Positions 1 through 64,000 of a DNA stretch of 64,000 nt are shown piece after piece. How positions within the stretch are numbered: the stretch's first letter is position 1; each line of letters starts with the position of its first letter. Source of the stretch: Podarcis melisellensis. Its lineage: Eukaryota. The stretch is from the NCBI GenBank assembly GCA_964234715.1, contig OZ174287.1; one strand, given 5' to 3'. Below the pieces are notes generated by a model. That model searched no databases and was not told the DNA's origin. It saw nothing but the letters and a program-made list of their open reading frames with translations. Position numbers and translations under genes: made by a program.

Positions 1-329
1 AGCACAATATAACATATAAGACTTTGAAGCCAGGTGATCAGTGAGTGAAAAGTCCAGACTCACTGGAACAAACTCTGGGGTTGGGGCAAATGTTGAAAAT
101 GCTTTTAAATTTTTAATTTTTAATCTGTGGTGTTTAAAATTTGGTTTTTTTGTTTTGTTTTTGCTCTGTCTGGGGGGAGGGAAATAAATGTTTAGTTGTG
201 CCTGGGAATTAGTTGAACTTTAGTATAATTATAAATTGTTTGTTGTTGTTGTTGTTATTGCTTTCTACTGCTTTATTGGTTCATTGTATAGTTTGTATTC
301 TTTTCTGAAGGGGAGAGGGTCAGGGCTGT

Positions 330-3282
330 CTGGGAGTGGGCCCCAGTCAACAGAATGGCTGGGGTGCACTTGGACACCTGATCTCAGTGATCATGGGTAG
401 GAGGAGGAGTTACGCTAAGACCAGACCATGTCACTAACGAGGAGGCAGGTTTAGTTGTTGTTTGAAGACTATCCCTGCCTCTGGGTCTGGTCTTGACCAC
501 AAGGATACTGGAATCAACAAGGGAGACCCACATTATCTGAAGGTGCTGCTGTGCAGCAGTGCCAGGTCAATGATTCACAAGACCACTGAGATCCACGACA
601 GGATGGAGGACTTGACCTGGCATGTGTAACAGAGACTTGGCTGGATGAAGAAGATGGGCCTGTCCTTGGCACTGCTTGTCTACCAGGTTTCTCTTACACA
701 CAGCAACCCAGCTCATATGGGCGGGGAGGCGAGGTTGCAGTGAGTTTTAGGAAGTCAATAGCTTGCACCAGGCGTCCTATTGGGAAGACCCAGTTTTCTG
801 AGCATGTGTTCTGGAAGTTGGACAACAGGGGCAGTACAGGATTCCTTTTGGTGTACTGACCTCCCCGCTGTACCAAGGATTCCCTGCCTGAGCTGCTTCA
901 GGTCATGGCGGATGTTCTCCTGGAGACACCTAGTTTGGTTGTCCTAGGGGATTTAACATCCATGCTGACACGACCTTACAAGGCACTGCTTGGGACTTCA
1001 TGGGAAAGCATGACCTCCATGGGGATGTCCCTGAATGAATTTTGCCAACTCATTGTTGCGGACATGCCTTAGACCTGGAGTTCACCTCTATGGATGTGGG
1101 TGATCTGACACTAAGTAAAAGCAAAACAAAAGAAGTGCCATGGTCAGATCACATCCTGGTGCCGCAACCCTTTCCCTCTGTAGGGAGGTGGGACTGATTT
1201 GGATCCCCCCCCACTTAATGAATTCAAATGGTTTCCAGAGTGTAGTAGGGGATGTTTTATCTCATGTTGATGGCCTTTCAGCTGATTCCCCAGTGGCCTG
1301 CTGGAATGCGGAGTTAACCAGAGCTATCGACTGTCTGGCTCCAAAGCGCTCTCTCCAGCTGCATGGAGCCTGGCAGCCTCATGGTTTTCCCCAGAGCTGA
1401 GGGTGATGAAACAATCACCGAGGTGGCAATAGCGCCGGTGGTGGAAATCAGACCAGAAATGGGTTAGAGCTCAACGTTGACCCTACCAAGTGGCAATAGC
1501 GACGGTGAAGAGGTCCTTCTTTACTGCCTCTATTGCATCTGCAGAAAACAGCAGCAGGAGACTCTTTCAGGTGGTTCACAATCTAACAGAACCACCTTCA
1601 CCATTGGGGCCTGGTAAGGACCCCAAGATCTCCTGCAATGATTTTGAATTTTTTTTGCAGGCAAAGCCACTCAGATTTGGAAAGAGGTAGACACCATCAT
1701 GGGAGCAGGGCTGGGGCAGGAGAGTGCTAGAGTCCTGTCTATTCCAGCTGCATGGGATCAGTTCCAATCTGTTACCTGCGAGGATGTGGACAGGCTGCTT
1801 GGATGAGTGAAACTGACCACCTGTCTCCTCGATCCTTGCCCATCCTGGCTCATAAAAGTGAGCCGGGAAGGGCAGGGTGATGGGCTCCGGGGGATAGTGA
1901 ATGCTTAGTCAGCTGAAGCTGAAGCTGAAGCCTTAGGTCAGGGGTCAGCAAACTTTTTCAGCAGGGGGCCGGTCCACCGTCCCTCAGACCTTGTGAGGGG
2001 GCGCACTATATTTTTTGGGAATGCTTCCCTCTGTGAGCAAGCTTTCCCAGAACCGCTGAAAGAGGCAGTTATTAAACCGCGTCTTAAAAAACATCTTTGG
2101 ACATGGCCAATATGGACAACTATCACCCAGTCTCCATTCTTGGGCAAAGTGACTGAGCAGGTGGTTGCTTAACAACTCCAAGCACGCCTGGAGGATGCGG
2201 ACCATTTGGATCCCTTCCAATTGGGATTCAGGCCTCATCATGGGACTGAAACTGCCTTGGTCACACTGGTCAATGATCTCTGGTGGGCTAGGGACAAAGG
2301 TGAAAGCTGTTTCCTAGTTCTGCTGGATCTCTCAGTGGCCTTTGATACCATCCACCATGACATCCTTCTGGACTGTCTAGAGGTGCTAGGAGCTGGGGGC
2401 ACTGTTATATAGTGGTTCTGCTCCTTCCTCCTGGGCCATGTTCAGAAAGTGTGGGGGGGATGAGTGTTCCGACCCCTGGGCTCTCACTTGTGGGGTGCCT
2501 CAGGGTTCTGTCCTCTCCCCCATGCTTTTCAACATCTACATGCAGCCGCTGGGAGAGATCATCAGCAGGTTTGGGCTGGGTATTCATCAGTATGCGGATG
2601 ATACCCAGCTCTACCTCTCTTTCAAATCAGAACCAGTGAAGGTGGTGAAGGTCCATTTTGAGTGTCTGGAGGCAGTTGGAGGATGGATGGCAGCTAACAG
2701 ATTGAGGCTGAATCCTGACAAGACAGAAGTACTGTTTTGGGGGGACAGGGGGATGGCAGGTGTGGAGGACTCTCTGGTTCTGAATGGGGTAACTGTGCAC
2801 CTGAAGGACCAGATGTGCAGCCTGGGACTCATTTTAGACTCACAGCTGTCCGTGGAGGCACAGGCCAATTCTGTGTTCAGGGCAGCTGCCTACCAGCTCC
2901 ATCTGGTATGCAGGCTGACACCCTACCGGCCTGCAGACTGTCTCGCCAGAGTGGTGCATGCTCTAGTTATCTCCCGCTTGGACTACTGCAATGAGCTCTG
3001 TGTGGGGCTACCTTTGAAGGTGAGCCAGAAACTACAACTAATCCAGAATGTGGCAGTTAGACTGATGACTGGGAGTGGCTGCAGAGACCATATAACCCTG
3101 GTCCTGAAAGACACACATTGGCTCCCACTATGTTTCTGAGCACAATTCAAAGTGTTGGTGCTGATCTTGAAGGCCCTCAATGGACTCAGCCCAGTATACC
3201 TGAAGGAGTGTCTCCACCCCCATTGTTCAACCTGGGCACAGAGGTCCAGCTCTGAGGGCCTTCTGGTGGTTCCCTCACTATT
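330..3282 (+). mobile_element. Degenerate L2/CR1-group LINE (endonuclease + reverse transcriptase), 3' tail missing; lies in the last intron of CTL-A
   Basis: Endonuclease-like remnants near 535-1100 (LKVLLC..., ACVTETWL). RT motifs in ORFs 2206-2412 (QLGFRPHHGTETAL, LLDLSVAFDTI) and 2438-3139 ([18 protein letters not shown]). Many stops and frameshifts. The 5' boundary is approximate. Confidence 0.9.
1907..2026. mobile_element. Short insertion in the LINE containing a hAT-like MITE end (CAGGGGTCAGCAAACT)
   Basis: Flanked by the 8-bp direct repeat GAATGCTT (1899-1906 and 2019-2026). Removing it restores the LINE reading (GIVNASLCE). Confidence 0.6.
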
Positions 3283-3392
3283 ATTAAAGCCTGAATCCAT
3301 TTTATTACCCTACACATTGGGGAAAGGAATAATAGGCAATAAGAAGTAACTTTCCTTATTTCTTGAATTATATTTTTTGTTTTGAATTTCAG

Positions 3393-3454
3393 GTTTTAAG
3401 AAGTGGAATGATGTAATATGCAACAACAAGTACGCCTTCATCTGCAAGCAATAA
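3393..3454 (+). CDS. C-type lectin gene A, terminal coding exon (upstream exons lie before the window)
   Basis: Acceptor tttcag|, then (G)FKKWNDVICNNKYAFICKQ* with the WND motif. AATAAA at 3625-3630. Homologous to the last exons of B, C and D. Confidence 0.88.
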
Positions 3455-4592
3455 CTTTAAAGGAGACTTCCCTTCTCCACTGTGTTGGCTGGGAAGCTGC
3501 CTTGACATTATATGTATTTCTGCTCTCTCTCATCACTTTCAAAATAGCCATTGCTATAGAGATGCCTCTTCAATTTCCCCCTTCCCTTTGAAATTTTCTT
3601 GGACCTGCAGCAGAACATCATCTTAATAAATTCTCTTCCATGCATATTTTCCTTATTGCATTGCTGTTCTGCTTTGTCCATCCATACTTACAAGCACGGC
3701 CATCCCACCCATGAGGCAAGGTGAAGTTCTTGCCTCAGACGGCAAGCTGGGATGCGTAGTAGATTGGCCTCCTGCTCTTGTTGACTGTCTCCTCCGTCTC
3801 CACCAGCCTGCCCTGCTTGCGTCCACATTCCCTCCTATAATGCATAGATGATAGGAGAGACCTGTCCCTGTTACATGGGTGCATTATGTATGTGCCCTGA
3901 GAGAATGGCGAAGAGAATGATGATGAGGGCATTGGCACTGGAAGGCCTTTTCTGGGTGAGTGCCAGCTGCCCACAAGTGGGGACCTGGGGGTGAGTGACA
4001 GGGGTGTCATGTGAGCTGGAATCGCATGGGGTGGCAGGAGCTGAAGTCCCAGGAGGAGAGAAGGTTATCCTGGCTCTGCCTTTACCTCTTCCACAAGCCC
4101 AAGTGCTCAATCCCTTCCTGAAGCCATTTACTAGGTACTGGAGTCAGGAACATTGGCATGTTGCTGTTAGTTAGGATAAGCCTGACTTTCAGCATAGCTG
4201 ACAAGAAAGGCTGCAGAGGATTGGTTCCTCCTTTGCAAGGTGTGTAGTTCTTGGGCAGGCAGGTGAAGCAGGAAAGAACAGCATGCCCTACCACGTAAAG
4301 GAGCCCCATTGTCTTTTAGACTTCTTCACTATGATTACCTTGGGGTTGCAATTTTCTCATTTGCTTCAGTTGCCAGGATGCCTTGGGCTGGCCTGCCTTA
4401 GGGACACTTCTTCTACCATCACCGCTGCTCACAACACAGAGAGCATTCATACCTCAAAGTAGCTACAAATTCCCATCCTAAAGCACACTCCTTTTCTCAG
4501 AGCTCCTCAGCACGGTTTATACTATAACCAGAATTGTGGAAGCCATAAAGTGAGGATAGGAAAAATTACAGGAGATCCCCGCAGCATGTGAC

Positions 4593-4992
4593 TGTTGGGA
4601 TACGTCTGGGGAGACGGGGGCGATTGGTGGGCCCCCAGCTGGCTCTAGCCCACCGGCCAACAGCCGGGCGAACTCCGGTTCTTGGAACAGCATCAAAACT
4701 GTGAACCAAGCCTCAGAGACCTTTAGAGACTGAGCATGCAAGCTAGCAGAGATAAGAACTCTTTGCAACAGAAGTAGTGGATAGAGGCATATGTAAGCAT
4801 ATTTACAAGCATTTATTCAGCATCAGGACAAAGGAAAAAACATGTCTGCTTCCCTTTGTGTCCAAGCAAATGGCACAGGCAAAAGCTATATAACGGAAGT
4901 TGCCAGCAGACTGTGCTGGAAGTAAACAGACATGTGACATACAACAACTCTACATGCCTGTTCTAAAGGTGGAATGAAACTATATCCTAGCA
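4593..4992 (-). mobile_element. Solo LTR (400 bp)
   Basis: TG...CA termini with imperfect inverted ends (tgttgggata / tatcctagca). 5-bp TSD GTGAC at 4588-4592 and 4993-4997. TATA-like and AATAAA signals on the - strand. Confidence 0.8.
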
Positions 4993-7029
4993 GTGACCTC
5001 TGACAAGGCCTGGGATGCTGCATTGTTCATTTGACCAGCCCCAGCAAAAGCTGCCTAGATCTTCCAGTGCAGCCTGGGATAGAAAAAAACATTTTGCCAA
5101 TCACGATAAACAGAAAATTACAGCCCATGTGTTTAAGTAAGAATTTTAACTTGCTGCACCTGTGAGATGTTTGATGGCTTTATGGTTGTATTTCTGATTC
5201 ATTTTATATTTTGTGTTTTGTGCAATGGCTACGGTATATCAATAAGCAACAGCCCCGTGGTGACAAGCAGACATGGCAAATGGGGTGGGGCATAGGCGTT
5301 TCACAAATGGTTTTCTCAGTAGGAAGAAAGCCTCGATCTTTCAAGCAAGGTAATTCTGAGTAGCCACCCAATTGCCTTTTATACTGTAAAGGCAGTACTG
5401 TATACGGTACTTGGGGAGTGATTGACATAATGTTGAAGGAGAGGAAAGTGCTTTAACAAACATATCTCAGTACTGAAGCAGACTTTTGTCCTTTGCCTGA
5501 TGTCAGGGCTAGCAGCATATATCACCAGCTTCCCCTGTTCCTTTTCTGCTGCTCTGGGAGGCTCCTCTCCAGAGTCCCAGGTTCCCTCCTCTGATTGCTT
5601 AGCAGCAGCAATTATGTGATTAAGGATCCTTAGCAATGATGCTGCCTGTCAAAGGCTCAGATGGTTGCCTCTATGTTCCTTTTATCCCCCCCTGCCTGGT
5701 GACCCTGTTTGTACTATTTAATTCCTTTGAATGTATTAAGAGCTGTAACTCAACCAGAATGGTACGGATTGCTGTCTTATAGTGGTGACGTTGTACCAGG
5801 ATTCATGCCTGCAAGCATTCCAGATTCTGAGCTTTTCTCTCCCCCCCTAAAGTAAATCTCTACCTGCCAAGAAGGAAATCTAGCAGTTTCTCAGACAGAC
5901 AACTAGCATGCCAACAATTTGTAACTATTTTTAGGTTTGACTGCAGTGAGCAGCACTGCTGGGGGCAGAGTCCCTTAGGTGCTGTGCTCCTCATTCCCTA
6001 TGACCACCACCTAAACTTGATTTGGTGCTCTTGGACCTTTGAGTTGCAAAGATGGATGGACTGAGAAGGTCATAGTCACGGGTTGCCGCAAATGGCTGCA
6101 GAGAGCGAGCCTGGAAGGCTCAATTGTTGAGAGGGGCTAGGGGGAAACACAAGGGTGCTGTGCACCCCTAAAGAAAGCTCAAAAGGGACTTTTGGGTGCA
6201 GGGCTTTGGCAGCGCTGAATTGCGAGCTCCCCTGATAATCCCACCACTCTGAAAGGGGAGGTGGGGGGAAAGGCAGGGTTAAGCCAAAGGGCAATAATCC
6301 ATTGCTAACCCCTCCCCCCAACGAGAAGCCTCAGGCTCCGGCTGTAAAGTGGTAACGTCTGTTGAGGGAGGGGGCCCAACCCATTTGCCGTCTTGCCCTG
6401 AGCCCCCTAGTCCCACTTCACCTCACCAGGAAGCGAGCTTTGCTCAACACTTGCTGGATCCAGGGATTAGAGGGGTCTGGCACCCCGCTCCCAACTCATA
6501 ACATTACTATGTCAAATTGACCTTTGCACCAACTATTTCTTAACAACTATTTCTTAACAAATGCAACTATTTCTTAACAAGGGTGACTTGGCTATAGGGG
6601 GGGGGGAATAGGCATTAGAAACCATGCTTTGGGTTTGCACAACTTGCACAAAGCGCTACAGTTGGTCAAGTTCCTTCTTTTGCAGAACAGTTACATTTGC
6701 AGGATCCCTATCACCTTTTGCACCAGGTCATACTTATTATCTACTTGCAAATTTATTCCACCTCTTTCCTTCTGATTTTATGTGCCTTTCTGCCAGGGGT
6801 GCCAGCTTGGGGGTGGGGCTGAGCTCTTTGGGCGCCCCAAACGATTTTTTTTGGCTGGGGCGGAGCTCCCATAATATTCAGGGGACAGAGGAGGCTGGGC
6901 ACCAAGCCGCAGTTCCCATGGCTGGTTTCTCCTCCTCCCCCCCCCCCCGGATGTTCCTCTTTTCTTGTGTATTATTTTTATTAATTTTTTCTATTTTACA
7001 ATTTAGTATATTCATTTAAACAACCTTTC

Positions 7030-8239
7030 CTAGTTTCCTAGTTCTGCTGGATCTCTCAGCAGCCTTTGACACCATCGACCATAACATCCTTCTGGACTGT
7101 CTATAGGCGCTGGGAGCTGGGGGCACTGTTATACAGTGGTTCTGCTCCTTCCTCCTGGGCCGTGTCCAGAAAGTGGTGTTGGGGGATGAGTGTTCAGACC
7201 CCTGGGCTCTCACTTGTGGGGTGCATCAGGGTTCCGTCCTCTCCCCCATGCTTTTTAATATCTATATGAAGCCACTGGGAGAGATCATCAGGGGGTTTGG
7301 GCTGGCTGTTCATCAGTATGCAGAATACACCCAGCAATACCTCTCCTTTAAATCAGAACCAGTGAAGGCGGTGAAGGTCCTGTGTGAGTGCCTGGAGGTG
7401 GTTGGAGGATGGATGGCGACTAACAGATTGAGGTTGAGTCCTGACAAGACTGAAGTACTGTTTTTGGGGGACAGGGGGCGGGTGGGTGTGGGGGACTCCC
7501 TGGTCCTGAATGGGGTAACTGTGCCCCTGAAGGACCAGGTGCGCAGCCTGGGAGTCATTTTGGACTTACAGCTGTCCATGGAGGCGCAGGTTAATTCTGT
7601 GTCCAGGGCAGCTGTCTACCAGCTCCATCTGGTATGCAGTCTGAGACCCTACCTGCTTGTGGACAGTCTTGCCAGAGTGGTGCATGCTCCAGTTATCTCC
7701 CGCTTGGACTACTGCAATGCGCTCTACGTTTGAAGGTGATCCAGAAACTGCAATTAATCCAGAATGCGGCAGCTAGACTGGTGACCTGGAGTGGCCGCCA
7801 GGACCACATAATACTGGTCCTGAGTGATCTGCATTGGCTTCCAGTACGTTTCCGAGCACAATTCAAAGTGTTGGTGCTGACCTTTAAAGCCCTAATCGGC
7901 CTTGGTCCTGTATACCTGAAGGAGTGTCTCCACCCCCATCATTTACCCCGGAACCTGAGGTCCAGCACGGAGGGCCTTCTGGCGGTTCCCTCATTGCGAG
8001 AAGTGAGGTTATAGGCAACCAGACAGAGGGCCTTCTCGGTAGTGGTGCCCGCCCTGTGGAATGTCCTCCCTTCACCTGTGAAGGAAATAAGCAGCTATCT
8101 TCTTTTTAAAAGACATCTGAAGGCAGCCCTGTTTAGGGAAGTTTTTAATATTTAATGCTGTATTGTTTTTAACACTTGATTGGAAGCAGCCCAGAGTGGC
8201 TGGGGAAACTCAGGCAGATGGGCGGGCTATAAATAATAA

Positions 8240-8281
<42 letters not shown>
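7030..8281 (+). mobile_element. 5'-truncated L2-group LINE with (TTA)n tail, nested in an older L1 3' end
   Basis: RT ORFs 7173-7733 and 7634-8014 are similar to the element at 2300-3280. Ends gggcgggctataaataataaa(tta)n. Confidence 0.9.
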
Positions 8282-8284
<3 letters not shown>

Positions 8285-8600
8285 CTGAAAATGTCAATGA
8301 CTTCCCTTCTCTTTCCATGGTTCATTTTGCATATTACAAATCCCTGCATATTTTACATAAACTAAACCATTCAGTATTCCATTATGACATCCATCAAAAC
8401 TTGTTTACACTGTTGAATTTATCTGAATGCTGCCAACGCTTTCAAGTGCACAGAATTCTCCACCATACATTCAAGAAACATTTACCAATCTTCTTGTTCT
8501 CTTATTTGATAGGTTAGGTCTGCAAGCTGCACATATTCCATCAGTTTAAGTTGCCATTCTTCTTTAGTTGGGACCTCGCTCGTTTTCCAGCCCCTGGCTC
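8282..8600 (-). mobile_element. L1/Tx1-like LINE 3' fragment (continues at about 6962-7026 on the other side of the L2)
   Basis: Minus-strand translation WKTSEVPTKEEWQLKLMEYVQLADLT matches the ORF2 C-terminus of the L1 at 43550-44227. Confidence 0.75.
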
Positions 8601-9334
8601 CTCCTCTTGGCACAATGCCAAGCATCATGCAGCATGTGGGACACTCAAGACATGATGCCTGTGATATCACTTGTATGGTGTTGGGGGCAGTTGGGACCTC
8701 TTTCCGCGACAGCCACAGGAAGAGGAGGAGAAGAAGCCAGGGTTCAGGACACTTGGCCAAGTGATGTCACAAATACACAAACACCAACTATTGCAGGCAT
8801 AGTAGCAGGCATAGAGGGTCCCAATTTTCCTCTGGACTTCAGTGCATGCACAGAGAAGAGAGACACCTTCCCTTTCCACTGCGGTCTCAACAGAAGTTGT
8901 TCTGCGAGAGCTGCTGTGACTCCTAGAATGGTAGCCAATGAGAGTGGGGAGCAATGATAGATTTCCCTCTGGGGTAATAGTTGTTTGGTGGGGTGATGTG
9001 GGGCAGGGAGAGCAGAGCTTAATCAGGGCTAGACCAAGGGACAAAACTTTGCATCCAGTTACTACAGGGGCCTGCCATGCTGGTGTTGTACAACACAGCT
9101 AATGTGGGTGGGTCAGGGTCATGGCAAGTTTGTGGCTATCTGAATGCAGCAGCAGAGGGGACATGGCATTAGGACAAGAATATTAGCAATTGCTCTGAAT
9201 AGTCACGCAATCAAAATGTCTGTGGTTTTCAGTGGAATTTGAAACCTGCCTTTTCTCACTTGAACTGTACTCCATATATGGAAAAGTGGTTTATCTTTCT
9301 TCCCTCTTTTCCATGCCCTTCCCTGGCCAAGTTC

Positions 9335-9425
9335 TATATAAGAATGGGCACCACAGCCTGAAAACCCAACTTGCCACGGCAGAAAGCAGCATCCATCACC
9401 TCAACGGGACGGAGCTTCGGTAAGT
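9335..9425 (+). promoter_or_regulatory. CTL-B TATA box and non-coding exon 1
   Basis: TATATAAG at 9335-9342, then an ATCCATCACCTCAAC exon core and donor G|GTAAGT at 9420. The same module occurs upstream of CTL-C and CTL-D. Confidence 0.75.
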
Positions 9426-9749
9426 TGGAGGTCGGGATGGGTGAATCTGACAGCTTTGGTCTCTTGCAGTCTTCCACATCAGTAGGCATTTTTAAAATTT
9501 TTAAAAATTAGCATTTTAGTAAATTTCTACTAATTGACACATTTCTGCGAACATTTCTCCTTTGTATAATGCATTTTATATGCTGTTTTTGATATCCATA
9601 TGCATTTCTACACACTGTATCCTAGTCCTTGCATTTCCCTTCACATTACTTGGCTGCTGAACTGCACTGCCAATCTGGAGAAATACATGCAAATCAGGTG
9701 GATTTCCCTTTATATGCAAAGTGGAACGCATTTCCCCTACGTTCCTAGT

Positions 9750-10373
9750 TGAAGGTGGCCACCACCTCTCTTCTGACATTGTGGCTGCTGTTTCATACTT
9801 AGAGGAACTGAAACCAGATTTTTCACATATAAGGAAGCTCAGCCTTTGAGAAAATAGGAGCCTATCGGCACTCCTTAGATGCTAGAAGTCATGGTGATTT
9901 GTTCCATGAATATTTCCTCAAAATCATGCAGCAGTTGTCTTCATAAAGATGACTCAGCTAGCCATAGTCCATTATTTTGTCTCTAGAGTGTCCTAAGGAA
10001 ACACTACAGAGGAAGAGTGCATGTTCTGGAAGCTGAGCAATAGAGGCAGTACAGGATTTCTTTTGGTGTACCAACCTCCCTACTGTACCAAGGATTCCCT
10101 GCCTGAGCTGCTTAGTGAAGGTGGCCACCAACTCTGTTCTGACATCGTGGCTGCTGTTTCACACTTAGAGTAATGGAAATCAGATTTTTCACATATAAGG
10201 AAGCTCAGCCTTTGAGTCTAGTGGCACTCCTTAGATGCTAGAAGTCATGGCGATTTGTTCCATGAATATTTCCTCAAAATCATGCAGCAGTTGTCTTCAT
10301 AGAGATGACTCAGCCAGCCATAGTCCATCATTTTGTCACTAGAGTGTCCTAAGGAAACACTACAGAGGAAGAG
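9750..10373 (+). repeat. About 265-bp direct duplication separated by about 98 bp of L2-derived filler (CTL-B intron 1)
   Basis: 9750-10017 resembles 10117-10373. The filler 10018-10115 matches the L2 endonuclease region at about 802-899. Confidence 0.85.
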
Positions 10374-10748
10374 AACTCTGCAGGTAAGAGGATGGGAACA
10401 AAACTAGCATTGGTTGGCTCTTCCTGTCATTGACTCTGGCTCCACCTATCATTGGTCTTCCTGCCTTCTGCCCTACCAGCCCCAATGGACAGCCGTCTCC
10501 ACTGGTCCAGAAGAGTCAGTGGTCAGCACTAGGTGCATCTGCACACTAACCTTACTTGACTCCATGATACTTCAACAATCGCCAACTTTTAAGTTTTGGG
10601 TTCTCTCTTCTTTCTCTAATCTTCCCATTTATGATTTTAAGAACAGAAAATGCTGGTTTACTTCTTCCTGCTATCACCATATTCACAATAAGTAAGGATA
10701 GGTTTTTAATTTGTTGCACATTTCCTTCCACAAAAGGTCACCCAGAAG

Positions 10749-13700
10749 ATGGGGGTTGTCACCTACCTTTGCCTTCTTGGTCTCCTGGTCTCCTATTCTT
10801 TCCCCGGAGGTGAGTGTTTTAACAATTATATGGGAATTTCCCAGAAATCTTAATAGGGGCTCAGCATTGATGTAAACAAAAGTACTTGTTAGATTTCCAA
10901 GTGATGGTGACCCAGCTAAGGCTGTCGGAATAAATAATCAGACAATTGAAGCTGGTTCATTAGAGTGAATAGGGAATTGCCCTACCAACCTCAGTCTGCC
11001 CTGAACCACTCCTCATATTCATATTGACAATCAGTCAGGGAGTGGCACTGCCTGTCATTGCCTCTGGATCCACCTTCTGTTGGTCTCCTTGCCTTCTGTC
11101 TCACCAAATCAACTGGACACTAACCACCTCTGAAAGCACAAAGGTTTAAATTACCTGTGCTTCCTCACTGGAATAAGCAAAAGTACAGGTAAAGTGAGAT
11201 TTCACATTAAAAACAGTCTTCTTACAACTTTTGTCCCACCCTCTTTTTCTTCCTTTACTCTTCTTTCCATACAGCAAGGGCCAGATACTGTCCCAGGGGT
11301 TGGCTGAGAGCGCTGGGCAACTGCTATGCATATTTTGATAGCCCAAAGTCATGGTCCGAAGCTGAGGTAAGAAGTTGGTTCTCACCAACCAAGCTGTAGC
11401 ATAAGATATTGTTGTGGGTTGCACATGAGATCTTTTTGAGGAGGGCTATGTATGTGAGTTGTCCTGAGACAATACCTGGCCAACATTTCAAATTGAGTTG
11501 CTCACCCAACATGTTTAATGGATGTGTTTCCATGGGAGCCATGAAGGCTTAATTAACAGTCAAGACTCCTCAAGGGTGGCAACTTAAATAAAATAAGGGG
11601 CGTGGAAGTGGCTGGTAAGCCCTGCTCTGCACAATCGATCACAAGACATGACACCCCCCCATTGGAATGGCAATGCCCATCGCCTTTGGGAACCCGCCCC
11701 CTCAAATATTTTATTGGGGGGCTAAAGGGACCTTGGCCCAAAAGAGTTGGATCCTGTGGTCAGGAGGGATGGCCTGGCCAGAAAGTATTCACTCACCGTT
11801 AGGAAGAGGCAAGTCATCTCTCTTACTGAAAAGAATACAATGGTACCTCGGGTTAAGTACTTAATTCATTTCGGGGGTCCATTCTTAGTAGAAGAAGAAG
11901 AAGAAGAAGAAGAAGAGTTTGGATTTGATATCCTGCCTTTCACTCCCTTTAAGGAGTCTCAAAGCGGCTAACATTCTCCTTTCCCTTTCTCCCCCACAAC
12001 AAACACTCTGTGAGGTGAGTGGGGCTGAGAGACTTCAAAGAAGTGTGACTAGCTCAAGGTCACCCAGCACCTGCATGTGGAGGAGCGGAGACGCGAACCC
12101 GGTTTCCCAGATTACGAGACTACCGCTCTTAATCACTACACCACACTGGCTCTCTTAACTGAAACTGTTCTTAACCTGAAGCACCACTTTAGCTAATGGG
12201 GCCTCCTGCTGCTGCTGTGCCGCCGGAGCACAATTTCTGTTCTCATCCTGAAGCAAAGTTATTAACCTGAGGTACTATTTCTGGGTTAGAGGAGTCTTTA
12301 ACCTGAAGCGTATGTAACCTGAAGTGTATGTAACCCGAGGTACCACTGTAATGGTCTGGAGTGCCAAAATGGAATGTGGTAGGTTAGTTTGTTTGGTGAT
12401 TATCTGTGTTGCAGCAGAGGTCAAGCTAATATGAATTCAACATTCCAAAGGAAATCCCTTCAGCTCAAATCTCCTTGCATACATTTAAATGCCTATTTTC
12501 CTTTTCTGAAACAATCCCAACATTCTGTATGCAAAGGCTTCTGAATTTGGAGTTGTGAGAAAACCAACTCTGGTCTCCTCCAGAGGACTTATTTCGTGAA
12601 TCCTCATCCTGATTTGTTTGCGCAAAGCTTACACAGAAGTTATGTGATAGCCATTCTTCACTGAACACTCAGTCTGATTTGCCTGAGGAGAGATTAATAT
12701 TCATTCTTTCATTCATAAATTTTACAAGACTTATACACTGTTCGGTTTTATTATATCCCAAAGTGATTTACAAAAAATAGCAATACAATAGCACTGTCAG
12801 TAACAAACAGTTAAAAACAAGTATTTGAAACATTCAGGGGAAAATAGAATCAATGAGAAGTCTAAAAACCAGTTTAAAACATACACCAACATTCTACATG
12901 TCTTGATAGGGTTGTCTAAAGAAAATGTTTTTAGAAGGTGCCGAAAAGAGTACAGGGAAGTCACGGCAACAAGCATTCATCCTAATTTTCTTTTGGGGTT
13001 TTTAGAAGTGGGCTTTTCTTTTAAAAAGTAGGTTTCTTGAGCCACAGATTGGTCAAAGATAGACAGATGGACAAACAGACGGACCACATTCCAAAACATA
13101 GAATAGATTAAGAACTTTGATATTACACATGGTTATTCACAGTTGGATAACTCCAACTGGGTGGGATATCACTTTTGAATTCTTACTTTAGTATGTTTCC
13201 GAGCACAATTCAAAGTGTTGGAGTTGACCTTTAAAGCCCTAAATGGCCTTGGCCCAGTATACCTGAAGGAGCATCTCCACCCCCATCGTTTAGCCCAGAC
13301 AGTGAGGTCCAGCTCCAAGGGCCTTCTGGCAGTTCCCTCACTGCAAGAAGTGAGGTTACAGGGCACCAGGCAGAGGGCCTTCTTGGTAGTTGTGCCCGCC
13401 CTGTGGAATGCCCTCCCATCAGATGTCAAGGAAATAAACAACTACCTGACATTTAGAAGACATCTGAAGGCAGCCCTGTTTAGGGAAGTTTTTAATGTCT
13501 GATGTTTTATCATGTTCTTAATATTTTGTTGGCTTGGGAGGTCAGGTCAGATGGGTGGATATAAGTTGTTGTTGTTGTTGTTGTCTTGTCTTGTCTTGTC
13601 TTGTTGTCTTTTTGATACATTGTGAACCACTTTGGGCACCATTTTGTGGGAAAGTGACCTACAGTTAAGCGGATGATGATAGTGGTGGCAGAAATACTTT

Positions 13701-15755
13701 AGTGCCTTCTCTATTCTCAGATTGCATGCCAAAGCCATGGCCGTGGGACCCATCTGGCTTCTATACACACAGAGCGAGAGTCAGCCTTGGTGGCCAAGTA
13801 CATCTACTCAAAGCAGAAGAGAAAATATGATGTCTGGATTGGTCTCTATGATCCCGATGAAGTGAGTTCCCTTCAATTACTCTATTCCAGGTCATCATCA
13901 CAGCACAGTGGCTCCTTAGCAATGCCATCCTATCATCTCCCAGGCTGCATCCCAAAATTATTTCTCCAATATTTTACATAGGGGCCAGGCATGCTGGGTT
14001 CCACCCCATTAGGGGTGCCCACACATTTAACACGTTGCCGATCCCTGCCAACCCCCCACAGTGAACATTTTGTGGGTGCCTTGGCACCCATGGCCCTGCA
14101 CAGATGGTGCTTATGGTAGGGCCTTCTTCTCTAACGTCTCCATCATAGCTTGAAAGAGCTTCCTGCTGAGCAACCTCCTCCGAACATAGAATCATAGAAT
14201 CATAGAGTTGGAAGAGACCACAAGGGCCATCGAGTCCAACCCCCTGCCAAGCAGGAAACACCATCAGAGCACTCCTGACATCCTTGCACTGAGCTACAAA
14301 CCTCCTTGGTCAAATGAGCTGTTCCTTCTCTTTCCTGCAGAACCGAGATTGGAAGTGGCTTGATGATTCAGTCTTTAATTACAACAACTGGAACAGAGGG
14401 GAGCCAAACAACTATAAAGGCGGCAAGGAGTATTGTGTGGAGCAGCTGCGTAGGACAGGTAGGGAAACTATTTGCATGCCTGAGAAAAAAGGTGTTTTCA
14501 CCTTGAATGCTACATTACCCTCCAATTCCCTCTAAATTTCCAACTTTTCTCAGGGTTGCATCTCACTAAATTGCACTGAAAATACAGTACATCTGTCAAC
14601 CATCACTAATTAAAGTCTATTGATTTTAAGGGATCCAATTATGAGTCATATTTAACCTTCAACCAGGTGTTCGCTTGTAGAAATGTTTAGAAATCAATTA
14701 CTCTGGCTAGCAGTGGTCCATTCATTCAGCATTTAGTGTCACTGTCCAACACACCAGGAGGCTTCAGCTGTAGCTCATCTGCATAGTTTAGTTGCATGTG
14801 TTTTATTGCATGCATACTCATTTGCATATTATATTCTGGAAATAGTGGTTTTTCAAGTGGGCCATGTCATATTATTTTCTACAGCATTTCTCTAAGAAGT
14901 GGTTAAAGTCAGATAAAGAAACAAAAGAAGGCGTCACTTTAAAAAAGACCCGATTTCAGCTGCAAATTTTGAATCAGGAGCACACTTATGAGGTTGAAGT
15001 CAGGCAACTGTCGGATGGGCAACCCACATGGGGTTGGTCAGTTCTGGACAAGTCCATCCTGCACAATGTAGGGTTGCCATATGTCCAGATTTTTCCAGAC
15101 ATGCTTGGGAATCAGGGCCTGAAAATGGCGTCTGGGCAGGGGCAGCAAAGCAGCAAAAAGTCTGGGGAAATCTGGACATATGGCAACCAGGACTATTTTC
15201 AAAGGAAAATGCTTCAAGCATGCTTTAAAAGCTGAAAATTTGGGGTGGGGGTGGGTGGAAGAGAGATGTTCACACACAAAAAAAAACCCTCAAAAAGAGA
15301 AAAAAGCTCAGGCGGGTCCTCACTTGTTCCTGGTGCACCTTGCAATGCATGCGCGTTTGCCCAGATGGATGGCATGTGCGCAGAGCGGTGGCGGCTGCCG
15401 AAAGGAGCCGAGCATCCCAGACTCCGTGCAAGTCAGGAGGAAGCCCAGTTGGTGAGTGTTCCAAAGCCGCTTACCTTGAATAGGGGCCTGAACAGGGTTC
15501 AGGGAGGGAGGCGGTGCAAGGCCCAAGCAAAACGAAAAGAAAAGAGCTCAACAAGTTTGTCCGGATTTTTAGTATCTGAAATATACCCAAGTCAAATCCG
15601 ATTCCTAACCCGTACTCCAAACCATATCCATTTGGTTATGTAATAATGGGCAAGAAATAGTAACTTTTGTCATGTCTTGAATTTTAGGTTTTCGAAAGTG
15701 GAATGATCAACCTTGTCACGATTTTAATACCTATATCTGCAAACAAGAGATTTAA
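10749..15755 (+). CDS. Secreted single-domain C-type lectin B (REG/lithostathine/snake-lectin-like), 159 aa, EPN + WND
   Basis: Coding exons 10749-10809, 11275-11366, 13721-13861, 14341-14458, 15688-15755. All GT-AG, 480 nt in total, in frame. Signal peptide MGVVTYLCLLGLLVSYSFPG; motifs CPRGW, WIGL, GEPNN, WND; 6 Cys in the mature domain. AATAAA at 15933. Confidence 0.93.
11838..12348. mobile_element. Tigger/TcMar-like MITE carrying a nested SINE
   Basis: Terminal inverted repeats caatggtacctcgggtta...taacccgaggtaccactg with TA flanks. A related partial copy lies at 18335-18527. Confidence 0.8.
11890..12154 (-). mobile_element. tRNA-derived SINE (Squam3-like) with (CTT)n tail
   Basis: Minus strand reads GAGAGCCAGTGTGGTGTAGTG...GGTTCGCGTCTCC (A/B boxes). 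Near-identical copy at 19449-19691. Confidence 0.8.
13190..13565 (+). mobile_element. L2-group LINE 3' fragment
   Basis: ORF 13215-13502 (LTFKALNGLGPVYL...LWNALP) matches the 3' end of the element at 7030-8281. Confidence 0.85.
14187..14280 (-). mobile_element. CR1-type LINE 3' end fragment
   Basis: (ATAGAATC)n tail followed by gagttggaagagaccacaagggccatcgagtccaaccccc. Confidence 0.65.
15069..15190. mobile_element. Palindromic MITE
   Basis: Inverted ends ggttgccatatgtccagattt / aaatctggacatatggcaacc. Confidence 0.65.
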
Positions 15756-16479
15756 AGGAGACTGGAGTTCCCAACTCTGCCTGCTTAGTGGATCTCTGAA
15801 TTCCTTCCTTCCTCTCCCATCCCTCAAAAACAGCTCTTCTTCATTTTCAAAATAACCTCCTCTATAGAGCTACCTCTTTGGTCTTCCCATTCACTTCGAA
15901 GTTTCCTTGTTACTTCTGCAAAATATAATCCTAATAAACTCGCTTATGTGTATTCTCTTTTCACTGAATCCATCCTTATTGCTCCAGTTCCAATAAAACA
16001 TATCTGAAGACTGGGGAAGGGGCAATTCCTGCACTGGAGTTCCCAGAGAAAAGAAGCACATTGTACCTCTGGGGCTCCAGTCCAGCAGTATCACTGATAC
16101 CTGACAAGGCACTCAGGGCAACACGTGGGTGAAACTTTTTATCCCAAACCTAAATTCTTTTCTCAGAGGTGCTCAGCAGAGCTGATACTAAAGCTGGGAT
16201 TTTGAGAGCTGGGGACAGGGGGAAATGTAAGGGGAAATGTAAGGGGACCAGTGCCAAATCCTGGGATGCTAAACCAGACACTCCTGCCCCAATTGCTCAC
16301 CTGTAGGCCCTTCTCTGTGCCAGTCATGAGTGATTTTGTCTGGCTGGAATGTGAACTTGAGCACTGACCTTGATTGTCTGGATGGTGGATAGAGAGATAG
16401 GAGTAAAGCAGCCTCTGACCTTTGCCTGGCTTGAAGGCAGTCTACTGTGCAAAGGCAAGAGTCCCCATCATCAACATCA

Positions 16480-17010
16480 TTATCAATTATTATTTAAACC
16501 CTGTCCATCTGGCTGGGTTTCCCCAGCCACCCTGGGAGGCTCCCAACAGTATATTAAAAACATGATAAAACATCAAACATTAAAAACTTCCCTAAACTGG
16601 GCTGCCTTCAGGTGTCTTCTAAAACTCAGAGAGTTGTTTATTTTCTTGACATCTGATGGGAGGGCGTTCCACAGAGAAGGCCCTCTGCCTGGTTCCCTGA
16701 AGCTTTGCTTCTCACAGTGAGGGAACCACCAGAAGGCTCTCAGTGCTGGACCTCAATGTCCGGGTTGGACAATGGGGGTGGAGACGCTTCTTCAGGTATA
16801 CTAGGCCGAGGCTGTTTGGGCTTTAAAGGTCAGCACCAACACTTTGAATTGTGCTCGGAAATGCACTGGAAGCCAATGTAGGTCTTTCAGGACTGGTGTT
16901 ATATAGTCTCGGCAGCCACTCCCAGTCACTAGTCTAGCTGCCACATTCTGGATTAGGTGTAGTTTCCAGGTCACCTTCAAAGGCCCATGTAGCCCCATGT
17001 AGACTGCACT
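16480..17010 (-). mobile_element. L2-group LINE 3' fragment
   Basis: ORF 16801-16998 (QNVAARLVTG...LHWLPVHFRAQFKVL). Confidence 0.85.
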
Positions 17011-17118
17011 GCAGTGGAACTATTCCATCCTCTTCCCCTTCTGGCCTGAGCAACCAATGGCATGTTCTACCCAGGAGGTCATGTTCAGGACAATTGGTTA
17101 ATGGTACATTGCAGTGGG

Positions 17119-17252
17119 TAGTGCTTTTTTCCTTAAAAATGTTTAGGAGTACTCTCATTTCCCTACTCATATTGAAATACTGCCCCTCAATGAGGCCAAA
17201 CGTAGATTTACAAAATGTTTAGGGGTATGCGTACCCCCAGGAAAAAGCACTG
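17119..17252. mobile_element. Short MITE with AGTGCTTTTT / AAAAAGCACT ends
   Basis: Terminal inverted repeats are visible. Half of it, plus unique flank, recurs inverted at about 52789-52886. Confidence 0.55.
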
Positions 17253-19448
17253 GCAACAGGAGATATATAACATTCTTTGTATTGTATACTGTGAAGCATG
17301 GTTGGAAATTTTCATGAGGTTAGAGAAAAACCTACCTGGTTAATCATTAATGGAGCTGGGCCTGGACTGTATCTCTGTGGGCTTAGTCACAAGATGATCA
17401 GCTCGCAGTCACATGAAAGGGATTGCATTTCAGGTCTATGCATATGTTAATTGCAGGCATCCATGTCAGGTGTGGTGCCTTCTTTTAAGTTCTGTGAGCA
17501 AAGCTTTTGAACCACATTTTTGGACTGGATAATTTTTATTTCAATGCAAGAGTCTGTTTTGTTCTTCCAGTGGCTTCCATGTGTGTCAAATCAATAATCT
17601 CAGCAGGTCATCTGTGAGGAAATGTTGTCCTCAGTTCTGGTTTCTCTTGATTTCCCATTTCTCCAAACTTGAGTTCCTCACATTTCCACAACTATTGGTG
17701 AAAGGTTTGGGGTTTTATTTTGGCTGGGGCGGGGAAATTCATCAGCACTTTCACAAACATTTCTTCTAACGTGCACATGTTGGTATTTGGTGTTTCCCAA
17801 CCTACAAAGTATTGATCTGAAATATAATATAGTTTTACGCATTATTTTCACCAACACATGATTTTTAATGTGCTGTCTTCAGTAATATATGTATTATGCT
17901 GCTTGGCCGCCAGCCTGTATTTCAAAACCTGGAGAAGTGCCAAGGTCTAAAGGATGGCTGTTTTACAGCAGTTGTATTATTTTGGAAAGTGCAAATTAGG
18001 GAGATATGCTTCAAACATAGTGTGAATTGAATGTCTTCTCCATCCCTTCTGCAGTCAATCCTGCAGTGGTACATGTGGATATCAATGAAGGTGCAACCAA
18101 TGTGGGCTTACTCAGCTCTGCCCTGCTACTTCTCCTCATGCAGTTCAGCACAGGATCTTGTGTGTCTTGTTCAGGATGTGAGTAAGGTTAAACAGGTGTG
18201 CCAGTTTTAGTTTCTGTCTGTTTCTCATCCCCCCCATCTTTAATTCAGCTCTCCACATCTGCACATCATTGGATTTTTTTAAAAAAATATTTATGTAGAT
18301 TCATCAGCATTTTAGTGTGAATTTATCCCAATATACAGTGGCCCGTACTTAACCTGAAACTGTTCTTAACCTGAAGCACCACTTTAGCTAATGGGGCCTC
18401 CTGCTGCCACCGTGCCGCCGGAGCATGATTTCTGTTCTCATCCTGAAGCAAAGTTCTTAACCTGAAGCACTATTTCTGGGATAGCGGAGTTTGTAACCTG
18501 AAGCGTATGTAACCTGAGGTACCACTGTAAGCATGTTTTTAAAAAGCACTTTCCCCCAATACAATGCATTTTTACACTAATCTATGAATTTGTATGAATA
18601 ATAGTTTTGGGATTTTTTTATATACGTTACCTGAGGACAGCATTGCAAAATTCAGAGAAGTGTGAGTTTCAAAGGTTGGCTGTGTTTCAGCTCATGAATT
18701 GTTTTCAGAAAGTGTGAGTAGGCCTGGTTTTCATTGTGAACTGAATTGAACTTCTCTCCCATCCTCAGTCTTGGTTAAGCAATAGGCAAACCCCGGGGGG
18801 GGGGGAATGCTGGGTGGTGGCTGGAGTGATGGAGTGACATCAGGCAGAGGCATAAGACTATAGGCTTATAGAGGTGTAAGAAAAATCTAACCCAGGGAAG
18901 CTGCTCAGGGAGATCTTTGGCACTGATGTGTGTCTCTGTCTCTCTCTGTGCTGTGACATTTAGGCGTAATAAAACCTGTGACCTGACTATCCTAGTGATT
19001 GTGACCATTTATGCAAAAGAGAAGAGAGCTAGGAAAATGGACATGGGGCCATTAGATGCACCAAGCCCATGCACGCAAAGTAAAACAACATGGAGGATGT
19101 CCAGCTAGTGCTCAGTATTGTCCCTTATTCATGTCTGTTATGTTCAGTTAAAACAAGTCTGTGAAAGGACTGGGTAACTTGCTATTGTTGAATTGCCATC
19201 TTTTGATATTGCTTAATGCTTCCAATCCTTGAATTTGCATTTGTATGTTAGCAAATACTCATTGTCGGTTCCTCATTTGGAAACACTGACTTTGGGGTGG
19301 GGAATGTGTGCCTGAGAATATTGAACAGCTTTTTCTTAACTAGAAGCTCTAGGCAGCATTTTCCTGGGGCAGGAATCTGGTTTAAAATTTAGTGTAGCAT
19401 TCCAGAACATGGTGCTGGTCAGGTTAAATGGGATTCCCTTGCAATTTC

Positions 19449-19691
19449 CCAGTGTGGTGTAGTGGTTAGGAGTGGTAGTCTCGTAATCTGGTGAACTGGG
19501 TTCGCGTCTCCGCTCCTCCACATGCAGCTGCTGGGCGACCTTGGGCTAGTCACACTTCTCTGAAGTCTCTCAGCCCCACTCACCTCACAGAGTGTTTGTT
19601 GTGGGGGAGGAAGGGAAAGGAGAATGTTAGCCGCTTTGAGACTCCTTAGGGTATTGATAAAGTGGGATGTCAAATCCAAACTCTTCTTCTT
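19449..19691 (+). mobile_element. tRNA-derived SINE (Squam3-like)
   Basis: ccagtgtggtgtagtggttaggag...caaatccaaactcttcttc; paralog of 11890-12154. Confidence 0.8.
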
Positions 19692-20134
19692 TCCCTGTCC
19701 TCATTTTGTGGCTTCTAAAATTCTGGATTTCATATCAACTGCGCTGAGCAGCTCTAAGGAAAGGTGTTTGTTTTGGGGATAAAATTTGTGGTGACATCTG
19801 GATTTGAGTGCCTTGTGTGTTGTGAACAGCAGTTCTAGACACAGTGAGAGTTAGACACAGCACCCCCCTGTTCCTGGGACCCTCATGTAAGGAGTGCCTC
19901 CTCATCATGAGATCTGTGCTCTGAAAATTGGTGCTGTAAGGACTGATGGGATGAGAAGGACAGAATCATGACAAGAAATATATGCATAAGAGATTATTAG
20001 GATTACATTGTATTGAAACCTATCTTGGAAATAATGGATGAGAGTTGATGACTGAGGGATTGGAGAGGAGGTAATGATTCCAGAGAGCTGTCCATCAATC
20101 ACAGAAGGCACAGTTGGGAATGACAGTTGCTGGC

Positions 20135-23100
20135 TTAGAGTTTTTTCTTGCAGATGTAGCTGTTGAGTTGGTTGCAGTTTCTATCATTCCATTTCACAAA
20201 ACTGTAAACAGTTTCTTTAAAAGAGAACAAATGACAGAATTAGGTCCAGAAGTTAGGAGGCACATGAAGAATAAACAGTCTGGATTATTTTTGCTTTCTG
20301 ATCTTACATTTTCTACATCCCTTAGTCCACACTTTCCCTATGGTGAGGAGAATGCACAACTCAGACTTTAGCCTGGCAACCAGTTTTCAGAATACAACAT
20401 GAATGTGATGGTGGTGGTGGTTGCTACAAATTGCATACCACCCTTCATCCAAATATCCCAGGGCAGTTGTCATGTACAATTTACTATGCAGATAGGCTGT
20501 AACTGAACCCTTCTACATTGTGGTATGTTGGAAAGTGACCCTAAATGCTGAACACATAAGTCACTGCTGTTCCACTCTACAGAGTAATTATCTTTGCTAT
20601 AAAGAAACAAATACCTGACCAACAGTTGTATCCAACTAACTCATACTCAGAGTAGACTCCTTAAAATCAATGGACTTTCATAAAATACTAACCTGGGTCT
20701 GTTGATTTTGATGGAACTATTTTGAGTATGACTTACAATCATGAGAGAAGTAGGACATTGATGGAGAAGTGTGTGGCAATGTGGAACTCAACATCCAATT
20801 GTTATTTTGTCAGACCTTGCAAATGGTTTCCTTACCTGGAAAATATAGGAGCTCCACACAATGCTCATAAGGGGCCCAGTTGTCTGGTGTGGTTGGGTAC
20901 CAGGATTTGTAACCTTTGTCGAACTTGTAGACTGATCCGTCAGGCCACCTCCAACGCCCATTCTGCAAGATTGAGACATTATAGATCATGTAAGTAAGGA
21001 AATGAGGAGCCTGGTGTCAATATTATCTGGATATGTTGGTCAGTGGGAAGGTAGTGCCACCTATGAATGAGACAGAGGAAGATCTGCATGGAAAATAATA
21101 TTGATGTAGCATGTGGGGTTCATTCTTGGATATTATTATATACGGAAGGAGTGGTGATGCTAAGAAGCCACTACTCTATGACAATGACTTGGAATAGAGC
21201 AAGTGAAGGCAACTCACGTAATGAAGCCCAATCCATACGTTGCTTTGTTCTTGCTGGGACGTGGAGATGTGCTTGGCAATCAGGGCTGTCTCATCCACAT
21301 TAAGGATAGAGGCAAGGTGGGCCCTATGGCCATAGCTATGGCATGCAGTCTAAGAATGGAGAAAGAATGAAAGACGTTTTGTCACAACCGCCATCAGAAC
21401 ATGTTTCTTTATATACCACTTTTACAAAAAGTCATTCCCAAAGTGTCTCACAACACATCAGATAACAACAGTTCAAAAACCATATCTCACTAAAAGGAAT
21501 GATGCAGAGTTTGTGGAATATCAACATTTTTATTTATTTCTCTGAAATTTGACTTTCAAGAGGCAAGTCTTACTGGTAGACTGTAAGAAATTAGTGTCAC
21601 ATACCAAGTTGCTGGGCTTAAACTAATGGCACCTCCAGATCGACAGCATTTCACATGAGGAATTCAAGCACATAACAGGAAGTGTAGGTTTGCACAATTA
21701 AGCCACTTAAATAAATGAATAAATAAATGAACAAATGTAGGAGCATGTTCCTGCCCCCTCAACTAGGATGAATGCAGGATGAATGGTCAATTAATAGGTC
21801 ATCTGGAGAAACCCTAAGCCGGTCTTCCAACAAACCCATTTTTTTTTAATGTAGAAATTTTAGGTGGAAGCATTTTTATGCAGAATGTTGAAAAAGCTGC
21901 AAAAGGTTACAGAAAGGGAGTATTACATTTAAATAGAGGCAAGGAAATTTGAACTTGGGAGATTTGCTTTGCAATGCCTTATTTATTTTCACTTGAGCTC
22001 GGGAACCCAAATGATCAGCACTGCATCCGACCTGCTGCATTCCTTTCACAGCACTGCAGACCACACAGCATGCACTGTTATGTCACTCTTGCACCGAAAA
22101 GTTGCAGGGGTGCAGTACATACGTAATGTTTGGTAAATTCCCTTTGGAATTAGGTCACTGGGTGCTTTTTGGAGTTTTAAAAATACTATTCTGCAAATAT
22201 ATAGGCTGAGCATAGGCAGAGGATCAAACACTCCCATAGACTGCCAATATTTACAGTTCATACATGAGTTCTCTAGGGAGACAGCCAGAGCCATGAAATG
22301 TTTTGCGAACCCAGTCTCAGATCTGTTTCAGAACTGCAGTCTATTCTACTTTTCCACACAAAGATTTCTTCCCTCTTCTCCTGGTGGGAGGGGAGAATTT
22401 GACAAAACTGTCACATTCACAGCTCCCACGGAGATGCTTCACTGGAACATAAAGTGACCAACTCTCTTTTGTGAAGTCTGAGATGCTGGATAGGTATTGT
22501 TCCAGGGCAAGGATAGCCCTGCTCACAGAATCTGATAGGAACCCAAAAGATGTAAATTATAAACATTAGGGAGAACTTTCTGTCAGCAAGATCTGTTTGA
22601 CAGTGGAAAGTTGTGGCCTCTCTTTCCTTGGAGGTTTTTAAGCCAAGGTAGGATGGCCATCTGTCATGGATGCTGTGGCAATCACACAGGGTCCCCGGAC
22701 GTTTGACGGTCTATTGACCCTGTGCCATCACTGAGATTGCCTCTTCGCTGCCACCACCCTGTTTCTCTTCGGGGACACACGGAGTCCAGACAATTGTTAA
22801 CATTCACAAATAATCAAGTTTATTTGCATAAGCATGAACAAATAACAACTTCAAACTGATCATTCCAATTATCTATCTGACTCCACCTAATAATTCCTCT
22901 CACTCTCTCACCACACAAGTTGACCAACCACAGGCTATTCCTCCCTCTTACTTCTCCAACTCCCAACACTCAACTCTCAACTAACTTCCACACACCTCTG
23001 ACTCTAACTTTTACTCCTCCCCTTGCATTCTCTCTGGCCAATCACATCACACTCATTTAACCCTTTCCTTATGACCCACGTAGGAGGCAAATGCCACAGA

Positions 23101-24392
23101 TGCTTTAGTTGAGATTTCTACATTGCAAGGGTTTGGACTAAATGACCCTTGAAATACCTTCCAATTCTATGATTCCATGATTCTATTACATTTTGTTTGA
23201 GGAGAAATATTTCTTACCTCAGCATCTCTCCATGACAACTTGGTATCAAAATATCCATAGCAATTGCCCTGGTTTTGCAGCCAGCCATCAGGACAGGACA
23301 GGGCTTTGGCTACGAGGAGAAAGGAACAAAGTAATAAGATGGTTGTTCTTTATGTGAAATCTTAGGAACAAAGTAATAAGATGGTTGTTCTTTATGTGAA
23401 ATCTTATTTTAGCTACGCTGCTAAAAGGGGTGACTGCTTTGAGCAATGACAGATAATTTTGAAACCAATGAATATAGACCTAACCTAAACCATTGCTCTA
23501 ATAGCCTTAGCTGGGTAACGATCACTTGAAAATATAACAAGCACTATTGATATAATGCCACTTAACCCAGATAAAGATTTCTACAGCTCCTCTCATGCTT
23601 TTTTGGTCTCATGGCCTGCCTCAAATATGAGCTATGTAGACTGAAAGGGACAAGGCAATGTAAAACTGCAGAAAGAGAGACATGCAGGCAGAGGATAAAA
23701 GTGTGTCTGGCAGAGTGTGAAAGAAGGAATGTCCCCATGGAGGGAATAGAGAACTGGCTGGAGACACCGAGGAGAAACGACAGCTGAGGATAAGAAGAGC
23801 AGCACAGGTTAAAAGCGTGAAACAGAAAGATAAGGAGGCGGAGGAGGTTATATGCAGAGGGAAGGGGAAAAGTGAAGAAAGGAGAGAAATAGATTGAGAA
23901 AATAAGAGAAGCTTTTTTACTAGGAATTCCAGGTGCAGAAATACCAAAGGAGCAGAAAAGACTATCCATGTATGTGACGACAGCTGCACAAATACTATTG
24001 CCCCAGAGATGGAAGGAAGATAAAGTTCCGACCAGAGGAGAATGGTTGATAAAGATGATGGACTACGCTGAAATGGCGAAAATGACTGGGAAGATCAGGA
24101 ATCAAGAAGATAATACATTTAATAAAGAATGGGGGGGGGATTTATAAGTTACCTTGAAGAATACTGCAAACAATTAAAAACATTGGCAGAATTATAACAC
24201 CACTTGTAACGTAACAAGTGCTATGGTATGAATTGAATTTTAAGAATAAATAGAGAACATTATATGATGCAGGTGGGTAAAAATTAACAATGGAAGCCAT
24301 GGAGGAGTAGAGGGAAGTCTAAGGATTCAGGGAATCCTATATTTTTATGATTTTGATTTATATTTGAGTGAAAATGTTAAATTTAAAACTGA

Positions 24393-24436
<44 letters not shown>

Positions 24437-25010
24437 AACAAGAGAAGCAGAAAGATGGTAAGGGCAAGAATAAGCAGTAGAAAAGGAGGATTCTTATTCC
24501 AGCAGAGCCCAGATGTGATGGATGACCAAGATGGCTCTTCAGTCACTGACTGGAGAACCAAAATATTCAAAGAGTGCAATAGGATTGTCATTTGGTGAAC
24601 AGTGCTCTTTCCTTGAGGATATGTTTGAAAGACAATATTATCTTGGAAGCTTTCTCAGAGTAACATTATCTCAAACTTGACATTGCTAAGCAAGCTTGAA
24701 TTCCTGAATTGTGATAGTAACTAGGATTATAAGCCCAAGAAGGGTTGATATAAAGACTAAGATAGTAAGGGAATATTAATCATAATTCTCTTGTGTCTGC
24801 ATTCTTGATTGCCTGCCTTAATATTATGACTTAGACTTAGAAAGGGGGAATAAATGAATTAATTATATTTATATGGACACCTGAAGGACTAGGGGTAAAT
24901 AGTTTGCATTGGGTAATTCTCAAAAATTGGTTAAAATGCTCACCTCCTGGAAAAGAACTAGAGACCAGGACTCCAAGAAGACAACAGGCGAAGGAGGTGA
25001 CAAATCCCAT
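20135..25010 (-). CDS. Secreted C-type lectin C, 165 aa, non-canonical TPD motif + WND
   Basis: Coding exons 25010-24944, 23309-23218, 21349-21218, 20962-20836, 20214-20135 (498 nt, in frame, GT-AG). Protein MGFVTSFACCLLGVLVSSSFPG-AKALSCPDGW...WIGLHY-NGRWRWPDGSVYKFDKGYKSWYPTTPDNWAPYEHCVELLYFP-ETVYSFVKWNDRNCNQLNSYICKKKL. Confidence 0.9.
22674..23098 (-). mobile_element. Solo LTR (425 bp) inserted into a CR1 fragment in a CTL-C intron
   Basis: Termini TGTGGCA...TGCCACA; 5-bp TSD GATGC at 22669-22673 and 23099-23103. CR1 3' sequence on both sides (about 22560-22670 and 23100-23185). Confidence 0.85.
23322..23405. repeat. Perfect 42-bp tandem duplication next to the CTL-C exon 3 acceptor
   Basis: aggaacaaagtaataagatggttgttctttatgtgaaatctt repeated twice. 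Confidence 0.9.
23905..24435 (+). mobile_element. L1/Tx1-like LINE 3' fragment ending in (TTA)n
   Basis: Similar to 30160-30650 and to the ORF2 C-terminus at 43950-44227. Confidence 0.8.
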
Positions 25011-25508
25011 CTTGTGGTAGACCTTTTGTGGAAGAGGAATGTACAGTGAATTCAACAAATACCTCCACTGATTGCCATTCATCCCAAGTGGTGATGGAAG
25101 GAAGGAGGACTTAAACATTGTCTACTCTTAAAATCACAATTCTACTTTATTTGAACTTCTAAGAACTATGAAGATTAGAGAAAGACGAAAGAAACAAAAG
25201 CTTGACGTTTATCAGTGTTGACGATTCATTGAGCTATAGAATGTTGAGATTAGAAGGGACCTTGGAGATCATATGCTCATTTGAGGAATCTCCAACAATA
25301 TGCATTTCTATTAACACCTTCCCCAAGTACATCATTTTTGTATGCGTTACACAGCTGAAGAAATTCCATGAGAAATTCAACTGTGTTGAAAAATTCAAAG
25401 AAATACAAATTTCAAAGGGTTTTAGCTCTCATATTGTTCCAGATGGTGCAAATTCAATAAGTATGTCTTTAAATCTGAACTGAATTTCTCCCCCAACCCC
25501 ACCTCCAA

Positions 25509-26100
25509 CTTACCCAGGTTCAGTCCTTTTGAGGTGATGGATAACTCTTTCCACAGGCAAGGCTGACTCCCAAGTTGGCTGCCTCAATTATTATATGAAG
25601 CTTTGTCAGGTCAGGCAGGGGAAAGGAGGAAGGAATTTCAACCTTTTAGATATACATAAAGTACAGATCACGAAGGAAAGGCTGTACTTCAAATACTCAT
25701 AAAAACACATGATTGGTTGCATGAATGTCCCTAGGTATTTATGTGAAAGGTGATGGAAAAGTAAATATTCTAAATACAATAATAAAAGACTTAACTAGAA
25801 TCAAAGAACAGGTCTACCATCTGGAGAGAAACCCAAATTCGGGAGGGACACTTCCTTCACCACTTTCTATTTTGAAACTGAAAGGGGAGTGCTGAGTCTG
25901 CTCAAAGAGCACACCCTCACTTCAGGTAGTGCAAAGTTGACCTGTAACAAGACTGGCCCGCATCCTTCATAACGGGAGAGACTGCCTTGGAATATTTCCC
26001 AGAATCCTCTGCCACATGCAAGACGTTCCCTAGCAGATGAGTCAACGTGGCAAGAATTCCATAAAACCCAAACTGTGGAAACCACTCATGTTATTCATGT
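25509..26100 (-). promoter_or_regulatory. CTL-C promoter and non-coding exon 1
   Basis: Donor GTAAGT (cttac at 25509-25513). TATA-like at 25590-25596. Upstream TTCCCAGAA (25996-26004) and TGAGTCA (26038-26044). Confidence 0.72.
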
Positions 26101-27238
26101 TTAAAATTGGGGCTTGGCGAGGTCTAGTTTTTATTTTTTATTTTTTATAAATATTTATTAAGATTTTTTGAATACAAATACATAAATAATAAACAACTTT
26201 ACTTATATAACATACTTTCTTCACTTCTTTGGACTCCCTCACGTCTCCCGCTCCCACTTACATTGTGGAAAAGTTTTTCCAAGCAAATTATCATCTTGTT
26301 TACAATCTTATATTATTTTATTTTACATGAAAATGGGAAATATCTGAGGGGAGCTAAACTCCTCCCTCCTCTTTGCTTCCTCATGCTATTTAACTCCCCC
26401 CTCCTTGTCTCATTTCTGAGATTGGGATATAAGTACCTGTGGTGATGGAGGGTGGGGAGCTTAGACTGGGGACTGTTCTACTTCTTCTACTACTACACAC
26501 ACACCCTTGTTTTCTTCTTCTTTAGATGCTATTTTTCCTACTTATTTGAGGGCAGCTCCAGCAGAGTGGAAGGCAAGGTTCCATCCAAATGGAAGCTGGA
26601 GACACAAACTGGGTTTCTGGAATGCTTTCTTTGGTTGTGCACCTGGTAGCTCTCAGTGGCAGCCATGTTGTCTCCATAATACACTAGGACAGGCATGCCC
26701 AACTCTCTACAGACTGTGACCTACTCCCACTATATAAAGAAAACTGGCAGTGATCTACTGATTGCCGATTGTTGTTGAGCTTTTTTTTTAGGGGGGAGTA
26801 AGCAGAGTTGCTGAGCTTTCTTTTTAGGGGGGTAACAGTTGTTCAGCTTTTATGGAGACGGATTGCATGACATTGATCGCACAACAGTCTGCTGAGCTTC
26901 CTCCTTTCCCCACTCTGATGCCAACGCTGGAAATACAACCTTTCAAAGCTGTACTGGCAGCAAAAAATGGGACATAGTACTGGGGGTGGGGCACGTTATG
27001 ATCATTCAGGAACAAATGGGTGATCACTTCTTTTACTCCCACGATCGACCAGAAGCACCCCGACAATCTACCTGTTGATCATGGTCGTCTGGTTGGACAT
27101 TGCTGCACTAGGAGTTTCATGAACAGACACGGTCTTCTGTAGAACACCACAAAAACATTGATGTTTCCATGATATATTTTTTTTTGGGGGGGAGTAGTAA
27201 TCCCTACCCCCACCCCAAGTGCCCCTTATCCTCTGGGG

Positions 27239-27720
27239 CAGGGGTCTGCAACCTTTAAGACAAAAAGAGCCACTTGGACCCGTTTCCGAAGAAAAAAACA
27301 ACAGCGAGCCGCAAAACTCGTCATTATAAAAATAACTTTTTTGTCACTTTTTTATTATTTCTTTGTTTGACCCCTCAGAATTACTCCTCCTCATAGAAAT
27401 AAACGTTAAATTAACAAGTTACCTTTTTGTGTGTGTGTGTGTGTGTTCTTCACTTCCCTTCAAAATAGTGACCAGCGTACATGCCCCCTTTCAATGCAGT
27501 GACCAGCGTACATGCCCCTTACAATGTAGCGGGTGGGCGGGAAGGTGACTAACGTACGCACCGCCCCCATGCGACGTCACAGCCAGTACAGTGCCCGCCA
27601 CAGTGGGGAGTGTCGGGGCACACAATGCGCCTACTCCCCTCGCTAGTATCCGCCCCGGAGCCGCAGCAAAGGTGTAAAAGAGCCACATGCAGCTCCGGAG
27701 CCGCGGGTTGCAGACCCCTG
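27239..27720. mobile_element. hAT-type non-autonomous DNA transposon
   Basis: TIR CAGGGGTCTGCAACC / GGTTGCAGACCCCTG with a perfect 8-bp TSD CTCTGGGG; CpG-rich interior, so probably young. Confidence 0.9.
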
Positions 27721-28949
27721 CTCTGGGGCATTGTAAAAAGAAAAGAAGGCTGGTGGCCACTGGGGCCAAAAGAATTTTAAAAACTGGGTATCTTTAAGGA
27801 TATTAAATGTGGGTACAGGGTTGACAATCTGTTTTACTGAGATGTCAACTGTATTCTAAAATCTGGGTTTACACAACAATGCACACCCCACAGATGACTT
27901 AAACAGTATTTGATGTCTTACATGTCTTAATGACCCATCAAGGATAAAAAGAATATTGCCGATGTTTCAAATTGCCTCAAAAGCAGGATTTTTTTTAACG
28001 GATTCCGTATTTATGCAGTATCAGAGGTCAGCTGCAGCAGGGTACATTCCCCAATTAGAGTTTACCCTTTGGGTTATCACTTAGGGGAGTTGCAGGGGCA
28101 AGACTGTGCCACACACCATCAGTTAGGAATGGAATTGTTATTCAGGTCATGGGAGAAAAACAGGTCTGATTCAAGGTGCACCTGGGTGAAGGAAGTTTGG
28201 TTTTACAGGGTCTCCCTGGGTGGGAGGTAGGGGGAAAGAGAGCATTTATAGAGCTAATATATTTCGATAGTTTCAAGGAAGCATGCTGGGAAGAAAGCAA
28301 ATAGGCTGGACGAATACATTTAAGAAGGATTGAAACCGGTGCATTTGACCGGTGAATGTGTTCTTTTCCCCTCTTTGTTTAAAGGACTTGGCACCACTTT
28401 TATGAGTTACTCACCACTTTTATGGACTTTATATCATCTTTGCAGATGTAGATAGTTAATGTTTTAACTGCTGTTTATGGCTAAGGGTGTTCATCAAATA
28501 TGGGCTAGACTTATGAATACTGAAGCACACATGGAGGCTATGCCGTCAGAGCACCTATAATGCTTCCTTGTTGAAATAGTCAGAGTCTAAAGGTCAGGAC
28601 ATTTTGGCAGGCTAAAAGCCTGACTGGTAAAGGAAGCAGTGCTAGAACCTTTTGAGATCTCCCTCTACCTGCAGGAGGCTTGGGGTCACATCAACCCTGA
28701 AAAAAATGGAGAATTGTTTCTGAAAGGGTGTGTCCTGTTTCATTTTACCAGTATGGAACTGAATTCTGAGTGAGGGGGAAATGGCAAGCTGTGAGAGAAA
28801 AGGACAAATCAAAATGCAGAAAATTTTTGGGCATGTTGGGGGTGGTCAAAAGGAGATGGGAACTCAGCAATAGTTCTCACTTCTTCTTTACTTAATTTTC
28901 AGGTGGCATAGCAAAGCATTCCCAAACAGCACTGTTTTGGACAGCTCTG

Positions 28950-30780
28950 GAGATACTATTTACCAAATTTGGCATGATAGTTTCTGAGATCAAGGAATGG
29001 GGTTTGGTCCATGTTTGGATACCATTGGACACCAACTTGAATCCAAAAGGTGGACTGGGACCTTCAAAATTTTGACACCTCTTGAGATAACCCAACTGTC
29101 ATGCTGTCACTGAAGGAATCTTCTCCAGAGAGGGATGTGGCACTAGCCCAAGTAAAGGTTCTAGAGGAGCAGGATCTGTCAATGAACGGTGAGATGGACC
29201 AGGGAAGCTAGGACCTTCAGGGATCATAGCACCTCCCTATCTCTTTGGATTAGAAGTAGAGTGTGCCACCCTCAACCAAACCCCTCAAAACTGCACTGAT
29301 TTTAACTAGTACTGAAGGGTTTGTATATTACAGTTTACTGAACAAGATTAAATAAATATATATATTATTTTTGCTAAGAATTAAGAAACCCCTATCCATT
29401 TATCAATCTTTTTATCGTTTGTTTTTTAAGACTTGCTGGGCAATCCTAGATACTGTCTGCTAGTGTCTGCTATATATTTTGGAATGTTCTTCCGCTAGCC
29501 ACCTGTCCACCAGTCAGACAGCCCTTGAAATGTCATCACCAAAACTGGCACAATGGTTTCTGAGATGGAGGAACCATTTCTCATCTATGTTTGGAAACTG
29601 CCAGATGCCATTTTGAATCAAATGGCAGACCGAGCCATTATGAACTGCTCTAGTCTGGACCCCTGGAGATGTTGTTGTCATCCAAATTTGTGTGACAGTT
29701 CCTGAGATGGTAGAGTGAGTGCTGGTCTACTTTGGAAACCATCATATGCAATTTTGAATCAAGATGTTGGACAGAGGTATTCCAAACTGCACTGATTTGA
29801 ACACTTTTGAATATATTATCTCCAGGATGAACAGGTTAAATCTGTTATGATACACTGGGGGAGGGACTTGGGGCATAATATCCAACTCTCATCCTGGGAG
29901 AGGTTATGGAAAACTGATCTGAAATTTTCGGCATGCTGTACGTTGAAATAAAATTATATGAAAATGATGTACCGTTGGTATTTAACTCATGGTAAGTTAG
30001 CAAAAATGTATGAGACAGGTACAAATATCTGCTGGAAATGTAAAGAAAAATAAGGCACCTTTTATCATATGTGGTGGATGTTTAAGGTAACAAAAGCATT
30101 CTTGGAAGTGATATATAAAGAATTGGGAAAAAAAAGTTTGAAATAACTTTTATATTAAAAAAACCAGAGGCTTTTTTATTAGGAATTGTAGATGCTGAAA
30201 TTCCAAGGGAGCAGAAAAGGCTTTTTATGTATGCAACGACAGCTGCATGGATGCTGTTAGCCCAGAGATGGAAAGAAGATAAAGTCCCTACCAGAGAAGA
30301 ATGGCAAATTAAACTGTTGGACTATGCCGAAATGGCAAAACTGACCGGGAAAGCTCAGAAACCAAGAAGACCAAACCTTTAATAAGAAATGGGAAAAATA
30401 TATATTTTACCTAGAAGACCACTGTAAGCAGCTGAAAACACTAGCAGGACCACAATAACACTTGTAATGTGATGAAATTATGGATATAATGGAGTTATAA
30501 AAAACTTGGTTTATGGGGGAACGATGCAGTAGAAAAGGGTAACAATAGAACCCACAGAGAGGAAGGTGGTAAGTCCAAAGATTCAGAGGAAGTGGTATGA
30601 TTATAATGTTAAATTTGTAAAACCAAATAAAATTCATTTTGGAAAAAGAAAAGAATATATTATCTCCCATTTTGATTTGATGGTTCCTGGAAAATGCAGA
30701 GGTTTTGGCCTATATTTGGATATAACTGGATGTCTTTTTGAATCAAAGTGGTGGACTGAATCTTGAAAAAACTGCACTGA
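28950..30780. repeat. Degenerate ~140-bp tandem-like repeat (at least 4 units), split by later insertions
   Basis: Recurring ccaaa(t/a)...gtt(t/c)ctgagat...tttgga...ttgaatc...aactgcactgat near 28960, 29540, 29680 and 30670. Confidence 0.55.
29824..30652 (+). mobile_element. 5'-truncated L1/Tx1-like LINE
   Basis: Degenerate ORF2 C-terminus (CWKC..GTFYHMWW), AATAAA plus A-rich tail, and a 15-bp TSD GAATATATTATCTCC at 29809-29823 and 30653-30667. Confidence 0.88.
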
Positions 30781-31578
30781 TGTTGATGTCTTGCTTGATG
30801 CCTTGCATGATATAAGCAGCAGTGCAGGGATGATGCTCCTTAGGTACAATGTTCCTGCTTCCCTGGGACTTCCATGAAAGGAGTACAACTCACCCACCCC
30901 CCATCATGTTGAGATTTGCAACACTGGAAGTGGAGTTGTAAGTACGGCTGGATGGAGGAGGATAGCAGTGCACTAGGAAGTATATGCCTATGAGAGAATT
31001 TATTAGGATTACACAGAGTTGAAGTCACAAGAAAATGTCAAAGATGGAGACTGAAGAAGACAATGCTATAGACATGAATGTTTATTTTAGAGACATTGGA
31101 GACAGCTGGTCTTTCTCTTTGAGGGATGTTGGAGGAGAAAATGATACCAGAGGCATCAGTCAAAGCTCCCAGCTGGCACTGTTCGGAACTGTAGGACTGC
31201 TTTACAGCTCTTGCTTGCAAATGAAGGTATTCATTTGATCACATCTTTTATCATTCCACTTCCGTAAATCTGAAATTTGAGATAATAGACTCATACATCA
31301 GTTTGGAAACCACTGTTTTCTGGATAAAGTATATAAATGAAGATAATTACATGCAACCAACCTATGCAGACTGGATATAGTCAAAGCCTTCTAACTCATG
31401 CTCAACAAATGGACCCCTGCTGATTTGGTGTACAGAGTAATTAATTTGTGAACCTTGGTACAGATAAGCACATGGCTGAGTGTTGTATCCAACCAACTCA
31501 TCCTCAGAGTAAACTCTTTAAATTTAATGGATTGTAGGAAGTGATGAGGTATGAGTGATGATTGTAGGTAGTGATAAG

Positions 31579-31800
31579 AGGGACGCGGGTGGCGCTGTGG
31601 GTTAAATCACAGAGCCTAGGACTTGCTGATCAGAAGGTCAGTGGTTTGAATCCCCGCAACGGGGTGAGCTCCCGTTGCTCGGTCCCTGCTCCTGCCAACC
31701 TAGTGGTTCGAAAGCACGTCAAAGTGCAAGTGGATAAATAGGTACCCCAGAGTCGGCCATGACTGGACCTAATGGTCAGGGGTCGCTTTACCTTTACCTA
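31579..31800 (+). mobile_element. Sauria-type SINE (internally deleted)
   Basis: gggacgcgggtggcgctgtgggttaaa...ctttacctttaccta tail. Confidence 0.8.
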
Positions 31801-32875
31801 GGTAGTGATGACTAAGTACAACTTTGTTAGATACAATCTGGAGAAATATTGGCAATGGATGGAGAAGCAGATGGCAATGTAAAATCCATGTTGCAAATGT
31901 CTTTTTCTCAACCCTGGAAATGTTTTCCTTACCAGAGACAAGCAGCAACTCCACACAATACTCCACGCCACCCGAGTTGTTTGGTTCCCCTGTTTTCCAG
32001 CTTCGGTAATTGAAGGTTGATTCGTCAGCCCACCTCCAACGCCCATTCTGCAGGAATGATATGGAAGAGATCATGCAGTCATTTGAAATGAGGAGCTCCG
32101 TTAAAAGATCATGTGGAGCATTGAAACAAAATAAAGAAATTCCTTCCAGTACCACCTTAGAGACCAACTAAGTTTGTCATTGGTTTCTTATGTGGAGCAT
32201 TGGTCAGAGCGAAGCGATTGCCATTTAGGATGGAGATATTAGAGGACCCCCAAAAACATAATGGAGAAGTTAAATATTGGATTAATCCTGGGAGATGATT
32301 GAGATAAGGACAGAATGGTGGTGTTAAGAAGCCACTATTCAATGATTAGGGGTGCCAACTTGAATAAAATATTGGGAAGGGAGCAGGTAAGCCATGCCCC
32401 ATATAATCTATCACGCATTTGAATGACAGTGCCCAATAATGGGGGGGAGGGGCTGGCCCCCTCAAATATTTTATGAAGGGGAGGGACCTCAGCCCCTAGG
32501 AGTTGGCTCCTACATCACTGACAATGGCCTGAAATAGAATAAGAGAAGACAACTCACCTGACGGGGATCTTGGAGCCCAATCCAAACATTACTTGGATTT
32601 TTCTGGTATGTGGCAATGTGCTTGGCTACCAAGGCTGCCTCTTTCTCAGTGAGGATAGAGGCAAGGTGGGTCCCACGGCCATAGCTCTGGCACTCAATCT
32701 AAAAATGGAAGAAATGAATTTGGATACCTTGTCACAATTTAATACCCCACTAGCATGGGCGGGGGATGAATTCAATTCAGTTCCCATTTAAAAGCCAATC
32801 CCTCATGTTCAAACTGTCCAACAAGAAAGAAAAAAAGATAAGGAAGGAAAATGCTGAAGAATTTTCATGAGAAAT

Positions 32876-32913
32876 CAACCAACCAACCAACCAACCAACC
32901 AACCAACCAACCA
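32876..32913. repeat. (CAAC)n microsatellite
   Basis: Read directly from the sequence. Confidence 0.9.
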
Positions 32914-34581
32914 ATGACAGATTGCTGCAGAAATGTGAGGAACTGAATGAGATATTGCAAGAAAAACACACACCACGTATTCGTACCTCCCAATACCAAA
33001 GTGAAATTCTCAAAATGTGAGGTCAGATGCAATGTTACTAGTCTGACAGCACCTCCAGACTCTGAGTATTTTGCATGAGGAATGAAGGACACACCAACGT
33101 ACAATTAGAGGGAATAAAAGTGAGCTGCGATTCTAGGGCAATAAATCTACTACATAAACAATAATTTTTGAGGTTAGGAAAGTGATGGAGAAATGCTTAG
33201 AAAAGTGTGGGATGGATGGACGATTAATAGGAAGTTATATAAATACTCATGCAAATTAAGATGAATGTTCATTGTTGTATAATCTCTCTACATTCTAATA
33301 GCTACTTCTGGGGACCCACAGGTTGAGAACCGCTGAAACCAACCCCTTCTCTAAAGCTATGAAGATTTGCAGGAGTGTAGCATTTACCTTGGGTTGGTAA
33401 ATCTCTTTGGCAGTCACAGGAAGCTAACTGGCCTATTGTAATATCTGAGTCCATTCACAAATATGCATGTTGAGCACAGGTGGAGGGTCAAAACAAACAC
33501 TTCAATAAGCCCAAGTTTGCATATTCCAAATGATCTCTACAGAGGCAAACAATGTCTGACCCCCCCTTTTTTAGCCCACATGCCTTTCCCTAAAACTGCA
33601 CACTATTGTTCTTTTCATGCACAGATGACTTGCTTCTTCTCCTGGGTTGGTAAACTACTTCACCTTATCATAACAAATAAAATCTCTTTTGTTGAGTCTA
33701 AGATGCTTCTCATGTACTTTCACATAACATTATGCTTTCGTAGGAGAGGGATGTGCCTTACCTCAGCATCTTCCCATGACATCTTAAAATCAAAATAAGC
33801 ATAGCAGTTGCCCTGGTCTTTGCTGTATGGAGCTGGTCTTTGCTGTATGGAGAAAGAAGGAAGAAAAGAAAGAGGACCAAAAGAACTAAGAGGTTTGCTC
33901 TTTAGCTATATCATTGGTGATTCCATGAGGAAAACACAGAATATTTTAAAACCCTGCCCTCTTGTCCCAATAGGATTAGCTGGGCTGCTGTCCATTCAAA
34001 ATCTAAGGAGTACCTTTTAGTGACTGCTTAGCCCTATGTAAGACTTCTGGGTGATTTGGTATAATGCTCACCTCCTGGGATAGAACTGGAGACCAGAATT
34101 CCAAGAAGATAAAGGCTGAACTTGGTGACGAATCGCATCTTCCTTTGTTTACCTTTGGAAAAGAGTAATGTACCATGAATTCAAGAGGTGCATTCATGGA
34201 ATGTCATTGATTCAGAGTGGTGATTAAAGGGAGGGGAAAGTAAATATTTTTCTGTATTTAAAATAACAATTATCTTTTATTTGAACTTTTATTTGAAGAT
34301 TAGAGGAAGAAGAAAGAATTTAAAGTTTCAAATTGTCAAGGTTGATGAATCATACATACTAATGGGACTTCCACACTAGGAATTTAAATGTGGAATTGCC
34401 ATTCTTTGCCTAGTAAAAGTGGAGTGACCTATAAAAGTGGAGCTGTTGAAATGTAGAATGCTTTATAGAGAAAGGTTGGAGACCATTGAGCAGGTGACTG
34501 TAAAACCCTCCAGCTGGAAGCACCTTAAGTATTGATGAAAAACAACAGCGCTTGCTTTCTGGTATCTGTTTTCTGTATGGC

Positions 34582-34773
34582 AGGGGTGGCCAACTCCCAA
34601 GAGACTGCAATCTACTCACAGAGTTAAAAACTGGCCATGATCTACCCCCCCTTTGGGGGGTTTAGATCAAAGTTGTTGAGCTTCTTTGGAAGGAGCCACT
34701 GATCTACCAGTGATCTACCACAGACATCCAGTGAGCTACCAGTAGATCACAATCTACCTGTTGGACATGCCTG
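34582..34773. mobile_element. hAT-like MITE (related copy at about 26690-27105)
   Basis: Ends caggggtggccaac...gttggacatgcctg; internal gatctac repeats shared with the other copy. Confidence 0.6.
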
Positions 34774-36067
34774 CTATATGGAAAACGATTTACTCCCAAG
34801 CAAATGTGATGATTCAAAATCAGGGTTGTTTCAATCTACTTTCTGCATTGTCCAGGCAGCTACACGTAAACAAACGGTTTTGCATATTCCTTATGTCAGA
34901 GGTATGTCATGTGGCCCTTTTAGAGGGTGTTGGACTGGAACTATCATCATTCTCAACCATTAGACATACTTTCTGGGGCTGATGGGAGTTGGACTCCAGC
35001 AATATTTTGAGGTCTCTGGATTTCCCATCCCCTCCTAATGTAAACTCCAGGATGTCAGCAAGTGTTGTAATTTGATCACACATACCTCTCTTTCTCAAAC
35101 AATCTTCATCTATTTGGCAGTAATCTAAGCAATCTGGATGTAGTGGGGATCTCCCCTGGATTTGAGTGCACTGGTCTCTTTCTTTTTTAAAAAATGCTTC
35201 TCCCTCTCAAAGTCTCCCAGTCATTCTTATCTTCTGAGCATCTATCCTCTTGCTCCCTTTCCAAACCAGCCTTAGAAACAGTGTCTAGTTTTCTAACTAA
35301 AATGGGACTAAAATGCAGGGGGCTTTAGTCCCATTCCTTCCTTAACTGTAGTAACTGTGTAAATTAAGATTTTATATAGTGCAAACAAAATAGGAAACCC
35401 CATCAATACTTCTTCCCTTGGTGCAGCCATAAGTTATGAGAGAGAAGAGCACACCTCCTCTGTAAGAGTATCCTGTAAGAATAGTAATGTACAGTATTGC
35501 TCTCAATCACACCATCAACTCATCCTTTTTTTTCATATCTAGCAAAGCAAATAATCATGTTTGAGAAAGTTTGATGTCCTGTGTGTTTATTTCCTGTGGC
35601 TTCAACCTGTGATTGGTTGCCTCCTAAATTTGATGGATAGGATATTGGAAAATTCTGCACCTGTATTGGCTAAGGCACTATTTGGTGATGGTGCCTCTCC
35701 TCTGACAGAGGAGGGTTTGGCTGGAAAATGGCATGGCTAGTTTGGCTGGTATGGGGTAGCCCACTAGCATTATCCATCCAAACAAGGAGATATGGAGGGG
35801 CAGAGGCAGGACAGAGGTGGCCTTGCATGTGCTGAATAAAAATCACTGGAATTATCAGGGTGTTTCTCTCCCCCCTCTTTACCGATCTTACACAGCTGGA
35901 GAAATTCAATGGGAAATTCAACTGTGTTGAAAAATTCAAAGAGATACAAATTTCAAAGGGTGCCTGTGTTTCAGCTCTCATATTGTTTCCAATACTGCAA
36001 ATTCAACAAGTTTGTCTTTAAATGGAAACTGAACTGAATTTCTCTCCATCCCCAACCTCAATTTCAA

Positions 36068-36160
36068 CTTACCCAGGTTCAGTCCTGTTGAGGTGATGGA
36101 TTCCTCTTTCTACAGGCAAGTCTGTCTCCCAAGCTGGCTGCCTTAATTCTTATATGGAGC
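36068..36160 (-). promoter_or_regulatory. CTL-D proximal TATA and non-coding exon 1
   Basis: TATAAG at 36149-36154, ATCCATCACCTCAAC core, donor GTAAGT (cttac at 36068-36072). Confidence 0.72.
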
Positions 36161-36299
36161 TTAGTCAGGTCAGAGGCAGGTGGAAAGGAGGAAGGAATGT
36201 TTAAAATTGGGGCTCGGCAAGGTCTAGATTTTAGAAGAAAATGGGAATGACTAAGGGGAGCTAAACTCCTCCCTCCACTTTGCCTCCTCGTGCTATTTA

Positions 36300-36520
36300 C
36301 CGTATTTTTCGCTCTATAAGACACACCAGACCACAGGACGCACCTAGTTTTTGGAGGAGGAAAACAAGAAAAAATATCTTCTGAATCCCAGAAGCGATTC
36401 CTCTTGCTGTTCTGGCTTCTGGGATAGCTGCGCAGCCTGCATTTGCTCCATAAGACGGACACACATTCCCCCTTACTTTTTAGGAGGGAAAAAGTCAGTC
36501 TTATAGAGCAAAAAATATGG
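36300..36520. mobile_element. TcMar-type MITE
   Basis: TIR ccgtatttttcgctctataagac / gtcttatagagcaaaaaatatgg with TA TSD; absent from the paralogous sites near 26390 and 54058. Confidence 0.85.
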
Positions 36521-36817
36521 TAATTTTCCTCTCCTTGGCTCAAATATAAGTAACTGTGGTGATGGAGGGTGGGGAGCTTAAACTGGGGAGTGTTCTACTT
36601 CTTCTACTACACCCATGCCCTTGCTTTCTTCTCCTCAACTTCTCAACCCACAAACCCACATAGTATATGTATACTTACTTACCTGCGAGAACTGAATGAG
36701 ACTTTGATGGAAGAAGGATGTGGACAGATATGTGGGTATAGGGTTTAATGCTAGTGAGAGCCCCCAATACAAAATATAAATCAGTAGCATCAGAAGTGAG
36801 TTTGTGATTGTCTCCAA

Positions 36818-36910
36818 CTTACCCAAGTTTCGTCCTGTGAGGTGATGGATATCACGTTATGCAGGGGCAAGTTTGTCTCTGAAGCTGCTACCTCAATTCT
36901 TATATAGATC
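36818..36910 (-). promoter_or_regulatory. Second (distal) CTL-type TATA and non-coding exon 1 module
   Basis: CTATATAAG at 36899-36907, ATCCATCACCTCAC core, donor GTAAGT (36818-36822). No coding exons of its own. Confidence 0.68.
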
Positions 36911-39162
36911 TTGGTGAAGTTGGGGGTTGGGGCAGGGAAGGGGGAAGGATGAAAGTTCAATCACTTGCCATATGTTGAGTAGATATGGATAGGAGAAATA
37001 TGTTTCAGTTTCCCTGAAATTCCCACAATTAGTCCATTCACTATACAATTAGGTTTCTGGTAATGGCTTGGAAAGCAAATACCCTAAATAAAATAAGCAC
37101 ACATAATTGACATCAGATAATGCATCTACCATCTGGGGCTTAGTCCATATCTAGGCGGAGTACTTTTTCGATATGTTTGATTTTAAAATGAAAGGGGAAC
37201 AGAGTGCACGTTTTGCTCAAGGGCACAGACTTCGCATTGTTGATACCCAACAAGAATGACCAGCTTCCTTCAAAATGGAGTGTTTACATTGGAACATTTC
37301 CCAGTATCCTATGCTACATGAAGGGATTCCATGATAGGCAAATCCACGTGGCAAAGATTTAATGAAGCCACAACTGTGAAAATAGCTTCTATAAATTCAA
37401 ACTAGTTTCCTTTTTTAATCTACATTTAAAAATGGAACTTGGTGAAGTCCATTTTTTCCATGAAAATGAAAGATGATTTCTTTCATTCTTTCAGGGAGAA
37501 CTGAGATCTCAATCTCTTTGCTGTCCATGCTCTTTTGCTTTAGGTTTTCCTCCTACCTGGTTCAATTCCAGGATTTCCAGGATTGTTTTTAAATATGCTG
37601 TAAGCCGCCCAGAGTGGCTGGGTTGTTGATGTTGCTGTTGTTGTTGTGGCTGGGAGAAAATCTAGACAGGGATAAGGGTGGGTTTCAGCTCTCATCACCC
37701 CCCACTAGCATCCAGTTTACTCAATTATTTATTATTTGTTGAAATTATATACCACCTAATACCCAGAGGTCTCAGGGTAGTTCACATAAAAAGATCACAG
37801 TTAATAATACCTCCCCCCAAAGAGCCACATACCCCAGGGTATGTTGATCAGGTCAACCAAAGGCCTGGTTAAAAGCGAATGTTTTTGCCTGGCACTTAAA
37901 GGTTTTTAATGAAAGCGCTAGGTAAACTTCCCTGGGGAGAGCATTCCATAGACGGGGAGCCACTGCAGAGAAGGCCTGTTCTCATGTTGCCACCCTCCAG
38001 TCCTCTTGAGGAGGTGACACATGAAGGAGGGCCTCAGAAGATGATCTCATGTTCATATGGAAAGAGGCTGTTCTATCACTAGAATATTATGGAAAGAGGT
38101 GGAACCTACTACTAGAGTATTGTGTAGATAGCCCCTGGTATCTGCTACTAAACCTCTGTGGCCGCTGTATTTTTCTGGTGACAGCAATTTCCTCACACAC
38201 AGAGCAACCCCTCACAGCACTTGGGTGCTTATGGAAAAAAGACATCCACCAGGGCAGAGATAGGAGTTTTGTTTGTTTGTTTTGAAGAGCATCTAGCGTG
38301 GGTGTAAGTAGGGATGCTGGTCTGAATATCTCTTTTACAGGAACAGAGAAAATATTCTCACAGCATCCAGAGGTCTGAGTTTAAATATGTATGTCCACTG
38401 TCAGATTGTTTAAATTACACTTGATGCTTTGCATGTTTGTGTGGGGATTTTTTTTCTTAACACACACACATCACACGTCTTTTGCATATAAAGTTTAATT
38501 CAGACTTTTCACAATACAATAAAACGAAACTATTCAAAACAGAAAAGGATAAAAAGAAAAGAATGAAACAAAATAAGAAAAAGAGCCAGATGAATATAAA
38601 GTTCTCTCTCACATATATCCTAACTTTGAGCAATGAAATTTGTTTAGAAGATATATTTATTATGTAGGAACTGTATAATTATGGTCTTCCTGGGATCAAG
38701 GTCATGTCCCACCAACTTCTAATTTATTTTGGTAAGCAGAATGGTTAACTAGCACGAATTAACAAGAGTTCAATTGATTTTGATGTCCTATTTTTCAATC
38801 ATTTGGCTGCTACACCATTTTCAATCCTGCTGCAAATTGCTTTCACATAACATTCCACTTGGACAACACCCTGGTGAAGCAGACCCCTGTAAGTAACAGT
38901 ATTTATAGCCTCAGCCTAATGTGTAGCGATCAGCGTGTTGTCCTAGGTGCTGGAAAACTATGGTTCAAATCCCCATTCAGCCATGGGTCAGATGTCATCT
39001 CTCAATCTAAGCTTCTTCACAGAGTTGTTGAGAAAATAATAGCAAGAGAGGGAGAATTATGTGCTCCTTGGATGGCATAGAAGACAGAATATAAAAACAA
39101 AGGAAATAGCATCTTCTTGCCACAAATTAAGGTCTCTGGCTAATGGCATCTCTTTCACCTTC

Positions 39163-42100
39163 TCAACTATGGTCACCCTTCTTCTTTACTAGCTTCTCTT
39201 TACTGTTCATCTCAGGTCTAAGTATAATGATGTAGATTTTGGGGAGGAAGATGCAACCCAATAAGCCAGCAGTAGAGGCCAAGATGGAGAAGATCTCCAC
39301 AGCCACCATGTATTTCCCTTTGGTGCTCAGATAAGTGGGGACAAAGGACAGCCAAACACTGCAGAAGACCAGCATGCTGAAGGTAATCAACTTGGCTTCA
39401 TTGAAAGTATCAGGCAACTTCCTGGCAAAGAAAGCCACAGAGAAGCTCACAATGGCCAAAAGGCCCATGTAGCCGAGAATAAGGTGGAACATGATGTCGG
39501 AGCCTTCATTGCACTGCACTATGATCTGCCCATCCTGGGAGTGCAGGTCAAACTCTGGGAATGGGGGAGAGGATGCCAGCCACCCAAGACAGATGCCAGC
39601 TTGAATGAGAGAACAGAAGGTGATAAGGGATCCTGCCAGCCTCTTCCCAAGCCATTTCCTCAGGCTGTTCCCAGGCCTGGTCACCATGAATGCCAAAACC
39701 ACAGTGAGGGTTTTGGCTAACACACAAGCAACAGCAATGGAGAAGACGATGCCAAAGACGGTTTGCCTCAAGACACAGGTCACCTTTGTAGGCCTGCCAA
39801 TGAATAAGAAGGAGCAGAGAAAGCAGAGAAGCAGAGAAGAGAGCAAGGTGCAGGTGATGCCCCAGTTGTTGGCTTTGACAATGGGAGTGTTCCAGTGCAG
39901 ACCGAAGGTCCCCATCACAACAACAGTGACCAGGGAAAGCAGGAGAGCCAAGGAGGCCAACATTGCCCCCAAGGGCTCCTCATAGGATAGGTAGCTTATT
40001 TTTTTCGGAATACATTGGTTGTGAAAGACATTTGGGTAGTGATCATCTGGGCATTTCTCACACTGATCTGCATCTGAAAGTGAGAAGCATTCTTTTAGCA
40101 TTTCTTGAAGCAATGATTATTAATATTATTGATACCGTCTATTACAGTGGTGCCTTGCAAGACGAAATTAATCCGTTCCGTGAGTCTCTTCGTCTTGCGG
40201 TTTTTGTCTTGTGAAGCACGGCTATTAGCGGCTTAGCGGCTTAGCAGCTATTAACGGCTTAGCGGCTTTAAGAAAAAGGAAACAAACTCGCAAGAAATTG
40301 CAAGACGTTTCGTCTCGCGAAGCAAGCCCATAGGGAAATTCATCTTGCGGAATGACTCAAAAAACGGAAAACCCTTTCGTCTAGCAAGTTTTTTGTCTTG
40401 CAAGGCATTCGTCTTGCGGGGCACCACTGTATGCGGTACACGAAACATATTACTGAACTGATGAACCAAAGTCTACTTTCACAACTAAGTGATGGTTCCT
40501 CCATGAGCATCTCAGCTGTACTAATCAATCCATTCATATTTATTTGTCATGGTTGCAGTACACTGATTGATTTCAGTGTTTCCTCCTTAAACATGTCTAT
40601 CTCTGCATCCAGCCCCATGTCTTTGCATTTCAAGGCTTGCAGCCCAAGTGTTTCTACACTTTCTGTAATTGAGTTTGGGAGTAGATGAAACAGCCAGGTC
40701 ACCTGTCATTTGCTCACTGGGAAGATCTATATTTGACAAGAAATAACTTTTCCTAAGGACTGAAACTGTGTGGATACAATAGAGAAAATTGTTCACTAGT
40801 TGTTAATCACAGAAGTTGAAAATCTGTTGGCTGCTGGTTCAATGCTGACAAAAAGGGAATCTATGAAGTGCAACCCTAATTATTTCTTCCCAGATGTATG
40901 TCATCTTGATTTCAATGGTGGTTACTCCCACGTGGACGTTATTTCACACAATATACTCTTGAATGGCTATCCAAAGGGGAGGAGAGAGGAAAGGACAATA
41001 TGTATCAGTAACATATAATCACGTGTGCTTGGGATCTATGACAGAAAATAAGCAGACACAATAAGACTGAAACATGAATGTCTGTGTTGGAGAGGAAGAT
41101 GGGAATTCCAGTTGACTTGGGTTCCTTCACTTACCCTTCTGGACTGAAATCCTCCCTTTAGGGCACTGAACACAGTCATAGCAACAGATTTGCTTTCCCT
41201 GCTGGGGAAACATACTCTGTCCAGGGTGGCAGCTCTCAACACAGGTGGAAATGGGCAGCATCTAGTGGTGATGACAAGCAAGGGATTTTGAATGGAATAA
41301 GCTTGCTTCTCTACATAACTCTTATTGACATCTACGTCCGCTTTGCAGCAGAAAAGTCACAGGACTGAAATTAGCGGATGGCTGTCAAGCATTTGCTCCC
41401 TGGGCAAGCATCAGGCCCCCCAATAAAGATGCTTTGTGCTGTCACTTAACCATTTGGCCAGCGCAGCACATGTCTGAATGGTAAAGAGAAGCTAGTGCCA
41501 ACCTTCTCCATAACCCATAACCCGATGCTGATTCCCTCCTGGAGGGAGAGGAGAGCTGAAATAAGGAGCCGGCTGCTTCTCTTTCTTACCAACTTTCAGA
41601 TTAAACTATACAATGCATGTAGATGTTACTTACATTGCTAATACATCTTAGATAGATTTTTATCTAAGATAAATACTGTTACAGACTGAGAGCATCACAA
41701 GAGAACATTCCCGCTGCTCTAACTGTTTAGACTGCTCATAACTGCCAAAGCTGTAGAAATTTACATAACTATTCCCTCTTATGTGTGCTTTTTGTGGGGG
41801 GGCCATTGTGTTTTTTATTTTCATTATGTTTTATGTATGTATTCATTATGTATTTTATGGTTTTATATGTTGATTTTACTCTGTGAACTGCCCTGAGACC
41901 TCCAGTTATATAGCAGTTTATAAACTCATTCATTCATTCATTCATTCATTCATTCATTCCATCCATCCATCCATCCATCCATCCATCCATCCATCCATCC
42001 ATTAATTTCTTCAGGCATATGACAGCACAGCATTCTATAGCCTTCTGAGCATTAGCCCTTTCGTTAGCCTTTTGCATGCTTTCATCCCACGCATTATGGC

Positions 42101-45100
42101 CAAGCCTGCATGGAGTTTGGCCTCACCAACAGCCTGATGGAGACCAACCTCCTGGGACAGGATATCACCGGTACTCCATCAACATTAGTGACCACACACT
42201 TCAGGTGGTAGATGATTTTCTTTCTACTTGGCTCCACATAGTGGGACAGAGTCTGAAACCATGATTGTTGCCAACAACGCATTTTAGAGCACAACAGTCC
42301 CTTTTCAAGAGCTTTAAACACTTGCCAATTCCTCACTCAGAAAGACCTTGTTCTTAACCCTAAACTCCCAATTAGCTTCAAACTAGCTCTGGATCAACAA
42401 ATTTGAACAAAGTAACAAAGATAGTATTTGATCTTGTTAACAATGAGGTGACAGAGGAATTTAAGATAGAAAAAGGGACACGACAAGGCTGTCCAATTTC
42501 CCCATTGCTTTTTATATCGGTCCTGGAGGTTCTGTTGAATATGATCAGAAGGGACCAGTTGGTTAAAGGTATACAAGTCAGAGCTAAACAGTACAAACTG
42601 AAAGCATTTGCAGATGACTTAGTATTGACATTACAGGAGCCAGAATCTAGTACTAAAAGAGTTTTGGAACTGATTCAAGAATTTGGTCAGGTTGCAGGAT
42701 TTAAACTGAATAAGTTAAAAACAAAGGTTTTAGAGAAAAATTTAACAGCGATTGAAAGAGAGAGGTTTCAGAATGAGACAGGATTAACAGTAGTTAAGAA
42801 AGTGAAATACCTGGGGATTAACATGACAGCTAAAATTGGGAACTTATTTAAAGACAATTATGAAAAATGCTGGACGGAAGTGAAAAAAGATTTAGAAATT
42901 TGGTCAAATTTGAAGCTTTCACTGTTAGGCCATATTGCTGTGATAAAGATGAATGTATTGCCAAGAATGTTATTTCTGTTTCAAACATTGCAAATTCTGG
43001 ATAAAATGGATTGTTTCAAGAAGTGGCAGAGAGATATTTCTAGATTTGTCTGGCAGGGCAAGAAGCCCAGAATAAAATTTAAAATATTAACAGATGCAAA
43101 GGAAAGAGGTGGATTTGCCCTGCCAGACCTTAAACTTTATTATGAATCAGCAGCTTTCTCCTGGTTGAAAGAATGGCTACTTCTTGAAAACACAGACATC
43201 TTGGACTTAGAAGATTTCAATAATGTATTTGGATGGCATGCATATTTATGGTATGATAAGGTCAAAGCACATAAAGCATTTAAAAACCATATTGTCAGGA
43301 AAGCATTGTTTAATGTCTGGATAAGATATAAGGACTTGCTTGAAAATAAAACCCCAAGGTGGTTGTCACCAATGGAAGTGAAGGCTCAGAAAAAGCTCAA
43401 TATGGAGGCCAAATGGCCGAAATATTGTGAAATTTTGGAACAAGTGGGAGACAAACTGAAATTGCAGAGTTATGAAAAACTAAAAAACAAAGTGCGAGAT
43501 TAGCTTCATTATTATCAAATAACGGAGGCATACAATTTGGACAAAAAAAATGGATTCCAGGTGGAAAAAGACTTTGTCAAGGATGTATAACTTGCTGTTG
43601 AAATGGAATACTCAGGATGAAACAGTGAAATCAGCTATGATTAAATGGGCACAGGATGTTGGACATAATATTATGATGGCTGACTGGGAACAGTTATGGA
43701 CCACAGGTATGAAGTTTACAGCATGTAATGCTTTAAGAGAGAATATTATGAAAATGATATACAGGTGGTACATGACACCAGTCAAGCTTGCAAAAATATA
43801 TCATTTGCCCGATAATAAATGTTGGAAATGCAAAGAGACTGAAGGTACATTCTTTCACCTTTGGTGGACGTGCCCAAGGATTAAGGCTTTCTGGGAGATG
43901 ATATATAATGAAATGAAAAAGGTATTTAAATATACCTTCTTGAAGAAACCAGAGGCCTTTCTCCTGGGCATCGTCGGCCAATTGGTGCCAAAGAAGGATA
44001 GAACTTTCTTTATGTATGCCACAACAGCAGCAAGAATACTTATCGCAAAGTATTGGAAGACGCAAGATCTACCCACTCTGGAAGAATGGCAGATGAAGGT
44101 GATGGACTACATGGAATTGGCGGAAATGACCGGCAGAATCCGAGACCAGGGAGAAGAGTCGGTGGAAGAAGACTGGAAGAAATTTAAAGTCTACTTACAG
44201 AAATACTGTAAAATTAATGAATGTTAGAATGATGTTGGATAAGAAGTTAAGTGGTTTTTAGCTGTAATGCTATAAAGGAATATGAAAAAATGGATTATTA
44301 ACAGGTAAAAATTTAATGTTATAATACTTTAAGATTAAAGGATTATAAAGGAGGGAAAGGATTTGCTGAACTAACAAATTGAATTGGAATACAAAAAAGG
44401 GAGGTGTGAGGAGGTCCGGGAAACAAGCAAATGAAAGATAAGTAATGGAAAGATGGAATTGTTTTTAACTATTTTTATTTTGTATTTTTCTTTTTTCTTT
44501 TTTCATTTTGTAATATTTTGAAAATCTTAATAAATGTCTTTTTTTAAAAAAAAAAGATAGTATTTGATCATGGAGTACTAGAGCTTTCCTCCCCACACTT
44601 CTCCTTTGTAGCCCTCTGTGTTTTTCTGGATCCCCTGATCTTCTCATTAAAGATGATGATGGATGATAATTAAAACAAAAAAATGGTCACACCCACCTGC
44701 TTGAACTTGGGATTCCATGCAATGGCACTTCCATCCACTGTGAACTCTTTTCCTGGGGGGGCCTGAGGGTCCATTCTCCCCACTCGGACTCTCTGGAAGG
44801 ACTTATTGGGAAATGTGACCAAGTTGAGGAGATCATAGCCACCTGCCTGCTGCCCCTTCTCATCCAAAGAGATTTCTTCCCCAGCACTGTTGTTGAAGTG
44901 GATGTTCTTCAGGAAGGAGTGAAGCTAGATTGCAAGAGGGGAAAAAAAACACAGACCTTGGAGGCTAATACACTCTCTCTTTTCGATTTCCCAGTTGGAC
45001 CTTTGGCTTTTTACTACCATTCATCAGTATGTTCTAGGATGCTGAAAGCTGCCCTGCAGGGAGTCAAATCATTGCTCTATATAGCCCAGTCATTTCTACA

Positions 45101-48100
45101 CTGGTTGCTATTGGCTCTCTAGGGTTTCAGAGCCTTTCCCATCATGATCTTGAGATGCTGGGGGTTGAACATGGGACCTTCTGAATGAAAACAGATGTTC
45201 TGCCATTGAGCTGTAAGCCTTTCCAGTTCCAATATTAAGAGGCATGACTTGGTATGCTTTTCGACTTGCCATGGATTCTGGGTAATTCAGAAACCTCCTC
45301 CATTAACACCTGAAACTGCCTTGTGCTGAGTCAAACCATTGTTCTCTGTAGCCCAGAACTGTCTACTCTGAATGGCCACAGTTCTATTTGGCATACATTC
45401 AAGGTTTCAACTGAGTTCTTATAACAGAGGACACCCCTCATCCTTGTACAGCCCCAAGTAGGAGAATCCTGGATGGATTAATTTAAAGAGCTTTGAATGT
45501 GTAGCTTCCAAAGCATGTGGCCTTTAACTGAGATCAAGTCCCTCCCAATGATAGAGCTCACCAGTGAAAATCCCCAAGGTCTCTCCTCTACGCCAAGGCT
45601 CAGCTGTGAAACATATGAACCAGTAATAATAACTCCTGTGCTTCTAACACAGATAAGAGTAGTTGACAGTACCTGCCAGGGCTTAACTTTTGGCTGCGTC
45701 CATCTCTCACCCAGTACTTTCTGTTTGGTTCTTGAGGAATACATGCTATGGAGAGCATGTGCTACTGCATGGACGGCATTGTAGATGGTGTAGCTCTGGC
45801 TGGACATTTCCATTTCAAACACGGGTCCAGTGAGTTTCTCAAGCTTCTCCCTCCCAGTGCAGGGTTCATGAGTTGTGTGAATTAGATTGTGATCTGGGAA
45901 TGAACAGAGGAATGCACTGGCCCAGAACTGCTGAATGAAATAAAGATTTGGCTGCCATGGATTTATGGTCTGTAGAAAGTCCTGAAACCCTGGAACTGGA
46001 TTTGAATGGAGTGTAAATGACAAAGTGCCATTGAAGGATTTTGAAGGAAAATTGCCTCCAGCCAGCACTGCAGTGAAATCCCATTGAGCTATTGTAATCC
46101 ACACCCTCTCCACTGGGTACATAGAGAAAACCTCAAGGGAGACTAAAACCAGTCTCAAAGCCTCTAGAGACTGACTGTCTCCATAGACAAGAATCACATT
46201 CATTTGCTGCTGTGTGAGAACAAACATGATTGGTCTCAACTTTTGTTGAAGTAGCTCATTAGGTAAAAAATTTGTCACTAGTGGGATCACCAGTGTCCAA
46301 GAAATACAAAGATTATTCTGGGAAAGCCTTGGTCTGAGAGTATGAAGGAAGGTTTCTCCACTGTCATCATCTGAAACAAGGAGGCCAATCCAGTTCCACC
46401 CAAACTTCCTGAGTAGCCAGACAATGCCATCATACTGAGCTTCTTCATTGGGGACCATTTGGAAGAAGGAAGGGAAGTGCCTTTGGTCACTCAGCCCTGG
46501 ATCCAAGGAGCCATAGCTGAGCTAAAGGGAAAGGCATTCTATTTTTAAGAATCCAAAGACCGTCTATTTGTTCCTAGAAAGAATACTTCTGTATTATGGT
46601 AGTTATCCACCTGGTCTTACTTTTGTAAGTATACACCCCTGGCATTTTAAGTCTCAGGCTGGGAGAAGTTTCTAAGCAGGAAGCTGGATGCTCCTATGAT
46701 TACATGATTTGTGACATGGCCAGGTTTGGAAGAACCAGAGCTTGGATTATTAGTATTATGGATTTACTCCCCCCCCAAAAAAAAAATCCCAATGCAAATT
46801 GAGACGGTAGTGTTGGCAACACATAGCTAGGAGGCTTTAACATAATCATGTACCCATACCTAACGTAGGACATATGTGTAGAAAACATAATGTAATGGGA
46901 TTGAAAGCTAACCTGGATGCTTTTTGACGTTTTCTGTGTATGTCTGACCTTGTGGTTGTATCTATGTATCTAAACACATACCTGTGGAATCTTGTAGGTG
47001 TTTAATATATTGGCCATCTGAATGGAGTTTTGGGAGGTGAGCCCTCCAACAACGGCAATTAATCTATCTTCCCCATTACAGTGGTAATTGGGGAGATTTC
47101 GTTGTCCCATGAAAAGAAGAGCAAGAGTGTTCCAACAAGTTTGTGAAGGATTAAAACCATTCTCATAAAATGTTGATCCCAGTGTGATGTTGGATAAGAA
47201 TTTGGCATTCTTGTTGATCTCTTGCATAGCAAAGATGAAAGCAAGAACATGCTGGTAGTTTTTTGGGAGGACTCTGCAATGAGACAAAGAATGACTGCAA
47301 ACATGACAGAAGAGAAACAACTGTGTTGAAGTTTTCATTTTGATTCATGCATGTATTTAACTTGGATGTTTCAGCCTACACGACAAGAACATTCCATTCA
47401 AACTAATATACTACAGCAGTCTCCTAAGATACTATGATTAGATGTTCAGTATGTAAATAGTAGATTCAAGGAGATCCATTGTTGTGCTGTGGATAAATTG
47501 ATGGGGTTGGATATTGGAAACTCAGAAACAAAAAGTTGTTAACCTGCCAAGTTCAGTCAGGCTCTAATTCTTTCCCCACTTAACTAGGTTCAAAATCACC
47601 AACACAGTGGGATTTAATACTGAGTAAATCATTGCATGTTCCCAACACTACCTATGCCTGTTTCTTATACACAATGTTCACGCCTACCTCTTGTTCTGCT
47701 GCTTTGTCCATCACCTCCCTTCCATTTCTGAACCATGAAGTATTCATGGGAAAGTGTTCGCAATTCAACTAGGGATACAACTCTTTAGTATACCAGTGTG
47801 CTTTAACACACAATGTCTTTTTAGCAGCCCTTGAATCTAAGCCTTATAGATATGCTTTCCTTTTTAAAAAAACAAAAAAACAACTTGGGAAGCTAAATCT
47901 TCCTCCTCTTTTTTTATTCAATGGGATTCGCTTCCCATATAATCATGCAAGGCATTATAGGGTGTGATACACAACCTTCCATTGGAAATTGCTTATTCCC
48001 ATGTAAACATGTGTTAAGGAAATCTCTCCTTGATCCCAAATATTTAAGAGGAAGCATCCCACTTACCTGGGAGTAAGTACCACTAAGCTCAGTGGTGATT

Positions 48101-49152
48101 ACTTCGAGTAGGTAAGCCCAGATTTGCCCTGTCAGGCTAAAAGCTGATGTATGTTTGGGGTGTGGAGCGAAGCCCATGGAACTGAACAAAGCTTACTTGC
48201 AAGAAAATTTTGGCACAGGGATGGGCTGCAACATCTATGGGTTGAAGTAGCTTGAAAACTTCAGCTGGGTTGTGGATGGGGCTCATATGGGCAAAAAGCA
48301 GGGGCAATCTAGGAGCCACACTTAAGCACTTTGGAATCCCCATAGATTTCAACAGGATTCGGGCCCTGTACCCACTGAACACAATGAAGGGACTTGTTTT
48401 CAAGTTAATGTGTCGCTACTGCTGGGCTTTGCTCTTTGAGGGAAAAGGAGGGAACTGCAGTTTATCAGACTCAAAATGAAAAGGTGATTTTTTGGTATCA
48501 TCTAAAAGAATAGCAAGTTGTAGGTAGTTCCACTTCAGTGTAGCAATACAGAAACACAACAATGAACTGCAGGGGGGGGGGGAGTAGAACAGCATTTCAA
48601 GCAAGTCCAAATTTGTATTGAAGTACTTCTTAATTCTTTCCACAAGAATGAATATCTTACTTGAAAGACAACTCTGAAAAACATTTTTAACACTATGGTA
48701 CAGAGGGATTTGATTAGGCCACATATGGTGCCTTAGACTGATGATCTTGAGTTTATTTCTGCTAACTCAAGTGGTGGGACAAAAATCTGAATGTTCCCTG
48801 TGAAGGCTGACAGAAGAACCGAAGACAAAAGCCGATGCAGTTGTTTATTTCATCAAGTCATGAATAATCAGTGGACCCAACAGAAAATTCCCTGTAAATA
48901 AGTAACTACTTACTGAGCATATAGTGCAGAGGATTGTGGGTACTCCATAAATTTCTGCATTCTGAAGTTTGCTAGCGTAATGGATATAAATTCACCGATG
49001 ATCATGTCTGCTGGAGGACCATATGAATTGGTTTGAATTGTTTTTCTCAATCTGCAAGAGCTCAAACTCTTGCTAGAAGAACAATGCATCAGCAACAGCA
49101 GGAAAAGCAGGTGGTGTGCTGACCATTCTTGGGCTGAACTGGAAGCCATCAT
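39163..49152 (-). CDS. Vomeronasal type-2 receptor (class C GPCR) V2R-1, intact, 881 aa
   Basis: Six exons: 49152-48914, 47273-46982, 46521-45673, 44924-44697, 41261-41135, 40073-39163 (239+292+849+228+127+911 = 2646 nt, phases compatible). Signal peptide, Venus-flytrap domain, Cys-rich domain (CVESC...CCYDCVQCP) and 7TM ([16 protein letters not shown]). TATA-like at 49284. Confidence 0.93.
40145..40429. mobile_element. Tigger/TcMar-like MITE in V2R-1 intron 5
   Basis: TIR cagtggtgcc..gcaagacg / cgtcttgc..ggcaccactg with TA TSD; empty site in the paralog near 57725. Confidence 0.88.
41926..42001. repeat. (TTCA)n(TCCA)n compound microsatellite
   Basis: Read directly; not expanded in the paralogous intron near 59135. 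Confidence 0.9.
42434..44552 (+). mobile_element. Young 5'-truncated L1/Tx1-like LINE in V2R-1 intron 4
   Basis: ORF2 RT ([18 protein letters not shown]) and C-terminal CCHC region in ORFs 42403-43503 and 43550-44227. Poly(A) tail. 17-bp TSD AAAGATAGTATTTGATC at 42417-42433 and 44553-44569. Absent from V2R-2. Confidence 0.95.
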
Positions 49153-51020
49153 GTTTACCTATATTCACTAACAGCATTTCAGTCTTGGCTGAAGTTATAA
49201 GGAAACTTGGCTGCATGGAGGCATGTACCTGCCTCAAATCTACCTCCCTTACTGGATTTATGTAATGTGATAGGACAGGTGCCTATATAGACTACAACAC
49301 AGGACCATCACATTTGGAAAGGGCTGTTTCTATGGCTTATATTGTGCCTGGCATCTGATTTGCCATGGGACATTTAAAAGTAGTGATGCTGATCAATAAT
49401 TATAAGAATTACAGGGTGAAGTATTTGTTTTGCTAAGGTCCTCAGGTCTCAGAACAAGCAAAGTTCTTACCCTCTAAAATGTGGCTCTTTTGGGGGGTTG
49501 GTGGGGGTGTTATTGCAGTATTGTTTTTATTTTTATTTTGTATATTGTGATCTTTTTTGTGAACCGCCCTGAAACCTCTGGGTATATGGTGGTATATAAA
49601 TTCAATAAATGAAATGGAATGGTTTCTTAGGAGGGGGTCCAGGAGTGCACAATGACCATTCCCCACATTAACTGGAGGGCGGCTTTTGCATGGTTGCACA
49701 CAGCCTCCCCCGGGACTATGAGACTCCTGGCTAGGCAGCTTGGCTTTGCTGACCCTCCTCCCCCCTAAGCTGGATACCTTGAGGTTCCCACCTAGCCTTA
49801 ACAATTAGCCAATCGTGGTCGGGAGGCCATTGCCAAAAGGGGGTCTCAAAAATGGTCAGGGGGATACCTCCCACAGAGACACATCTGTCCTTTGGGTTGA
49901 TGTTCTATTGATAACAATACCACCTGAAGATTTCTCTCTCTCCAAGCTGACTTGGAAGCTAGATTTCTATGTGGGTCTGAATACCCCCATACACATTCAA
50001 GGGGAACATTTGTCTCCCAAACAAGGGAGTTTACATTCTCCATTATATTTACTCTCGGCCTCAAAGCACCCACAGAGCCACAAACAGCAAGATGACTATT
50101 TATTAGGCATCCTGTGGAATGTGCTCAGAAGCAGCCCTGGGGTTGTTGTGCCTGACCACATGATGACATCTGGCTGTGTCTATAAACATGAACTCTGTAC
50201 ACTGGGACAGAACTGAGTGGGGAACCAGAGTTGCGAAAGTGTTGGGGGAAGCATTCCAAGCTGCTAGACATTAATGCTAAACCATATGCGCTCTATATTG
50301 TGAATACCATATGGGTGGGGGTTAAATGGAAGGAGAAAATCTAGACATTTGGGGGATGGGGAAATGGAAAAAAAGGAGAAAGGCAGTGGTGACAGCTCCC
50401 CACCCTAATATTTGACTGCTATGCCTTTCTTGCTGAAACCTGGTTTTGCTGCAGTCATGAGCATCAAAAAAACTCCTATCCATCTCCCAGCAGACACTAA
50501 GTCCCCCCCCCCAACAATGATTCACTTGGAATAACCATATGCCACCATGTAGTATAATTCCTGGCAGGAAATGGTTGTAGCCTACCTGCTCATAAAACGT
50601 GTTGCAGACACTGAGTGCCAATTGGATCTAGCCAGGACCTCAACTTTTATCTCCAATGAATCGTCCAGGTACTCTGCCTCCCCTATGGTATGTCTAGCTA
50701 AACTTGAAGTCCCTAAGCGCTGGAGGGCCTTTACCTTGGCCCTTCAGCTGTCCTTGAAGGCTGATACAGGAAGATTGCTTACCTGGAGAAACAATGCGCC
50801 TGTGACTCTGGACAAATAGAAACAACAGACAGACATTGCTGGTTTAACAGAATCAAAGCAGGTTTCTTTGCCACTATGGTTTAAGGGTGTTTTCTTTGTT
50901 TGTTTTTTAATTGCAGTAAAGCAGAGCTGGACAGAATGGCAGCAAAGGGGGGGGGGGTTTCTTGCAAGGGATGGCATAATTGTTAAAAAGCTGAATATTT
51001 GGATCTGGGCATTGGAAATC

Positions 51021-51464
51021 TTACGCTGTGACGATGATGCTTTCGTCAAAGTGCACAGGCTCATTATTCTGATTACAGGCAATGACAATGTATCTGGACG
51101 ATCTGTTATTGGAGTACTCGCAAGGTGGGCGAGTTGAGCCGCCTTTGTGCTTGCAGGTGGTGACAGTGATGGGGCGGAGAGCAATCCTCAGCCCATTCCC
51201 ATAATCCTCCCCTCCAGATTCAGTGCACACAGATTTGATGTTATTCTTGGTGCCGTGGATGAAGGTGTTCACTTCCTTGCATGGTTTGTCCAGCCCACGT
51301 CTTTTCATCATGACGTCACAATACTGCTTTCCAACGTTGCTCTTGGGATTATCGTAGTGCTGCCTTAGGAACTTCTCATAGGGGGTTTCACAATAGGCTC
51401 CCAGTGCCAGAACAGACACCAGAAAGGAGAGGAGCACAAGGCCAGATCCCTTGAAAGGCATCAT
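51021..51464 (-). CDS. Secreted RNase A-family ribonuclease, angiogenin-like, 147 aa, single coding exon
   Basis: Signal peptide MMPFKGSGLVLLSFLVSVLALGAYC. Catalytic H (RQHY), K (CKEVNTF) and H (PVHFD); 6 Cys in the mature chain. Acceptor tctctttcag| at 51481, 16 nt before the ATG. ATTAAA at about 50906. Confidence 0.95.
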   Translation of the reverse strand: MMPFKGSGLVLLSFLVSVLALGAYCETPYEKFLRQHYDNPKSNVGKQYCDVMMKRRGLDKPCKEVNTFIHGTKNNIKSVCTESGGEDYGNGLRIALRPITVTTCKHKGGSTRPPCEYSNNRSSRYIVIACNQNNEPVHFDESIIVTA

Positions 51465-52457
51465 CGTGGGCGACCGCTGCCTGAAAGAGATACCTGGGGG
51501 GAAAGTAAAGTGGGTGTGTAAATGCTTTCTTTCTGTTTGCCACCAGAGGGTGCTTTGTGAAACAGCTTGGACTTCAAATGAATGCTGTACTGTATATCCT
51601 TGCAAATTCTTATCTGCAAATGTTGTGGTGGATGTTATCTAGTCATGATCACATAACCATGTGAATATTGATACAAACCAGTCACCATGCATCATTCTTG
51701 TTTGTAAACCCAATAAAAAAACCAATATAAAAGAAGAAGCTTGGACCATTGTTGAGGGTCAGGGAGAAGGAGGCAAAGAAGATAGGATATTTGTACAAGC
51801 TCAGTTAAGTTTCTGGCTGAAGTGAGATGTGCGCAAGGGACTCACTGGTATGAAACTGAGCTCCAGACTAGCACTGAGAGACCAGGGTTCAAATCCCCAC
51901 TCAGCCGTGAAGCTCATTGGGAAACCCTGGGTCAGTCTTAGTCTCTTACCCTAGCCTGCCTCACAGGATTGATGAGAGGATTGCCTGAAGGAGGAGAACG
52001 ATGGATCCATCCATCCATGGATCCATCCATCCATCTCCCTTTTGTATAAACTCCCTTAAAATCCTTCTGAAAGTCTTCATCAAGCGCCACCAGCAGCTCA
52101 ACAAGACAGCGGGGTATAAGATTTATTTCTTAACCTTTAGGTTAAAGTGCTGTACACTTGGGAACACCATGAACTTTAAGTAGCTGGGTTGGTGTTGCAG
52201 CGTCGGTAGATTTAAACAATTGTTCCAATTGTTTATTTTGCCTGCTATAATCTTTTGCCTGCTATAATCTTTTCGCATAGACTTTTACATAAATGCATCT
52301 TAAGCCCCCCCCCTTTTCTAGTAGGATTTAGTAAGAGCTAAATTGGAGTCACTTTTACATGTGCAATTTGTGCACACAACAGCTCCCTCATCTTGTGGTT
52401 TAACGTTGTATGTTCACCCCTCTTAAAAATATCTATTCCCCTAATAATAACTGCTTG

Positions 52458-52886
52458 CTTGTGTATTCTCCTCACCATAGAGAAAGTGTTGACTAAGGAA
52501 TGTAGAAAATGTAAGATTAGAAAGCAAAAATAATCCAGACTGTTTATTCTTCATGTGCCTCCTAACTTCTGAACCTAATGCTGTCATTTGTTCTCTTTTA
52601 AAGAAACCGTTTACAGTTTTGTGAAATGGAATGATAGAAACTGCAACCAACTCAACAGCTACATCTGCAAGAAAAAAAATCTAATCCAGCAACTGTCATT
52701 CCCAACTGTGCCTTCTGTGATTGATGGACAACTCTCTGGAATCATTACCTCCTCTCCAACCCCTCAATGATCAACTCTCATCCATTATTGAGGGGCAACA
52801 TTTCAATATGAGTAGGGAAATGAGAGTACTCCTAAACATTTTAAAGAAAAAAAGCACTGCCCATTGCAATGTACATTAACTAATTT
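52458..52886 (+). pseudogene. Inverted orphan copy of the CTL-C terminal exon with flanks
   Basis: 52458-52788 is the reverse complement of about 20360-20032 (exon from 52604: ETVYSFVKWNDRNCNQLNSYICKKK, with +1 nt before the stop). It is fused to the reverse complement of about 17190-17093. Confidence 0.88.
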
Positions 52887-53343
52887 TCTCCCAGGAAAGA
52901 CGCGTGGCTTGGGCATGCTGCAGGCCCCGCGGTGAGTGCTGCCTGGCATTTGGTCACCCCCTCAGTGGTGACACCTGGGGCGCTACGCCTCCACCGCACC
53001 CCCTTGCTCTGTCCCAGGGTAGCCCACTAGCATTAGCAATAAAAAAAGGAGATGTGGAGATGGCAGAGGCAGGACAGAGGTGGCCTTGCATGTGCTGAAT
53101 AAAAATCACTGGAATTATCAGGGTGTGTCCCATCCCCCCCAGTGATCTTAACCCATCTTACAAAGCTGGAGAAATTCAATGGGAAATTCAGCTGTGTTGA
53201 AAAATTCAAAGGGAGACAAATTTCAAAGGGTGGCTGTGTTTCAGCTCTCATATTGTGTCAGATACTACAAATTCAATTAAGTTTGCCTTTAAATGGAAAC
53301 TGAACTGAATTTCTCCCCAACTCCAACCCAACCCCAACTCCAG

Positions 53344-53940
53344 CTTACCCAGGTGCTGTCCTGTTGAAGTGATGGATTTCCTCTTTCTACAACTCTGTCT
53401 CCCAAGTTGGCTGCCTTAATTCTTATATGGAGCTTAGTCAGGTCAGAGACAGGGGAAAGGAGGAAGGAATTTCAGCCTTTTAGATATATGCAGAGTACAT
53501 ATGAAGAAAGAAAGGATGTACTTCAAATACTCATAGAAACACATGATTTGGTTGCATGAATGTATTTGTGTGGAAGGTGATGGGAAAATAAATATTCTAA
53601 ATACAATAAAAAGACTTAACTAAAAGAACAAGTCTAGAAACAAAGAACAGGTCTACAATCTGGAGATACTGTAAAACGAAATCCAGGAGGGGCACTTCCT
53701 TCACCACTTTCTATTTTGAAACTGAAAGATCTCAGTGAAGTGGGGTGCTGAGTCTGCTCCAAGGGCACACCCTCACTTCAGGTAGTGCATAGTTAGCCTG
53801 AAACAAGACTGGCCTGCATCCTTCAGAAATGGAGAGACTGCCTTGGAATCTTTCCCAGAATCCTCTACCACATGCAAGACTGAGTCATAGCAGAAGAGTC
53901 AATGTGGCAAGAATTCCATAAAACCGAAACTGTGGAAATC
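53344..53940 (-). promoter_or_regulatory. CTL-type proximal promoter and non-coding exon 1 now upstream of the RNase exon
   Basis: TATAAG at 53422-53427; donor GTAAGC (cttac at 53344-53348). TTCCCAGAA (53852-53860) and TGAGTCA (53881-53887) are retained. Confidence 0.7.
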
Positions 53941-54364
53941 ACTTGCATTATTCATTTTTTTTAAACTGGGGGTTGACGAGGTCTAGATTTTAGAAGAAAA
54001 TGGGAAATGACTGAGGGGAGCTAAACTCCTCCCCCCTCTTTGCCTCCTCATGCTATTTAACTTCCCCCTCCTTGGCTCAGCTGGAATATAAGTAACTGTG
54101 GTGATGGAGGGTGGGGAGCTTAAATGGGGAGTGTTCTGCTTCTTCTACTACACCCATGCCCTTGCTTTCTTCTCCTCAACTTCTCAACCCACAAACCCAC
54201 ATAGTATATATATATTTACTTACCTGCGAGAACTGAATGAGACTTTGATGGAAGAAGGATGTGGACAGATATGTGGGTATAGGGTATAATGCTAGTGAAA
54301 GGCCCCAATACAAAATATAAATCAGTAGCCATAGCATCAGAAGTGAGTTTCTGATTGTCTCCAA

Positions 54365-54455
54365 CTTACCCAAGTTTTGTCCTGTGAGGTGATGGATATC
54401 GCGTTATGCAGGGGCAAGTTTGTCTCTGAAGCTGCTGCCTCAATTCTTATATAGA
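54365..54455 (-). promoter_or_regulatory. CTL-type distal TATA and non-coding exon 1 module (copy 2)
   Basis: CTATATAAG at 54446-54454, donor GTAAGT (54365-54369); paralog of 36818-36910. Confidence 0.68.
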
Positions 54456-56330
54456 TCTTGGTGAAGTTGGGGGTTGGGGCAGGGAAGGGAGAAGGATGAA
54501 AGTTCAATCACTTGCCATATGTTGAGTAGATAGTGATAGGATAAATATGTTTCAATTTCCCTGGAATTCTCTCCAGTGTGGACTTAATTTACATGTTGAG
54601 TAGATATCGATAGGATAAATATGTTTCAATTTCCCTGGAATTCCCTCCAGTGTAGACTTAATTTATGGTTATGACCACTATACAGTTATGTTTCTGACAA
54701 TGGGTTGGAAAGCAAATACCCTAAATAAAAAATAAGCACACATAATTAACATCAGATAATGCATCTGCCTTCTGGAGCTTAGTCCATATCTAGGCGGAGT
54801 ACTTTGTTCAATATGTTTGATATTAAAATGGAAGGGGAACAGAGTGCACCTTTTGCTCAAGGGCACAGACTCACTTTGCATTGTTGATACCCAACAAGGA
54901 TGGCCAGCTTCCTTCAAAAGGGAGTGTTTACACTGGAACATTTCCCAGAATCCTCTGCTACATGAAGGGATTCTGTGACAGGCAAATCCGCATGGCAAAG
55001 AATCCACAACTGTGAAAATAGCTTATGTAAATTCAAGCTAGGTGTATATACATATCTACATTTAAAAATGAAGTTTGGTGAAATTAAAAGATGCTGCAGG
55101 GGGAACTGAGATTTCAATTTCTTTGCTGTCCATGCTCTTTTGCTTTAGGTTTTCCCCCTCCCTGGTTCAATTCCAGGATTTCCAGGCTTCTTTTTTAGAT
55201 ATGCTATAAGCCGCCCACTCTGGCTGGGATGTTGTTATGATTGTGATTGTGATTATTATGGCTGGGAGAAAAGCTAGACAGGGGTGAGGGTGGGTTTCAG
55301 CTCCCATCACCCCCACTAGCATCCAGTTGACTCAGCTACTAGAGGATTGTGTAGCTAGTCCCTGATATCAGCTACTAAAACTTTGTGGCTGCTGTATTTT
55401 TCTGGTGACAGCAATTTCCTCACACACAACCCCCCACAACATCTGGGTCCTTATGGAAGGATGGCACTCACTTGTGCAGAGATGGTTTTTATATATGTAT
55501 AAAGAGTATATAGTGTGTGTGTAAGTAGGGTTGCTGGTCTTAATATCTCTTTTACAGGAACACAGAAAATATTCTCACAGCATCCACAAGTCTGAGTTTA
55601 AATATGTATGTCCACTGCCAGATGATTTATATTACGCTTGATGCTTTGCATGTTTGTATGGTCCATTGGGGATTTTTTTCTTAAAACACACACACACACA
55701 CACACACGTCACATGTCTTTTTTTGTATAAGGTTTTATTCAGACATTTCACAATACAATAAAAAGAAACTATTCTAAACAGAAAATAATAAAAAGAAAAG
55801 AACAAAACAAAAGAAGAAAAAGAGGTAGATGAATACAAAGCTCTCTCTCGTATATATCCTAATTTTGAGCAATGAAATTCATTTAAAAGATACCTCTATT
55901 ATTTAAGAACTGTGTGGTTATGGTCTTCCTGGGATCAAGGTCATGACCCACCAACTTCTAATTTATTTTGGTAAGCAGAATGGTAAACTAGCACGAATTA
56001 ACAAGAGCTCAAATGATTTTGATGTCCTATTTTTCAATCACTCAGCAGCTACTCCATTTTCAATCCTGCTGCAAATTGCTTCCACATGACATTCCATGTG
56101 GACAACACCCTGGTGAAGCAGACCCCTGTAAGTAACAGTATTTCATATTCTGCTCTCTTTAGTTTGTGTTCTGGGGGTATAGAAAGGTAGGCCAAAAAAC
56201 AAAGATTAAGTCAACAAAACAACATACATAAAAATCTCTCAGTCTAACCTACCTCACAGAGTTGTTGTGAAGGCAATACAGAGAGAGAAGAGCCATGTAT
56301 GCCACCATGAACACTTGGATGGCATAGAAT

Positions 56331-56466
56331 AGGGGTTTCCAAACTTGGGTCTCCGGCTGTTGTTGGACTACAGTTGAAAACATCCATAGCTGGCAAGGCT
56401 AGTTGTCAAGGATGGTGGGAATTGTAGTCCAAAAACAGCTGGAGACCAAAGTTTGGGAATTGCTGG
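56331..56466. mobile_element. hAT-like palindromic MITE
   Basis: ccaaacttgggtctccggctgttgttggactaca / tgtagtccaaaaacagctggagaccaaagtttgg. Confidence 0.65.
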
Positions 56467-56743
56467 CATAAGGAGAAAAAGACAGAAGCAAAGGAAATAG
56501 CATCTTCTTGCCACAACATAAGGTTGTGGGAAACTACGGTTCAAATCCCCATTCAGCCATGGGTCAGATATCATCTCTCAATCTAAGCTTCTTCACAGAA
56601 TTGTTGAGAAAACAATAGCAAGAGAAGGAGAATTATGTGCTCCTTGGATGGCATAGAAGACGGAATATAATATAAAAACAAAGGAAATAGCATCTCCTTG
56701 TCAGAACATAAGGTCCCTGGCTAACGGCATCTCTTTCACCCTC

Positions 56744-59700
56744 TCAACTATGGTCATCCTTCTTCCTTACTAACCTCTCTCTACTGTTCGTCTCAGGTCT
56801 AAATATAATGATGTAGATTTTGGGGAGAAAGATGCAACCCAGTAAGCCAGCAGTAGAGGCCAAGATGGAGAAGATCTCCACAGCCACCATGTATTTCCCT
56901 TTGGTGCTCAGATAAGTGGGGACAAAGGACAGCCAAACACTGCAGAAGACCAGCATGCTGAAGGTAATCAACTTGGCTTCATTGAAAGTATCAGGCAACT
57001 TCCTGGCAAAGAAAGCCACAGAGAAGCTCACAATGGCCAAAAGGCCCATGTAGCCGAGAATAAGGTGGAACATGATGTCGGAGCCTTCATTGCACTGCAC
57101 TATGATCTGCCCATCCTGGGAGTGCAGGTCAAACTCTGGGAATGGGGGAGAGGATGCCAGCCACCCAAGACAGATGCCAGCTTGAATGAGAGAACAGAAG
57201 GTGATAAGGGATCCTGCCAGCCTCTTCCCAAGCCATTTCCTCAGGCTGTTCCCAGGCCTGGTCACCATGAATGCCAAAACCACAGTGAGGGTTTTGGCTA
57301 ACACACAAGCAACAGCAATGGAGAAGACGATGCCAAAGACGGTTTGCCTCAAGACACAGGTCACCTTTGTAGGCCTGCCAATGAATAAGAAGGAGCAGAG
57401 AAAGCAGAGAAGCAGAGAAGAGAGCAAGGTGCAGGTGATGCCCCAGTTGTTGGCTTTGACAATGGGAGTGTTCCAGTGCAGACCGAAGGTCCCCATCACA
57501 ACAAGTGTGACCAGGGAAAGCAGGAGAGCCAAGGAGGCCAGCATTGCCCCCAAGGGCTCCTCATAGGATAGGTAGCTTATTTTTTTTGGAAAACATTGGT
57601 CCTGAAAGGCATTTGGGTAGTAATCATCTGGGCATTTCTCACATTGATCTGCATCTGAAAATGAGAAGCATGCTTTTAGCATTTCTTGAAGCGATAATTA
57701 TTAATATTATTGATACCATCTATTATGCGGTACACAAAACGTATTACTGAGCTGATGAACCAAAGCCTAATTTTTCAACTAAGTGATGGTTCCTCTCTGA
57801 ACATCTCAGCTGTATTAATCAATCTATTCATATTTATTTTTCATCGTTGCAGTATACAGATTGATTTCAGTGGTTCCCCCTTAAACATGTCTATCTCTGC
57901 ATCCAGCCCCATGTTTTTGCATTTCTAAGCTTGTGGCTCAGTGTTTCTTTTTTACACTTTCCGTAATGGAACTTGGGAGTGCATGAAACAGCCAGGTAGC
58001 CTGTCATCAGGAACATCTATATTTGACAAGAAATAACTGTTCCTAATGATTGAAATTGTGTGGATACAATAGAGGAGATAATTTACTATTTATTAATAAC
58101 AGAAGATGAAAATGTGTTGGCTGCAGTTTCAATGGTGAGAAAAGGGAACCTATGGCATGCAATCTTAACCATTTCTACCCAGATGTATGTCATGCTGATT
58201 TCAATGGTGCTTACTCCCATGTGGATGTAATTGCACACAAGATATGCCTGAATAGCTGTTCAAAAGTTAGGGGAGAGGAAAGGAGAATATGTGTCAATAA
58301 CATAAACACATGTGCTTGGGATCCATGACAGAAAATAAGCAGACATAATAAGACTGAAACATGAATGTCTCTGTTGGAGAGGAAGATGGGAATTCCAGTT
58401 GACTCGTGTTCCTTCACTTACCCTTCTGGAGTGAAATCCTCCCTTTAGGGCACTGAACACAGTCATAGCAACAGATTTGCTTTCCCTGCTGTGGAAACAT
58501 ACTCTGTCCAGGGTGGCAGCTCTCAACACAGGTGGAAATGGGCAGCATCTAATGGTAATGACAAGCAAGGGATTTTGAATGGAATAAATCTTATGTCCGC
58601 TTTGCAGCAGAAAGGTCACAGGATCGAAATTAGAGAATGGCTGTCAAGCATTTGCTCCCTGGGCAAGTATCAGGCCCCCTGATAAAGATGCTTTGTGCTG
58701 TCCCCGAACCATTTGGCCTGTCCAGCACATGTCTGAATGGCAAAGAGAAGCTTGTACTAACCTTCTCCTTCTTGATAAATTGATTCCTCATAACCCAATG
58801 CTGATTTCCTCCTAGAGACGCTCTCTTTTAAAGTTTAAATAAGAATAATTTTTTATTTAGTGTACTTGAAATTGCAGATTAATACATACAATGCATGTGG
58901 GTGTTACTTACATTGCTAACATATCTTACATAGATTTTTATCTAAGATAAATACTGTTACAGACTGACAGCAGCACAAGAGAACATTCCTGCTGCTCTGT
59001 TTAGACTGCTCATATTTGCCATAACTGTACAAACTGACATAACTATGCCCTTTTAAAATGTGTTTTTTATATGTTGGTTTTAATCTCTGAACATCCTTGA
59101 GACTTCTGGGTATCGGGCAGTATATAAATTTAATCAATCCATCAGTTAATATCCTCTGACATATGACAGCACAGGGTTTTTTAACCTTCTGTGCACCAGG
59201 ACTTTCCTTAGCATTTTGGATGCTTTCATCCCACACATTATGGCTCAGCCTGATGGAGACCAACATCCTGGGACAGGATATCACCAGCACTCCATCCATC
59301 AACATCAGTGACCACACACTTCAGGCAGTGGATAATTTTCTTTCTACCTGGGCTCCGCATGGCAGAGATTGTTGGCAACAACGCATTTTAGAGCACAACA
59401 GTTCCTTTTCAAGAGCTTTAAACACTTGTCAATTCCTCACTCAGAAAGACCTTGTTCTTTAATCCTGATCTCTGAATTAGCCTCAAACTAGCTCTGGATC
59501 AACAAAGCAACAAAAACAGTATTTCATCAGTGAGTACCAGAGCTTCTCTCCTCACACTTCTCCTTTGTAGCCATTTCTGTTTTCCTGGATCCCCTGATCT
59601 TCTCATAAAAGATAATGATGATGGATGATTATTAAAACAAGAAATAGTACCGCCCACCTGATTGAACTTGGGATTCCATGCGATGGCACTTCCATCCACT

Positions 59701-62700
59701 GTGAACTCTTTTCCTGAGGGGGCCTGAGGGTCCACCCTCCCTACTCGGACTCTCTGGAAGGACTCATTGGGAAATGTGACCAAGTTGAGGAGATCATAGC
59801 CACCTGCCTGCTGCCCCTTCTCATCCAAAGAGATTTCTTCCCCGGCACTGTTGTTGAAGTGGATGTTTTTCAGGAACAAGTGAAGCTAGATTGCAAAAGG
59901 AAAAAAGACACAGACCTTGTAGGCTAATACACTCTCTCTTTTCCCTTTGACAAGTGGACCTTTGGCTTTTTACTACCATTCATCAGTATGTTATAGGACA
60001 CTGACAGCTGCTTTACAGTGAGTGAAATCATTGCCCTAAATAGCTCAGTCACTGATTGTTATTGGCTCTCTAGGGTTTCAGAGTCTTTCCCAGCATGATC
60101 TTGAGATGGTGGGGATTTGAACATGGTCCTTTTTGAATGAAAGCAGATGCTCTGCCATTGAGCTGTAAGCATTTCCAGTTTCAATATTAGGAGACATGAC
60201 TTGGTATGTTTTTAACTTGGCATAGATACCAGGTAGTTCAAAAAACTCCACATTAACATATGCAACTGCCTTGTGCTGAGTCAAACCATTGTTTTCTGCA
60301 GCCCAGAACTGTCTGCTCTGAATTGCCACAGTTCTATCTGGCATACATCTGAGGTTTCAACCCATTTCTGATACCAGAGGAGAGTCCTGGCCCTTGCACA
60401 GTCCCAATTAGGAGAATCCTGGGATGGATTAATTTCAAGAGCTTTGAATGTGCAGCATGCAATGCATGTGGCCTTTAACTGAGATCAAGTCCCTCCCAAT
60501 GATAGAGCTCACCACTGGAAATCCCCAAGGCCTCTCCTCCATGCCACGGCTCAGCTGTGAAACATATGAACAGTAATAATAACTTCTGTGCTTCTAACAT
60601 TGAGGAGGGTAGTTGACAGTACCTGCCAGGGTTTAACTTTCTGCTGCATCCATCTCTCAGCCAGTACTTTCTGTTTGGCTCTTGATGAATACATGCTATG
60701 GAGAGCATGTGCTACTGCATGGACGGCATTGTAGATGGTGTAGCTCTGGCTGGACATTTCCATTTCAAACACGGGTCCAGTGAGTTTCTCCAGCTTCTCC
60801 CTCCCAGTGCAGGGTTCGTAAGTTGTTTCAAGTAGATCTGGGAATAAACAGAGGAATGCACTGGCCCAGAACTGCTGGATGAAATAAAGATTTGGCTGCC
60901 ATGGATTTATGGTCTGTAGAAAGTCCTGAAACCCTGGAACTGGATTTGAATGGAGTGTAAATGACAAAGTGCCATTGAAGGATTTTGAAGGAAATTTGTG
61001 TCTAACCAGCACTGCAGTGAAATCCCATTGAGCTGTTGTAATCCACACCCTCTCCACTGGGTACATAAAGAAAACCTCACAGGAGACTAAAACCAGTCTC
61101 AAAGCCTCTAGAGATTGACTGTCTCCGTAGACAAGAATCACATTCATTTGCTGCTGTGTGAGAGCAAACATGATTGGTCTCAACTTTTGTTGCAGTAGCT
61201 CATTAGGTAAAAAATTTGTCACTAGTGGGATCACCAGTGTCCAAGAAATACAAAGATTATTCTGGGAAAGCCTTGGTCTGAGAGTATGAAGGAAGGTTTC
61301 TCCACTGTCATCATCTGAAACAAGGAGGCCAATCCAGTTCCACCCAAACTTCCTGAGTAGCCAGACAATGCCATCATACTGAGCTTCTTCATTGGGGACC
61401 ATTTGGAAAAAGGAAGGGAAGCGCCTTTGGTCACTCAGCCCTGGATCCAAGGAGCCATAGCTGAGCTAAAGGGAAAGGCATTATATTTTTAGGAATCCGA
61501 AAACCATCCATTTATTTATAGAAAGAATACTTCATTATTGTGGTGGATGACCACCTGCTCTTACTTTTCTAAGTATACACCTCTGGCATTATTAAGTCTC
61601 AAACTAGGAGAAGTTTCTAAGCAGGAAGCTGGATGCTCCTATGATTACATGATTTGTGGCATGGCCAGGTTTGGAAGAACCAGAGCTTGGATTATTAGTA
61701 TAATGGGTTTAAGCCCCCCGCCCAAATCCCAATGCAAATTGAGACGGTAGTGTAGAAAACATAATGTAATGGGATTGAAAGCTAACCTGGATGCTTTTTG
61801 AGGTTTTCTGTGTATGTCTGCCCTTGTGGTTGTATCTATGTATCTACACACATACCTGTGGAATCTTGTAGGTGTTTAATATATTGGCCATCTGAATGGA
61901 GTTGTGGGAGGTGAGCCCTCCAACAACGGCAATTAATTTATCTTCCCCATTACAGTGGTAATTGGGGGGATTTCGTTGACCCATGAAAAGAAGAGCGAGA
62001 GTGTTCCAACAAGTTAGCAAAGGATTAAAAGCATTCTCATAAAATGTTTTTTTTTTTAAATAATTTTTATTAAGGTTTTCCAAATTAAAACAAATAAAAT
62101 CCAATTCATAAACTTTTTCCAATATCCAGGACTTCCCCTCCCCACCCCCTCTTGTGTTCCAAATCTTCCAAAAAAGCAATAATATTCAACAAATTCTTAT
62201 TCCCAAAATACACTCATCATCAATAACTCAATTTATCCAAATTTCCATCCCCTAAGGTCGACCTATTCCCTTCCACGAGTTCCCCCCTTTCAAATATAGT
62301 ACAGATAAAAATAGAATAAAAACAAACAATAATTTTACAACCTTTGGATTCCAAATTTCCCTCCCCTCTTTCCCTGTTGCGTTCCTCTTATCCCTCCACT
62401 TCTAATGTCTTCCTGATGAACCCACATTTCACTAAACCCACATCCCTCTGGTTCTTTACCGGTCTTTTTTTTTTAAATTACAGATGTCCAATCATAGAAG
62501 GAGTCTATCAAAGGGGGCCCATTTCTTCTATCCAGATTTTTATATCCAGGAGTATAAACTCCAATTTTATATCCATAAGCTTGTCAAATCTGGATATCCC
62601 AAATGTTCCCACTCCAGTTCTGTCCAGTTCTTGTTGTTTCCTTGTTCTTGTCAATCACTCTCCTCCTTTTTACTTCCCTGTTCCCTCACAGAAATGTTCT

Positions 62701-64000
62701 TTTTCCAAAGGCTTCTAGTGTCTCTACAGAGGCTTGTTATTCAGGAGCAAAACATTACATCATGTTCCTTTCATTTTTCAACAGATTAATCCATTGTTTC
62801 CAGTAAAGTGTAGGCCTCTGTAGACAAAATAATGTTCCATTTCTGCAGTTTCCCAGGAGATTAAAAGTTCTATCCAACTGTTCAAGTTTCCCGTCGAAAA
62901 CACATGCAATGTCCCTCAGCTCCTCTAGGTGGATTACAATAACAAAGTTCCCTTCCAGATCACATCCGCCAGTCCAAATAACTTATAAATCCTTATTTGA
63001 AACAATTTATCTCCAATTTATAACAAATGTAACCGGCAAAGTCCTCATAACAAAGTCTCAATTTCATTCTTCCGTTTTGACAGCTCTTTGACAGCTGTCA
63101 AAACCTCCGTTATTCTTCTCCAGGCATTTTCACGAATCGCTCCAGGGATTCCGGGGGGGTTGCTTTTTAATCCAAATTCCACTTTTCTCCTCCAGCTCAA
63201 TCTTATAAATTTCCCTCGCGAAGTTGCTAGTTCGGCAAGATAAGGTTCCTCTCGATCTTAGTTATCCAGTCCTTTGTTTTGGCTCTTCTACAATTTGGGG
63301 GGGGCTGACTTCCTTTTTTCCACCTCCCCCGTTCGCTCCAAATTCTAAAAATTTATCCCTCTTTTTAGTCCATATTCCAATTACTCACGGGTTCTTCTTT
63401 TGGGTCCAAATTTTCAATAGAAGAAGTCAGCGCTCTCCGCCGGATGGCATGCGGCTGCGCTCGGCAGGGATAGCAGAGGACTCAAAGCACCACGCTCCTC
63501 CCCGGCACCCGATCCGTAGCCTTTAAAAAGGCTCCTTCACGAATCGAGAGGGCGCTGACGGTGCCAGCCGAGTCTCCATGTCCACGGCCTCCGTGGCCGT
63601 GGTTTTTAAGGGTCCCCGCATCGCCGGTGCGGTAGGACCCAGCCCCTGCCGAGCAGGCTCCCTCCGGAGCTCGGAGGGAGCCCGCCATTCGGCGATGGCG
63701 CCGACCCGGAAGTCCAAAAGCATTCTCATAAAATTGAGACGGCAGTGTTGGCAACACATAGCTAGGAGGCTTTAACATAATCATGTACCCATACCTAACG
63801 TAGGACATATGTGTAGAAAACATAATGTAATGGGATTGAAAGCTAACCTGGATGCTTTTTGACGTTTTCTGTGTATGTCTGACCTTGTGGTTGTATCTAT
63901 GTATCTAAACACATACCTGTGGAATCTTGTAGGTGTTTAATATATTGGCCATCTGAATGGAGTTTTGGGAGGTGAGCCCTCCAACAACGGCAATTAATCT
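56744..64000 (-). CDS. Vomeronasal type-2 receptor V2R-2 (5' end outside the window; original exon 2 disrupted, replacement exon 2 at the window edge)
   Basis: Intact exons 3-6: 61465-60623, 59885-59658, 58548-58422, 57654-56744. Exon-2 remnant at 62045-61856. A second exon-2 3' end with donor at 64000-63917. Confidence 0.82.
62047..63715 (-). mobile_element. Full-length non-autonomous L1-derived retroelement (1.67 kb)
   Basis: CpG-rich L1-type 5' end GGACTTCCGGGTCGGCGCCATCGCCGAATGGCGG, AATAAA plus poly(A), and TSD AAAAGCATTCTCATAAAAT (62027-62045 and 63716-63734). No RT and no long sense ORF. Confidence 0.85.

Follow-up and report, generated by a model that had tools for sequence, protein, structure and literature searches.

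Our comparison of a 64,000-nt stretch of Podarcis melisellensis DNA (contig OZ174287.1, hereafter the window) with other lacertid genomes indicates that an angiogenin-like RNase gene is part of an old composite locus inside a cluster of vomeronasal type-2 receptor (V2R), C-type lectin and RNase A genes. Within this locus, a unit made of a V2R gene and a lectin promoter was duplicated; the lectin body of the second copy is gone except for an antisense relic, and the RNase came with roughly 1 kb of native upstream DNA that does not include the 5′ exon of the canonical locus. In the reading that we prefer, transcription of the RNase would start at either of two lectin-type modules, each composed of a TATA box and a noncoding exon 1. 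The donor after 54370 or 53349 would then be spliced over 1.9-2.9 kb to one of two tandem acceptors, at 51494 or 51481, and the resulting mRNA would carry an ATG-free leader and come under lectin-type regulation. We place the likelihood that this RNase uses the modules for its transcription somewhat short of even.

The first-pass annotation had stated that the module of TATA box, ATG-free exon 1 and GTAAG donor found at the head of the cluster lectin genes occurs twice more in the second copy of the duplication. An alignment of six module copies, located at 9.4k (plus strand) and at 25.5k, 36.1k, 36.9k, 53.4k and 54.4k (all minus strand), agreed with this statement, and the TATA box, the ATG-free stretch and the G/GTAAG junction were present in each of them. 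The proximal module (53349-53429, minus strand) comprises a CATATAAG box at 53429-53422, an ATG-free exon-1-like stretch and a donor after 53349, while the distal module (54370-54453, minus strand) comprises a TATATAAG box at 54453-54446, a similar ATG-free stretch and a donor after 54370; positions 53349 and 54370 would thus be the last exon bases. Both modules precede the RNase exon in the sense orientation and are homologous to the promoter and exon 1 of lectin genes. The TATA pattern occurs five times and the exon pattern four times in the window, compared with 0.04 and 0.01 occurrences expected by chance, and all the sequence features are present, far above chance. The two intron lengths given earlier were also reproduced: the intron from the proximal donor to the downstream acceptor (53348 to 51481) would measure 1868 nt, and intron 1 of CTL-D, the lectin gene whose exons lie at 31.2-34.2k, measures 1920 nt (36072 to 34153).

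Upstream of the proximal module lies a promoter block (53431-53995, minus strand) that contains TTCCCAGAA (53852) and TGAGTCA (53881). As had been claimed, this block of about 490 nt survives in copy 2 and is deleted from the proximal promoter of CTL-D in copy 1; P. raffonei and the 25.5k lectin gene retain it as well. The likeness between module types is limited to a core reaching from about 70 nt before the TATA box to just past the donor, as would be expected if a working promoter and exon had been under constraint. A three-species alignment of the window, P. raffonei and Lacerta agilis revealed no identity peak at either module, and the modules are conserved no better than their flanks, which speaks against their use, as does the deletion of the proximal TATA box in L. 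agilis. The TATA box and donor of the proximal module are retained in P. raffonei, and the TATA box, exon and donor of the distal module are intact in both species. A mobile-cassette origin of the modules was considered and set aside, as no terminal inverted repeats bracketing them were found.

The cluster's own lectin genes have the module 0.4-1.9 kb ahead of the exon that carries the ATG and signal peptide, and the Lectin_C exons follow. When the lectin exons were searched singly against the Lectin_C profile, the matches covered profile positions 9-107. The acceptors and ATGs of exon 2 were located for three lectin genes of the window, and annotated lectins of P. raffonei, P. muralis and Zootoca map onto its lectin exons. 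From this organization, we infer that the module is transcribed as exon 1 of these lectin genes.

The duplication itself was delineated by self-BLAST. Copy 2 (53017-62048, minus strand) is 82-96% identical to copy 1 (35754-47174), which heads the lectin gene with exons at 31.2-34.2k. Behind the proximal module, copy 2 retains the first 331 nt of a lectin-type intron 1 (53018-53348, minus strand; homologous to 35754-36072 of copy 1), and the match ends at 53017, exactly where homology to CTL-D had been said to stop. This stop is marked by the end of a repeated element (52787-53017), which is common to P. raffonei and L. agilis and consists of a high-copy piece at 52787-52888, which a DNA run covered about 17,000-fold, and a 130-nt GC-rich piece, found in L. 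agilis as an arm of an inverted repeat. The earlier observation that no sense lectin coding exon follows the modules of copy 2 was upheld: between the modules and the RNase in the window we found only an antisense fragment of a last exon with its flanks (52459-52789, plus strand). The fragment is 95.5% identical to 20030-20359 and matches positions 87-107 of the Lectin_C profile; at this site, the antisense lectin body of P. raffonei is longer. On the other side, the V2R gene of copy 2 (56744-61465, minus strand) ends 2.3 kb upstream of the distal module and includes a 7TM exon (56744-57682; 7tm_3, 1.4e-83) and a ligand-binding exon (60551-61465; ANF_receptor, 1.4e-35).

The RNase coding sequence (51021-51464, minus strand) comprises 147 codons plus stop, all within one exon with strong acceptors before the ATG; RNase A genes typically pair a noncoding exon 1 with a single coding exon. 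By its domain, catalytic motifs and cysteines, the encoded protein is an angiogenin-like member of the RNase A superfamily. It matches Pfam RnaseA (PF00074) over profile positions 1-121 of 121 (1.6e-31; 109.7 bits, with a cut-off of 23.1), and its closest solved relatives are angiogenins. The catalytic His, Lys and His and the CKxxNTF signature are all present, with QH, CKEVNTF and PVHFDES aligning to angiogenins 4qfi and 3zbw, and six Cys in the mature part correspond to the three-disulfide pattern of angiogenins and non-mammalian RNases. The protein is 93% identical to P. muralis angiogenin-2-like. As stated earlier, the next same-strand coding exon after the modules is an intact RNase. The reading frame, catalytic residues and six cysteines are intact at this site in three species, the true orthologs of this copy being XP_053216783.1 in P. 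raffonei and P0005 in L. agilis. The dN/dS ratios of 0.39 (p 0.01) and 0.54 (p 0.047) show mild purifying selection. A candidate ATTAAA polyadenylation signal, read from the sequence, lies at 50906-50911 (minus strand).

The acceptor previously placed 16 nt before the ATG does exist; however, it is not the only one. The 5′-UTR part of the coding exon (51465-51495, minus strand) carries two tandem acceptors 13 nt apart, AG 51495-51494 and AG 51482-51481, and the upstream one is used by the sole RNA contig that we saw and by Zootoca isoform X1 (MPGISF...), which requires it. Most RNase paralogs retain at least one of the two acceptors and usually both. The DNA that follows upstream (51496-52472, minus strand) is RNase-family upstream or intron sequence common to other lacertid RNase loci; homology ends at 52472, and a SINE is embedded at about 51727-51990. 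The tract from 51521 to 51640, together with its extension across the acceptors and into the coding exon as far as about 51221, is nearly identical to the canonical paralogs, and identity to them is 98-100% over the 5′ half of the RNase region when differences are counted per 60 nt. We report 51221-51640 as a probable conversion tract with the canonical paralogs. A clean switch of paralogs within the RNase region was not supported, because the 3′ half shows no clear excess of similarity to the P. raffonei ortholog. The residues TESGGEDYG and CEYS are common only to this RNase and that ortholog, showing that part of the RNase has evolved at this site without decay.

In three Podarcis species and in Zootoca, the canonical RNase loci are collinear with one another, and they match the window only at 49468-52472. 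Their proteins are 93-94% (P. muralis XP_028559946.2 and P. raffonei XP_053217063.1) or 83% (Zootoca XP_034991791.2) identical to the RNase studied here, and these genes share with it both the tandem acceptors and the 1 kb of DNA upstream. The canonical loci differ from the window in having a LINE fragment and an exon 1 inferred at −4.1 kb; within 10 kb upstream of them, no lectin-type module was found in any of the four species. The position of this exon follows from the Zootoca isoform starting MPG, which implies an exon 1 ending ATGCCCG/GTAAG; the donor is retained in the three Podarcis canonical loci. The inferred exon 1 had no match anywhere in the window, and homology to the canonical loci stopped at 52472. 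The RNase unit thus lacks the 5′ exon inferred for its canonical relatives, although it may have some other native 5′ exon. An inversion was considered for 424-1059, which matches DNA just upstream of the canonical RNase loci; however, this stretch encodes a LINE endonuclease-like sequence, is equally distant from the Podarcis and Zootoca copies, and was therefore treated as a repeat and not as synteny.

The chimeric gene had been described as new. However, the order V2R, modules, RNase is common to the window, P. raffonei and L. agilis, that is, to three lizards of two genera, and no lectin exon lies between the modules and the RNase in L. agilis. The arrangement of the RNase behind the modules thus predates the Lacerta/Podarcis split and is old. 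The DNA between the modules and the RNase has been rearranged repeatedly in each lineage. Pieces of an A-type intron accompany the RNase unit in both L. agilis and P. raffonei, and capture may have run in either direction. Moreover, collinearity with P. raffonei (41.968-42.031 Mb) extends over the entire 64 kb, which makes a gross misassembly of the window unlikely.

We further examined two contig sets labeled "RNA?" (X1 and X5), a raw RNA-seq run (X23) and a DNA run (X18). Depth on the proximal module exon was zero in X1, X5 and X23, in which the RNase itself was hardly covered. No depth in these sets was attributable to the distal module exon, the depth of its bin being explained by a contig upstream of the TATA box, and none of the splice joints displayed connected a module to the RNase. 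No RNase RNA was seen in the raw RNA-seq run and in one contig set. The match of a 298-nt X5 contig ends exactly at 51493, where the contig leaves the genome at the upstream acceptor, i.e., it is spliced; its 24 further upstream letters correspond to no visible depth anywhere in 50600-56500. This contig may derive from another locus, since it carries a 3-nt insertion typical of other paralogs that our RNase copy lacks after 51281. A search with the N-terminal 82 residues of the RNase found no lacertid fragments among partial proteins. Overall, X1, X5, X23 and X18 neither supported nor refuted the use of the modules.

The RNase could instead keep a start of its own, within 51494-52472 or just upstream without an intron, and the modules would then be orphan promoters. 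A short exon of this kind could use, for example, the SINE-borne CCA/GTGAGT donor near 51845. The roughly 1 kb of RNase-family upstream DNA is retained here and in L. agilis and could hold an unrecognized start, the 200 nt that precede the acceptors hardly differ from the canonical paralogs, and no RNA was seen on the modules, all of which fits such a start. Nevertheless, the sole inferable 5′ exon of the family, at −4.1 kb, lies outside the retained DNA, and the P. raffonei reading frame is intact with only about 110 nt of RNase-family upstream DNA. Other RNase paralogs carry insertions at about −110 to −310, arguing against a core promoter there, and the genomic match of the X5 contig stops at the acceptor instead of continuing. 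A candidate native exon near 52350 was not kept, as its donor is GT here but GC in P. muralis. We consider a native start rather unlikely. Similarly, the RNase copy might be silent or nearly so, an orphaned exon whose frame is refreshed by gene conversion behind decaying relics of a lectin gene. Near-identity to the canonical paralogs over 51221-51640 means that conversion could keep even an unexpressed copy intact, and the missing conservation peak at the modules, the lost proximal TATA box of L. agilis, the lack of RNA in X23 and one contig set and the repeated lineage-specific rearrangements point the same way. This explanation is unlikely given the intact frame, catalytic residues and cysteines in three species, the dN/dS ratios significantly below 1 and the TESGGEDYG and CEYS residues kept without decay.

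Two further explanations appear less probable still. The RNase exon might be reached from further upstream, for instance from the V2R gene, through read-through or an alternative splice, or from some unannotated exon located beyond 54.5 kb; the V2R gene and the RNase occupy the same strand both here and in L. agilis, with 5.3 kb between them. We consider this improbable: we found no evidence for it, the last V2R exon ends in a stop codon and no donor toward the RNase exon was identified. Alternatively, the junction at 52.4-53.0 kb could be an assembly error, so that the RNase would not truly lie beside the modules. The fine junctions at 52789/52800 and 52459-52472 are indeed private to this assembly, and the sole X18 contig at the listed variant positions 52572-52731 resembles the paralogous lectin gene, with 12 differences in 268 nt before it continues into unlike sequence. 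However, P. raffonei shares the 53017 junction as well as the repeat as far down as 52800, the order modules, RNase, copy 1 is common to P. raffonei and L. agilis, and the whole window is collinear with the former, making such an error very improbable.

Returning to transcription from the lectin-type modules, a related arrangement was found in Zootoca, where a lectin-A-type module with a TATA box and GTAAG lies 2.25 kb upstream of the RNase P0133 with only intron-like DNA between. The flank homologous to this module heads a lectin gene in our genome and in P. raffonei, which suggests that the cassettes changed partners between the lectin and RNase families. The proposal that 5′ modules can be exchanged between families of secreted effectors fits this observation. 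Our broader model is tentative and less secure than module use by this one gene: interchangeable cassettes of TATA box, ATG-free exon and GTAAG donor may serve lectin and RNase A genes of one lacertid cluster through intron-to-intron rearrangement, with Zootoca using a homologous promoter for an RNase and Podarcis for a lectin, and with the RNase studied here under lectin-type control. Since an acceptor is all that an RNase A coding exon requires, it can plug in behind any promoter that ends in a donor. With the same juxtaposition in three species and a homologous cassette with another partner in a fourth, one could date and test how 5′ exons were gained, lost and reused between two host-defense or secretion families. 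If true, the model would explain how co-regulation arises in tandem clusters of secreted effectors. If transcripts confirm the junction, the locus would be a clean natural case of regulatory rewiring with an unchanged protein; without them, it remains a well-documented structural arrangement.

In the recruitment of a promoter or 5′ exon, a unit copied without its first exon lands in sense behind the promoter and first exon of another gene and is expressed through a new intron, free of any frame constraint. The lizard locus differs in that it arose within a tandem cluster by DNA-level rearrangement that joined intron to intron, and it dates back at least to the Lacerta/Podarcis split, its expression being putative. 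A related mammalian system is the pair ANG and RNASE4, listed among promoter-sharing genes with correlated expression (PMC2568002). There, both partners are RNase A paralogs and sharing was shown by transcripts, whereas in the lizard locus the partner family is the C-type lectins, the lectin body behind the two modules is gone and no transcript was seen. The likeness lies in a one-exon RNase A protein spliced from upstream noncoding exons that also serve another gene, and the Zootoca locus, with a lectin-type exon 1 followed by an RNase exon, has the same kind of layout.

The open reading frame of the angiogenin-like RNase at 51021-51464 (minus strand) was uninterrupted over its 147 codons, matched the Pfam RnaseA domain from end to end (1.6e-31) and retained the catalytic QH, CKEVNTF and PVHFDES motifs as well as six cysteines, in agreement with the first-pass annotation, which had described the gene as intact. 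Its closest solved structures were angiogenins, and the database proteins nearest to it were annotated 'angiogenin-like' and came from Podarcis (93%), Zootoca (83%) and Lacerta (80%), which places the window in a lacertid lizard; no identical protein was found in the searched protein database. The frame at this site was open in all three species compared (the window, Podarcis raffonei and Lacerta agilis), with dN/dS values of 0.39 (p 0.01), 0.54 (p 0.047) and 0.66 (not significant). Two strong acceptors precede the ATG, 13 nt apart (AG at 51495-51494 and AG at 51482-51481). Joined to the canonical exon 1 inferred from Zootoca (see below), one or other of these tandem acceptors (51481-51495) would either extend the protein in frame (MPG...) or create a short upstream ORF that terminates at the main ATG. 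Compared with the canonical Podarcis paralogs, the segment 51221-51640 showed 0-3 differences per 60 nt and the remaining coding region and 3′ UTR 2-8 per 60 nt. With this near-identity, the segment looks like a gene-conversion tract that extends over both acceptors, the signal peptide and the front half of the RNase.

As canonical RNase loci, we took the genomic surroundings of the most similar protein in each of P. muralis (L001), P. raffonei (L002), P. lilfordi (L003) and Zootoca (L005); these regions were mutually collinear over 20 kb. Their match to the window was limited to 49468-52472, and none of the four carried, within 10 kb upstream of the RNase, a lectin-type module, that is, a TATA box, an ATG-free exon-1-like stretch and a GTAAG donor. 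One Zootoca isoform starts with MPGISFRRRLPT ahead of the usual MMPFK; the Zootoca genome upstream of the RNase exon has no ATG where this start would require one, while a unique ATGCCCG/GTAAG located 4.1 kb upstream, when spliced to the upstream acceptor, gives exactly M-P-G. The canonical exon 1 inferred from this isoform (L005:5850-5907, ending in ATGCCCG/GTAAG) has its donor kept in all three Podarcis species and had no match anywhere in the window. The RNase unit of the window is thus without the sole 5′ exon that can be deduced for the family.

The TATA motif of the modules occurred five times in the window (0.04 expected) and the exon motif four times (0.01 expected), and alignment recovered six copies, one at 9.4k on the plus strand and five on the minus strand (25.5k, 36.1k, 36.9k, 53.4k and 54.4k). 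In each, a TATA box is followed by about 50 nt lacking any ATG and then by G/GTAAG. Half of them lie 0.4-1.9 kb upstream of a C-type lectin exon with an ATG and a signal peptide; the downstream exons of these genes, searched one at a time, gave piecewise Lectin_C matches and agreed with annotated lacertid lectins. The two additional modules that had been claimed for copy 2 of a segmental duplication aligned with the lectin-heading copies, with donors after 53349 (proximal) and after 54370 (distal), and the intron lengths claimed for the RNase and for a lectin gene, 1868 and 1920 nt, were both exact. Going by sequence and position only, the modules would be transcribed first exons. Two module types contain, 40-80 nt upstream of the donor sequence GGTAAGTTGG, a CCAACTT... 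stretch complementary to it (54361-54374 with 54457-54470, and 9366-9375 with 9419-9428); in the 9.4k module both arms would fall within the transcript. Just upstream of the distal module lies a perfect-looking 74-nt tandem duplication (54519-54665; units 94% alike), of which L. agilis lacks one unit, and intron 1 of the plus-strand lectin gene contains another (9750-10017 and 10116-10373, 90%) that is single in P. raffonei.

Self-comparison revealed that 35754-47174 and 53017-62048 are mutual copies (82-96%). Both contain a V2R-type receptor gene that looks complete (7tm_3, 1.4e-83; ANF_receptor, 1.4e-35), followed by the distal and then the proximal module, and the repeating unit of the cluster is a V2R plus a lectin promoter. 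The two vomeronasal receptor genes (39073-47174 and 56663-62048) have open 7TM and ligand-binding exons. Copy 1 continues into a lectin gene, whereas the match of copy 2 ends at 53017, 331 nt into intron 1, precisely where the homology had been said to stop. Likewise, an upstream block of 490 nt containing TTCCCAGAA and TGAGTCA, reported as retained in copy 2, was indeed present there and lost from copy 1. Below the break come, in order, the last part of a repeated element (52787-53017; depth of about 17,000 in one DNA run), a piece of a lectin last exon in antisense orientation (52459-52789; 95.5% to 20030-20359), roughly 1 kb of upstream DNA of the RNase family and finally the RNase exon. 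The L. agilis counterpart of a 130-nt GC-rich piece at the break (52888-53017) is one of two inverted-repeat arms (L010:7005-7075 and 8239-8309) bracketing 1.2 kb, a probable DNA transposon insertion into intron 1 of the lectin.

The P. raffonei locus of XP_053216783.1 (L007) was collinear with the window in two stretches. One extends from 60329 to 52800 and takes in both modules and the 53017 junction (95.5-95.8% at aligned bases); the other leads from the RNase into copy 1. The P. raffonei DNA between them contains an antisense lectin body longer than that of the window, with RNase upstream DNA limited to about 110 nt. Together with a P. raffonei lectin locus (L012) collinear with 97-25911, this collinearity aligns the whole window with P. 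raffonei 41.968-42.031 Mb. At the L. agilis P0005 locus (L010), the V2R is followed by an intact distal module, a proximal module with its TATA deleted, the repeat flanked by inverted arms, part of the 9.4k-module intron, a LINE piece, 1 kb of RNase upstream DNA and the RNase, with no lectin exon between modules and RNase. Between modules and RNase, both Podarcis species retain parts of one antisense lectin gene that copies the lectin at 20-25k, and the parts kept (L007:7403-9803; window 52459-52789) complement each other; they are absent in L. agilis, which suggests an insertion in the Podarcis lineage with differing deletions thereafter. Judging from these alignments, the juxtaposition of modules and RNase is real and older than the Lacerta/Podarcis split, and gross misassembly of the window is unlikely. 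The chimeric gene proposed by the first-pass annotation can therefore not be called new, since P. raffonei and L. agilis have the same juxtaposition.

A cassette homologous to the one at 9.4k was found ahead of an RNase in Zootoca vivipara (OY735914.1). The 6-kb upstream flank of the RNase XP_034957416.2 (L009) was collinear with window 4341-10113 and carries a 9.4k-type (lectin-A-type) module with TATA and GTAAG intact, followed by a LINE piece and RNase upstream DNA; its donor and the RNase exon downstream are 2.25 kb apart, and the interval contains intron-like DNA and nothing else (L009:7103-10001, compared with window 8800-10113). In the window and in P. raffonei (L012), the corresponding flank and module head a C-type lectin gene, whose intron 1 retains the first 90 nt of the Zootoca LINE piece. 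Homologous cassettes thus precede an RNase in Zootoca and a lectin in the window and P. raffonei; the Zootoca flank could also be a paralogous copy in a duplicated cluster rather than a strict ortholog. Pieces of the 9.4k-module intron are also found alongside the RNase units of L. agilis and P. raffonei.

We compared 50600-56500 with two contig sets presumed to be RNA (X1 and X5), a raw RNA-seq run (X23) and a DNA run (X18), all from a single species whose divergence from the window is about 1.4%. X23 gave zero reads on the RNase or the modules, and X1 gave nothing on the RNase at 95% likeness. X5 yielded one 298-nt contig on 51223-51493, whose match ends exactly behind the upstream acceptor, indicating that the RNase family is spliced at 51494/51493. 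It has a 3-nt insertion after 51281, typical of 148-residue Podarcis proteins, and may come from a paralog rather than from the window RNase; its remaining 24 letters produced no visible depth elsewhere in 50600-56500. In X1, X5 and X23, RNA depth was zero in the bins of the proximal module exon. Depth in the bin of the distal exon was accounted for by a contig upstream of the TATA, from 54473, whose loose end was identical in X1 and X5 and whose depth ratio equalled that of another such contig. The contigs of these unrelated sets that match the promoter-flank pieces 53824-53890 and 54473-54540 share an unlike continuation, for which the window and all compared loci had no counterpart. Among the variant positions listed, those between 52572 and 52731 were covered in X18 by a sole contig resembling the paralogous lectin gene, so the private junctions of the window were not confirmed in that species.

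That the RNase is transcribed from the lectin-type modules is a reading we hold tentatively, as quite possible yet short of probable. In its favor are the sense orientation, the good donors and acceptors, the ATG-free leader, the loss of canonical exon 1, the Zootoca arrangement, a likeness among module types confined to the promoter-exon-donor core, and an intact, mildly constrained frame persisting behind modules in three species. Against it stand the absence of module transcripts from X1, X5 and X23, data that would fit either outcome, the missing conservation peak at the modules and the dead proximal TATA in L. agilis. The retained 1 kb of RNase upstream DNA also weighs against module use, and a start of the RNase's own, or one nearby, is rather unlikely. 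Near-identity to the canonical paralogs over 51221-51640 counts against it too, as gene conversion could keep an idle copy intact; a silent copy is unlikely. We consider a start further upstream very improbable, and adjacency created by misassembly hardly credible. Returning to module use, duplicated genes can recruit foreign first exons, and the lectin/RNase exchange, if true, would be a new example of this. A single peptide assigned to angiogenin in the femoral gland secretion proteome of P. muralis (PMC6557888) is a weak hint that this gland is a possible expression site of such RNases. The nearest precedent for the arrangement of lectin modules and RNase is the mammalian ANG/RNASE4 pair, which has promoters and non-coding exons in common (PMC2568002).

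Follow-up and report, generated by a model that had tools for sequence, protein, structure and literature searches.

L1-driven rearrangements have been documented mainly in tumours and in cell-culture assays, and clean examples from a natural germline, in which the details of both junctions survive, are to our knowledge rare, since they decay quickly. The hallmarks of an L1-type (TPRT) insertion are a target-site duplication of about 7-20 bp and a T-rich nick, TTTT/AA-like, at the poly(A) junction (a slash marks the nick throughout); classical L1-associated deletions are usually without a target-site duplication. L1 insertions have been documented at the junctions of deletions, tandem duplications and translocations (PMC11702581; PMC7058536), and SVA insertions accompany deletions at NF1 (PMC4229983).

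The vomeronasal receptor locus described here, from a lacertid lizard, is probably a natural germline example of this known class of rearrangement. As in the L1-mediated rearrangements of cultured cells and tumours (PMC11702581; PMC7058536) and in the SVA-associated NF1 deletions (PMC4229983), a poly(A) retroelement marks the junction; one of the breakpoints appears to coincide with an endonuclease-type nick, and the second lies at a distant or paralogous site joined through 0-4 bp of microhomology. Part of the reciprocal end can also stay between the reverse-transcribed sequence and its partner, as in the case documented in the legend to Fig. 5G of PMC11702581. Unlike those cases, this one arose naturally in the germline and in a chemoreceptor array, the mobilised RNA is that of a non-autonomous, lineage-specific element, the outcome is a potential in-frame gene fusion, and only 15-19 nt of reciprocal-end overhang were kept, so that the join falls exactly at the first nick. 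The 4-bp microhomology, the colinear run into a paralogous template and a base change within 10 bp of the breakpoint also recall FoSTeS/MMBIR and MMEJ, although what started the event here seems to have been a retrotransposition intermediate rather than a stalled fork, and only one junction is visible. Chimeric chemoreceptor genes that arise in tandem V2R/OlfC arrays by unequal crossing-over or gene conversion likewise combine the 5' exons of one paralogue with the 3' exons of another, but in the lizard the two parts meet at a non-homologous junction of 4 bp with a retroelement, not through a homology-driven exchange.

The window, by which we mean the whole stretch of DNA that was analysed, is 64,000 nt of Podarcis melisellensis (GCA_964234715.1, contig OZ174287.1) and ends at 64000. 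Tandem V2R units are present within it, and exon frames and splice sites were worked out for a six-exon V2R layout in which Pfam finds the ANF_receptor, NCD3G and 7tm_3 domains of a class C GPCR of the V2R type (exons 2, 3, 5 and 6). The features of V2R-2, with the exon 2 of its neighbour V2R-1, are as follows.

56744..57654, minus strand: V2R-2 exon 6, with the 7TM domain and stop codon (ORF 56744..57682 intact; Pfam 7tm_3, E=1.2e-83)
58422..58548, minus strand: V2R-2 exon 5, cysteine-rich NCD3G, supported by frame (Pfam NCD3G, E=1.1e-13)
59658..59885, minus strand: V2R-2 exon 4, 228 nt, open, translation ending ...NPKFNQ, with AG and GT borders
60623..61465, minus strand: V2R-2 exon 3, 843 nt, open, LSYGSLDPG...KVKPWQ (Pfam ANF_receptor, E=4e-34)
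61466..61855, minus strand: V2R-2's own intron 2, without a 66-bp segment (by alignment; 91% identical to V2R-1)
61856..62048, minus strand: stranded 3' part of V2R-2 exon 2 (TFYENAF...NTYKIPQ), GT donor kept, acceptor absent
47273-46982, minus strand: V2R-1 exon 2, 292 nt (Pfam ANF_receptor)

Exon 2 of V2R-2, on the minus strand, is interrupted by a poly(A) retroelement that is flanked by a target-site duplication.

62047..63715, minus strand (same sense as the gene): non-coding poly(A) retroelement of about 1.67 kb
62027..62045, no strand assigned: poly(A)-side copy of the target-site duplication, followed by the intact exon's G(TT)
63716..63734, no strand assigned: 5'-side copy of the target-site duplication, its last 4 bp (AAAT, 63731-63734) common to the V2R-1-type intron

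The tail of the element is T11 on the plus strand (62047-62057), that is, A11 on the minus strand, with AATAAA at 62071, 14 nt upstream, while the 5' part is GC-rich (about 63393-63715 in the GC profile). Its sense strand has no ORF of more than 51 aa confined to the element, no Rfam match was obtained for the element and no Pfam match for its ORFs, and a second copy was not found within the 64-kb window. Read evidence came from contigs built from DNA runs, including X2, X4 (a related organism) and X5 (a second individual). The k-mer depth of the element is 1e4-1e5 in three runs of organism A, the long high-depth contigs of the family show 0 differences from it over 146-217 bp, and contigs from other copies diverge exactly at 63715, which defines the 5' end. 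The element is thus full length and a member of a very high-copy, young family. The two copies of the duplication, AAAAGCATTCTCATAAAAT, are identical at 19 of 19 positions; the duplicated sequence belongs to the T-F-Y-E-N-A-F codons of V2R-2 exon 2 (ORF 61844..62179), just where a sequence-only reading of this stretch had placed it. The 19-bp duplication, the A11 tail, the polyadenylation signal and the canonical 5' end mark an L1-type (TPRT) insertion. At the insertion site the intact V2R-1 counterpart reads ...CATAAAATGTTGATCC, from which the nick can be deduced as ATGTT/GATC; TGTT/GA is a loose, degenerate match to TTTT/AA.

Past the second copy of the duplication, exon 2 is not resumed. 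The 5'-side flank of the insert (63735-64000) consists of V2R-1-type intron 2 and exon 2 in place of the 5' half of V2R-2 exon 2, and the features on the two sides of the comparison are these.

63735..63916, minus strand: first 182 nt of V2R-1-type intron 2, including the 66-bp segment, with one difference from V2R-1, at 63743
63917..64000, minus strand: last 84 nt (28 codons) of V2R-1-type exon 2 with its GT donor, cut by the window end
46796..47065, minus strand: V2R-1 stretch matched by the new piece, at 269/270 identity

The overlap at the join is 4 bp in the alignment, AAAT on the plus strand and ATTT in gene orientation. From 63731 to 64000 the sequence is 99.63% identical to 46796-47065, with 1 mismatch in 270 (C vs T at 63743, 9 bp from the join), whereas V2R-1 and V2R-2 are 4-18% different elsewhere. 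The copy native to V2R-2 (61750-62048) shares 95.99% identity with V2R-1 46876-47174 and, over 188 bp, 97.87% with the new piece; it reads TSHN, vs TSQN in the new piece and in V2R-1. The sequence-only reading had described the switch at AAAT, a match to V2R-1 with a single mismatch, and an intron segment and TSQN codons missing from V2R-2's own copy, and each of these observations holds. The 19-bp exact repeat and the 269/270 match lie far beyond chance. Reads also back the join: a 90-nt contig (X2 record 16, depth 70.6) spans 63690-63779 with 0 differences, 45 nt on each side of 63734/63735, and includes the private base at 63743, its depth being like that of the other locus-specific contigs of the run (54-71). 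The join is therefore very unlikely to be an assembly misjoin. This read support is from one sample, perhaps the assembled individual, and among the contigs listed none from X5, the second individual, or from X4, the related organism, bridges the join.

The left flank runs ...AAAATG and then into the T-run, as in the intact V2R-1 exon (...AAAATGTTGATCC), so exon 2 was still intact when the element entered it; the right-hand copy ends at ...AAAAT, 1-3 bp short, and passes directly into the V2R-1-type intron. The join thus sits 1-3 bp inside the expected duplication, at its first-nick end, a coincidence expected at roughly 5e-4 for an independent breakpoint anywhere in the 15-kb gene unit. Since a breakpoint at the first-nick position is not explained by chance, this argues for a single, insertion-coupled event rather than a later, selected repair. 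We give a somewhat better than even chance to a single complex germline event, in which an L1-type TPRT insertion was combined with a microhomology join to a V2R-1-type paralogue, giving rise to a hybrid gene. The sequence-only reading is supported as regards the insertion in exon 2 and the exchange of the upstream flank, by ectopic joining or template switching across 4 bp of microhomology, for a V2R-1-type piece of intron 2 and exon 2. The broken half-exon and the element would on this view lie inside a 2,451-nt GT...AG intron (63916 to 61466) ahead of open V2R-2 exons. The order it proposed, disruption followed by rescue, fits poorly with a join at the first-nick end of the duplication, a left flank that keeps G(TT) and a right copy that is 1-3 bp short.

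In a single event of this kind, an endonuclease would have nicked the plus strand in V2R-2 exon 2 (...CATAAAATGTT/GATCC), and a full-length copy of the young non-autonomous poly(A) element would have been reverse-transcribed from the nick, and the usual staggered second cut would have left a 19-22 bp target-site duplication. The end that bore both element and duplication would then have failed to reseal with what remained of exon 2, and at the first-nick position AAAT would have linked it to a V2R-1-type paralogue within intron 2, through microhomology-mediated end joining or an MMBIR-type template switch. A single-base change near the breakpoint, such as that at 63743, has been reported for error-prone replicative repair (PMC4229983). 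A tandem duplication of about 15 kb would result if the join was made with the sister chromatid's V2R-1, and a deletion if it was made with a near-identical gene lying further upstream in the array; binned read depths are sums over paralogous contigs and do not separate the two by depth. In either case the hybrid gene would take its promoter and exons 1 and 2 from the V2R-1 type and exons 3-6 from V2R-2, with the element and the stranded half-exon held in a 2.45-kb hybrid intron 2 between them; its exon 1 would be expected to encode a signal peptide and to resemble 48934-49152. The data show the anatomy of the locus, the identities, reads across the join and intact downstream exons, while the single event, its repair pathway, the completeness of the upstream part and the function of the gene are what we infer; that the hybrid gene was made in one event is probable, the insertion and the join being coupled on geometry only. 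Two observations count against a single event: the target-site duplication is retained here, unlike in classical L1-associated deletions, and the nick TGTT/GA is only loosely like TTTT/AA. The insertion and the rearrangement are both very recent, given an element with 0 differences from its family contigs, a perfect duplication and a patch matching V2R-1 at 269/270.

The main alternative is that an ordinary insertion disrupted exon 2 and that, in an unrelated second step, non-homologous recombination or a template switch later supplied an exon 2 of V2R-1 type, which selection may have retained as a rescue. The intermediate allele would have had the element in exon 2 with the normal upstream half of that exon (t-R-t-GTTGATCC...), and the end structure would be identical to that of the single event. 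A 4-bp microhomology is compatible with any end-joining event, and V2R arrays, of which tandem units are present in the window, are rearrangement-prone; divergence cannot order the two steps, both being too young. Selection, however, would have tolerated a breakpoint in the element, in the 5' half of exon 2 or in intron 1, so this course leaves unexplained why the breakpoint is within 1-3 bp of the duplication end, and we think it unlikely. We also considered a chimera formed at the RNA level, in which the reverse transcriptase, having copied the element and the overhang, switched to unspliced V2R-1 pre-mRNA, such that the upstream piece would be a retro-copied transcript segment and not genomic DNA. 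The new piece and the element do share the same orientation, L1 is documented to switch template to other RNAs (10.1101/2025.02.02.635956), and two-RNA insertions are documented as well (PMC11702581). The duplication, however, is located between the element and the V2R piece and not outside the chimera, the piece contains intron sequence, and vomeronasal receptor pre-mRNA would have to be expressed in the germline, all of which makes this course quite improbable. Less probable again is a join older than the insertion, with the element later nicking a prior local rearrangement exactly there: a 19-bp duplication ending at the join would be expected in that case also, but a pre-existing join would give T, and not the G of the intact exon, after ...AAAAT on the left flank, the same positional coincidence would be needed, and the patch is as young as the element. 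An assembly artefact, whether a collapsed paralogue or a haplotype switch at 63734, might be suspected of a patch at the window edge that is 99.6% identical to a paralogue 17 kb away, but misjoins arise inside long repeats and not at a 4-bp overlap, and the mismatch-free read contig across the join, private base included, has already largely refuted this reading.

Two further candidates were rejected. One is a 306-bp tandem duplication arising locally from the intron and exon of V2R-2 itself, which fails on the new piece, since this is of V2R-1 type at every diagnostic site and has the 66-bp segment; the other, 5' transduction, fails on the position of the duplication between the element and the V2R piece.

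The hybrid intron has GT...AG ends, the junction is in frame, and the acceptor that the intron would use is that of V2R-2 exon 3. Because V2R-2 exons 3-6 are intact and the hybrid intron is of the GT...AG type, a chimeric receptor with a V2R-1-type N-terminal part and V2R-2 exons 3-6 is a plausible prediction. No strong cryptic acceptor turned up on the sense strand in a crude scan; the stranded half-exon has a donor-like AGGTATGTG at 61857, and the sense AATAAA inside the hybrid intron is a possible liability. That one germline retrotransposition event both destroyed the exon and, by a paralogue switch at the nick, created an expressed in-frame hybrid vomeronasal receptor is the most far-reaching reading and an unlikely one; if true, chemoreceptor arrays would gain shuffled exons and new genes directly from retroelement insertion intermediates.

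The lizard case is young enough for the nick site to be visible still, together with the retained overhang, the 4-bp join and a point change close by. It lies in a fast-evolving receptor array, in which a hybrid gene could change at one stroke the N-terminal sequence that binds ligand. Should the hybrid prove complete and expressed, it would show retrotransposition intermediates at work as a gene-fusion mechanism; otherwise the locus is a well-dated illustration of the origin of V2R pseudogenes and array rearrangements.

Protein searches were run exon by exon and not with the joined, spliced chimera. No annotated protein identical to V2R-2 was found by a full-library search with exon 3, word searches or a cluster listing; these searches gave four Podarcis muralis models, 88-97% identical per exon, which place the gene in the class C GPCR family "vomeronasal type-2 receptor 26-like". 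Apart from the receptor genes, the window also encodes a single-exon RNase protein at 51024-51464 on the minus strand.

Two tandem vomeronasal receptor (V2R) units on the minus strand, V2R-1 and V2R-2, occupy the right half of the window, and self-alignment of the window matches 53017-62048 to 35754-47174 at 78-96% identity. Their exons are all open, have AG/GT borders, and match ANF_receptor, NCD3G and 7tm_3. Among annotated proteins, four Podarcis muralis "vomeronasal type-2 receptor 26-like" models come nearest (88-97% identity per exon), and none of the four is identical. A LINE reverse-transcriptase fragment (42403-44227, plus strand; Pfam RVT_1, E=8e-18) lies within V2R-1 intron 4 and is missing from V2R-2, which accounts for a gap in the self-alignment (42401 to 44550 against 59506 to 59509).

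Exons of the two units, all on the minus strand
49152-48934, V2R-1 exon-1-like ORF
47273-46982, V2R-1 exon 2 (292 nt)
46521-45673, V2R-1 exon 3
44924-44697, V2R-1 exon 4
near 41261-41135, V2R-1 exon 5
near 40073-39163, V2R-1 exon 6
61465-60623, V2R-2 exon 3
59885-59658, V2R-2 exon 4
58548-58422, V2R-2 exon 5
57654-56744, V2R-2 exon 6

Exon 2 of V2R-2 is interrupted by a retroelement, beyond which the sequence is of V2R-1 type.

The interrupted exon 2 of V2R-2 and the new piece
64000-63917, minus, last 84 nt of a V2R-1-type exon 2, up to the window end
63916-63735, minus, GT donor and 182 nt of V2R-1-type intron 2
63734-63716, 19-bp repeat, 5'-side copy
63715-62047, minus, element of 1.67 kb with A11 at its end
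62045-62027, 19-bp repeat, identical poly(A)-side copy
to 61856, minus, leftover 3' part of V2R-2 exon 2, then V2R-2 intron 2 and exon 3

The new piece (63731-64000) is identical to V2R-1 46796-47065 at 269 of 270 bases, while the copy that belongs to V2R-2 shares 95.99% identity with V2R-1, is missing 66 bp of the intron and encodes TSHN rather than TSQN. Intron and exon sequence overlap by 4 bp at the join. The sequence-only reading had described the duplication-flanked element in exon 2, the 4-bp join, the near-identity to V2R-1 and these V2R-2 differences correctly throughout. Short GTGT repeats bound the 66-bp difference (63756-63821 against 61761) and point to a microhomology deletion long ago in the lineage of V2R-2. 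The new piece departs from V2R-1 at 63743 alone, 9 bp from the join (C for T on the plus strand); this base may be an error of repair synthesis or may point to another source paralogue.

The element has a poly(A) signal and tail, and a GC-rich 5' part (about 320 bp, 61-67% GC); its sense strand has no ORF longer than 51 aa confined to the element, and the element has no Pfam or Rfam match. The tail, together with a duplication in the 15-22 bp range and a T-ending nick site, indicates that a non-autonomous RNA was inserted by L1-type target-primed reverse transcription. In organism A the element has a k-mer depth of 1e4-1e5, and high-depth contigs of 146-217 nt show no differences from this copy, which thus lies very near the sequence of the active family. 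The insertion is full length, since the contigs of other copies part from it precisely at 63715. In related organism B (run X4) the body has a depth of only about 5, in long, nearly identical contigs, while the GC-rich 320 bp is high-copy in both organisms; this contrast reflects either a burst of a composite element in one lineage or carry-over between samples in X4.

The intact V2R-1 site reads ...CATAAAATGTTGATCC, and in V2R-2 the flank on the poly(A) side is ...CATAAAATG and then a T run; this likeness shows that the element entered an intact exon 2. The 5'-side copy ends ...CATAAAAT and is followed by TGAGACGG..., which is V2R-1-type intron 2. Judged from these flanks, the plus strand would have been nicked after G, GT or GTT, with an expected duplication of 19-22 bp. 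The rearrangement breakpoint falls at the first-nick position, 1-3 bp within the duplication. The two changes are also equally young: the copies of the duplication are identical, the element is close to the consensus of its family, and the patch differs at 1 of 270 bases, against a V2R-1 to V2R-2 divergence of 4-18%.

On the strength of this breakpoint position and equal youth, we favour a single retrotransposition-coupled event, which explains the structure better than rescue after disruption. In this event, the end that bore the reverse-transcribed element with its copied overhang would not have been sealed again to the rest of exon 2; AAAT would instead have linked it to a V2R-1-type intron, through either microhomology-mediated end joining or a replicative template switch. 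The enzyme that cut or switched at the nick is inferred. At 9 bp from the join, the base change is consistent with error-prone synthesis, and single base changes near the join have been noted for replicative rearrangements (PMC4229983). L1 intermediates yield deletions, tandem duplications and translocations in experiments and tumours, and some of the known junctions retain a portion of the reciprocal end, lying between the reverse-transcribed sequence and its partner (PMC11702581; PMC7058536). Our case would be a natural germline member of this class, with an unusually legible junction and possibly a gene fusion as its outcome.

The sequence-only reading had the structure and the microhomology join right, but its order of events, disruption and then later rescue with a working exon 2, is unproven, and both the breakpoint at the nick and the equal youth tell against it. 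The probability that an unrelated later breakpoint falls at the first nick is roughly 5e-4 per 15-kb unit, and selection for a working exon 2 needs no breakpoint there.

An assembly misjoin at 63734 is excluded by reads. Among contigs from four public runs placed on 61300-64000, a 90-nt contig of DNA run X2 (depth 70.6) spans 63690-63779 without mismatch, with 45 nt on either side of the join, and confirms the private base at 63743. Depths of 54-71 in the other locus-specific X2 contigs put the join at roughly single-locus depth; read-depth bins over this interval mix paralogues. The X2 sample is possibly the assembled individual, and its contig is no evidence on the population. The records listed for X4 or X5 (another individual) include no bridging contig, which does not imply absence. 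In X5 contigs with joints 61719>63734 and 61695>63731, sequence resembling V2R-2 left of the C-run occurs together with the intron type that contains the 66 bp; there are thus other paralogues or alleles intermediate between the two types, and V2R-1 need not be the sole possible donor.

Joining to V2R-1 on the sister chromatid would have given a tandem duplication of about 15.2 kb (46800-62048), with an intact V2R-2 expected upstream; joining to a near-identical gene further up the array would instead have given a deletion. Under either outcome the predicted exon 2' and exon 1' of the patch's gene are likely complete, given colinear continuation. The hybrid intron (63916-61466) is 2,451 nt long and runs from GT to AG. 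Within it, the stranded half-exon retains a donor but lacks an acceptor, and nothing like a strong acceptor turned up in a crude scan of the element's purine-rich sense strand. Possible liabilities are the element's own AATAAA, which lies within the intron in sense orientation, and the A-richness of its sense strand, which may hinder the transcript. Exon phases match at the hybrid junction, so the predicted fusion would be in frame, joining a V2R-1-like N-terminus (about 170 aa) to V2R-2 exons 3-6. Because the event is so recent, open downstream exons are not diagnostic of a working gene as against a fresh pseudogene.

The Podarcis muralis RefSeq models of this clade (P0153, P0360-P0362) begin in or just before exon 2, and P0360 starts in the same intronic ORF as is found here (46970-47338, minus). 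With a plausible signal-peptide exon 1 in the window (48934-49152, minus), the public models may lack exon 1.
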